A program made the position numbers and the translations under genes. A DNA stretch of 64,000 bases. It comes from Lingula anatina. Lineage: Eukaryota > Animalia > Brachiopoda. Where the stretch lies: NCBI GenBank assembly GCA_051362555.1, contig CM120640.1, positions 5,828,001-5,892,000 on the forward strand. Direction: 5' to 3'. The notes below the pieces were generated by a model, which made no database searches, was not told where the DNA came from, and saw only the letters and a program-made list of their open reading frames with translations. Shown here piece after piece: positions 1 through 64,000 of the stretch (the first letter of the stretch is position 1; each line of letters begins with the position of its first letter).

Positions 1-1484
1 GTCGAAGATGGAAAAATATCAACTTTTTTTTCAAACTGGAGGCATGATTTGCCCTCAAACTCGCATAAAAACAGTCACGTATCTACAAAACGCAATGTTA
101 CAGATTAAACGCAGCACGCACATTCTTAAGTTCATTGACGTAGGTCAAGGAGTAGACCGCCACCGAGAAGAACAATATTCTTTTGTTTTAAATGCCGTCG
201 AATTCTTTTGTGAACTTCAGCGCTTTCCTTAAAGACGAATCAAATGTCGTTAAGTGGTACGCAGTATAACAATTTCCTTCTTTATTCTATTATTTTTTTA
301 TCAATGAAATTTGCTCTCAAACTTCAGTCAAAACATCGGAAAACATCGGCTTTTTTTCTTCCCGTGATATCAAATACCTTAATTGTTACTGTGAACGCAC
401 TATAGTTGGAGGACAATTTGTTTTGTATAGAAAATTACTTTCATAATTAAGTCACACCAAGAGGATAAATCTTGGAAAAATACAAACATTGATTTGCGTG
501 CAAATTCTTTTTCATCTTTATATACTATCTTCCTTTCATATTTGCCGTAATTTCTGTTTTTTCTTTTTATTTCTCTCTCTCTCTTTCTGCTAGGCCAGTT
601 AGCAACAATCTTATATTTTGGTTACACGTGCGCTTGTACAGGAGAGGATAAAACGCAGGCCATGATTTGCTGTTTCATCTCAAAAAGTGAATGTTTTCGC
701 AGGTCATTTAATAGCAGCTCCTTCCCGACATCGGTTTTTTACAAGTCAAAATGGTTACCTGTGGTTCGTCATGCTACAGGTCACCCAGATCGTGTCTGTG
801 TTTTCATGTCGTCTTGGCGACGGTGATCGGCATCAATAGTGTCTCCTTTGTCAAATTTAAATCCGCCTGGGGTTTATCTAGAATATCTATAACAGCGTAT
901 CAATACCGCGTGAATTAGATTGAGGACCTAAGAGGGCAAAATCGACAGCATCAGTACGTTTAGGTTGTACACGTATTAATCTTTTTGGTTTTGGTGGAAC
1001 GGGTTTTCATCTTTTCGTCTTTCAACAAGATCTACGTTAAGTGTAGTTTGACCCACGATATCCCAGTGTTTGTGTAGGAAATGGGCCATTGAAGCGACAA
1101 TGGGTTAATTGTTCACCTGCTTACCTGGGCATACCGTAAGCCCTACGTACGTAACATCGACAACGAAGCGTTTTTCTTTAACAGCCTCACTCTACGAGTT
1201 GTCTTTTAAGGACTGCTCACTTGGATACGGTAAACATGCTGGGGACACGTGTGTGCGAAAGTTGGCACCCTGCCTGAATACTGTTTACAGATATGATAGA
1301 AAGTGATTTCTTAAAGCCCTATGGTGATTTGAGTTGACTTCAATCACACAGAGGTCATCCTCGAGGCATTTTCGCGAACCACTAGTACAGATGTGATGGC
1401 TTCTATGGATTACTATCACCAACATTAGGAGATGTGTTCACTAAACAGGGAAACGCCACCCTGACTATAATTTTGAACGGGACC

Positions 1485-1913
1485 ATGGGTCCTACGAGTT
1501 CAGATGGAGGGCACACAGATGGCGTGCTCGACAAGTTAGAAGAAACTAAGGCAGATATTTACATCTACCAAGTCCGTCCAGTAGTCCCCACAGAGAGGAG
1601 GCCGGACATCCAAGTGACAGTGAAAGTAATCTCAAACAATGATCAGTGGAATCAGCACTGTTTTAAAATCCCTGTCAGAACTGAGACCACTGTCGACGAG
1701 GCCAGAAGACGCCTCGGAAAGAAACCAAAAACAGTGCTCGGCACACCGGACTACGCCTTCTTGGCACATGGAAAACATATTCCAAAAGAGAAAGAGAAAG
1801 ATTTAAAAGTCATTGACATTCTTCCTAAACTTCTGAAAGATCTGCCCCAGAAAGGAGATAAAAGCAGTTTCCTGTTCCGGGGAAATGACGGACAATCAGT
1901 CGAATACAAAAAA
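1485..1913 (+). CDS. Gene A exon 1 (putative first coding exon); N-terminal region with a ubiquitin/beta-grasp-like pattern
   Basis: ATG in accATGg context at 1485, downstream of a candidate acceptor (aaacag, 1443-1448). The frame is open to a strong donor AAA|gtaagt at 1914 (phase 0), matching the phase-0 acceptor at 9277. Linkage across the 7.4 kb intron rests on phase compatibility only. Confidence 0.65.
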
Positions 1914-1996
1914 GTAAGTAAACAGCTTAGTATTTCATCATCATTGGACACTGAAAGTATGTACTAAACTTAAAATGTAATGTGAAAATAGACATA

Positions 1997-2288
1997 CACA
2001 CACTGGACAATAGATGTGCCACCCCCTGAATCACAGTAATCAAAAAATAGACATACACACAATGGTCAATAGAAGTGTCACCGCCTGAATAATCAAAGTT
2101 ATTAACCTGAAATGGCGGAATATAAGCAATGTCAGAATATCGATACAGTTGAATTGTTCAGTCAGAACCGTTTCTTTTGTGAAATTTGATGTTAATAAAA
2201 TGATACCAGGAGCATATCATTCCAGAGTCATTTATCTCCCCCAAAGTATTGGTTCAATAGGGGTGACACTTCTGTTGTCCAGTGTGTG
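1997..2288. mobile_element. Tc1/mariner-like MITE with TA target-site duplication
   Basis: ta|CACACACTGGACAAtagatgtgccacccc ... ggggtgacacttctgTTGTCCAGTGTGTG|ta, an imperfect TIR of about 30 bp. The left end plus flank is tandemly duplicated at about 2045-2090. Confidence 0.7.
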
Positions 2289-2805
2289 TACATACATATA
2301 TCAATAGCCTTTTACAGAACAAAACAAAAGGGACACACTATGAACACCTTCAAGGAATCTTCTATTATATTGATAAAATTAAATGAACAACAACATAAAT
2401 TTCTACCTATGTTATTATTTTCTAAATGACTCTCATTCTGAAATGTTATTGGTTTAAGGTACTGCTCAAATATTTAATGGTATTTATTTTGGTATATTAT
2501 TCATTGTTCGAAATAGCTCGGTTATGTCAGAAATCAATTTATGTTATCTGTTATTGAATTGGAGGATAGGGGTCATGACCTGACCGTGCTTGAATACTTG
2601 TTTTGTTTTTACATATAATGACCAAAAGTAAAATCGTAATTTAAGTGAACATGGTTTTCATACCAAACCTCAATTAAAACGCAGAAACAGTTACCGAAAC
2701 ATGTGCCTACGAAAGTGCAAAAGAAATTGTCTGGACATTGCATGCAGTTATGCTTCATTAACCACCTGAAGTTGGACAGGCCTGTAAGGCACATGACACG
2801 CTTAG

Positions 2806-3120
2806 GGACCATTCCCACAGATATTTGGATCGATCTATCTCATTGGGGAGTCTCACTAAAATGCTATCAAACTAACCGGATTAAACGTCTGTCACGCCTA
2901 GTAAAACTGTTAGGGGGTAATTATCTTTACCCGTAGCTGATTAGGTAGGCGTGACAGACATTTTTAAAAGCCTCGTGAACTGATAGCAACTTAGCGTGAA
3001 CCCCCAGGGAGTTAGGTTGATCCAGATGGATCGATCTAAGACTGCAATCCCACAGATTTTAGATCGATCTATCCCCGTGGGGTGTCTCACTAGATTACTG
3101 TCAGCTTAGCCGGCTTAAAG
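2806..3120. mobile_element. Degenerate foldback MITE plus a truncated second copy
   Basis: Internal inverted repeats gtctgtcacgccta (2887-2900) / taggcgtgacagac (2946-2959) and tgctatca/tgatagca. A direct repeat of about 70 bp ('cccacagat..gatcgatctatc..gggg.gtctcacta') occurs at 2814 and 3048. Confidence 0.6.
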
Positions 3121-3258
3121 ATATTTGTGTAGCCAAATTTTAACAAGCTCATCAAAGCAATGAGACTCAAACCCAGTTTTAAGATGAATATGGTTATTTA
3201 ATTGATTGTTTAATGGCGACCACAGACACACGTACACACTGATACATAATTACACTAA

Positions 3259-3495
3259 GGATGCGTTCACATGAAAAATCTATTTTCTAAAAATCTATTT
3301 GCGGTATCTTGTGATCACGGTCTGTGCCCTGAATACCCCACGGCGTAATTAGCCAGTTACTTCCAAAGCTGTAATTAATTCTCGGCGCTGCCAGTAATTA
3401 CGCCGCGGGGTATTCAGGACACAGACCGTGATCACAAGATACCGCAAATAGATTTTTAGATCTTTAGAAAATAGATTTTTCATGTGAACGCAGCC
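3259..3495. mobile_element. PIF/Harbinger-like palindromic MITE (237 bp), TAA target-site duplication
   Basis: taa|GGATGCGTTCACATGAAAAATCTATTTTCTA...TAGAAAATAGATTTTTCATGTGAACGCAGCC|taa. The arms are near-perfect over about 90 bp. A TWA target-site duplication and GG termini are typical of Harbinger. Confidence 0.88.
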
Positions 3496-4261
3496 TAAAT
3501 CTTAATAGATGTTTACTGGTAAGAGAAGAGATGGGGAGGGGGGGGGGGGGGAGGGCTAAGAAGGCTTAGACCCCCTACACAAATACATAATTTCTTTTTA
3601 CCTCATCGTCATAAACGTAGGAAGCAGAGAAGGGGGGGCATATAAGGAATTTTGGAACTACCACAATACGATGGCCTAAATTATAGCCCACTATAAGATA
3701 TCAAATTTGTGATTTTACCTCCAAATAAAATTTTCTTTGAGAAAAAGGCAATTTTGTCCTAACTACAAATCATTGTTCGACCCTGCACTTGGAGTCGATG
3801 TACATAGTATACCATTTCTAATTGAATAATGTACTTCTAAATGCCTAGCCAGTCATTTATCTCCCTGTACATTTGTGAACGAAATATCGACATCAGTTAC
3901 ATTCATTTGAGGGGTTGTGTCATTTTGAGGTGTGAATTGGGAAAGATAAGTAGCTTTGGATGATATGTAGACAAAGAAATTATAACTCTGGAAAATATTC
4001 AAATGGCCAGTGCAGCAAGACGACGAGACTGAGTATGTAGCCCAGAAAAAATGGCACTGCCATTATTTTTTTTCATATGACTGGTTGGTTGGAGCTCATG
4101 CATTGTAGAATTTAGTTTGAGTGGAGACGAAATTTTGAATCATTCCACAGAAATCTCGCTCACAATATTTTCATCCAATTGCAGTCCTTGATAGTGCATA
4201 CAAAGAAAGGATATATGTACATATTTGGCTTGGCTGGCGGGTAATACCTGCTATTGTAAAG

Positions 4262-4318
4262 TTTTTTTTTTTTTTTTTTTTTTTTTTGAGGCGGGGGGGG
4301 GGAGGGGGGCGGGGGGGG
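4262..4318. repeat. Poly-T followed by poly-G tracts
   Basis: A run of about 26 T followed by interrupted G runs. Confidence 0.95.
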
Positions 4319-5035
4319 TTGTATCATGTGTGTGGATTCAGAGTCAACACCCCGGCATAAATACGCTTTCTGATGTAACTGCAACCCATGTATTCCAATT
4401 GCAAGTGGCGGCCGTCTTGAATTTCTTTTTTCACAATACCCAAATATACACGATTGTTACCCACCTAATACACTGTTCACCCAAACCCAATATAGAGGTG
4501 CAATTGATGTCACAGGAATGCTCTTAAAAATATTTAGTGCACAGACTGCAAACTGTCTGATTATTTTAGGGTCTCACGTGAAGAAGTTTATATCAAAGTT
4601 TCACTCTCCTGGAACCATGATTAATAAAAAATAATTCAACTTCTATCCCCAAAAGGAACATACGTTACTGTCACAAATGCAAAACGTTCAATTACGAAAC
4701 TTCGAAAATTCAATCATCACTGGATTTTGTTCTTTGATTTATCTCCAACAAGTAGCCTATAACCTTGTAAAAAATAATAATATTTTTCTGTATAGAGCAA
4801 TTAATTGTCTTTGAGCTACTTTAGTTTGCTTGTCACTGAATTTGAAAAAACGGGGAAAATACACCCTACCGACAGTAAAATAAGCATTAAATGAATTATT
4901 TTTCCCCTCGTGCTCCAAATATTATACAGTATAAGAAATGTCAAACTATCATGGAATCACAATATATATTTTTCGGTCAGCAATAGAAAACATTGTTTTC
5001 TTTGCACACCAAGTACTTAAAATGAAACATTGTAA

Positions 5036-8004
5036 CCTCAAATCAAGTTCGGTCCCTTGGTTCTAAACTGTTTACAAGAAGCTCTGTACTGGTCCTACAC
5101 CTGTAAATGTCCATCATGACGAGTTCAAACGTGTTCCACAAACGTGTCCTTGACCGACTCTATTATGGTCTCCAATATTTGAGGTTTAAAACTTTGAGAG
5201 GCTACCAAAAAAACGTACGTAAACTGAATGTTAGAAAGAAATGCATTTCAATTATTTAAAATTGTATTATATTTGCTATAATATATTCTCATATTTTTTA
5301 AAGAACACAAAAGTTTTGCTGCGTGACTACCTTTAGGATGCTTAATACTACTACAATATTTATAGCGTTCTCTGCTTCTTGTGTTCAAGACAGTTGTGAT
5401 TGTGTGCATGTTGGGTAGGGGCATCTCACTCACCGTCATGATCGTGCATTCTTTATTCCGTTTCAAGTTAGTATAAGTTCTTATTTTCATATGTACGCGT
5501 TTATTCCCGTGAATTTCCTAAATGTCCACTGGACTGTCAAGAACTATAGTGATTCAGTCTAGAGCTTATATAGGCACAGTATAATGGATTTTTACTGCAT
5601 ACGTTTTATTAATCTATTAATACTGCAATTTATGTAAGGAGCTCCCTATGAAGGATAGTCTAGCTACTTTATTCTTTTACGCATTTTGTTTTCAAATTAA
5701 TTTTTTTTTTCAATTTTCAGGTTTTAGGGTTTAAGTATGGTCACTATAAAACTGCCAATATGTAGGCGTTTTGTGCAAGTAGTAGAAATGGATTATATTA
5801 TTTTCGAATCAGCGGATCTAAAATAAACAAAGTTTATTAATAAACGCCCAATATATCCGTAATTAAAGCCTATTTGCCTGTTTGACTGCATTTAAAGTTA
5901 AAACTAAGACGCAACTCACCATAATGTGTGTTTGATTGACGGGGCTGGTTTAGAGATGTGGTGCATACCTTATTGGTATTTATACCTAGGTCTTCACAAG
6001 CTATATATCCCATATCATTCGGATAATGTTCAAGTGATGTTTTGCTACAGGATGACAACTTAGCATCCCAATTGTATTGCTTTAGGAGCGTACAGTGAAG
6101 GGAATATCATGAAAACCCAGTAATCTGACCAAAGCCATTGTGGCGATCTGATCGACTAATGGTAGAGGACAGATCCAGTATAACTACGTAGTATAAGTAT
6201 GCATACCAATGCAATTTACTGTTACACAACGCCGTACTCCCTTGGGCAAAATTAAAGGCTAACATCCCCGTTTCAATTTACCACTTCAAGGGAAAGATTC
6301 AGAACAGCGCCCTGGCCTGAATTTTGATCTTACAAACTGACCCCTGGAACAAAAAGTGAAAATGTGAGCCACATATATTTAATTTAATATCAGAATAAAT
6401 ATATGACACGTTCCATTACTTTCACTGGTTTATGTCATTGCACCCTCTAACAGGGAAAGCAGTCAAAAGTTATTAAATGTAATATGAAACATTAATAAAA
6501 ACGTTATGCAAAAAGTGAGCGGTTGGGATAAGTTAATTTACGCTCTCATCTTTCATATGAAAAAAAAAAGAATATTTATTACAAGAGTTCAGGGTGGGAG
6601 GGGAGCATAAGGGCATAGCAACTATTATGTTATGAAATAACGATTTTAAATAAAAAAAAGTCAAGTTGATCCTTTCTACTGATATACTTAATCGTGTTTC
6701 GTGACTATCTAGCTTGGTCGGTTAAGAAGATATATATATATATACCCCCCCCCTGCCCACACTTATTCCAACCTGTAAGATTGGAAAGTCGGTAGTCTGG
6801 CTCGGGCAAAAAAATCTCCACATCTGGTTTCTATCAAGCGCGTTCAGAGCTTAGGACATACATATTGCTCCTCGGGCCAGGAAATCTGGAGAGGGGGAGT
6901 AGAGGAACACGTCTTCTCAATATGGAAAGCTATATATTTTGGTAATTTCCTTTGTAACATTTACAAACACTATAAAATACCCTTTCTCGATTTGATATCA
7001 TGTTCTGTAAATATCCTGAATTTAAATACTAATGTTAAATGTCAGAGACTTTGATTTATGACGAGAGAGAGAGAGAGAGAGGTTAAGACATTCTGTAAAT
7101 GTCCCGAACTAGAGGAGGGTGTTATAAACTAAACACATCTTGGCAATAACCCGTAGACAGGTAGCCGGCAGAGTGGTTTAGTTATTATGATCAACATTAT
7201 TGTTTATATTTTTTATTAATATCAAACAATTTTACCGTTTGTAGCTATACCTGTTTGGAACCTGTACTCTGCGCCATATAATAGCAATGGTGCAAAGTAG
7301 TGATATTGTAAAATCCTGCCATAAAATTTTCTTCAAATATCAAATTTTATTAGATGGTTGAATAGAACAGTTATAGAATTCAGTATAATGATACTGAATT
7401 GTTGTAAAGACATGTAGGAAGCAGGGTGACCATATATGCTCGGAATTTTGTCGGAGAGGGAAATTTCTCGAGTTTGTTCTCTGCCCTGTGAAGCCATATT
7501 TTGTGGCCTGAGATGCCGTATCCATTCTTCGTGACCTGACCTGCCAAAAGCAAGTCTGGGCGCTCTTTCGATTCTTCCACATTAATCAAGATACGGAGTA
7601 TCAATTACAAGTGTCCGGAGGGGGGGGGGGGCATGAAGGGAATAAATAATTATAAGTAGTATCCTTGCGACACAAGGTTACTCTGCAATTTATATCTTTC
7701 AATTTATGCTGTGAAATAATAGTCAGCTAGTACGTTGATCTCGCGAATCAACCAAATGACCGTTAGTTGAGTTGCTTAACTGCAAGTAATTAATCCCCTC
7801 CCCTCCCCTCCCCCGAACGTCATACTGGCAGGTTTCCAAATGAAGACTATACCGCAGAAAAAGTTTGGGACCCAAAAGAGAGTCGGCCAAAGACACGGTT
7901 GGGGAGCACGTTTGAACACGCCATGATGGACATTTACAGGTGTAGGGCCAGAACAGAGCCTCTGGTAAACAGTTTAGAACCAAGGGACCGAACTTGATTT
8001 GAGG
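5036..8004. repeat. Long-range inverted repeat pair (about 140 bp arms at 5036-5177 and 7864-8004)
   Basis: cctcaaatcaagttcggtcccttggttctaaactgtttac... at 5036 is the reverse complement of ...gtaaacagtttagaaccaagggaccgaacttgatttgagg ending at 8004. The outer 40 bp are identical and the rest is diverged; no target-site duplication is seen. Confidence 0.9.
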
Positions 8005-8353
8005 ACCAGAAGAGAGGCTTAACATACGTTACCTAGTATTAGCCATGACGCAAAGCCCCTTAAGTTATAGTTTTAAAATTTTTAAAAACGTCCTGACGGT
8101 TGGCACACATTTTCTTTTTTTCAGTTGTATCGTTACAGATAAAAAATGATTAATCACTTGATATGCAAAAGAAATAAAAAACACAGGTGTACTGCACACT
8201 TCCCTGGATTAAAAGGGGTTTTCAACATGGCGCTTGAAAATAAACTCTTTTGCATAAAGACAATATTAAAGCAAAAACGCTTATAATTCTCCTTGGAAGG
8301 TTACAACCAATTAAAAAATCCTCCCACATTTATTTCACATAGGACTGGCTTAA

Positions 8354-8690
8354 AGGGATAATAACTCTTCGTTTTGGCCAAAAAAGGAATTTTCCTGGAG
8401 TACACAACAATTTTCCCATACTTACCAATGGTTAATGAATCCATTTTTACATTCAAAGTTAGTCCCTGGTTTTTTTCTAAAAAGTTTGATTTTTTGTTAA
8501 AACCTCTTAAGAGATTATAACAGAGTACAGCCATCAATGGAGGTCACGTGGTCTTAAGACCAACTCAGATATCAGAATAATAGCTATAACTGCTGTTTTT
8601 GTGGTAAAACAGAATCTATTATATTTCTGTGAGTTATTCACAATGTTTTTATTGTGAAATACAAATCTCATACGGAGAGTTATTATCCCT
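8354..8690. mobile_element. Kolobok-like MITE (337 bp), TTAA target-site duplication
   Basis: ttaa|AGGGATAATAACTCttcg ... cggaGAGTTATTATCCCT|ttaa. A TTAA duplication with RR...YY termini fits Kolobok rather than piggyBac (CC...GG). Confidence 0.8.
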
Positions 8691-9276
8691 TTAATAAAGT
8701 AAAAACTATCATTTGGGCGAAAGTCTTTGTTTGACCAAAGTTATTCTTTAATAGCCAAGCTAGCAACCACTATTTGCAATCGCTATCCCTCTCACACCCA
8801 TAACTTCGGATCTGTCATCCGTTGACAAGTGCTTAAATTTGACCTAGGTAATGTCAAATAGTCATTGTTTGCTGTGGGGAAGAGAGAATCCAAACTGTAA
8901 GCATAAACAGAGCTTTAGAACCAAAAGCATTATTAAAAACCCAAATTCAAGAGGGTGTGACAATCATTTTGAGCAACGGTGTATATAGTTGCCTATCAAA
9001 TAATGTAGAAACACTGAAAAACACTGAAAAACAAACATAGACCGTCCTTCGTTTTTTTTTTCGTTAATCATTATGATTATTTTATGTGATTGACGACAAT
9101 GCTTCATTTAAAACATAAATTATAATGGCGTTTCTATAACTAACAGATATCTTGTTTTTACTTAAATCTAAATACTATTTGTCCACTTGTTTCAGATAGA
9201 TGGACTGCCGGTTCGAACCACGGCCACTGTCCATCACTGCCATGATTTAATGGTGTTATTTTCTGTTTAATATTAG

Positions 9277-9427
9277 GTTCCCCTGGACATTCATGGCAAA
9301 AGAGCGGTGGTTTTATGTGCAGGAATCCTCCACATTCTCCCCAGTTGTCTGCAGTTACACCAGGTGGAAGCCACAGGGTTTTCATTCATCCCTTTGGATG
9401 CTACGTCACACCTTGATGAGTTATACG
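9277..9427 (+). CDS. Gene A exon 2 (VPLDIHGKRAVVLCAG...SHLDELY)
   Basis: Acceptor ttctgtttaatattag| ending at 9276, an open frame, and donor G|gtactt at 9428 (phase 1), which joins in frame to exon 3 (G+AC=Asp). Confidence 0.75.
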
Positions 9428-9642
9428 GTACTTACATGTATTATTTTTTTAAGAGTTATAAATGCATAATTCCCTATTCATTTAAACTTAGATGTCACTA
9501 CATGGTGATACGAGTGTCCACTTAATGGTTTTTATAAATTGTTCCATTCATGTCATTTGAATTCAGGTATTTTATGTGTTACACATTAACATTAATATAT
9601 GCATATGCAAATTAATTTAGCACTTTTTTCTTTGAATTTCAG

Positions 9643-12600
9643 ACGTAAAAAAAGTTGAACTTTTCGCCTCTGCCACCGCCGACCGAATTAATGACCTTAG
9701 CAACATAATCGGGGAGTTAAACAGAAGAGGCCAAGAAATTGCATCAATAACCGACCACCGGGGTGCAACGCCATTGCACTACGCAGCACAGCGAGGCTTA
9801 CTGGAAATTTGCGACACCCTCCTGTCCCACGGGCCCGAGCTGATTCACGTACAGGATAACAACGACCGTCTCAGTCTTCACTATGCCCTGTATCGACGGC
9901 AATTTGAAGTAGCCATATATTTGATTCAAAAGGGGTCTGACGTCTTGCTTGAAGACCATCACGGTGTGACTTGTCTTTCTTTATTGAAAGTGATTCCGGA
10001 AAGAGTTTTGCTCGATTTCACGGAGTCAGACGAAACAGACTTTGCGGACCTCGACCCAGCTCTAACCTACGCATGCTTAGAAGCAGGAGTACGCAACAAT
10101 GACTTAGCTATCGTTACCAAGACACTTCCACACTGTGAGGACTGTGATCAGCAAAACCAACTCGGGCTCACGCTGCTGCATGAAGCTGCACTCTTCGCCG
10201 ATTCGGAAGTAGTGCGGTGTCTTGTCGAAAAGTTTTCCCTCTCTGTCTTTGACCACAGTGGTTACTTGCCACTTCACTATGCTTGCCAAAGAGGGCACAG
10301 CGAAATGATACCCCTCCTGATTAACGCTGAAGTGGAGAATGGACAGATTAACTTTGCAATATTATGTGCACTTTACAGACAGAGGTACGCTGCTGTATCT
10401 GTGCTTCTTGAGAAAGAGGGTTTATCGTTAGAATACGAAACGGTAGAGGTTCTCATCACAGCCATAGAAAGTAACTGGCAGGGAAGCAAACGTGTGCTCC
10501 ATAACTGCCACCATCCATACGTTTGCACACACTTCCTTAGCCATGCTGCGTGGGAAGGAGATGAAGCTCTAACACAATCACTACTAAACAATGGTGCAGA
10601 CATTAACTTTCAGGACTTGATGGGGCGATCTGCTTTGCACGAGGCTGCACAACAAGGGCACATGAACGTTGTCGAGGTTCTTTTAGCAGCACCAGAGACG
10701 AGCCTAAATCTTCGAGACTGGAGGGGGTCTACTCCTTTACACTACGCTTGTGCAAATGATAAGGCAGATGTGGTTCACAAACTTGTTCTGCAAGACTCGA
10801 TTAATGTACAGTTGACTGATGTCACTGGACGGACTCCTTTTCTTCTTGCGCTCTATTCTAAAGCTAAGGAGGCAGTTAAAACCCTCATTCACCATGCCAT
10901 AGGCAAAATTAATCCAAGGAAGATGGACAAATCAAGAAGAAGTTTTCTTAACTTTCTCCACTTGCTCGAGAGTGATGACTACATATTGCTGAAAAATGTC
11001 GGGGAAGAAAGTTCCGTTCACATCCAAGACCCATTTCCTGAAGAAAAAACAGAGGCATACGCTCCGTTCAAAATCAGCGAAAATCTGAAACTCATATCAC
11101 AAGACTTTTACGGCAAAAGGCTTTTTAATCACTGGTCAAATTCCACGTACATGTTGTGCCAAGCACACGGATGCTATGACAAGCTCTGTAAATATAGTCC
11201 AGACTACTACGAATCTAAATGCCATTCAGTGCCTTTCACATTAACAAAAACGCCAATAATGAAGGGTGGTTTATGTACTAACTGTAACCTTTTCAAGGAT
11301 CTTTGGGACGAAGAGAGAACAGGCCTGTGTGAATGTGGTAACGAATTTGTTGATGTTTGGTTTGATTTGGACGTTTTACTGAGAGCTTACCTTGACCAAA
11401 AAACCTCATTAGTGGTAAAAAGCCAATCTCAACTTCAGAAGACAGCATACGCATTCCATGGCGAAAAGATACCTTTAAGTGTAAGTCCCCTGCATGAAGC
11501 TGTTTTGAACAAATCAGCGACAGCATATAAGTGTCTTGAACATGAATTAGAGGGTATTGTTTTCAGAGATAACTTTGGCAGGACACCACTTTTACTAGCT
11601 ATTGATGTACTCAGTGTAGAGATGGTCCAATGTATTCTCTCCACCAGCCAAAATACCACGAGGGAACCACATTTGTTACACCGTGCTCTAAACTTGGAGA
11701 CATGGACAGAAGAGGACCGGGCATCACAATATCAAATCGTATCTTGCCTTTTAGATCATGGGTGTGATCCATTTGAGCCGAATAATGACTTTTCGTTTTC
11801 TGCATCTCTGTTTGTATCCATCCGAAACTGGGTGGGTTTGAAATTTTGCAAAGAAAGTTTATCTAATGTGGCAACCGCTTTCCAAGTGGCATGTGTCCTA
11901 GGTTTGGACAAGATAATAAAGCTGTTCCTTGTAGGGAGGTATGCACCTCCAGAAGCAATGGCTTTATGTATGGCTGCACAGTGTGGTCACGAGAAATCTG
12001 TCAATGTTTTGAGTGATTGCTTCATCGCAATGTGTAAAGAACATAGGGAGGATGTCCAGCTAAAACTTTGTCGTGCGCAATCTTCTTTGTTAGCTCTCTT
12101 TGCAGGCCTTCTTATTCCGAGCATTGAATCCCCAGCCAAGAGCAAATTGAGAGGGTATCCATCATGCCACTCAGTACGAAAGATAATGGAGATTTACGAA
12201 GCTGCTGGCTCAGAATTTGACATATCACCACTGCAACTGGTCCTCAAGTCTCCTTCTATGACAGAAGAAATCGAGTCAACAGCGCTTAGGATTATTGAAT
12301 CACCCTCATACATCGGAGGGGGCATTTTGCATTCGCTTTGTCACGATGTTCTAACAGCCTTAGAAACACACCATTGGCGCGTTGCCATTGCAATTCTGGA
12401 AAAACATGGCCCCCACAGACTGTGGTTCTGTAGCAAACATTGTGAGCCGAATTTTACTGGTTCTTTCTCCATCCACAACAAGTCTGAGCAAAAAGCTGAA
12501 TGTGCATCGTATGTTTTAGCAAAAACAAATCAGCACGAAGGAAGGGAAAATATGTACACATATGCAGATGAGCCATTGGATTCAGTTGAGCATCTTGCTT

Positions 12601-13299
12601 TATACGGCGACTGGAAAAACCCTCTGATGACCGATATTCTGTGTCTCGCGTCGCATCCTCTTGCACCAGAGGAGTTGCCTCAAAAACTTATCTATGGTAC
12701 ATACTTTAAGTTGAACAAGACCCACATAGTGAGACACGTACAGATGGCTGCAAAAGATATATACTACCAGTACCACCAATACTGGCCTGCTCATACAGAA
12801 GCTTTCATGAAATTGATCAAAATCTGCCCAGTCATCATTGATACGGTAGTACCATTTCCTTCCGAATACCAGTGGTTTAACACACGGTTTCTGTCTCCAG
12901 ATCAATCACAATTTCTCCAAAAAGCGATTTCCATCAGAGAGACATGTGGTTTGTTTGGCTGCGACGTGGCTGGTGCTGCTATTGCTACTGGGGACAGAGA
13001 GGTCATACAAAATGCTCTCCTTGGAACCGACCACTGCTGTCCTAGGTTTCCGACCAATATCCAAGGGAAAACTGCACTTGAAATAGCATGCTATGCTGGT
13101 GATCTTTTGACGGTGAAACACATTATGTCTACGTGTTCGCAGATACCACACGTATTGTTATCGCAGGCAGCATTACTGGCATTTGGGACATATTCAAATG
13201 TTCTCGAGCCTTTTGATATTGTGCTCAAAGATCAGTGGCCTTGGACTGCCCTTGATAGGACATTGTGGAATTGCAAAAACATATTCCAGAGACTGCAAA
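9643..13299 (+). CDS. Gene A exon 3 (3.66 kb): ankyrin-repeat blocks with a Cys-rich insert
   Basis: Polypyrimidine tract and ttcag| ending at 9642; contains the 1180-aa ORF. Canonical ANK motifs include GATPLHYAAQRG, GYLPLHYACQRGH, GRSALHEAAQQGH, GSTPLHYACAND, GRTPFLLA, GRTPLLLA and GKTALEIAC. Donor A|gtaagt at 13300. Confidence 0.93.
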
Positions 13300-13526
13300 G
13301 TAAGTGGTTTAACTGACATCGAGTACCATGGTTAAATGGTTAAATGTATGGATAAGAGAAAAGTTCTCATAAAGTGTACAATAGGGCTTCTGGTGTATTA
13401 TGTCGGTTTTAAGTAACGTGGTTATAATCAAAATTTCTGATAAGTGGTGAATTTTATTTTCCAATGTTTCAGTGGTTTACATATGTTATCTGGATGCTAA
13501 TTTACACCCGTATTTTAAATTGACAG

Positions 13527-13584
13527 GCAATCCAACAGCGAATGCGAAGAACCGATTGTCAATCATTGAGCTGCTCTGCGACAG
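13527..13584 (+). CDS. Gene A exon 4 (58 bp, SNPTANAKNRLSIIELLCDR)
   Basis: Acceptor tgacag| ending at 13526 and donor AG|gtgagt at 13585. Phases 1 and 2 match both neighbours, with no stop codon. Confidence 0.85.
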
Positions 13585-13703
13585 GTGAGTCTTTTTTTAA
13601 TGTTAATTGTATTGGGAGAACGTTAATTGTTACATTATATCAACCATTTCTTTGAATTGTGATTGGCTCTATATCTTAGGTTCATCTTATATGTTTATTC
13701 CAG

Positions 13704-13832
13704 ATTGGATGTCACCGGTGCATTGCAAAGTCCGAGATGCGTCCGTGACCTGATGGTAGGGGCATGCTTGAACGGTCTTACAGATGCTATAACCGTAATT
13801 TTGAGTAGAGCTGTCTCAGGTGATTGCTCATG
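13704..13832 (+). CDS. Gene A exon 5 (RLDVTGALQSPRCVRDLMVGACLNG...DCSW)
   Basis: Acceptor ttattccag| ending at 13703 and donor TG|gtatgt at 13833; phases 2/2 are in frame. Contains an ANK-like 'LMVGACLNGLTDAITVIL' segment. Confidence 0.85.
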
Positions 13833-14143
13833 GTATGTATGCGTTCTTTGGTGATGACAATACAGCATGTTCCCCAGCATAGTGTTCGTCTATTTGTCGG
13901 GGTAGAATAAAATAAATTTTGCATATATATTTATTTACTTTATATGTGAATTCATACTTTTAAATTATTTCAAACCATACATTATGTCATGATAAAAAAT
14001 TCTTTCTAAAAATTTTAATTTTATATGGCTTTTAGTGTGTAGCTAATAAATTGCTATAAATGAATGAGATACTTCTTTTTGAAAACGCGTATAATTATAT
14101 ACAACACCATTATCATCACCACATTCATTCTTTTCTTTTCTAG

Positions 14144-17100
14144 GATATGGTGTGCCATTAGCGCATCAGTGGTTTCTGACCACCAAGAATGCGCAATAGC
14201 CGTTCTAGAGTATACAAAGCACAAGGCGCTGACCGTGCCAGTTGACGAAATTGGGCTCACTGCGATACTCAATATAGCTGCCAACCTTAAACAGTGGAAA
14301 CTCATTCATTACCTATGTTTTGAGCAAACATCGGTGTCCATGGTGATGACAAACCCAAATGACACAATAGCCTTGATTTCGTTGAAACTGTTAGCTATTA
14401 ATTCCTCTTGGGGGAAGATGAAAGAGGAAAAACGGGGACTGATGTTCAAGCCAATTCTGCATTTGGCATGCGAAGCTGGACAGTACAAAATAGTGCATTG
14501 CTTACTACAAAAAATGGATCAAGATGCTGTAGGATGGATAGTTAACGTTCGAGACAAAAGCAAGAGAACGCCGATTGACTATGCACTGTGCAACCATCAT
14601 TCAAAGATTGCAATATTATTACTTATATACGATGCCCAGTTACCAAACAGAGCCTACGTTGGTCTTAAAGAGGCGTTACGCTGTTTCCCAGAGAGGAACG
14701 CTAGCGACATAGTTCCAGTTGCTGGTTATCTTTCCACGACGCCGCAGAAAAGACGTTTAACAAAAAAGGCTGTAATGAAAGACTGTCAAATAAGGCAGAT
14801 TTGGGATGGCTTTGGAAACTTGTATGCAGAAGACTTTAGAAGGATTTTAAACGAGAAAAGGCAAAATAAAAGTACATGGAAAAATGATACCGATACCATT
14901 AACAGCAGCTTATCCGGCACCACAAAGACAAAAATCCATTCTCATGGTTTTCCCGACTTTCAGTATTATCACTCAACTGGGGTACTGCCTCATCTTTCGA
15001 GTATTAAAGCACTCAAGTGGGATAACCCAGATGACGTGCCACACACACCAAAGCGAGTACAGAGAAAAATCTGGAAGAATAAAGGGGAACTATCAGCATC
15101 AACGGAGCTCAAAGTTAACCCACTTCCTGTCAGACAGAGAACAGAACACGAAGGCAGAGAAATGACAGCTTATTTCACGCCATTGGCGAATGTTGATCCG
15201 TCAGAGACACTGACTTCAACTTATCAATCGTGTTTCAAATGTGTTGTGAAGGATGATCACACCATGTCCTGTCAGCAACAAGACCAGTGTAAGGTTGATC
15301 AGAGGGATATAATGCTGAGTTTGTACGAGATTGATTATGGAAGATACATGGAGCCGCGGAAGACTAATAGACAATCAAACTCCAGTAACTGCAACGACTG
15401 CATGGTGTCTACATACCAAACAATCTATGGCATTACAGACAATAAAAAGGCAAATAGTTCTACTAAATTTTCTAAACCAGTTAATACTGACAAAGGTCCC
15501 ATAGAGCCAGTTGTATCTGCAATGAATGAAACAACGAAACACGAATCCCAAAGCGCCCGTAAAACCAACGCAGAGAGAAACCACATGACTAAAGAAGCTG
15601 CGTACACCAAGGAACAATTTAGACCGAAGTTAAAAGGAGACAGCACCCGTGCGGCATGCGAGATGGTGTCCTCTTGTATCGATGACCAAACAGAATCCAA
15701 AACGCTCAGAAACGCTTTTAGATATGTAAAAGACCCAAAGAGATGGGAAAGCTTATTACATGCTGCCTGTGCTTATGGTGACTCAGAACTGGTTGATAAG
15801 ATACTAAGGGAAAGGCCAAGCATTGTCAATAAAATGGACAAGAAAAACAGATCCCCACTTTTCTATGCTGCCTTCAACGGCCACAAAGGCATTATGAAAA
15901 TATTGATAGCCAATAATGCCATTTTAAATGAAGGCTGCAATGTTCTACTGGCAGTGCTCATGCACCTTTGTAAAAAGCGTTGTTTGAGGGAAGGAGGTAT
16001 TCATCTTATGTTAAAGTGTCAGGACAGTTGCGAAAAGGACCCACATTTGTCAGGTTTACGTGACATTAGAAGAAAAGCATTTGAAAGCATAATCCAATAC
16101 AGCGACAGTCACCATGATGTGCGAGCACTTAATCTTGATGTTGAACATGAATATAGTTCAGAGGAAGCATTGGAAATGGTAGAAATGCTTGCTTGTGAAC
16201 AAAAGTTGACTAATCCATTCGATGAGAGGATGTATTTTACAGCAGCTCTGCTTGGGGAAGAATCTATTTGCAATGCCATTATTAAACGCCAACCAAGCGA
16301 ACAACATTCTACTAATACCAATAACGACGAAAGCGACAAGAACAACTCTGATTCATTTACTACAGATGTCAAAAGCGGTGGTGAGGCCAAAATGACATCA
16401 ACCAGTTTTGTTGATTTGTTAATTGCAATCTACCTCATTAAAGGGAAACATTTTCAATGGAACCAACTCACTTTACAGAAGCAAACAAAACTGATGACAC
16501 ATTTAATAGAAAAGTTTCACTATCTTCCTAGTCCCTTTGCTTTGGCACGTTTGGTGTTGCAGGGATTTTGGCCTGTTGTTCTGACCACCCTTCAGAAAAT
16601 TGATGTATCTGGGGGCATAGCTAGTGACCTGGAAAACACGCTGTACATGGTCATGTTCAAAGCAAGCGAGAGGAACCAAACTGATAGCTTAAAGGTCGTT
16701 CTAGAACACTTACGTCACAGCAAATCAGATAAAAGTTATCTGATTACGACTTTAAAATTAGCTGTGCAAAACAACAGTCAGGAGTCTTGCACGCTTTTGT
16801 TAAGAGAAGGAGCAGATCCAACAGCACGGCCAGTATTTTCAGATTCAGCGTTGAAGCTGAAGTTCAGAAAATTAGGATGGTCGGCACTTCACACATTGTG
16901 TTCTGTAGGTGACTTGGAAATGCTTAACACATTTGCAGCAGAGATGGGTGGCGACCTGGAATCGATGCTCCGCACCGTGGCCCAAGAGCACGAATTAAAA
17001 AAGGAATTGCTGTTCCTGTGTGCTGCATATGGTCGTGAAACAATCATAACCACTTTTAAAGCCAATGGATGGGATATAGACGTAACTACTAGTACTAAGA

Positions 17101-19391
17101 AATTGTCAGCAATATCCACCCGGATCAAAGGGAATTCCCTCTTGGAAACTGCAGCAGAAAATGGACATGAGTCTCTTTGTGTGTATTTGCTCAGAAATTG
17201 CAATGTCCTGCTGCAACAAAATGCACTTTCTAACGTCTTGCGCTCTGCATGTGCTAGGGGCATGGACAAACTAACTGATGCAGTTGTTTTATATTATTCA
17301 CAAGACCCTAGTAGATCAGCTACTCTCAAAACGGCTCTCCTTTCAAGCGATACCCTTGCAGCCAAAGATTACCCCAGTCAGCCAGTGGTTTATGCCCATT
17401 CAATGGGCCATTATGGGGTTGTAGAAAAGCTACAATTATGGCTTGTAAAGTCAGGTGAAAAACCGATAATTGTACCCACGCCATTTGACAGTAAAAGGCC
17501 TGTGGGCTATCTCAGAAACCACATAGTAGAAAACGAAGAAAAACACAAATTAAGAAGTCCATCTGAAACAAACATCCAAGAAGCATTGGAACTAACAGCG
17601 GCTGAATTGTTTATCGGTTACCTAAAGGGACAGAAATATACAGATTCTTGGAAGTCTTGGTTCACTGACAGTATTAAATTGACATTTCCAAAGTTTCTGA
17701 TGATTTTTAGATATTTGCCTTCAGCAGCATCCATGAAGTTCGTGGAAATGGCATCGCAGGAGGAATTTCAAGCCAATCCAAACTTTTGGGAAGATGTTCT
17801 GGCGGCTACCATTCGATACAATAGAAGGGAAACGTTTGAAGCAATTTTAAACCATGCATTATTTCGAAAAAAAGAACAAACCATTATTTCATCAGCCACA
17901 GTACTACAAGAAGCCTGTTTGGCTGAAGACGCCTATTATCTCACCAAGCTTCTTGCAAGAGGCTCAACAGAATATCTGACCAAGAATGACAAAAACGGGA
18001 TTTCTCCTATTGGTTATGCCAGTGCCATGGGAAAACAGCAAATACTAGCTGCAATGTCTGATGGTCTTTATGTGGACGAGCATTCCGATCATGGTGTAGA
18101 CGAGGACGGCATAGCGGAAAGTTATAGTCCTTTTTGCGCTCTGTGCCTGCTACATGAACATCGTGGGTGGCGAAGTGGATCTTTTTTCCCTCTTGTAAAT
18201 ACTTCCACTGACACAAACATGAAGGAAGTCCATGAGAGCGTTTCGCAGCCTGTTTGTTTCAAATACCCTGTGCAATTTTCTGAGTTTATGACGATACAAT
18301 ATGACTTGAAGTGCTATTTAGAGCGTCTTACCGACTCGAGGACTGCGGCTGAGCAGATATATCCAATGTCAAGTCCAGCAAATGTCAATATTTGCCGTTA
18401 CTTTTTAGGTGACTACAAACGTTATGAGATGTCAACTACTGACGACAGAAATCATGCGCTTACACAGTGCATCAAATATGGCGATGAAAATTCCTTTAAA
18501 ACAATACTGATGGCAATGAAAAGGAATGACATAGCATTTAAATTGCTGTTGAATGAAATTGCAGTCTGCGGAAGAAAACGTCTTTTGGAATATTTAATCA
18601 CCACGTTTGACACCAGCGGTTTAGTGCAGCATTTTGGCAGTCCTAATCCCCTGGAATTGGCTATTGCATTTGGAAACACCGAACTTGCATTTTACATTGT
18701 TGAAACGTTTTCGTCTTTGCCATGCGATTATATACGGCCGATCCTGGACTACTGTGACGGTATACCTACAGAAGACGACTCAGAAGATCATTCCTTGGCT
18801 AAGAACCTCACAAAAGATTCATTCTTAATGGCACGCTGGATTCTTGGACAGAACAGACCTGGTGATGAATCCTGGCACCGATCGTTGATGGATCAGAAAA
18901 GCACGCTCAGTCATCCAGACGTTTGGCTCGCCGCACAGTTCAAAGAAGAACATCTCAAAATATTAGAAGCAGCGCGTGCATTTCAGTCGTATACCCTGCA
19001 GACCACCCTGACACCATACGATGTGACGGTAGATTATAGAGGACTGGGTGCTGTTATACAACTTGACAGTTTCATATCAAAAGTCAGAGCTCAGTCTTTA
19101 CTGGTCTTGCAAAGTGCGAAAGATGCCATCGAGGAAAGAGACGACGGGAAGCTACACTACACGGCCCCCGATGGTAGCAAAGAGAGGTTAAAGAAAATGA
19201 TTCTCATTGCCAGCTCAGGCCAGAATGGAAAGCACAGCCTGAAAGTGAAAAGCCGTGGAGAACTAGAAATAACGGTAGCCGTAATTGAAAATAATGGGAG
19301 CATTATAGAATCGCAAGGTTTTCTACAAGATGATATAATGATAGCAAAGAAGGAGGTCGATGAAGAACATCTCCCCTTTCTGAAATCTAAG
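14144..19391 (+). CDS. Gene A exon 6 (5.25 kb): further ankyrin blocks, a low-complexity linker and the start of the repeated alpha/beta modules
   Basis: Acceptor cttttcttttctag| ending at 14143; lies in the 1778-aa ORF. ANK motifs include PILHLACEAG, RTPIDYA, SLLHAACAYGD, RSPLFYAAFNGH, GNSLLETAAENGH, GISPIGYASAMG and NPLELAIAFG. Donor AAG|gtagtg at 19392 (phase 0). Confidence 0.92.
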
Positions 19392-19561
19392 GTAGTGTAA
19401 TAATATATCAATAAGATTGGAAAAGTTGAAAAATAATTCCATCACCTTTTGCTGTAAATAAGTGTAACATATTCTGTAAATTTATTTTATTTGAATGTTA
19501 ATGGTATTGAAAGTCAACGGTAATTTATGAAGCACCTCTCATTTATTTAATTATATTACAG

Positions 19562-22500
19562 ATTCAAGACATCTTTGGCCTGAATGTCCAAGTGGAGATG
19601 AGCTGGGGTTCTTTTGATGTCATCAAAGACAGGTCACAAAGATTAGAAGTAATACGTAAATTTGCAGATTCAGAAACTTCTTCGACGTGCAGTTTTGGGG
19701 GGTTTATGGCAACGTTAAACCAATGCGAATACTGGATAGAAAGCATCAGAGACATTGCAGATTCGCATATGTGTGAATCATTGAAAAAGTCTCTCCCCGC
19801 CATTAAAACTATAACATTCCGATATTCCACAGACGTGCGTGATGACATACCATTCAAGGATATTAAGACTTTACTCGATCAGAAATCGGTGGCTTGGCTA
19901 TTTAAGTTCACTCACGAAGCAAAGAAGTCGGAATATAATCGAGGTGTCGCAACGGAGTCGACATCCTGCAACCGCGGTGCATTTGCCCCGTATGTGTACT
20001 GTAGGCTTTTCCAAAAGGCGTTTATAGAATTATATCTGTTAGTGCAAGCGTTTCACATAAGGAAAGAACCAACGCTTATGGAGGAGCAAGAAGATTCGAA
20101 AGGTGATAAGACTGATGACAACCCCCTTCAGTTCCGAATAGAATGGTTATCTGCATCCCATCTTGGGAAACCGCAAGAAGTTTTGAAATTCATACATAGG
20201 CCATTAAAACAAGCTTTGATGACATCAGTAGATAGTTTCGTACTCCAGAAACACATTGAAGCACGTTTTGACTATTTGCACATCCAGTTTTCTCCTCAAA
20301 AAGACCAAAAGAAAATTGTTAGAGGCGGAACCAGTATTAAATTTATATTGGGCGTTTCAAAGGACTGCACCACGCATATAGAACTTCCAGACTTCGACTC
20401 CGAATTTTTAGATATTCAGAAACAAGAACTGAAGACAGCAGAGACCACAAAATATTTAAAACAAAATTTTGCAGACGCGCTGCAAAAAGTTTCCGACGCC
20501 ATTAAAATGGAGTACAGTCTACCTTCTCTCACAATGAACCCGGATTTCAAAGCATTGATTGACGAAGCCGCTTCTTGGTCAAATGAGTATTCCTCTCACA
20601 CAATAGAAACCTATCTTTTCAACAGTTGTTGTTCAAAACGAGTGAAAAAGGCTTTTTCAGATAGATTGTCCAGGGCGATTGCCAGGCTTTGTTCTATGTA
20701 TAAGGCCGTAGAAGGAAAGAGCAAAATGCGCCTGGCATTTTTGAGAAGATTACACAATCAGTCAGTGATCCACGATTCAGATCGAGATCTGGTGATAAGA
20801 AGCGGTAGCCAAATGCGGATCATACAAAGACCTGATCTGGACCAACAAAAAATAACAAATGTGAAAAACAATTGGGAGATTCTTTCCATTGCAGACGTTC
20901 TTCGTGATTATTCTGGAAAAGGCAGTTGTTGTGATGAAATCGAACTGGTTTTGTATGACAGTGTGTGTTATCGAATAGCTGGTAGCGCAGGTGCACTTGC
21001 TTTACTGAAAATGTTGCCTTCCAGGATCACCGTCAGTAACAACAGAAAAAAAGAGCAATCCAATGACCCAACAACATTGGCGATAGAGAGTTCTTCAAAC
21101 TCGCTGCCTCTTGTGGTACATGTTCCTTCAGACGATAGATCAGTATTAATCCACCCTCGCGTTCTGGCTATAGAACGGAAGCGACGTGGTTCAAGTATAT
21201 TTATCAGCGTTGACAGTGATTTGTTTATGCATAGGAAAGAGGGAAGCAATCTTGATGTTGTCCTTGACTTCATAGATTACCTAATGCATGCTAGACACGT
21301 GCATAACGTGCCTTTGACAAGGCAAAAATTAATGCCGACGGAGTACCCAAAATGTTGTTCTACTGGCAAAGATAGAAAACCAATTCCTAATATCGTACGT
21401 GACAATCTTGTCCAATTGATAAAGGTTGTGAAAAAGGTTAATCCAACGAAAAACCAGGAAGAAAATGCTATTAGAATCGATACTGATGAAGACACCATGG
21501 TGTTTTTCTTGTTTGACGCTGATATTTCTTGGGAGGACGTCCAGGTTGCGTACTTGAAGTACCTCATTCGCCGTGAAGCTGTGAAATTTGCTGGGGATTT
21601 GTCTGCCGCGATGGAAGCTAAAATTGACGCTAATACTTTTGAGTTCAAATGCGAAAATGGGCTCTCGCCGTTGAAAGAACTTGGAGCGTTGTACAAAAAT
21701 ACTAGCACAATATTTGAACCATTTCATACGGCGCTCTGTTTCTTAATGCAGCACTGTAAAAAGTACAGTGGAAAAGTGCAAGGAGTTAAGTCACTGTGCT
21801 TCATCGCAACCAACGAGCACAACAAAGATGGACGAACTGTCCGACCAGCGGGACAGATTCTTCAATATTGCCTGCCATTTAGCAAAGCTGCTGAAAACAC
21901 ACATTTATTCTTTGGCGCAGGCGAGTTAGGAAAGATTTTGATTCAGAATTGTTTTGACTCTCCTAAAGCCCTTGAGTACATGGCATCGGTTCCAATGCCG
22001 ACGGAAACGGCCGTGAGTCCTGAGACAATGGTATACGCTTACTTCGGTTTGGCCATGGCAGAGACATCATTTGTCATACAAGGAAGAAATGTTCTGGGCA
22101 AAGAGATTAAAGACACACAAGACAAACAAACAAACGGTCTGCATGTAGATGTATTATCTGAAGATCAGTCTCCATTGTCAGGTGTAAACGTTGCCGTAGA
22201 AAACATCGCAGCGTGTGAATGGAGAGTAACTTGGAAACCAACTGATAAGGGAAGATATCATATACATGCCAAGCTTTTTGGGCAGCACGTTAGAGGAAGT
22301 CCATTTGAAGTGCACGTACTCAGTGAGCCTAGTAAAATGCCATTTTCATTAACTAAAAACAAACATGAGGCTGATATTGGGATCAATCGTCAAAGTCAGT
22401 TACCAGTGGTTATTGTTCATCCTAAACCACATGTGAGCAAAGTCAGCACTTTGACGCAAATAAAAAAATTCAGGAGTTCCCCTTGTGACGTCTATGGACT

Positions 22501-22800
22501 TTCGTCAAATGCTAGTACATATCTTCTACGTCAGCTCATTTCGCAAGAAAAACATTGGTTTTATCGAAACAGTAAGAAAACGAAAATGTGCATGTTGCAC
22601 TGCAGTACCGACGTCCAGGTAGAAGAAAGTCGCCTTGAAGGAACACAGGAGGTTGCGCTGTTGAACTTAAACACACCTAACAATAATTCTGTGTTAACAT
22701 TGGAGCCACATTGCAGACATTGTGGACAGGCAGTGGATGTGATCAGTGCAGGTGTAGTCAAGCGAGCTGGAGCTCCACTTTCTGTGCTGGTTACGGATGG
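19562..22800 (+). CDS. Gene A exon 7 (3.24 kb): alpha/beta modules, PH-like segment, filamin-type Ig repeat, C-terminal CxxC
   Basis: Acceptor ttatattacag| ending at 19561, in phase 0 with the 1070-aa ORF; donor GG|gtaagt at 22801 (phase 2). Confidence 0.92.
21983..22318 (+). other. Filamin/ABP280-type Ig-like repeat domain within gene A
   Basis: Signature residues: 'TSFVIQGRN..G', 'LHVDV', 'WRVTWKPTDKGRYHIHAKLFGQHVRGSPFEVHV', matching the filamin consensus Y.V.Y.P...G.Y.I.V...G.HI.GSPF.V.V. Confidence 0.88.
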
Positions 22801-23012
22801 GTAAGTTTCAACACATTAATGTCATATTCATGATTTTAAAAACATCCTAAAGCATTTTTTTTAATACGACACAATACCATAACTGTTCGCTTCTAGCTGT
22901 TATATTTTATAGTTTTAAGTAAAGAAGTGTCTATTCATTCAAAAATTTCCGATTTTTATCGTATAATCACCACTCTTACACTTGCTTCAACTATGAAATT
23001 TGTCTGTTTTAG

Positions 23013-23067
23013 AAACGAAAGTTTGACAAGAAAGAATTCCATGGGCAGCGAGGAGGATGAAATATAG
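23013..23067 (+). CDS. Gene A terminal coding exon 8 (GNESLTRKNSMGSEEDEI*)
   Basis: Acceptor tgtctgttttag| ending at 23012, phase-2 join, TAG at 23065-23067. The summed CDS is 12,966 nt, or 4,321 aa plus stop. Confidence 0.75.
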
Positions 23068-24038
23068 CTCAAACAAGGATTTATGGGACTTTCAGGAATG
23101 TTAAAAGTAAAAATCGGCATGTGCTGGGAAAACCCTAAAAAGGATTTCAGTGCTTTCGACTGCAGCGGGAGAAAGTGACCCTAGCTGTACAGTTAGAACC
23201 TTTTCCGAAATGAAACAACCAAATTCAGACACCACCTGGCCACCTCCACATTGTAATGGTGCTATTACATGTAAAAAAGCGCCTGATATGACAGAATGGT
23301 TATCCTATTTGATTTTTACAGGTTCAACTTCTTTGTATTTTAAGAGGTTGAATATGTAAAAGCAGAACATAGGAGCGTCATCATTAACTGTCAGTTGTAC
23401 ATTAGTGAATTGCATGTATATACTGTATATATGCTAACATATATATATCCATTTGATATATCATTACGCTGTAAATAATGTATACTGCCGTGTAAATAGT
23501 ATGGTTATGGAGTAGCTTCCTTTTGTGTACTAAGGTAGGCTTCAGAGTCATCATTCGTTTGTATAGAGACTATGCATTTGTAATATTTCTTTACGGTTAT
23601 TTAGATACTGGTGCTACAATCATCTTGTGGTGCTCAGTGCTTTGTGGACACTTGTATATATTGGATTAAATGCCCAGTTATTTTTTCTTATTTATTTATT
23701 TATTATGTCAAATCCACTATCAATTCAAATTTTCATTTCTTAAAAACTTCACGTGCCAAGTTAGTTCACTAAGTGCAATTACAAATGTGATATAGATCTT
23801 CATTGGGTCTGCGCTTTGCAAGAAAAACATATTTTTAAAAGTCAGACATTATCAAGAGAAACTAATTCACCCGCCAATACGGAATGAAAAGAAATACTTG
23901 TAATTACTTATGTTAATCCTGCTTGTAGCGTTCAGTATGCATTTCTGTAATTCCCACGGGATCTCGGTGCTAAAAGTCTCAATGTGCCAAATGTTTTAAG
24001 ATATATTTTAGCATATTTGTAAAAACATAATTTCTCAT

Positions 24039-24055
24039 AATAAATTAACAATAAA
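24039..24055 (+). terminator. Candidate polyadenylation signals for gene A (two AATAAA)
   Basis: AATAAA at 24039 and 24050, followed by T-rich sequence, about 1 kb downstream of the stop. The motif is common in AT-rich DNA. Confidence 0.4.
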
Positions 24056-24948
24056 TTTGTTACATTTTCATCTTTATTTTTTATTCATTAATTTCATTCG
24101 TTATGAAAGAATAATTGGTAATTTAAGCTAACTTTAACGGTATTTAAAAACGTTTCACGCGCCTAGATGTCAACTTCTCTGTCAAGAAATACGCAAAATG
24201 CGGCTCGTAGACTCGCTCATAATATTATACGATTTTTACAAAATGTACAGAACTTTCTCTAAATCGTGTGTGTTCTCATATTTCGATTTTTTCTTCAAAT
24301 GCTTTTGTTTTACGGACACTCAAATCATATGCCAGCAATTCAAATCGATCACATTTTACAGACTATTTTGTTCACTACATGCGCCATCTATTTCACTGAT
24401 AACTGAAAAGGCTGGATGTATAACATTTTTCATACATTTTGACAGCGTCAAACGGATGAAAAATATGACCTACTGTGTACAACCCATGCAAAATACGCTG
24501 TATTAATATCTATTTCAGTTCTGTAATTTTATTATCGCACATATTACGGAATTTACGTGTGTTTTGTGAGGTTTTACGTTCCTTTGCAGGAAATATTTTA
24601 TGTAAGAACTGATCAGAGAAAGAAAGTTGCACTAGCATACCTTATAAGTGGCTGGCCCAATTTTGCCCAAATAGTGAAATAATGGCCCACACCACATACA
24701 GGAAGAGAAACATAATGAAAAAGTCTCCTAGCTAAACATGATATTCTCGTGCTTCAATTATATTTGATGGGTATGGTCTTTTATTTCTCCCATCCTTGTC
24801 TCTATGTACCCAATTAACCGATAATAACTGATCTGGTTGCTAAGATCACATAAGTAAATATGATGTGCACGCACACATTTGTTTACTTACCCATGTGTAG
24901 TTTACCTTTTTTTACCGTACATCATGCATACCGCACACGTGACTCCAC

Positions 24949-25022
24949 TCTCTCTCTCTACGTGAGTGTGTGTGTGTGTGAATATGTGTGTGTGTTGTGT
25001 GTGTGTTGAGTGTGTGTGTGTG
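24949..25022. repeat. Compound (CT)n/(TG)n microsatellite
   Basis: Seen directly; interrupted. Confidence 0.9.
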
Positions 25023-25941
25023 GTTGCAGATCACTGCCACAACAACTGCACATTTAGCGCCCATATTACTCGTTTGTTCAGGTGTTTTTCTTTCAGCAGT
25101 AGCGCACAAAAGGAGCATAATAACACAATGTGGTTTGTCATGACTTCCATGACCCAGTCTGATTATGCCGAACCCCAGCTGAGGTCTCCTTCTTGGAAGA
25201 GAACACAGAAGTAAACATTGATTTCGATAGCAAATATGTGTTTTGGTGACACTGAAAGGTTTGGATTTGTGCCAATGTATTTATTGCTTAACATTGACAT
25301 GGCCACTATGACAGACTTTCCTGTATACGTGATGTGAGTCAACCCACACCAATAGGTGAAACAAGCCTGGTCTCCACGATTTGTAGATCAGGTAAGTTAC
25401 CACGTAATATATAGGAATGCAAAAGTGAAGTCGTTGGCAATAGATGTGGAAATGGGGTGTATGTACATGTATGTGCACTCAATTATAACGAGAGAGAAGG
25501 ACCTATGCAATTAAATGAGCCATACAGGTAGGTTGATTACACTGTCGCAACACCGCCAGCTCTAGGTGTGTGTGTGTGTGAGTGTGTTTGCGATCTCAAG
25601 TACCCCGAATTAAACAACTTATTGCTGAATGACACAAATGAAATTATTCAACATTAAAATGTTAAAACATAACACCATAAAAAGCATTATTTAAGTCTGA
25701 AAATGAAACACGAGGGCTACTGAAATGTTAAAATTTTGCGAAGAGCGATTATGATGCATTTGTTTAGGATTATTGTTGCCACTAAAGACTAAATTATTCA
25801 TTCAAGCCTGCAAAGTACATCTCATCAAAGAAAGCCGCAAAGTAATATTAGCAATAATCCTTACAAGGATATGGCATTGATAATATTGGCATATGCTAAT
25901 TTATATTGTAAACCTCAGGTTCGACCTAAGGGGAGGGGGGC

Positions 25942-25947
25942 TGTGTG

Positions 25948-25980
<33 letters not shown>

Positions 25981-25982
25981 GT
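25942..25982. repeat. (TG)n microsatellite
   Basis: Seen directly; interrupted. Confidence 0.9.
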
Positions 25983-26526
25983 GGTGGGGAGGTTGTGCAT
26001 ATTTACTTGTCTTAAATAGTTACTGGTGTTAGAGAAAAAAGACTTATAAATAGAAGCTTTGCAATATCAAAGTATCAGACTTGTGCTTGTAATATTACCA
26101 GGTTTTCTCTCTAGGTAATGTCTTCGGGTAATATGTGTTAATATCAAATAACAGCGACAATGATTTTGGTGGTTCAGTTCTTCAGGAGTGACCCCTGGGT
26201 ACAGAGTAGGCTAGGTCCACCCAGGCTCAGGGGTATAGTCAGCAACTTTGGAATGTCCTCTCGGTAGTTTGACCAAAGGCTCTCACACAACAACAGCAGA
26301 ATGATGAAGATTATTTAAATTAAAATTTGATCAAAACGCACTTATAGTTGTATTACAGTCCCCCAGATAAAAATCATTAACAATGAACTGACACTGGATT
26401 GAATTGCACTGGTTGCAATTGTAGTTGTTTTCTTGCTATATCTTTCGGGTGGGGGAATAGCTGCTTTAAAGCGACAAGACATTAATAAAAAGTGATAATA
26501 AATTCGTTTCAGAATAAAGATAACAG

Positions 26527-29500
26527 ATGGGTACCGGAGTAAGTAAAAGCCATTCTAAAAGCGACGTAAGAGCGCAAGAAACTGGAGTGCACCATAACCC
26601 ACCAAGTCCTAGCCAAACAACCATCACCAATCAAGGTAGCAGAATTGATGTCACACAACTTAGTTCACCGCAGCCAAAATCTGAGCATGAACCCTCTATC
26701 AAAGTCGAAGAACATCGTGGTTCAAGAGTCGGAAGCAACTTATCAATACGAAGTAAAACAGGTTCGTTAAACAGAACTAAAACCGGCGTTGCCACCAGTA
26801 AAATAGATCCAGACCTATCTTCCTCTCAATGCCTAGTCAAAGAACCCTTATCAAGTGAAGATTGCGAACCTGGCGGTAACAAAGAAGCAACCAGACGTTC
26901 AACAAGTGCAATTTCTCGCCAGAGTTACAGAAAATTGGATCCAGAACCCGCACAAGACAGTAAAGACAGTCAATCTGTGACGTCAAATCAGGTGAACGTT
27001 TCCCACTCAGGAAGGGAGAAAAACGGCTTTCCAGAACAAGACATATCGCACGAAAGGACCAGCCAAAAACTAAAAATGGAAACAAGTGAAGTATTTGAAA
27101 ACCATTCCATTCACAGAGATGGTGAGGTGTCGGCAATATCATTACCTTTGCAACATCAGCAGGACCAAGGTGCTCATATGAGAGCCACCAATGAAATAGA
27201 TGACCAAGGAGACAGAAATAACAAAGAAGAATTGGATGAAGTTATCAAGGAAATTTTTGATAACTTCCAAGACTCAGAAAACAGTGTAAGCAAAACTGGT
27301 CACAGCTCAAGTGATCTTGACACAAGTCCAACTTCACAAGCCGAGGCATTTTCAGAAGCTCCTAATGCAAACAGCGAAATTGGTACACGCAAAACAGGAG
27401 AAAATGATATTGAACAGTTATACCAAGATGCGTTTCATGAAGATTTCCCTTCAGATAACAGGGACATGGAGGATAAAGATGCGCAACACGGCAATCGTAC
27501 CCAACAGAATGTAGATTGTAGCAATAGTAAAATTGTCCAGCAAGAAAATTTGCATACATTGGAAAATTTTGGAAATGATATCTCCCGACCAGAAATAGAA
27601 ACATGTGACAATGAAAACCAGCAGAACATAGATATTCAAAGTGAAAACTCCGAAGGCTCGTATACATACAGCGAATTCAACGATGAAGAAAACGATGCAA
27701 TTACACCGGGTTACATGGACCATGAAAATTCTATTGAAGAAGCGAATGAAAACCAGCAGAACATACATATTGAAGAGAACACTGATGCGAAACCGTTTCA
27801 ACGTAAAAACTCGGAAGACTCGTATACATACAGTGAATTCAATGATGAAAAAAATGATGCAATTAAAGACGGTTATATGGACTATGAAAATTCTAGTGAA
27901 GAAGCGAATGAAAACAAAACTGAGCAGTCAAGGCATTCAAACAATCATCAAGAAACGGGTGATATAGAAAAACAGGAGGAGGGGAATTTAAATGGCGAGG
28001 TTGAAGACGTGCGAGTCGATGATGGGGGATCAGAAAAAATGAACCTTAAGAACTTGCATAAGCAAGGGCAACACTCCCAAGGAACAGATGAAAAATTGTT
28101 TTCTACACAAACAGACGTGCGAGTCGATGATGGGGGATCAGAAAAAATGAACCTTAAGAACTTGCATAAGCAAGGGCAACACTCCCAAGGAACAGATGAA
28201 AAATTGTTTTCTACACAAACAGACGGTGCTAGTATTGATCTACCTATTGAAAGAGGGACCAAAAGAGAACGAATTCCCTCAAATGAATTGCCCAACCAGA
28301 GCACGACGCAAGGGTCCGCTGGTCAATTGGAGGAGGAAAAATTAGAAAACACAGAATATGAACATTTAAACAAGCAAAGTGATTCTACAGCCTCCGCAAG
28401 TCTCCCCAGTCAACACTTGCAAGAGGAAGATGAAGAAACATACAGAGCTAGTCTTGAACTGCCTTCGGATGCAGGGAGCAAACGTTCAGTAGAATATGAA
28501 TCCAAATCTCAGAAAGAAATGTCCAACAAGAACACGGCTAGAGAGTCTGTCGGCCAAATAAAAAAGGACAAAACAGATTATACAGAAAATGATCACTTGC
28601 ACAAGCAAAGTGATTCTTCGGATTCAGCAAGTTTGCAGAGTCAGCACTTCCAAGAGGTGAAGGAAGAATTTTCTTCTGCTGAAACAGACAGAGCTAGTTT
28701 TTATCTACCCTCTGGTACAGCGATCAAGGATTTGATTGAAGATGAATCTACAACCCTTAAAGAATCACCCAAGCAGAAAACGTCTAAAGAGTCCGTCAAC
28801 CCACAGGATGAGAACAAAACTGAAAATCGAGCAAGTTTCAAAGATGACGACCATGTAACTGAAGATGCCTCAGGAATAAAAAATAACTCGCCAGATGATG
28901 TGAAACGTTCAAGACAAGTTACAGAAACCCCAGCTGCAAAACGACGAGTAAGCCGAAAGGACAGAGCACCAAGAGAAAGAAGAAGGAAACAACTAGCCAA
29001 GAGCCCGGCAAGGACACTTCCAAGTCTTCCCCCAGAGAACCATCCACGAAAACTGGTCTTGGCTATTTCTTTACAGGGAGACACAACAGATCCTTGGGAA
29101 TTATACTGGGATGGGAAGAATTTGCCAGCTGAGATGTTTGAAGACACACACTATCATCCGCCAAACATTGATCTTAAAGATCACTTTATTGAATCAATAC
29201 CTGACGAAATTGAAGCGTTTGCTGACACACTTACCGTTGTTAACTTCAAAGGCAACAACCTATCTAAGTTACCCCTGGGTTTCTTTCGTTTAAAGAATCT
29301 GAAGAAACTTAATCTTAGTGTTAACTGCTTCACTGAAATTTCAAAAGAATTTGAAAAACTTACAGCATTGGAAGACCTAGTGATGTCACATAATTATATT
29401 GAGAACGTCGACGGCAACGGTCCACCTATTCTCCAAACATTAGATTTGAGTCACAACTGTACGCTGTCTCACGGGGAGTTGTTTTATTCTTTGCTTGATT

Positions 29501-32500
29501 GGCAGAGTCTGTCCACTTTGAATTTGGCTGGAAATCAAATTGAAAAAATCCCGGACAACATTTCCGATCTAGAAGAGCTATTGGAACTAAATGTGTCTTT
29601 TAACGAACTTACTGAAATACCGGGAGAACTATTTGAACTGGAAAGTCTTCAGAGCCTCGACCTCAGCCACAACTTCATAAAGAAAGTAGGTGAACCTTCC
29701 CTTGATAGCCAGTTAGAAAGACTTGATGTTTCAGCAAACTACCTTGAGGCTATACCGCTCTCAACCCATTTCAAGAAACTAAAACATTTCAAGTGTTCTA
29801 ACAACTATATAGAAAAGGTCCAGCATAGCCTTAGCTACTGTTCATCGTTAGAATATGTCGACCTTTCGGAAAATTACATCACCATTTTTGATTTGGCGGG
29901 TGAGACGCTACCATCACTGGATCAATTAATCCTAGACGAAAACTACCTCCAGGATTTTCCAAAAGATGTGAGTGCTCTCCAGAACATACGGGTATTGTCT
30001 TGCAAGAGAAATGTTATAACATTTCTCGACGTTCCAAAAGAAATAATCAGTTTGGAAGAGCTCTATCTGAATGACAACAGCATAAGTGGAGTGCACACTT
30101 TTTTGCCACGTGGTCTGCCATCCCTGAAGTTATTGGACGTGTCCAATAATCAGATAAAACACCTTCCTGGTTCTTTCTCAGAATTCGAACATTTGGAGAC
30201 GTTGAATTTAAACGGAAATAAATTCATCCATTTTCCAGATATCCTCCGTAATGGTCTTCCACGGCTCACTAATCTGGCCTTGGATGGCAGTAAAGACATG
30301 CTTCATGAATTGGAGGACCAGTCTTTGGTGTTGAATTGCAGTGGAAGAATGAAGGACTTACATCTTGCTCACCACGAATTGGAAGCTATTCCAGATACGT
30401 TAGCAACCTTAACAAATATTGAGCGCCTGAACGTGTCTGGGAACAAGCTCAAAAAGCTCCCCAAGAGATTACTCATGAACATGTCCAAGTTGAAACACTT
30501 AGACTTGTCACACAATGAGTTCGACCAGGTTCCACAGGAGTTTCGATCACAAACCAACGAAGTCACACATCTTGATCTTCAAGGGAACAAAATCTCCGCA
30601 CTGCCAATTCACTTTTCCAAAATGAAAACGGTTGAAGAGTTGCATATTGGACGAAATGCGCTATGTGGCTTACCTCCCAAGTTTATTGAAATGAAAGATA
30701 TCACCAAACTACAGTTATCACATAATCCCTTCAGCAACGTGCCCTGCGTGATCTGGAAATTGCAACACTTACAACACCTTGAAATGAACAATTGCCAACT
30801 GAAGATATTTGATGTAGATCGTTCTGCGACATCTATCCATCACAACCTACGGTTCCTCGACGTAGGGAGCAATCAGCTAGAAGAAATTGACGAATCAGTG
30901 GTTCTTTGTACCTCACTGGAGGAGTGCGAATTTTCGCATAACAACATATCTGAAATTGATGATATTCCAATTGGGGAGTTGACGGCACTTCAAAAATTAG
31001 ACATGAGTTATAATGCATTTGACTGCTTTCCGACTAAGGTGTTTGAGTGCAGTGCATTAGAACAGCTGGATTTATCCAATAACAAGATCGACACAATGGA
31101 GGAAGGCAATGTTGACCCAAAGAATAATATAAGGATACTAAATTTGTCCTTTAATAAACTCCAAGGTATCCCAGTGGCTCTGAAACACCTTAGACGTCTA
31201 GAAAAATTAGACATCAAGGACAACAGAATCGAGAAAATATCCGACAAAATGGAAGATGGAATCCCTCGCCTGAAAAGTATCAACATCAGCAACAACAAAC
31301 TACAGTTCATCCCAAAAACGGTTGGAATGTCCACAAGACAACTTGACCACTGCTCGTTAACCAATAATAAGATTCAAGATATATCAAGCTGGGAAGCAAG
31401 ATCAGCAATTCTGCAACTTGATTTAAATGACCTTCATGCACTTCCAGAGGCATTAATGGGAAAGCAAGGCTTGCGTGATCTCCACGTTATGAGCAACAAA
31501 CTACAAGAGCTAACCTTCCCCAGAAATCGAGGACGCTCCTGCATGACTTTGCAATCTCTTAACGTCTCGCATAACCATTCAGAGAATCTTGCAAACTCTT
31601 CTCCATTCAATATGCGGAATGGGATTGCAGTGTTGCAATTCTTGCTTGAGCTCGAGATTGATGGTCTGCGCCTCAATAGTCTTCCAGATGACATTGGCGA
31701 TCTCAAATATCTGAGAAAATTAACTGTACGTGGCAATAACTTGACTACCGTGCCCGCTTGTGTGTCTCGCCTTCGCAGACTGAAGTACCTGGATATGTCC
31801 GATAACAACTTGACAGAACCTACCACAAAGGAAATGGAATTTCTCCTGACAGCCATAGATATCTGCGAGGTGAACATGAGCAGGAACAAACTCACCTGTG
31901 TACCACTACCTGCGAAACAGGAGCTGAAGTCAAAACTGGAGAGATTCTTTCTCAGTGATAATCAGATTTCAGTCATTGATCGATTGATAACAGAGCTATC
32001 TTATATGAAAGAATTACATCTGGATTCCAACAAGCTGAAATACGTTCCTGAGCGTGTGTTCTACAACAAAGCCCTCCAGAAACTGACAGTTAACAAGAAT
32101 TGCATTACAGCCATCCATGTACCCGAAGCTGAAGCGCTTGAGGATTCAAGTCTGAAGGTTTTGGAAGTTTCTAACAACAAGCTGACTGAAGTGGATAGCT
32201 CCCTTGCACTATTCGGTAGACTGGAATCATTGGATCTGAGCTATAACAATATATCAAAGCTTCCACCAAATGCTGGTCTGTTTGCGAAATTAAAGATGAG
32301 AGGACTTGTTCTCACAGGAAATCCTGCTCTTCAGACTTTTGCAGAAGAAGTCCTTCGCGACTATCTCACAAAGACAGACGCCGTCTTGAAGGCAAAGCAA
32401 GGGGTCAAGTTATTTTTTCATGGGAGGCAGACAAAAGATATGAATCTGGTGGCCGGAGCACTAATGCACAAAACGGAAGACGAGAACAGCTCACCACAAA

Positions 32501-34006
32501 CACTTGATGGTATTGCAGTGCCCTTCAACTTTGATCTTGACAATTTCCAAGTCAGTGCATTTATCTGCAATTCCGATTTCCGCTACACGGTGCAGCAGTT
32601 AGCTTCCACTGGTACCATTCACGTTATTGTCTTCAATCTAGATGACTTCAAGGACGAGGACACTTCTGACGTCACGTTCACCACCCAAATCAGCTGCTTC
32701 ATTTCTGAAGTAACAGCCTCAATGCCATTTCCAATATTGCGAGTTGTTGCTGTAAACAAGAGTTTCAGAATTGACAGTGATCCTCTCCGAAGAGCCACAG
32801 GACGAGTGGAAGACCAGCTGCGTTCATTTGCTGCCTCCCTGAATGAGCGATTGCTCTCTAAAACCGCGCTTCCTGAGGGGAGCAAGTCAGCGTTAAAACG
32901 AGCAGAGCACGTCATGGACATGTGGAATATGCCCTCAAGTGTAACATGCGTCAGTGTCGAACACATTGAGGACGAGATCAGAGACATTCAAGACGATCTG
33001 CGAGATGTTCTTTCACATGAACTCAGTTTTCCACGACCGCCTGTCCTTGGAGATCTGTGGGTGTTCTTCCTGGGAAAACTGTTTGAGCGAAGAGATGAAG
33101 AAACAAAACCCGTGAACTATCTCACCAGACATGAGTGCATTTCCATAGCAAAAGAATGTGGGATTGCCGACGACCAAATCAACCGTTTTATAGATACCTT
33201 CTTGTACCATTTACACGAGACAGGAAAAGCCTTTTGCCTAGAAGAGGACGGCGAAGTGAGAATGATTTTCACAGAAAAAGAGAGATATCTGGATATGCTC
33301 AGCTGTGTATTGAGCAGCAAAAACCCAGAGCTTTCATCCCGAAATGTGCAGCAGCTGCTAGACAAGGCAAACCGTTGGAAATTTTCGGCCGTGGACGTGA
33401 TATACGTTTTGAATAGAATGGAATATCTTGTACAAACAACACCAGAAACACATTTTTGTCCTGCGCTGGCCAAGACACCAGGTGCCGCTGCAGTCCTAAA
33501 AAAACTAGGAGACATCAAAAAAGTAAAATCGTCCAACGAAGAAATTCAAATTGCAGCAGCTGTTACCTCTATCTTTCCATTCGGCGCTTTCTTCCAGCTA
33601 CAGTATAACATCTTTCACAACGAGAAACTTCAAGTCAAAGATGGCTCGATTAACATCAAGAGCGACGGTGTTTGGGGGGAATGCAATGGCTGCAAGTTCT
33701 TCCTTAGTTTACAAAACACAGAAGACAGTGCCAAATACGGTTTCTATAACGACAAGACTGTCTTTCTAATCCGCATTCAAGGTGAAGTCGAAGACGATGC
33801 ATATGACCATGGTATACAGACAGTATATCAACACAAAACGCTGGAGAAGAGGAGAGAAGTGACTGCTGACGATGGGTTCTCAGAGGTCGTGAAGGTGCTG
33901 GATGCCATATTCGACTCTCTAGAAAAGGTGAAATTGAAGTACCCAGGTATATCCTACAGAACAGGGGAGGTGCGATATATCCTGGGAGACCCGCCAGACA
34001 GCATAA
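26527..34006 (+). CDS. Gene B coding exon 1 (7.48 kb): myristoylation motif, acidic disordered region, about 45 LRRs, degenerate Roc-COR (ROCO-family-like protein)
   Basis: Acceptor ttcgtttcag| ending at 26512 and ATG at 26527; 2510-aa ORF. LxxLxLxxNxL repeats are followed by 'GNP', a Roc-like strand order and a COR-like 'W..FL..L..YLT..EC..IA.ECGI..FLYHLHETG'. Donor A|gtaagt at 34007 (phase 1). Confidence 0.93.
27610..27915 (+). repeat. Older diverged tandem duplication in the gene B N-terminal region
   Basis: NENQQNI...NSEGSYTYSEFNDEENDAITPGYMDHENSIEEA versus NENQQNI...NSEDSYTYSEFNDEKNDAIKDGYMDYENSSEEA. Confidence 0.9.
28005..28225 (+). repeat. Exact in-frame tandem duplication of 108 bp (36 aa) in gene B
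   Basis: DVRVDDGGSEKMNLKNLHKQGQHSQGTDEKLFSTQT occurs twice. The nucleotide copies start at 28005 and 28113 and appear identical; 'agacg' recurs at all three junctions. Confidence 0.95.
29160..32330 (+). other. Leucine-rich repeat array (about 45 repeats by manual count) in gene B
   Basis: Regular LxxLxLSxNxL/I motifs about 23 aa apart, from 'IDLKDHFIESIP' to 'LVLTGNPAL'. Confidence 0.95.
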
Positions 34007-34267
34007 GTAAGTACGAGAGAGAGAGAGACAGAACTAATGTTAGTTATCTACTATTATAGAACATGTGCAAGGTACTGAATATAATAGGTGTATTATAATG
34101 TCATAAAACTAGTATTAAAATTATTATATACATACAAAATTTTTTATACGGGATGATTAGTTCAATGCTATTTATGCACAAAATGACTGGGGTAATTTTC
34201 ACTTGAACTTTACCATGGCTTTAATTTTACCGTCAATAGTCTGAATAAAAACCATTTTGCTCTCTAG

Positions 34268-34519
34268 ATTTCGGCGACAGAGTAACCAGACTGGTGTCTC
34301 GAAAGCTTGGTGGTGACTGGAAAGAGTTTGCAAACCAACTTCCACTGGATGCTGATAAAAAACAGAAGGTCTTACGAGCTGCCCAAAGTAAGACTGCTAC
34401 GACTGACATGGACAGAACGAAACTGCTTCTCAAGGAATGGAAAAAGATATCTGGAAAGAAAGCTGATGTCATCAACCTATGTAAAGCTCTTAGAGCTTGC
34501 AACAATGGTGCAATCGCGG
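34268..34519 (+). CDS. Gene B coding exon 2: death domain
   Basis: Acceptor ttttgctctctag| ending at 34267, phases 1/1. The sequence 'LVSRKLGGDWKEFANQL...KLLLKEWKKISGKKADVINLCKALRACNNGAIA' matches the death-domain consensus (lg.dW..lA..L ... lL..W......at...L..AL). Confidence 0.92.
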
Positions 34520-34782
34520 GTATGTGAAACCCTAAGTAGAAATTATAACTTTTAAGAAAATGATTTTGCTCATATGTCCATTTTATTGATCCTTAATGCT
34601 GAATGCAACAACGAATCAATGTGTAATATTTTTAACTTCAGATAGTAAATTACCTATAATGAAAAATAAGCTTGGAATGTTTTTCAATGACCTCCTATAT
34701 ATGTTTATGCAACCTGTCTTTTTTTTCTCAAAATCACTGAACATTGTTATCTGTTATGTTCTTTCTTTTTAATTTTTTTCAG

Positions 34783-34838
34783 ACAAAGTGGACGCGTTAG
34801 TGAAAAGCCATGGAAAACTGAGAAATGAGCCCATTTAG
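34783..34838 (+). CDS. Gene B terminal coding exon 3 (DKVDALVKSHGKLRNEPI*), completing death-domain helix 6
   Basis: Long polypyrimidine tract and cag| ending at 34782; G+AC=Asp gives the typical 'IADKV' ending; TAG at 34836-34838. The summed CDS is 7,788 nt, or 2,595 aa plus stop. Confidence 0.85.
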
Positions 34839-35343
34839 ACGGAAATTGAAGGACTTGCAAAACCAGACACATTCACGATGCCGGGCGCAAGAACTATTTC
34901 ATGTCAGTCTTCTCACTTTCAGTTACATCCGTCCTATTTACATCAATGCTTGTTGAAAACCTAAGAAGACAATTTACAATACAAAACCATACTTATTGCA
35001 ATCTGAACCAGTCTAATTAAAACGGAAACCGAAACTCTTCTTCCGTTGTATTGTACTCTTCTAGGAAGAGAGACTTCTTTGGAGGTTATTGCAATCAGTT
35101 AAAGTGGATTAAGATTTTTAATTAAAAAAATTAGAGTATGTAAAAGCAAATTTGAACAGGACACAGAAATATTTAATTTTATGTTGGTGCTTAGATCAAG
35201 TCACTATTAACCCAATATCTTTTTTGCTTTAATGGTGCTCTTATTCACCGTAATAACTTTGGAAAATTTAAACATATATTTAGTCACTTTATGAATGAAC
35301 ATTTTGTTCACTCATTTCTGTACAAATGTACAAAACATTATTA

Positions 35344-35349
35344 AATAAA
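35344..35349 (+). terminator. Candidate polyadenylation signal for gene B
   Basis: AATAAA about 500 bp after the stop, followed by GT/T-rich sequence. Confidence 0.35.
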
Positions 35350-37406
35350 TGGGTTTTCGTAGATAGGGAATCGTTCTTTATTTACGAATATAAATCGTCA
35401 GAACCTGCATTATTTTTAAAATTTTTATTTCATCATTTTTTCTATCCTTCACTTTGCTAAATATGTACAACCGTTTCAGTTTTTAAGTTTCACTTGATAT
35501 ACGCTAGTCGTAATTTTCCTGTTGTAAACTGTCTTTACTTTCTGTACATGCTGCTATTTACTCTCACTACAAGTAGGGCCTATCGCGCGGGAAATAAGAC
35601 ATTTCATACACATTTTTATACTGATCTCTTTATTTCAAATTTATGCTTAACGAAAAGCAACTAAAATAAGAAATGGTTAAATATTATTTCCATCCTTTCC
35701 TTCGCCTATTGAGATATTTAGTGATTTCATCAAAAATACTCGATTATGTTCTATTACAGATATTTAGCTTTAAGTTTGGTATGACGTAATGTGTTAGCTT
35801 TTCAAAAAAAATTAAACTAAATTAAAACCTTAAAGAAGAAAAAATTTCAAAGGCGAAGCAGAAAAAGAAAAAACCTATCCCCCTTGTGCTCAAAATACCA
35901 AAAGCAGATTTATGTGGTACAGCGTCGCAAGTAAATGTGACAGGTGTGCTGGCTGCAGTGTGTTAGATGTGCTAGTAGCCTTTGTGTATTATCACTTCTT
36001 GACTAAACAATTCTTGACCACGACGCAATCCGTTTTTGGCAGTAAATGTCGGTTCCGGTAATGAATGAAAATAATGTTCTATGCTTTTGGGATCAAGCTT
36101 TATCACTTATGAATTATACTTGCTCGATTTCCATTTCTCCTCGTTCTTGTGAGTCCCTTATCTCCCTCCCTCCTCTCTCTCTCTCTCTCTCTCTGATTGG
36201 TATTTTCATAATAAATTCGGAAACAACACACAATACAGATTTACATCTGTAAAACAGATAGCGGTTTTTACATTAATCATACTTCCATTATATGCCGTCG
36301 ATCTGGATGTTATCCACTGTAAGTCATGCGAGATTGGAATTTTATTAAACAATACAATATTTAGAGAGTTTAATCTAAAACGTAGTAGGGGAGTGTGAAC
36401 CTTTGGTCACGGCCTAGATGTTGTGGTTAGCAGCGTACATTTAACAAGGCAAGTGCGCGTCCGGCATGACGGCACAAAGCTGTCGTATATTGTCATTAAC
36501 AATGCTATGTGTCACATGGGAGTTACGCATACCTTGTCCTCGCGGCCGAGAGATCAACAGCTTTGCGGGTGTCTTTGACTTTGAGTGAGGGGGATATTTT
36601 CAAAAAGCAGTGCAAGGTTGTCAATTCGTGCTATTATCTTTGTATTAGGAACTTCTGGCTCAGACGTCAATAACACCAGAGGAAGAAAAACAGAGTGTGA
36701 GTATTTTACTGCTTTTTTGTATTTTCCGATTAAATAGCTGCAAGTGGATTTCAGCGTGTTCATGAGACCCTGCAAGGCTGATAACCTGCAGTAACGTTTC
36801 TTACGTACGTTTACGGCTAAGTTTCTTTTGGTTTTGAAACCTCTTCAGCCATAACATGTATGCAGCGGAAAAGAAGTCCATTTACGAGTTTATACAAGGA
36901 AATTGGGAGGAAATTATTTAAAAGAATTTCGAGGTACCGTCCCTAGCTATAAATAGTATTGTAATCCGTGAATAACTCGCCGACAACCTTCAACAATATA
37001 GACCTGCATGCGGCGGTGCTATTGATGTCCTGAGATGAAAAAGGCCAAGATCATTTTAATTGCGATGGAATCAGCCGATAAACATTACGCTGGCTAAGGT
37101 ACATGTAATCGATGGGAAGTAATGAGTTTTTCATGCAATATTCTTTGACTGGCGAATCTGGGAATATTGTTCACCAAGGCAAACCCCGCAGGTAAACATG
37201 CTATTTTGACCAATGAATATTGAAATAATTCCACTTCTTAAGGTCCCACTAACATGGTCCTAATCAAGACTGGGCCAGTAATTTCACTTTTTAGTGAATT
37301 TTAATTCATTATTTTATTTTGAACCGAAAAAGTTTGTTGTCAGGTTAAGTTACAGTTATTTTCTGATTTGGTTTTGTCACACAGATTCACATAAACAGAG
37401 GTACTT

Positions 37407-37410
<4 letters not shown>

Positions 37411-37454
<44 letters not shown>
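37411..37454. repeat. (CT)16(GT)6 microsatellite
   Basis: Seen directly. Confidence 0.95.
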
Positions 37455-37455
<1 letters not shown>

Positions 37456-40400
37456 GGGGGGGGGTGAGGGGGTGGGATCAATTACGTTTATTTTAAAGCA
37501 TTAAAACGTCGACATTGTCCAAAATAAAGTAGAAGGCTCTGCTTCCAGTCTGCAATGTCGATAATAATGAAGTATCCATGTGCTATACCTGTGTGCAATA
37601 TATTCCATTATAAAATTTTCGATTCGACTGCTACTTGAATCTCTCATGCGTAACTGATCAGAACGTGTTTCTTTTAGGACTAGCATTTCTTTATCTTCCG
37701 ATATTAGTATTGTTCTCCCACGGTCAAAAGATTTTATTACTTGTGGCCGCTAAACAGTGAAACGCTTGACATTGTTCAACTTTGTTTATTGACACTATGC
37801 AGTATATCTGATATCACCTCTGCTCAAAAGTCCAAGGCTGTATGGACATTGTTAAGAAAAAGCTCTTTTGATGGTTCTTATTTTGGGAGCGAAATTATCA
37901 TACCTATTTATCTGTCTTCGTTCGTAATTTGACCCGATGCTTGTTAAAGGAATGGCGAAGGTTGTAACCTCGCATTTCAATGCGACAAATCGTATTTCAT
38001 TTCGCCAAATCAAGGGGAAAGGCTTTCGGGTACGGCATCCCACCATCATTTGTCCAATACTGGGGCCCTGTCAAGTAATCTGACATATCAGGACACAGAT
38101 ACCGGGTTTGTCAACTAATTTATATGAACCCGGTTAGCTCCTCAGTGATTTATAGCAATATATATCTCTCTCGACTCCACTGGCCCTTACTCGCCATACA
38201 TTTTTGCAACTGCACTGAATATTTTTACGAGAGATGACGTCTATAATTTGGTTTTATGCTCTATTATTATCATATTAACCTACAGAGATAATCTAAACCC
38301 ATATTCTTAGATCACAAACAGACAGGCATGTTGCTGTGTTTACAGATTGTAGTCAAAATTATAACCGGGATACATGTACGATGTTATCGAATTACTCTGT
38401 ATTTAGGTACTGAGGCACCTATCATTATGATCGCATATATTATTTATCTATTTTTAAGACATTAATTGTTGTTGGTAGCAAAAAAATCCTTGCAAGGTCG
38501 ACTTTTGGCCCTCCATGTTACCCAAAACTTCATCCCCAGAGGCACGGCCTGAGCCAGGAAATTATATTACTTCTTCAATATGTCGCAGTCCACTTTATTT
38601 ATCAGTATGGGTGGGATGAAAATGTCACGGGAATCCATCGAGGCGAAAAGATGCGAATCTTCAATAAGATCAAACGTTACTTATCTAACATTAGACCTGT
38701 GAGGAAGAGTGGTAGAGGGTTCCATAGTGTAAATATAAAGTGACGGCCTACTGAAATTTTAAAGCCATAAAAATTACGTTTCCAATACTCAAAATGATGT
38801 AAATGTTTCCCTCTTCATTTTCTTATTAGCACAGTATATTCCACAGGGTGGTTTGTGAAAAATATCGACGAATAACGGAAAAGAACGCCTTTAAAATAGT
38901 GACTCTAGATCTTAAATTGGGCACGAGTTTTGTCCGTGCTAGATCCAATGGAGCTCATGGAGGACGTGAGACCGTGTCACAAGCCCAAGGTAGCCTGCTC
39001 AGGTGCCTCGATCACTCAAATTAGGGCTGCGCTGGGACACGCCGCGGGCTCTGCGACACAGTGTGTGTCATCTCTCAAAACTGATTAGGTCTTCTCATAC
39101 CCAACACTGCAATAACTTCTACCAATGAGCTACATGTGACCCTCCATCTTCAGCATGACTGATACATGTAGCTCATTGCTTCTATCCAGGCTTCTAATTT
39201 CTTTCCTTTTTTTTTACTCAGTACCGCCTGAAAAGGTGATAAACGTAAAGATTTTAAGACTAATCAATCATGAAATCATGAAAATTAAGCCGATTTTACT
39301 CAACTGGTTCTAATAAGGTGATAGGTGTCATAATACCGCGCGCTACAGGACGAGGGGTAATATTATATGAGCAGGTCTATTTTTTAAGTTCACGAGAATA
39401 ACGTTATTATCATATTTATTCTCCCTGGGCCACATCAACCCCAAATAACACTTGTTCCATGCCCTGTCACACGATTTGATAGCAGTGTTGGCATGCTTGG
39501 GTCATGAACTGATTTATACTCTGTGCCTCTGTAATTATTTGGTAAAAACGCTCAATATTTATTTTTATGTCCGCAATTACACTGTAATTAAACAGAATAG
39601 TAAAATAAAACAATGTTTGCTAACACTCATTTATCGGAATTCCTCCCAAAATCGTGATATCAGTATTCTTACCTTTTGTTTGAGGAACATGTATATACCC
39701 GGTAAGTTTTGATATACAAATACGTGCACTGAAAGGGTGGACAGAGAAAACAGAAATCTCTAATCTAAGTTTCGTATAAAATCTACATTTTTGGCAAACT
39801 ATAATGGCAGATATATTTGTTTAGAAAACATGCTCGGAATGATGATGGAGGGGGAGGATAATTGATTAAGTCAACCACCTATAGCCGCCAGTGACAGGCG
39901 CCTGGGAGGCAGGGAGAGACACGGTAGAGATTAGATAAATTGAATTCCGCGACCTCCAAACAAAATTACAGGTTGTTATGAAGAAATGTCTCGGTGAGGT
40001 GGCACGCATATAACCCCTGGTCGCTAATTGTACTCACCTTGCCCCGAATTGTTGCACAAAGGAAAATAATATACCTGTCCTCGGTCACTTTACAACCTCA
40101 CTGTGCATAATGATACTTTTGTTAATTCACGTCGTAATACAGGTACACTTCCGATTATGATGAGCAGGCCAACATCTAGCACGTGGTGACAGGTGATAGT
40201 CTATTGATGGCAGACCACACATTGCTGAAAATATTTAAAACCAAAGGAGGGGATAATGGAAAAGTCGTGGTTTTCACAGATAGGTAAGAAGGCGAAAGAC
40301 GTGGTTTTCACATATATATATTTGGTGCGGCACCTTCACATAATTTTAATCAAAAAATACGATCGGTAACATTCATGTCTGTCTGACCCAGTATAACCAT

Positions 40401-43400
40401 TCCACGCCTCACCTCATGTCTCAAAAGATTAACAAAATTCTAAAATTCACCACAGACAGACACTCCGTATAAATTTGAAACCTAAGGGGAAAAAAGCAAA
40501 GCACAGATACAGGAGACATAGCTGAGGGAACATGTATGGCCGTCAATTCCAATGTAACCTGAAACGGAACAAGAAGACTTCAAAAATTGTAAAGGTATTT
40601 GATAGAACTGAAGTCGAGTATTGAAGGACTTATTTTCAAAACGCCCCTCCTTTTAATGCGAATAGCAAATACTTAGGGTCTTCTATCCAGTCCAATAACC
40701 AGCCACAGTACAGCACACATATTTCGTTTTGAACTGATTTACCGGATGGATGGATAAAAGGAGCACGATGCGCGTTAAACCTTTAGAAAGAGCAGGAGTG
40801 AATTTTCCTGGAATTATTGTTATAAACATTTTTGTCTAAATTAGCAAGGTATACCCTATCCAAAACCGTTAGAAAAATTACGATGTATAAAACAATTTCG
40901 AGGAGTTAATTTCTAATCATTACTGTCACAAGTAAAAAGCATTAGGCTCTATCTTCATTATATGAGTGGCCAAGAAAGACGCGATTCTTGCATGTATCAA
41001 GCGATGAAAAGGTAACAAGATAAGCCATCAAATATTCTACTAGTAGTAACTGTTAAGCTGCAATTCAGAAGTATATTTTTTGAAGCTAGGTCCCATTTTT
41101 TAAGATCTTTTAAAGCTGGGTCCTAGTTTACAGTAACACTGAATTAACATGGCAATTGACACATGCAATATACACTCACAAATAACATGTATTACATAAA
41201 ATCGCCAACCAAAACTAATGCCACGTCATTATAACTGTCTCTTTGCCTATACTTTAATGGTGATTTATTGCCTAATGCACCCAATGACTGCACATCCGCA
41301 CACCTAGATAAATATTATTTATTTTATTTCAAAACTGCTTTCGGACCAACACAGTCATTGCTTTTTTTACATGGAAGATGTGCCGTAAGTTGCACAAATT
41401 GAATGACCTGCACCGATATATCTAAGTTACCTAAACAGCAAAAAAAATCACACCGTATTGACAATACCGAAACAAACATCAAGAAATCACTGTTTCGTAC
41501 AAAATCCGATTGACGCGGAGATTTAAGGGATAGATGGTAAAAGGGCGAAGTTTTGTGACCCTCCATCTTCGGCATGACTGACACTAATGAAACGTACTCT
41601 CACATTCCAAAGCATCCATTGAAGGTGCATTACTTAGATGACACAACTGTAACCTAAGTCACCCTCACCTAGCCCTGGTCAATGTAAGCCCTTTGTCTTG
41701 TGAAAATACTTGAGTTGAGAGTGTGTTTTGATTACCCTTACCCTCTCATATGAAGAATAGAAATCGACGGCAAAATAAGCCGTAAGGATTTCAATGCAAA
41801 CAACAGTGTTGGCATAATTTAGCTTATTTTCAGGCAAAAGAAAACATTTTTGGAAACTTTCCCTTAAAGATGTTGTTCCATTAAGATGTCGATCTTGATG
41901 GCGAATGTCTAAGTGAAACTAACTTGCAATGGCACATTATGTAAAAAGATAATATTTGTGACAATCTGGGGGTCGTCGTGTATTCAAATGAACACAGTGT
42001 GTGATAGGTAAACGCATGCATGACAAATCAGTGTACACAGACACTCATGGCGCGTAACATAGCAAATATATAGCCTCTTAGACTATCTGTGGCCTTAGCA
42101 TACATACGTCCGCACTATACGTCTGTATACGCAGTTACATAGTCACATCGTCACATCAAGGTAAACTTAGGTAAGTAGAATTTTGAAGGTCAGGCATCGT
42201 TAAATTATTTATTTATTCAATTTTTTAATTAAAACAATTCATTTCCGTTGATAGATTCGTGATCGGGATAGTTCAAATGTTAACACCGGGTAATAAGCTA
42301 CCCATTTCGCGGGCCAAAGAAAAGTGTCTCAAACATTGACATTGTTAGCATAAAGCAAGCTGAGGGTCGGCATATGTAGGAGTGGCTTTACTGGGTAGAT
42401 GTTTTAGTGTATTTTGTAATGACAAATGATGGGTCAAACATATACGCCACGGGTACCCGGAACCTGAAGGACAGGGAGTGAAGATTTATTTTACCAGGTG
42501 CCTTATTCCTTCATAACTGTCATGACATACATGGTTTTGGCTTCAACATGAAAATGATTTAACTGTTAGAATCTTCAACGTTTGCAAGTGGTCAGTCGTA
42601 TCAGGCACGTTTCGGGGTGCGTAATCAAGACCCCCTCCCCCTTAATAATTTGACACCTAAATAAAATCCCGTGCGTGCAGTTTGAAAGCCAACCAACATT
42701 CGTCTATGACTTAGTTTATGACTTAAATGCACAAAAGCTACGAAGTCGATTGAAACCTGTGCCTTTTCTTTATGATTTGTCCTAGTGTAAAGAATGCCCA
42801 TGCTGATGGAAAGATCTCGAGGCGCGATAGTGACGGTAAAAAACGAGATTGTGTGGGGCTAAATGATCCGTGATATGGGGTGAGGTGCCGCCGATAAGTT
42901 AATGTGGTGGGTAGAAAACGAGAGTAAAAGGGTGTTATTGAATACAAAATCGCACGTTTCTATAGAAGAGAAATTATATAAATCGTTGATATTCATAAAA
43001 GTTGCCTTTCCAACGTTTGGGTCGCTGGGTATTGTTACGGGTCAATCAAAGTTGGCGAAGTTGACGCCTACCTGGGATACCCCGAGGGCCTGCTCTGTGG
43101 TAGCCAGGGAAAAATGACCCCGGGTCAGATATGAATGCGAGAAGGGTCCGGAATGCGTGGTGTTTGAGAATTTGATAAGCCATAAAACATATTGTTAAAA
43201 CGTTTTTCTTTAAAACGTGAACTTGCTTGTGCACTTTGACCGACGTCTCCCAGCCTTGGGCCAACTGAGGTTAAACAGTCATCTTAATCTTTTCATTTGG
43301 TTTCTATTTTGTCTCTGTTCATCAAAAAGACTCGAAATTAAATTAAGGCGAAAGGGGGACGGGTAACCCGGAGGCATGAGATGACCAAATAGATAATGGC

Positions 43401-43734
43401 CAAATCTTAATCTCATTCTCAGGAGTTACTGTCCATATGTGTCTCCGGTGGACGCCATCCATTCTTACCTTTGACGCTCCCACATCACAGAACGTGGAAG
43501 GAAAAGTGGGTGTCATTGTTGATGTTGTTTGTCCCTGTTGTGTATGGGGCTTGTGACGGCCTGTGGCCACCCACAGTCATAAAGTGACCAGCTACCCATG
43601 GCCATTGCAATGACAATGCTGTTCAATTATTATGCCTTGTGCATATGGTCATGTGAAGGGGTGACGTTGTTGTTTGGGTGGTGATACGTTTTTCTGGTTG
43701 GACTGAGCATGGACAAATTATGATTTGTTTATGG

Positions 43735-43737
<3 letters not shown>

Positions 43738-43765
<28 letters not shown>
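43738..43765. repeat. (GA)14 microsatellite
   Basis: Seen directly. Confidence 0.95.
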
Positions 43766-43768
<3 letters not shown>

Positions 43769-46700
43769 ATAAGTACAATCCATATAATAGACCCGCAAGC
43801 AAACAAATGTGAAATTATATTAAATTAATTTAAGTAGGTTACACCATCCTATTAAAACTAGACTCCAATTTTGTTTGATTATTTTAGGTGTTAGAACATA
43901 TCTTAATAATTATTCGAACGTAAAAAAACATCAAGGTATACAGTTATCGTTCCAGACATAAAACGTTTAAAGTTGCAATAAACAAGAACTGGTTTACCGC
44001 AAATCTAAATAATGCTAACCCTTTTAAAATGCACGCCTCAGATGACTCTAAAAACGGAACTGATTCCGCTGTGATGGCACCAAAATACACTACATGAAAG
44101 CTCTCGCATAACTACCATAATTTTGATAACACTCTTTCAGTATTTTAATGTATTTTTTGTACTAGTTCGTGCAAAGAGGGTGGGCATCAGATGTAACGTT
44201 ATTGTACCTTGTACATAAACAGCAGATGATGGTTTCACCTGGCCTAGTGGCGTCTGTTTTATCTCGTGAGCTCGCACTTTGAAGTTCTGTTTTCAAACGC
44301 TCCAGTACTCTCTTGACTTCATATACATGTGTTAGTAGAAAGAGAAGACCTTCGTTCTGATCTTGTGGTGCGACCCATATGATAAGCTGTCGCTTTCTCT
44401 TTCTTTTAATGTCATAACAGCAACGTTTATAGTCTTGACTGACCTTGAGATTTAGGGTTTGATTTAATAAAAACCTGCAAAGATGAATATACTATACCGC
44501 TATGTTTCTCTTGGAGTAGACTAAAATGCACAAAAGTGAGTTGAAGCACAAATCTTTCAAATTTAGGGAGCTTTCTTCGCACTCTTCAGTTAATTGTTTT
44601 AATGCCTTAAAATGTATGCGTACAACAGTATAGGTTGTAAGAGATAAGTAATTTTTTTGCTTTCGATACTAATCTACTGTACACTCTTCGCACTCCTAAA
44701 TCTTCTTTTTCTTCATCCTGGAAGTTGCTTAAAGATAACTAGAGATGTTCACAAGGAGGTGATAAGGTTGATTGCTTACTTTGTACTGCAAATTATTTGT
44801 TTATATATTTGGCGTTTGAAGTCCCCGTATTTTAGCTAATGCCATTCCCACCACCTAGGGAACTCGCAGTATCAATATCACCCAACCTCAAGCTCTTACG
44901 CGGATTCTTGATAATTCTTAGATAAATAAATAAACCTGCGGATCGTAGATACAAGCGGATAGTAAATGTGGATTGCAGATCGTAAATGCTAGTATTTGCT
45001 TTAGAAACCTAGTAAGACTACTTATTTTAGCTTGATCGAACGGGACATCGTCCGTCGGTGGGAATGGTATCGATCTTCACCAAATCTTTGTTTACAAGTT
45101 CGCTGATCCCATTTACTCTTATAAATAAGCTGCTTTTCCTTAACGGCATTCAAGCGTTTGAGAGCACGATGCGTCTGAGAATCTACTTTTAATTTAAGTT
45201 CATTTCAATCTTTTTCGGATCATTTGCTTCAAGTTGCACCGAGCAGTACCCGCCATCACATGCGCACGTCACTCAGAATGTGATGAGCCAAGAGATACGA
45301 TGCTTGGCGAAGATGCTGGGGTCGCGCCTGTTGGGCACTCGAAGCTAAAGATTTTCCCATCCTGGGCGGCTTCCCTTGTGAGGACTCCTGCCTGGGTCAA
45401 TTTTGACGCCGTACAAGTTACACATTTACTTAACAGATCAACGCCTGATTAGCCCTAAAAATCAACTCCCGTGCCAGCCAGAGAAAAGACAATTTATTTA
45501 GTAGAGAATTCCAAAACTTCCCTCAGCGTCTAGGCGGTCCTACGATACGATCACATTATGCTTTCTACTTATCCTTGATGCCTGCCTTTAAAGGCGTTTA
45601 CATACTTGAATCTCTATAATGATACAGTATTTGTAAACCGCGCGCACTTGAAAATTATTGCGTAAGTTCGAGTCATCGGCAAATACTCGAAATATCCGAT
45701 CACATTTCGAGAAAGGCAGTGTTAAACCAGGCAGCGAGGGATATGCGTCGATTTCTGCAGTTTTAGACTAAACGGTTTTCATGCGTTAAAGCTAATGGCT
45801 AATGAATAAGTCGATAAGGAATGAAAATTCCATTTTTCAGGAGATACATCGAAGTCGATACCCGTCATTTCAGAGAATACGTAATATCTAATGAACGAAT
45901 TGACAATTTTGGGGAAATGTCCCATCGGGAAATTTTGGGGGAGGAGAGGGGAAAACATTCTGGTCATACTATGATGGGGCACCATAGTGAAGTATGGTGC
46001 CAGTATTTGATCTTTTTGTCTAGCATTAGGCGGATACAGCAAATCTTGAGATGAAAGGGGGAAAGTTTATATTTTGAGTGCTAAAAGCGCTTCCTTAAAG
46101 CGGCCGTATGTTTCTACTACTACTACAAATATACCACAAGTACTAGACCATTGATGCCAAGTGTGAATCAACACTATACATCCGCTGGGGAAACTTTTTT
46201 GCGCCTTTTCTCACAATTTTTGAGTGATGGCTGTTTAATTCAAAACCCTTCGAGTAAACCTAAAAAAGTCCCCGCTCACGAAGTTTCAGGTAAATTGTTT
46301 ATACCACAGCGCCCAACACACGTTCTGATCAATTTAATGTTGTCAGTGTGCGAAATTAGTTTGAAGTGTAAATTTCCTGCGCGGCCCGCCTTCTCCGTGG
46401 CCCTCCCCTTCACGCCATTGGTCCGAGCGAAATGGAAGCCTCACATAAGCAGCGCGGTAGAGTACTGGATGGTAGATCAAATTCATGGCTTGAATGGGAA
46501 GAATAGACGTTCTTTTCATTGTATCCGACTTCTTGCATCCTCTGGTTGGTGCGACGTTAAGGTAGTGACCGGAGAGCCCTAACGTGAAGTATCACACCCT
46601 GGGGTGGACGCTGAAGGAGATAGCGTTTGACCATTCCGTATTAATCTCGGTATGTACATGGTTAAAAACCTTAATATTATCATTAATTCGGGTCCTCGAG

Positions 46701-48672
46701 TTCAGCTCGGATGTATCAGCTGTGTCGTCAGCTGCTGGCGTTTTATTTATTATTAATATCAACATCAAGGTACACACTAAGCGGAGGGAGATTTTATGAT
46801 GAGGTTTGATGTTCAGTGAAACGATAGCACCGTACTGTTAATGTACAGCGAGACAGTTGTAGCTATAGTGACTGATATTCGATGGGGGATAGCATATAAT
46901 GAAGAAGCTTTGCTTGGACGCACAGGTGAGTGATCGTATTAACGTTGTAAAGGCATTTTAGCTGCAAGCCCAAGGAGGGAGTGACTACACACCAGCTGTA
47001 GATTTCCTTGTCAGAAATGAAGAAGTTCTTTTGGCAAACGGCCTCAGGGGGGCGTCGGTAAATACACCCCGATGGAGAATACCGGTGATTGTTGTATGTT
47101 CTGTGTCTAACCTTACCAACGTCAGCCCCCCAACAACTTAAATGGAATGTTTTGAAATGAGCACGCACAATAAACGAGGCCATGTTTTGTATATTCATTT
47201 CACCTTGAATGGCCAACAACTTAGCTGCGGGTCGTAATTTTTGAACTTCATTAGAGGCCTTTGAATGAATTTCAATCTCGATCAAATTCTGCTTGGATTA
47301 ACTAATTTCACTCTAAAGCACAGGTTGCATAGAGAAGACAATACATGTTTGGTTACTTGGTCTGGTCGGGTTTTGTGAGTGTGTGTTTGTTTATGTCAAT
47401 ATCACCACCCCCTTGGCGCTCTGGCCCACTGTTTCACACCGCAAGATGAACATTGTCGACTGTTCTCTGATTTTCTATGTTGGACGGGGTCAATTTCATG
47501 AATTTCCCTTTAAATCCACTTTCTCAATAGGGTCGAATTCCTCTCTTTTATTCTTGTGAAACTCTTCAAAAGTGGAAAAAGTATTGCCATCTGTGTGGCC
47601 GCCGGTAATGTGAGAGGCTTTGATCCTGGCTGTGTTTTAACACATTACATTATACCCCGTGCTTGGTATATTTCATAGTATTTCATGTAACGTTGTTAAC
47701 GCTTGACGTCTACCCGGGATCTTCTTCCACCGGCACTCATGCTGCTGCCGGTAATTTATGGTCATCCAGCCAGTTCGGTGAACACCTCGAGAGTGCTCGA
47801 GAATTAATAACTCAGCCCTCAAGAGTTTCCATAGTGGCATAGCGGAGTCCTCTGAACCATCAAAAGTGGTAGAACAGCATTAACCCTTTTTATCATGCTA
47901 TCTGGACATCGTGTCCGGTGTGTGGACTCGAGAGACGCCGCGTGGTCATCAGTCGTGCCCACGAAGTGAGCCTGACCGGCACTGTAACTGTATTTTGTTC
48001 CGCTATAAACTTACTAGTTGACAGACACACCGTATGCATGTGTGTCATCAAGGTTAGGACGTGAGAGGGTGTTGGAAATTAAAAGACTTGTAATCCACGG
48101 TAAGTTATTGACATTTGTCGAGATATGTACATTTATATTGTAGTTGGTACAGAGATGAGTGACTGTCACATTCCAAAGGTAAGTTGCGATAATACACTGC
48201 ACTACAATAATCAGGGAATCCATACGAATGTTTTGGTTTAATGTCTAAAGCTTGCAAGATGCTGCCGATTTTCACATTTTATTTCGCTCTGTATATCTGT
48301 CGTTAAAATAGCTGCATTTTAACTCAGCAGTCACCGAGCCAACAACCTCTAAATGTGCCATGATTTAATGATGTGCATGTAGGCAAGCTAAAAGCACCAT
48401 GTGTGTGTATAGGACATCCTGCGATAAAAACGAAGCTCACGTAGGTTTTGATAAAATTTTCAATACGATATAAAACCAAGAGCTTTTTAATTTAAAAAGA
48501 GAGTAGGTATTGTAGGAATATACTGAGTACATGTATATGCACTAGCAGTTTGCCATGCCGGATATGCATGGAACGATACGGGTTTGTTACGTGGCCTTAA
48601 TATATGTAAACTCATATATATGTATATGTTTATAAATGAACGAATTAAAACGTACGATTTCTGGTGTACCCG

Positions 48673-48675
<3 letters not shown>

Positions 48676-48715
<40 letters not shown>
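48676..48715. repeat. (GA)20 microsatellite
   Basis: Seen directly. Confidence 0.95.
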
Positions 48716-48718
<3 letters not shown>

Positions 48719-51700
48719 TGTCCCTTCGTTTACTGTGCTAAAGACAGTACATGGTAAAACTAAAGCAGGAGGATGTGCTTGTGTGTGCGTGCTATCTCAC
48801 CTGTTTTCAGATCAACGTAAACACCTTTATATTCTGTAACACACACGACTTATACTGAAAAGATTAGTGACCTAACTATTATGACCATAGTCACAATATT
48901 GACAGCATGTGAAGAGCGACAGACGATCCTTAATTTGGATAATATCCTTGCGAAGATAAATGCTCATTTAGCCGAAGATAAGTGGCATTTTAAGCCCCTG
49001 CTAGGATAGTGGGGACATTATGCTCACCTACATGTTCAAGTCTCTGGGTTGAGAGTTGTAAACGCCATCTTGAGTGAAAATGTTCAGATGCGGTATACAA
49101 GTACAGATGATGATTCGAGAACACAATGACAGCTGATTATTAATGCAACAATGGTATTAAATGAGGATGTTATGGTGCGTGGACTGCCACGACTGCCTCT
49201 CAGTCTTGCCATTGTTCACTAGTGTTGAATATAACTAGATTAGTTATAATTGGGGGTGTGGGTATAGGGACAGAGAAGTGGAGGGGGCAGGCAGGTGTGT
49301 CATATCTTCTGCCTCTTTACCATACAGTTTACAATACATGGGAAGATGTCCCCCAGACGCTTTAATTCATACTAGTCTAACCCATCATGGCAGACTGCGT
49401 GAGAAACTATATAGAGCTAAAATTCTCCGTCAACTCATTCATCACTATCAACGCTTCCCAATATTCCGTGATCACATTTCAATATTGGATATTTACTCAG
49501 ATAACAATACAACGCGCACCAAACAACAATTGGCATTTTCAAAAATAATCACACGAGAAGGTTCAATCTGGAAGCAGCAATTTTATTACCCACATAAAAC
49601 CGTGTTTGATACGCCTCTCTATTGCCTTGTAGTTGCCCCAAAGTCGTGTAGTCACGCTCAGAGGTCCGTGTTGGTCACATCAGCAACTGTAGGAGTGCGG
49701 TTTGTAGTCGGTGAAGTGTGCCAGCAGGACATGCTATGGCAGGAGGCCGGTTGTAAAAACAGAGATGTACTGAGATATGACATGCCGGGTCCTCTTAATG
49801 ATTTACATAGGTGGTTCACGTCATATTAAACAATGGCAGTAATTGAAGCTTGCGGAGAGATAGCGGTTCGGGACTGTTTTTAGAAACTACAAAAGCGGCT
49901 CCCTGACAGGTCACTATCTCGTAACGCATTGTTTTTTTCCTGACCCTACGGAATTTGTTTTTTATGTTATTCGTTTATGCTTTCCCCACAACAGCAAGAG
50001 AGGTGGCATTGATATCTTTATATATTTAAGTGCTAGCCCAGAGAAAAGTAGAAATTTATCCGAACTTTTGTTAAGTACCAAATGCACAGTTGTATGAAAT
50101 GGATGCTAGGGTTGCATTAGGGGCTGTTTAATTTGATGGCAAAGACTTTTATCGCTCCAAACATGAGCTGTATATCTTGGTTTTTTGCTGGCCACACAGA
50201 TTTGACTGACGAGTCTTTTTTCCTTCTCGAAACAATGTGTGTGTGTGTGTGTGTTTCCTGCAATTTTCTATACGTATTTAAAATTGTTCTTAAAATCAAA
50301 TGTTCTTGATGCTCAAAAATTTACCGAGTAGCCATCTTTTTTTTTTTCGTGTTACACGATATACCATTTCCTTCAAGATTATGCTAGACAATATGGAAGT
50401 GACCGAAAAATGTAGACGACAAGGCCCAAAAATAAATTTGATATGTCAGATACGGTTTCGTTCTGCTTTTGCGCGACTCGCGAATTATTTTTGCTGTTTT
50501 ATTTAGTGAAATAACATGTGCTTTATACTTTCCCTTATGTAACAGTATGGTGTGTCTAAGGTCGACAAATACACAGAGAAGAATAGAACAAGACAACTCA
50601 GAAATCATATGCATTTATTAGTGCAATAGGCAATTTGTTTAATCAGATATAATTAAATTAAGAGTAGAGAACTGTACATTAGTTGTTGTAATGGCAGTTC
50701 ATTACAGGAAATGATAATGGGCAAGAAAAAGACACAGATGGCAGGGAAGGCGAGGGTGTCTTCCCGCACCTAGGGCCTTGCACTCGCAAACTCTTCCCTT
50801 GGTCCTCAAATGACATCTTGTCTTCTTCAATTTCATTTGGTCTGTAACGCATCTTTTGGCCAACGGGCAACTGGTCAACCGTTTCTACTGTGTCAAAGCA
50901 TCAGCGTGGTAACGACTCCGGCATTCTCTCATCGGGATCCCGCTTTCGTGGCGGGACCGACGTACGTCACGCTCCCGTGTAAGACCAGTACAGCAAACTC
51001 GTCGTTTTCTCACTGGGTTTTGTGCAGCTGGTTTCAAATTTCTCGCGTGTTTGGATTGGTTTACCATCTCTTTTCAATATCAAACTAGTTTACGTGCATG
51101 CTGTTTTCTTTAAATTAATTAAACACCATTTACCCAAAAGCTGCGAAAAGAGACAATCTGGTCCATTGTATGCTGTCATTGAGAAAAGCTATGTGCCATC
51201 GGAAGGCAAATGGGAAGGGTATTGTCATTGTCCTCTGTAAAAACGTAACTTTTAGACAGAAAAGTAGGTTTTATATTCGAAGTATAGCTCAACATGAACT
51301 TTTAACACAGTGATCTGTTTTGATTTCATAGCTCAGCGAAAATAGGAGTAAAATTACGGGTTGCTGAATATACTCCCACACAAAAGAATGAAAAATGCGC
51401 GTCGTGTGAAGCCTCGCTCAGTATGAAAGTAAACCTGTTCTCCGGTTTGCAAGGTTTTAATTCTTCTTATCACGATCTAGGTGGCCGTCAAATGTATCAT
51501 GGATAGTATCTAAATGGGTCATTAAGTTATGTGTGACTTATCTAAGGGGTTTAATGGCAGTATCCGTCTTCAGCTGGCTGGAGAACTGAGTTTTTCTCAG
51601 CTGGACAGGTGTCGCTAACCCTTTCACCTTTAGAACACAGCATACCGTGGCAGAAAGTAATATCTTACGCTGCAACTCCATCACATGAGGTTTACATGTG

Positions 51701-54700
51701 GGTTGTAAGTCAAACAGGTAGGGCTATCATTTTACCACAAGGAAAATAACAATTGTCGTTTTTTGTTTGTTTGCATTGATATATCTGTATTTTATTTATT
51801 TGTCAGATTGTCGGTGCTTCGTAAAATGAGCGAATTTTAGATGAATTCGAAACCAGAGAGGCTTGCCTGACCTTTGAATTTCGCTGTGCTTAATCAGATC
51901 ATCGGATCTAACTAATGTCATTACGGCGTATTTGACTAATCCTTGATTTAACTTACTGTACTCGGGCGCATTAAACTAGAAATTGTTTAGACGCGATTAA
52001 CATTACATCAAATAAGGTACTCTAGGGTTCTATATGAGAAAACGGTGCCCTGTCAGTTTTAATATCTACCTTTTAAGACACCTTTAATCTTTTTCATTTA
52101 ATTATTTTACAATGACTGTGACCAAACTACTACAGTATACATACAGTATATGACATGAACAATAGAATGATCCGTTTAAGCATTACGTACTTACAAGTAG
52201 AGTATATACAATGTATATTTTCTCCACGGAAGTTAGACATTGAAAATAGGAAAGAGAAAACTTGAATAAATCTGATATCAAGACAAACTTGGCAGATGTC
52301 CCTCTATAAAGCTAGATTGTGCGATATTATTGTGCAACGCCGTCTGCCTTGAGCGGTTTTGAAATATTTAATTGTTCTATTGCTTATGTAGTTACGTTGA
52401 AATATTAGAAGATCGTATGAGATAGCGGCTCGAATGCTGTTACAGGAGCGTTAAGTCTCAATTTTACAATGCCATTAAGATTTTATCATAAATATAGTTG
52501 AATTTATTAGGAGGAAGGCGGTCATGCATGGGCAGTAAGTACATTTTCTATGTACAGATATGGAGGCAAACGGTGTGCGCTAAATGCGACTTTGAAGAAT
52601 ATGTAACCATTAAGGTCAAAAATGAAATAACAAGAGACTTAAGAGTCAACCTAAAATTAAAATAAGGGTTTGCCCAACGGTCTGTTGCTGATGCTGCCAC
52701 TTTATTCTGCCTATCACCCATATTCATGGCACCATCGTTCCTTTGGCCGTCTTTGATAAATTCATTATCTTAGGCTGTATAGAGACAGTAGGGCTACTGG
52801 TCTTTACACACGGCTGAATTTTTATATAACTTTTATACATTTAGGCCATATCTTGATTTAGATTAAGATGTATGTGCCTTTGACTGTTTATCTTTCTATT
52901 TCCTATAGTTAAAAAATTCCCGAGAGTTAGTACATGCAGCAGACTGAGCTAGGATTAATAGGATATAGGGATCACCTGATCTCGGGCCTGTGTGTATCTA
53001 CATAAAAGGTGTTTTCAGATTTTGATACACGTACCCTATCTCACACTGATTACATGCAACTGTATATATAGATTGAAGTTTTCAAGTTCAGTTTTTGTCA
53101 ACTATTATTTTGAAGTTTTATTCCTTGACTGAACTTTAACCAGCTCATAAACCTGTCGATTATACGCTTCAATGGAGTTAGTTGACAAATCCCTAGAGCC
53201 GGATGCTTGTTATTTGAAGCTTGGACCCATGGAACAACATGGGTTCTAGTTCGAAGAAAAAAAACCTTTATTGACAACGAAATACCATATAAAATTTTAA
53301 TCTCATGTAAGTCTGAATCTTAATTTAATATCAGCTTAAAAGATTAAGTAGCGAGGAAGTAATGTGTTTCAGAAACCGATTTTTAATTCGGTCATAGAGT
53401 CGTGTGTTTTCAGTTTTAGTTTCGAGCATACTTTCAAAAAATAGCTCTTTAGTTACAGGGTATGTTTTGTCTTTTGGCTAAATGATCCCGAAAGTGATGC
53501 CATGTGTCAACTTAGAACAGACAGTGCAAAAACTACAATGGCACCCAAACGGCACATGAGTGTTTTAACAGATTTGTAAAGGGTTGCGGTGTCCACAAGG
53601 AACTGATGCAAAACGTATTGTTCAAAACAACACTTGTAAAAAGCCATCAGGCCGAAGAGTCTCTTTCTTTTCTAACATCTGTTTAAGCTTAAACCGAGCG
53701 CTTTACATGAAATGTGAACAAAAACCTAATATTTTTTTCACAATACAATTAAAGTAGAAAGAAAGTAATAGGCGAGGGGAGGAATGCGATCTTTCCCCGT
53801 TCTTGTATGCTTTGCACATTCCTTAACAACAACCGTGGAAACATTAATGGGACTCAACAAACAGGTGTGCTCGTCAAATTGACAAACTTGAATTTACCTC
53901 CGTTATATCATCGGAAAGCTAAATCACGCTTTTATCTGATGAGGGCTGCTCGAGAGTTCGGGGTTTAGTGGCAGATGACCATTGGACCAAACGATCGTGC
54001 GACAGATGACCAGACACGGGATTTATCAGGCGAGGAATGGTGAGATAAAAGCAGTTACATGACCGTGTTGATAAAGCAATATATTTTAAAGTAGAGCTTT
54101 CTCAGAGATGTATGGGGACCGACAGAACCACATCATAAGGGATAGGAAAAAATTATCCTGCACATGCTATCTAGTCCCGGTGCTGTGACAAGCGCGTAGA
54201 GCACTGCATTGTCGCAAGGTTCTTTGACAGTTCAACCATGTTAACCTAAGTCAATTACACTGTAATGTTATATACTTGTACTTTGCTGGTTTGTCTCTGC
54301 GTTCTTTCAAGCTTGATTTAGACGCAATAGAAAATAGTTGCGGTGACTTGTAGCAAATAAATATATGTGCTCGAAATTATAGATTAGATACATTATAATT
54401 TGAAAAGCAAAGAAAGAAGGAAAATGAAAAACAGTCAGCAGTCGGTCATGCAAAAGATAAGGGATTGTCGTTTGAGGTTTGGCCAGATGAAAGATAATTG
54501 TTCATTTTCTAGGCAAATTCCATTGATTCTTGTGCAAGAATAAGAACGAAAAATAAATAAGTTTGAGGATAGTTGTAAGGTGTGGTGCACACGATGACCA
54601 CTGTGTGTCTTTTCTGCAGGACTTTTCCATCTCTCAAACAGCAGACGACCGCTACATGAGGCAGGTGCGCACGCGACGACAAAAGCTGCCTTTGTCAACG

Positions 54701-57700
54701 AAATGACAAAATGACAAATGGTACATCTAAGAATCCTGCGTTTGCCACCAGTAATTGATACCATAATTTAATTCCATCCTTAACTTCAGCTTTCAAAAAA
54801 AGATTTGCCATAATCCAAGTTTCATTATTCATTTTATTATTTTTTCTTATTTACAATCCAATTTGTTATATTTTTTTATTATGATTTAATTCAACCCTAT
54901 CTAGGAGGAAGAGGCTATTTCGATGAAAATTATGCGGGTATCCTTTGTTCTTTATTTATAGACTTAATTTTCTTGTTTTCTGTCCTCCCGCCCTGTATGG
55001 CAATTACTTACAAACTGCCATCAGATTTTTCAACAGACGGGCGTGTAAATATTGAGACTGATTTTGATCAACGAGGATTTCAACCGAGGCCCAGTTTATA
55101 AAAAACCGTTTCCCTGAAAATCGTTTGCTGTGTGTTGTTTATGTGGCACTGAATGTGGATTTGATGGTTTCTGTGGGATATCATCCAGAAGAATCTAATT
55201 TCGGAGAAATGATCGGGTCGAAGTTTGTGATCGATCGGGATTGGAGATGCCCGAGTAAGATTTTGGACCGTAATCGCCCACGAATAAGTTTACAATTGAT
55301 CAGAGCGATACCAAGTACATTCCAAGCACAGTTCATAACAAGTTTACTAAGACAGTATGAGCGTCCATTATTATATTATTGAATTTCAAATAATCAGTGT
55401 GTTTGTAGATTGGGTGACCGTTAAAATGTGATGGACGCAGGGATATAGAACGCTGATCTTTAGAGGGCCTATGCAATTCTTGTTAAACTACACCACATTT
55501 ACTCGCAAACGTTGACTTGGGATATCACAAAAATGCCCCTATATTTGTAAAGAAAATAGTGGGCTCATCACACTTTAGCTCTGCCGTGACTTGCACTCTT
55601 GATGAAACAGAGCAATGAATTCCTCTCGTCTCTGTGGACAGCGCTCCGTTACCGTTCTCCTCCCATAAGACAAGTGCCCTACCACACGAGGATTCACGGA
55701 CAGATGGTCCTTCAATATTCCCTTATTAGATTTTTGCCACAGCCAGCATCTTATTTCAAAATACATATGCTACGCTGCTTCAGTGAATGATTGGCACAAA
55801 AATCTTGTTGATATCTTCAAGATAGCGTTTCCTCCTCTATCTGAAGACGCAATGGTATCCTTTAATGTAAATTCTGTGTAGGAGCGATGTTGGTATTGAT
55901 AATAATGGGCGAGAAATAACGTTGGTTTTCGATGTGGCTTGTTAGATAAGTATCATTCAGATGACAAGATCTGTAGATGGTAAAAATTGTTTTATGAAAG
56001 TAATGAGAAATAGATGATATCAGTCACCCCCATCACACCTCCTTATAGGGTTCGTCTACAACAGTGAAGTATTCATACTGTTTTAAAAGCAATATCTGAA
56101 TATTTAAATATTCATGTGTTCGTATTTTTCGTATCTACACTCGATGCAATGTTAACATTCCGGAGCACTCGGATGACCGCCCTGATTTATAGCCTTGATA
56201 CAGGACCCGTAATGGCAGGTATGAAATGATAAAAGGTGACGAGGTGAACGAGACAGAGTTGGAAGATAATGAAAATACAGGTGCTTGTGTGAGTAAATGG
56301 GAAGTGTTTGACACCCGCGGTTTACCTTAGTGTGAGTGTTTTACTAGATGCAATCATGCGAGCAGATAGACGGGGAGGCTTTAAGTATGTACCGTGTCAT
56401 CATTTCCAGTCGCTGTTAACCAGCAAAGCTACTCATACGGTTGATATTCGTACATTGAAGCGATTGTCGCACCTGTGTTGGTTGGGCGTGGATTTGTATT
56501 CGATAGGCTTGTCATTGGAGGGTTTGGCAAGTATGCCACAAGTCAGGCGTTAACCTTTAAAAAAATCACAGACGAAACGTAAACATTGCTTTTGAAATAA
56601 AATGAAGTCATGCAGAATTATCCAGAATTTCTTTTTCAACAGCCTCTTTATTATAAAATGTCGAAACAGTAACAACCGATGGTAAGAATTTTCTAATGAT
56701 AAAATTGCATCCGTGCCATAGGCTAGCGTCAAGATAACAAACGGATGGCATCTAGAAACTTAAGACATAACGTGTTGAAGAATATAGCCCCGAGGATAGA
56801 TCTAAATTGTAAAAAAACCGCATCCGACATCCAGAACAACACCAATATAAGGTAACCTGACGCATTTTGACATTTCCGCATGTAAATCGGAGACAAAGTG
56901 CACACAGTGAGGAGGATAGCCCGCCATTGTCATTGAAACAGACGACCTTTGCGCGGGTCGTCAAGCATAGCGCGGGGTGATCGATGGTGGAGAGGTTCAG
57001 GTTGCAAACACCGTCATTTCCACTACTTGCTACATTAAATAATGTCCATGATGCCTCATCGGATTCCCGTAAACCCGACCGCACTTTTTAAGACGAACAA
57101 TCGCAACAATGTCTTCCTCCGCCCGTGAAGTTGTTGAATAGTTAGGAGATATGGAAAAATAACATTTTAGTTTACATTAGCTGGCTTCATCAGTCACCTA
57201 GATCGGGGGATAGGATACCCTGGAGATCAATTTTATAATAGGATGTAGCTGTAGACATACTGATATACTTTGCGGAATGAAAATGGTGCATTAAATACAC
57301 AATGTTTGCCTAAGTGCATTTTATATTGGTAGATTGTATACTGTTGAACACTGATAATATCCCTTTACAGCGCAAAAACAGCAAACAACGTCAATATTAT
57401 TACTCAGCAGTTTCTTTTTTCCCCAGTAGATAACACTGGAAGCACGTTAGATTAACTAAACTTGGTATGCGAAAGTACTCGGTTTGAATCCAACATTGAG
57501 ATTCTTAGTGAGTATTGCTGTCTGCCTGGCCATCATCTTAGTATTGACCGATGGTCAGTTTGATCGGTGCTTGGTGCGGCTGGTCACTGTAGTATTCATG
57601 ACCGCGGTCCTAATGCACGTTACGTGTCGTTCTTTGCCCTGCAATATCTGTGGTGTATAGATATGGTAACTGCAGCTGGTATTAAAGTGGGGGGTTCTTT

Positions 57701-60700
57701 ATTGATGGTGAAAATGGTGAAGTAAATGCTATTATCATGTTTCAAAACTGGCAGCGCATTGAGTTGGTCAACGTTTAATCCGGTTTGATCCAATTCGAAT
57801 GACATGTGGGTGTACACCGTGATGGAATAAAACCAACAACTTCACCTGCGTCTCTAATGACAAACCGCATCAACTGTCCGGCTATGGCTGATATAAAGAG
57901 AAGGGAAGTTAGGCGAAGCATGAGAGGACGATAAAAGTCACTTTGTTCCGCATAAAATGCCAAATGGCATTCTGCATAGTGTCAGTGGGGCTGAAGGGAT
58001 GAAATTAATTTCATTGCTTGTTGATTTCGTGTCGTCCGTCTCTCTCTCTCTCCATCCTTCCTTCCCTCCCTCCCTCACTTTCCCTCTCTCAGGTACTGTA
58101 ATACTCTGCCAAGGCGTCAATACACCCAGATGTCCAGTACCAGTAGCCAACAGTTATGTTTGGCCAGTAGCTAATAAGCCTTGCGGGCCTCTGTCACATA
58201 TCCCATATTTCAACAGTAATGTTACCCATCCTCTTTTGTCACCATGCAGGTGCGCGCATTAGGTACAATGCTTGGTAGTTGTACATGTGTTCAATGAATA
58301 GATTAATCAACATTGGTCCTGATTTAGGGACACAAATATAAAGAAACTAATGATATTGATTATAAACGTCAATGTAGCAGAGATGTCATCTTTATAAACA
58401 ACCAAGACTTGTATTTTATTCACATATTTTAATGCAATTATCAAGCACGGTGTAACGTTGTTGTAGGCCCACATATATTTCGAATTTTTGCGTATCAGTA
58501 GGTGCTTGTTAACCTACGCTTGTATAACTCTTTGCCTTGAGCTAAAAGAGATGTTAAAATTTTCATTAAAAAACCGTAGGTGTTGTCACTCTGTAAGAAC
58601 GGCAAGGCTGACAGGGAGGGATGAGGATACGTAAGACCAATGAGGATTTTCTGAAATAAAGCTCACGCTTTTGGAAAATATCTTCATCGTCTGTAAATGG
58701 TTCTGGCGACAAAGATATGCCTTCCTGTAGACTAAAAGATCCATATTTACATCGTACATCATAGAAAATAACCCTCTAATATTCAATGGGTTGGAACTAA
58801 CGACCTCCGACTTTTCTTCTTAAAGGCCACAGCTGGCTTGAAAAATAGAATGTCTTTTTCAGAAGTGTTTATTGGATTGTTAATAAGGCCATAAACAAGC
58901 TCGAGTTCCATTGAGCTTGTCAAGTATAGCGAGTTGAAAATCTCGTTGTTAGAGGGCGAGGTAATATGGACTTGGGCCAAATGATGACACCAATCATTGT
59001 CTGGAAATAGCAAACAGTGGGTTATTTCGGTTGAAGTTATAAGCTTAAGAACTGCAAAATAATGACGGATTTCCTTTGACAGTTTGAGCCTACGAGTCCT
59101 CGTGAAACTTTAAAGAGACTCGAGAGGTAATGAGACACTTTTTGTAACATCTGGATGACCTCGTGTAGGTGAAATGATTCACCCACGTGAAAGGCTATGG
59201 CGGGTGATCGGGATTTACCCCCTTGTTGTCCCTCTTGCTCGGGACTGTTCTCCGTTCAACAGGCTAGAATGTCTTTTAAATGTCTTTATGATTATTACTA
59301 TAGGCTTTCTATGTGACAACTTGGATGTCCCTAGGCAATTGTTTGTATTGAACGGCACAACAAACACCAAGCAGTGTCATTTCCTCATTTTCTTGTATTT
59401 GACCCCAGGGGCACTGGTTGTATTACGTTAACAGTGTAATCAAAGAAGGTTATTTTCCCCAAAATTAGTCACAGGTGAACATAGTATGTTTAGAATGCAA
59501 GGAAGCGAAAATCTCGGCACACGGTTGGTATAAATTTACAGATTTGGATATCAACATCCTTATCCTAGCAGAGAAACTTGCATGATAATGACCATTAAGG
59601 GATGAACTTAAATTCCAAAGAATGTACAAAATCTCCTTGTGTGACCTTAGCTCGGCGTGTGTGACTGTTTCAGGTGACAGTCAAGACATGTTCGCTGTGC
59701 GATATTTGCCGCCGCCTTTCTCGTCAATCTGAGGCCCTCATTACGCAACATTTTGACAGATAATCTTTAAAATGAATCACCAATACTGTGGCTAATGCAG
59801 TTACTGCTTTAGACTCTCTGAAGTTAACCAGCATTGACTGTTCGGTTTCTCTGTAATAACATTGTGATATGGCTAATATACCATGCTGGGAATTGGCCGC
59901 CATCACGCTTTTTTCATTCCTCGATGAGTTTTTCCAGAGTTCTGAAAATTACTGTTGCCGGGAATTAACAGGCCAAAGTACTGACTTCAAGCTCCCTGAG
60001 TCATCTACCCGTAAGCTTATTTCTGAATTTAATGCAAACGACAATTCGTGCATATTTGATAGTATGCGCACTGACAAATTGAATTGTTTATGTTAGGGCA
60101 ATCAGACATAAAGTAGATTTGCTATAGGAAAGGGAAAAGCTGCTGTTGATTACCGTGCAAATTGCCGCAGAGAATTAACGAGCACATTTCTTGAATCGGA
60201 AGAAATGGTTCCCAGGCTTTATTTGCCAGAAGTCCAAAATGACCAAAAATGAATATGCAGAGATTTAGCCAAATTCAATTGCAGAGTCATTCTGTTTTTA
60301 TTAAATACTTTCTGGTGTTTTCATATCCTTTTGTTAATACCACTTTGGCATTGGCGTTTGAACACGGTTCGAGCAAAGTGTCCATTGTTACAATTTGGAA
60401 ACTGTGAGAGCGAAGATGTCTACAGCCGAGAGGATGAGATTCTCGCATGATCACGAGTGCTTAGGTATTCAACCAGATCATGATCAATCATCTGAAGAAA
60501 AAATACCCTTTTGTCATCTTGAAAGACGAGTCGTGTGTCGACTTGATTGATGTTCCAGCAGAACATGAGTAGTCGCATCCCTTTATTCAAAGTGCTTGAG
60601 AAAAGTGAGTCTCCTTGATGGTTTTAATAATAAGGTGACCACCATCTTTCTAGAAAGTAAGGTGCAATTTGTATAGAGAGCTGATAGTTTCATAGTAAAG

Positions 60701-63700
60701 GTCTAAATGTCAAATGATTGGATGGAGACGTTTGTTTCTCTTGCTATTTAATCAACCAATCAGCACGTTACTGGTCCATTTTATGAAAATTCTATAAATG
60801 CATTGAAAACACGGTAGTTTGTTTATGAAGATTCCGAGCAACGATCTTATTTGCAAGATACCTTATGAAAACAGAACTTATATCATGTTTTTTAACAGTT
60901 TTGCGTTTTCAATAAGTTTGTGTTGGGTGTACATTAATATATAACTAAAATAACACACCAGACACATTTTCATGACTACCATTTTGTAGCTTTGTGACAT
61001 TTTTAGTGCTGTGACCTTCCGCCAATAGTGGCAATATAATAAAAACAGGTATTTGGTGTTCATTCATTGTCTTCGATTAGATTTCCTACACGTAACGTTC
61101 TGCTTGAAGAAAGGGTTTTGGCTCCATGAACCCTGTCCTCACTTTGGAGCCAACGGCAAATCGCCACTGGCAAACCTAGTTTCAGGAATATTTTGGGGAA
61201 CATTTAGATTTTTATTCCGTCAAGAGTAGGCAACCGACCTTCGTGTATCTTCCATTCAGATGTAATACAAACGAAAAAGTACAATAGCAGTTAAACCACA
61301 ACGTTATTTTCTGTGCAAATAAAACATGTTCAATTACGGTAATTTCACAAGAGCCCCTGACGCGAGGGACACTTTATCTGCACGCGACACTATGGACGTA
61401 ATTGGGTTCCCACTAGATAGTGGAAGTCTAGGCGATTAGATGATTAATAGTGCTGCCGTCCAAGTGCCGTTGTAACAATAGAAAGTTATGGATATAACAG
61501 ATGTAGAAATAGATCGAAGTGAATATGCGTGTCGCAGGATTTGATTGTTTGTTTTGCACTATGTCCATTTATCACGGCATATTTTGTAAACATTGACATC
61601 TTTATTGGATGGAAGCAACTGAAGCGGATTTGCAACAAAGATTTCCTTTCAATTTTACAATAATCTTTGTTGGTACGAGAGTTCTGATTGTCTTATGTGT
61701 TCAATATTCAATGGCGATGACACGCAATTTCCCATGACCTTTGGGTCTTGCAATTTCCATTCGCCCTATATTCCCTCTCCTAAGTTAAGCGTGCCAGAAA
61801 TAATGACATTGAGTGGCCAGATACAATGCTCAAACTCCAAGTTAATTTATTGAGATGTGTTGCCGTTGAAATCTCTAATGATTATGACTAGACCATCTAT
61901 CTCTTCATCTATCTATAATTGAGGGCTTCAAGATGAGTCACGACCGACAGAGTTCTGATAACATTGGTAGATTAGTTTATTGCTGTTTTTGTTGTTGTAT
62001 AGACAGTAAGTGCTTTAAAGCCACTCCAGTCCGACACGGTATTTAAAAAGGACGATCACAAGATCGATGTTGTAATATAAAAAGAAAGTCAATTGAGCTT
62101 GTGAAATGCAGCGGCTTAAATGCCTATAAGGGAATCTGGGAGTTTGGTGATAAAACTTCAAAACCAAACGTTTGCCTTTGAAACACGTGGACCTTGGGGC
62201 GTGTTGACTAGCTGTAGGCTTGGTAAGTTATCATGCTCTGGTTGCTTGTTAATTTTTTTACCGTAAACCTGCTCGGTAATTGAAACTTTTATCATGTGAT
62301 AATGTTTGCTGATCTAGGGCCAATTTTATTACATTAACGGAGAAATGAATTTACCATTGCACCGTTCTGTCGTCTCTCCCTCCTTGCCTGGTGTATGTTC
62401 AAACATATAATTCAATGGCGTACCATTAAATCAAACCGTACACATAATTATTCTTATGGCCAACCTGTGAGAAGACATAAAAAGCTATTTTGATGTCACT
62501 TTTACGAGTGTCTACATGCTTAAGCTGGAGTCCCGAAGGCAATCTTTACCGCTATGTTTACGTGTTCCCAGCCTAAATGAGGGATGTTCACATTGTCAGA
62601 TGAATATTATGTGCTGTTTTAGTGCTGTGTTTTAGCCAACCCTGATACAGGCTGTATAGATATCAATAAAAAAACAAGGTAATTCATGTGGCGCTACGGG
62701 AAGCCAACCCTCAGCAGAGAACGAAAGAAACATAATTGCTCAGCTACCTATCCAAGAAATTAGCTATCGGATCATAGTTTTAAGTGTTTGTATACTGCAA
62801 TACATTCACACGCACGTGTTATAACTCAGTGTTTGTAAACTCCCGTAAGGGACTCGATTATACATTGGCACTACCTTGTTATCTCCATAAAATGGCGTCT
62901 GGCAAGATATGAGTGTCATCCGAACGTCCAAAGAGCGTAAGTTTGCCCCATGCAAACAAAAACGTCGACTATGCTTAGGAGTAACACAAATAAAGACGAG
63001 TTCTCGAAGTGTAAAGTCATCTAATAACAGACCCCAATTAAGCAATAGATATACTCAGCATCGCGCTTGAATGAGGTTGTTTCGCACGAAGTCAACATAA
63101 ACCTTAATCCATTGCAAATATTACAGACACTCGCCCCTTCAACATGGTGATTGCTGTATCAAAGAAGGGTTTGTCGTCCCAGTGGAAAATTAACGTCGGC
63201 AAATATGGACATACCATATAGTAGCTGCTATGTAAATTTGAACAAGCGTTTTGAACACAATTAGAATCATTTCAGAATCTTTTTGTGGCTTAAAGCTATG
63301 TCTTTTCAGGAAATAATGAAGAAATTCCATAAGAACAAGGATCATAAAAAACGATTTACATGTAACGTCTTCCGATAACAGCAGATTTTCGCGCAACTTT
63401 TACGATAGATTAAAGAATAATTACAAAAGTTTGTGTTGACTGTGTTCCGAAGAGACCACGTTTTTCGTGTACGTTGAGAGTTCAGTGATTTGAATACCTC
63501 ACCCTGCGTGGCCCTTTGATCCTGAACATAAAATCTGATATGAAGTATGTGTGGGGACATCTATATATAATGAAACTTACATTAACGCAGGTTTTGAGAC
63601 CAACGGGTTATTAACCCCCTGCAAATTAACGAACGACCAATTACATACCTCGTAAATAGCCCGTTTCCTAGGAAACACGTCGTAATGGACGATTTTGGAG

Positions 63701-63914
63701 AGTCCGGAGACAGTTAGCAATGTGTGTACAGCGTGTGCAACGCCATAATTTTACTATTCTAGGAAATCAGCCAGGAAGATAATTGCTTTTATATTTCGTT
63801 TGAAGTCCAGTTTCAGTGTCAAATGCATATGGTCTTTATAGATATTTTACTTATCTCTTTTCAGAAATCTAGTGTGAATCTACAGAGACAGCACGACAGA
63901 CGTCGAGAATAAAA

Positions 63915-64000
63915 ATGGCAACCATGAGGACTTTAACTGTCTGGTTCCAATTATTCATCCTCCCTGTGACCGTGTATGGAGTTTGCAATTTCCCAGATTT
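63915..64000 (+). CDS. Gene C: start of a secreted or membrane protein (signal peptide), truncated by the window end
   Basis: Acceptor ttatctcttttcag| ending at 63864, then aaaATGg at 63915. Translation MATMRTLTVWFQLFILPVTVYG-VCNFPD shows a basic n-region, hydrophobic h-region and a V-x-G cleavage motif; open to the window end. Confidence 0.7.
   Translation, partial: MATMRTLTVWFQLFILPVTVYGVCNFPD

What the first reader, a model, noticed from the sequence alone, without database searches (positions are those of the whole stretch)
1485..23067. Three 'separate' giant ORFs form one protein of about 4,300 aa with an unfamiliar domain architecture
All seven introns are GT-AG with compatible phases (0,1,1,2,2,0,2), and the total CDS is 12,966 nt without stops. 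The domain order is Ubl-like, multiple ANK blocks interrupted by Cys-rich and low-complexity inserts, repeated alpha/beta modules with a PH-like insert, a single filamin repeat, then a CxxC tail. It lacks the ZU5/UPA/DD of true ankyrins, the RING/B-box/NHL that usually accompany single filamin repeats (TRIM2/3/71), and any channel helices. I cannot assign it to a named family.
Basis: partly seen in the sequence, partly recalled or inferred. Interest (0 to 1): 0.72.

Follow-up and report, generated by a model that had tools for sequence, protein, structure and literature searches.

The report
Giant orphan brachiopod ankyrin scaffold
This is one real eight-exon gene of the lamp shell Lingula, already listed as an uncharacterized 4,321-residue protein, which likely acts as a non-enzymatic binding scaffold and whose back part likely carries divergent copies of an unnamed small domain also found in bacteria and archaea.

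Summary
Observation confirmed. Eight exons and seven GT-AG introns (phases 0,1,1,2,2,0,2) give a 12,966-nt CDS and 4,321 aa. It matches RefSeq XP_013414475.1 (Lingula anatina, uncharacterized) at all but 2 residues, so the joined model is not new. RNA reads show 3 of 7 introns, and variants are biased to silent changes (pN/pS about 0.26).

Ankyrin blocks and one filamin repeat are real. Ubl-like and PH-like labels got no profile support. It is not an ankyrin, TRIM-NHL, filamin or TRP channel. Residues 3225-4053 have no relative among 1.84 billion representatives.

New here: a profile of an unnamed 130-136-aa prokaryotic family hits module M2 (aa 3204-3350, across the exon 6/7 joint) at 20 bits. 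Decoys reach at most 6.5, and no Pfam family matches. The surrounding region scores z about 4-5, suggesting further degenerate copies. I chose the family from memory, and the match rests mainly on 35 columns.

Best reading: a cytosolic multivalent scaffold; function is inferred. The scan had not noted this on other DNA.

The parts
1485..1913 (+). Exon 1 (aa 1-143), start ATG; possible beta-grasp-like domain, not supported by a profile
   Evidence: no relevant Pfam or PDB hit; intron 1 not tested with reads
9277..9427 (+). Exon 2
   Evidence: same protein as XP_013414475.1
9643..13299 (+). Exon 3, first giant ORF: ankyrin blocks with Cys-rich inserts
   Evidence: Pfam Ank_2 E 6e-57; 227-nt joint in RNA reads
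13527..13584 (+). Exon 4
   Evidence: joints on both sides in RNA reads
13704..13832 (+). Exon 5
   Evidence: 119-nt joint upstream; downstream intron 5 not listed
14144..19391 (+). Exon 6, second giant ORF: scattered ankyrin repeats to aa 3001, low-complexity inserts, then module M1
   Evidence: Pfam Ank_2 E 5.5e-30; repeat census
19562..22800 (+). Exon 7, third giant ORF: alpha/beta modules, filamin repeat, CxxC tail
   Evidence: 212-nt joint downstream in 3 runs
23013..23067 (+). Exon 8 coding part with stop; reads continue into the 23476-23992 bin; AATAAA at 24039 and 24050
18903..19337 (+). Module M1 (aa 3062-3206): weak match to the second half of the prokaryotic domain
   Evidence: not significant alone (HHalign probability 3%)
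19326..19939 (+). Module M2 (aa 3203-3350), split by intron 6: likely homologue of an unnamed 130-136-aa prokaryotic domain
   Evidence: 20 bits; HHalign probability 76% over 35 columns; decoys at most 6.5 bits
19973..20905 (+). Modules M3 and M4 (aa 3362-3672): possible very degenerate copies
   Evidence: only as part of the region-level score; not significant alone
21566..21979 (+). Module M7 (aa 3893-4030): weak match to the prokaryotic domain
   Evidence: best peak of the B-type profile on the whole protein, z 3.2; HHalign probability 10% and 0.4% with the B alignment
22055..22309 (+). Single filamin/ABP280 Ig-like repeat (aa 4056-4140)
   Evidence: Pfam PF00630 E 3e-8, above cut-off; filamin-A chain 2j3s E 3.6e-8
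22712..22723 (+). CxxC (aa 4275-4278) in an unassigned C-terminal tail; a CxxH lies at aa 4234
   Evidence: tail has no significant PDB or Pfam match

Best explanation
A single expressed eight-exon Lingula gene encodes a 4,321-residue protein without membrane helices that likely works as a cytosolic, non-enzymatic, multivalent binding scaffold. Shown: the exon structure; ankyrin repeats from aa 234 to about 3001; one filamin repeat; no recognised catalytic domain. Likely: M2 is a divergent copy of an unnamed prokaryotic alpha/beta domain (about 75%), and M1, M7 and perhaps M3-M4 are further copies (about 55%). Inferred mechanism: the ankyrin blocks and the helical stretches between them would form a long solenoid that grips partner proteins. 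The tandem modules would add more binding surfaces. The filamin repeat would act as a rigid spacer or dimer site ahead of a possible metal-binding tail. The protein would thus bring several partners together rather than catalyse a reaction.
For: Model intact and matching RefSeq. Three introns seen in reads. Of 88 variant places reported, the 40 best supported were listed: all are coding, none makes a stop, 21 are third-position, and pN/pS is about 0.26 over 37 codons. Pfam finds only ankyrin and filamin families at significant E-values. No HExxH, P-loop, HRD or DFG motif; no transmembrane stretch. Module homology: an 88-member prokaryotic profile gives its one reported domain on the whole protein at aa 3210-3244, and no locally shuffled copy of 1000 exceeded 4.7 bits against 11.3. 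On the M2 fragment it scores 20 bits (E 6e-4 scaled to 24,737 families), with both halves colinear. None of 24,736 Pfam families matches the same fragment. 2,288 overlapping bacterial decoy windows reach at most 4.9 bits and the neighbour gene 6.5. Region 3050-4040 beats all 120 shuffles even without its best peak (z 3.7-4.6 for four family profiles), while reversed and Sm-domain decoy profiles give z under 1. The M2 score falls from 20 to 6.6 bits when the exon-6 part is left out, which independently supports the intron-6 joint. Ankyrin and filamin repeats as binding modules: established knowledge, recalled.
Against: No partner, location or phenotype was measured. I chose the prokaryotic family from memory because it resembled M2, so its P-value is post hoc. 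The significant stretch is about 35 columns; the second half scores 0.5 bits. M1, M3, M4 and M7 are not significant singly, and the modules are not alike pairwise. A direct search with M2 over 401 Bacteroidota genomes gave only 8 chance-level hits. The region test used my own scoring script with hand-set gap costs. Both AlphaFold2 models were single-sequence and unusable (pLDDT 32-33), so no fold is confirmed and a hidden enzyme domain is not excluded. Introns 1, 2, 5 and 6 have no read support from my calls. The prokaryotic family itself has no known function.
Confidence: 0.55

Rival explanations
1. Intracellular immune or death-pathway sensor: the repeats bind invader or damage molecules and signal to a death-domain partner.
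For: The next gene on the same strand has many LRRs, a weak COR-A match and a Death domain. No relatives found. pN/pS of 0.26 is not tightly constrained. PMC8195603 (passages read) links ankyrin repeats to invader recognition in marine-invertebrate death-domain proteins; it does not mention filamin.
Against: The protein has no Death-fold, TIR or NTPase domain of its own. Adjacency alone is weak. No paralogue expansion was seen (one-member cluster), although the genome could not be searched. The prokaryotic family has no PADLOC match.
Confidence: 0.2
2. Cryptic enzyme or ubiquitin-system factor: the N-terminal domain, the modules or the Cys/His tail is catalytic (for example a ligase or protease), with ankyrins recruiting substrates.
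For: Cys/His clusters at aa 699-758 and 4234-4278. The N-terminus has a beta-grasp-like pattern by eye (recalled, untested). One bacterial locus places three family genes before an M48 peptidase gene.
Against: No RING, HECT, kinase, P-loop or HExxH signature. 0 of 120 family segments carry HExxH, and HHalign to two BSP zincins gave 1%. The invariant columns of the family alignment are Gly, Leu and Trp, which look structural.
Confidence: 0.15
3. The model fuses two or more genes, or exon 1 belongs elsewhere; the real proteins are shorter.
For: Introns 1 (7.4 kb), 2, 5 and 6 lack read joints in my data. The RefSeq model is a prediction on the same DNA, so it is not fully independent.
Against: All splice sites and phases fit. 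Exons 3-4-5 and 7-8 are joined in reads. The M2 profile match runs across intron 6. GC3 is 0.42 in both halves of the gene.
Confidence: 0.07

Closest known systems
XP_013414475.1 / LOC106176565 / UniRef A0A1S3JVN8 (Lingula anatina, uncharacterized protein)
   Same: Same gene model; 4,319 of 4,321 residues identical.
   Different: The record's precomputed Pfam list holds only ankyrin and filamin families; no function is given. Full-text searches for both identifiers found 0 papers.
Unnamed prokaryotic 130-136-aa alpha/beta family (for example WP_076453934.1 Zobellia, WP_299617668.1 Tenacibaculum; 'hypothetical protein')
   Same: M2 fits the first third of the profile and keeps its Gly and Trp positions; the second half aligns colinearly but weakly. 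In 32 of 84 prokaryotic loci there are two or three family ORFs, which echoes the proposed tandem modules.
   Different: Prokaryotic members are single-domain, or fused behind an Sm/Hfq-like barrel (weak PDB hits, E 0.05-0.6) or before DUF6882. M2 has an insert of about 20 residues and only part of the family's central acidic-Gly-Lys motif.
True ankyrins (ANK1-3, UNC-44)
   Same: Giant size, many ankyrin repeats, presumed adaptor role.
   Different: Repeats are scattered and degenerate; no ZU5 or Death domain was found.
TRIM-NHL proteins (TRIM2, TRIM3, TRIM71) and other single-filamin-repeat proteins
   Same: One filamin/ABP280 repeat near the C-terminus.
   Different: No RING, B-box, NHL or HECT domain was found.

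Membership tests
True ankyrins | One block of about 24 contiguous ankyrin repeats | tested here: not met
   19 matches in scattered blocks over aa 234-3001, 15 of them seeds of the profile used
True ankyrins | ZU5-ZU5-UPA and Death domain | tested here: not met
   No such Pfam match in exons 1, 2, 3, 6 or 7 or in 18 fragments
TRIM-NHL | Filamin repeat | tested here: met
   PF00630 34.7 bits, cut-off 26.9
TRIM-NHL | RING, B-box and NHL propeller | tested here: not met
Filamins | Actin-binding CH domains plus many filamin repeats | tested here: not met
   One repeat, no CH match
TRPA/TRPN channels | Six transmembrane helices after the ankyrins | tested here: not met
   No 19-residue window above 1.8 hydropathy; no channel family
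Unnamed prokaryotic alpha/beta domain | Profile match above decoys (module M2) | tested here: met
   20 bits against at most 6.5 for decoys; 0 Pfam families
Unnamed prokaryotic alpha/beta domain | Full-length match including the central conserved motif | tested here: inconclusive
   Second half colinear but 0.5 bits; the central Gly and the Pro are not kept
Unnamed prokaryotic alpha/beta domain | Further copies (M1, M3, M4, M7) | tested here: inconclusive
   Region-level z 3.7-4.6; none significant singly
Unnamed prokaryotic alpha/beta domain | Same three-dimensional fold | tested here: inconclusive
   Single-sequence models had pLDDT 32-33; the prokaryotic domain was not modelled on its own
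Ubiquitin-like / beta-grasp (N-terminus) | Profile or structure match | tested here: inconclusive
   No Pfam beta-grasp hit at E up to 3; no relevant PDB hit; no structure model
PH domain (insert) | Profile match | tested here: not met
   Fragment 20762-21331 gave only an Ig-like family at E 0.019, below cut-off
Zincin-like peptidases | HExxH motif or profile match | tested here: not met
   No HExxH in the protein or in 120 family segments; HHalign 1% against only two BSP sequences, a low-power test

The most novel reading that the evidence does not exclude
The protein carries a tandem array of up to five copies of a still unnamed domain that bacteria and haloarchaea encode as small proteins, often as neighbouring paralogues with one fused to an Sm-like barrel. 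A brachiopod has built this domain into a giant ankyrin-filamin protein that serves as an intracellular sensor or signalling platform beside an LRR-COR-Death gene. That would define a new domain family spanning bacteria, archaea and an animal. Rough odds: M2 homology 0.75, tandem array 0.55, the whole reading including a sensing role about 0.2.
Probability: 0.2. Interest if true: 0.7.

Novelty: new variant of a known kind. Interest (0 to 1): 0.42.

Why it matters
The joined gene itself is already annotated, so that part is ordinary. What is new is the link between an orphan region of about 1,000 residues and a widespread but unnamed prokaryotic domain. If confirmed, the link gives a small, tractable bacterial protein with which to solve the fold and find partners. 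It would also show an undescribed domain reused in tandem in an animal scaffold. GC3 is the same in the module region, the ankyrin part and the neighbour gene (0.42), and an intron splits M2, so any transfer from prokaryotes would not be recent.

Tried and rejected
Homologue searches found only the protein itself or nothing: word-index searches for aa 3225-4054 (1 hit among 3,216 candidates of 1,890-5,000 aa), aa 2540-3330 (1 among 5,267 candidates) and aa 3200-3345 among shorter proteins (0 of 125); phmmer over 1.84 billion representatives with aa 3225-4053. Residues 1-2539 and 4055-4321 were not searched against these collections.

ESM Atlas: no usable hit for exon-7 residues 1-400; only scores under 0.9 with inconsistent families for M1. 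tblastn of M2 against plasmids gave chance hits at E 9. An ankyrin block found no locus in prokaryotic genomes. NCBIfam gave only ankyrin cross-matches far below cut-off. PHROGs gave nothing significant.

AlphaFold2 on aa 3041-3224 and on exon 7 was unusable, so no fold search was run. Self-BLAST showed no internal repeat. The one low P-value among module pairs (M6-M7) comes from overlapping boundaries.

Run search: no RNA holder listed; runs were offered by species label. Complex prediction for the two bacterial paralogues gave no verdict (score 0.00, alignments not used). The idea that the prokaryotic domain is an inactive zincin got no support. No whole genome is held, so paralogues in Lingula were not counted.

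Papers: searches were seen as search listings only, and no listed title or abstract start described this protein. Searches returned 0 papers. PMC8195603 was read as seven passages only; its supplements were not opened. Earlier scan notes: nothing by sequence or place; one unrelated sea-urchin ankyrin note by words, not used.
Full report
1. The observation. The window looks like intron-rich animal DNA of about 40% GC with long plus-strand ORFs at 9636-13313, 14064-19397 and 19511-22801. Joining exons 1485-1913, 9277-9427, 9643-13299, 13527-13584, 13704-13832, 14144-19391, 19562-22800 and 23013-23067 gives 12,966 nt and 4,321 aa. A database search returned a 4,321-aa protein named 'uncharacterized protein LOC106176565 [Lingula anatina]', XP_013414475.1, which differs from my translation at 2 residues. 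The joined model is therefore the existing annotation.

2. Expression and constraint. Four RNA runs laid on 9000-24500 gave 151 reads. Joints of 227, 119 and 212 nt match the lengths of introns 3, 4 and 7. The first is placed 2 nt off the GT-AG cut, which a variant at the exon start would explain (inferred). Introns 2, 5 and 6 were in the stretch but not listed at this depth, and intron 1 was outside it. So 3 of 7 introns have read support from my calls. Reads continue into the bin ending at 23,992, ahead of AATAAA at 24039 and 24050. Of 88 variant places, the tool listed the 40 best supported. All are coding and none makes a stop; they give 19 silent and 18 replacement codons, pN/pS about 0.26. 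This fits a protein under moderate purifying selection. The two most informative runs are mostly 90-99% like the window and may come from another population.

3. Domains. Pfam finds ankyrin repeats in exon 3 (E 6e-57) and exon 6 (E 5.5e-30) and one filamin repeat above cut-off in exon 7, which also matches filamin-A in the PDB. A self-built profile gives 19 ankyrin matches over aa 234-3001, of which 15 were its own seeds. There is no transmembrane stretch and no HExxH, P-loop, HRD or DFG motif. No ZU5, Death, RING, B-box, NHL, CH or HECT family was found. The Ubl-like and PH-like labels were not supported by Pfam or PDB; absence of a hit does not exclude those folds.

4. Relatives. Residues 3225-4053 match only this protein among 1.84 billion representatives. 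Word-index searches for aa 2540-3330, 3225-4054 and 3200-3345 found no other protein. The cluster has one member. The first 2,539 residues and the last 267 were not searched against these collections. Single-sequence AlphaFold2 models were unusable.

5. The alpha/beta modules. Pairwise comparison showed no significant likeness among them. From memory, M2 resembled a small uncharacterised bacterial protein. A motif search over 401 Bacteroidota genomes hit 7, of which 5 held such a protein. A profile found it in 9 of 401 genomes, in 11 plasmid records including haloarchaea and alphaproteobacteria, and in 365 of 601 metagenome stretches, from which 78 loci were kept. The family has no significant Pfam, PADLOC or PDB match and no consistent NCBIfam match; the named members are all hypothetical or uncharacterized proteins.

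An 88-member profile built without the Lingula sequence reports one domain on the whole protein, at aa 3210-3244, the start of M2 (11.3 bits). None of 1,000 locally shuffled copies passed 4.7 bits. On the M2 fragment the score is 20 bits, E 6e-4 scaled to a Pfam-sized library. Both halves are colinear, and HHalign gives 76% over 35 columns. No Pfam family matches that fragment. Bacterial decoy windows (2,288, overlapping) reach 4.9 bits and the neighbour gene 6.5. The match crosses intron 6 and drops to 6.6 bits without the exon-6 part. This supports the joint, and it may be why searches with exon 7 alone missed the family.

End-to-end scoring places further peaks at M1, M3, M4 and M7. Region 3050-4040 beats all 120 shuffles even without its best peak (z 3.7-4.6), while reversed and Sm-domain decoy profiles give z under 1.

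Against this: the family was chosen after seeing M2. The second half of M2 scores only 0.5 bits. M1, M3, M4 and M7 are not significant singly (HHalign 3%, 1%, 1%, 10%). A pairwise search with M2 over 401 genomes gave 8 chance-level hits. I put M2 homology at about 75% and a tandem array at about 55%.

6. The prokaryotic context. In 32 of 84 loci there are two or three family ORFs; among loci of 3 kb or more, 19 of 36. The usual second gene carries an N-terminal domain whose five PDB hits are all Hfq or Sm proteins, at weak E-values of 0.05-0.6. In one genome three family genes, the last fused to DUF6882, precede an M48 peptidase gene. The four annotated plasmid neighbourhoods examined share no named neighbour gene. 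No function follows from this, beyond a tendency of the domain to occur in more than one copy.

7. How it likely works. The recognised parts are binding modules (established knowledge, recalled) and no catalytic signature was found. The most likely role is a cytosolic multivalent scaffold (0.55): an interrupted ankyrin solenoid, tandem alpha/beta modules as extra binding surfaces, a filamin repeat as spacer or dimer site, and a possible metal-binding tail. All of this is inference. An immune-sensor role (0.2) is suggested by the downstream LRR gene with a weak COR-A match and a Death domain. It is also suggested by passages in PMC8195603 on ankyrins in invader recognition, but this protein has no signalling domain of its own. 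A cryptic enzyme (0.15) cannot be excluded without structures. A mis-joined model is unlikely (0.07). GC3 is 0.42 in the modules, the ankyrin part and the neighbour, so there is no sign of recent transfer.

8. Verdict. The gene is real and already annotated, belongs to no named family tested, and is an orphan in its C-terminal 40%. The new lead is the probable link to an unnamed prokaryotic domain. Searches for the two identifiers found no paper. Novelty: new variant of a known kind. Interest 0.42.

Noticed in passing
window 26524-34519 (+): Neighbour gene: a 2,511-codon ORF with a long acidic N-terminus, many LRRs and a weak COR-A match (E 0.013), followed by an exon with a Death domain (E 1.5e-9 at 34270-34518). 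It looks like a degenerate Roco-type LRR-Death protein.
   Followed up: partly
window 28005-28220, 27635-27915, 28282-28668: In-frame duplications inside the neighbour's acidic N-terminus: a perfect 108-nt tandem pair and two older pairs at 87% and 71%.
   Followed up: no
window 3247-3507 and 5036-5180 / 7860-8004 (intron 1): A hairpin-like inverted-repeat element (66-nt arms, 97%) and a pair of 145-nt inverted arms 2.7 kb apart; possibly non-autonomous DNA transposons.
   Followed up: no
L137:1288-2832 and L148:346-3406: Bacterial cluster of three genes of the unnamed family (single-domain; Sm-like fusion; DUF6882 fusion), followed by an M48 peptidase gene and preceded by what look like histidine-kinase and response-regulator genes (recognised by eye). 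No Pfam, NCBIfam or PADLOC model for the family.
   Followed up: partly
L230:5001-10007: On a Natrinema plasmid the family gene lies between a death-on-curing toxin gene and a 1,412-aa hypothetical protein with weak AAA/STAND matches below cut-off.
   Followed up: no
protein residues 477 and 941: The window's translation differs from XP_013414475.1 at two residues; allele or assembly version, not resolved.
   Followed up: no
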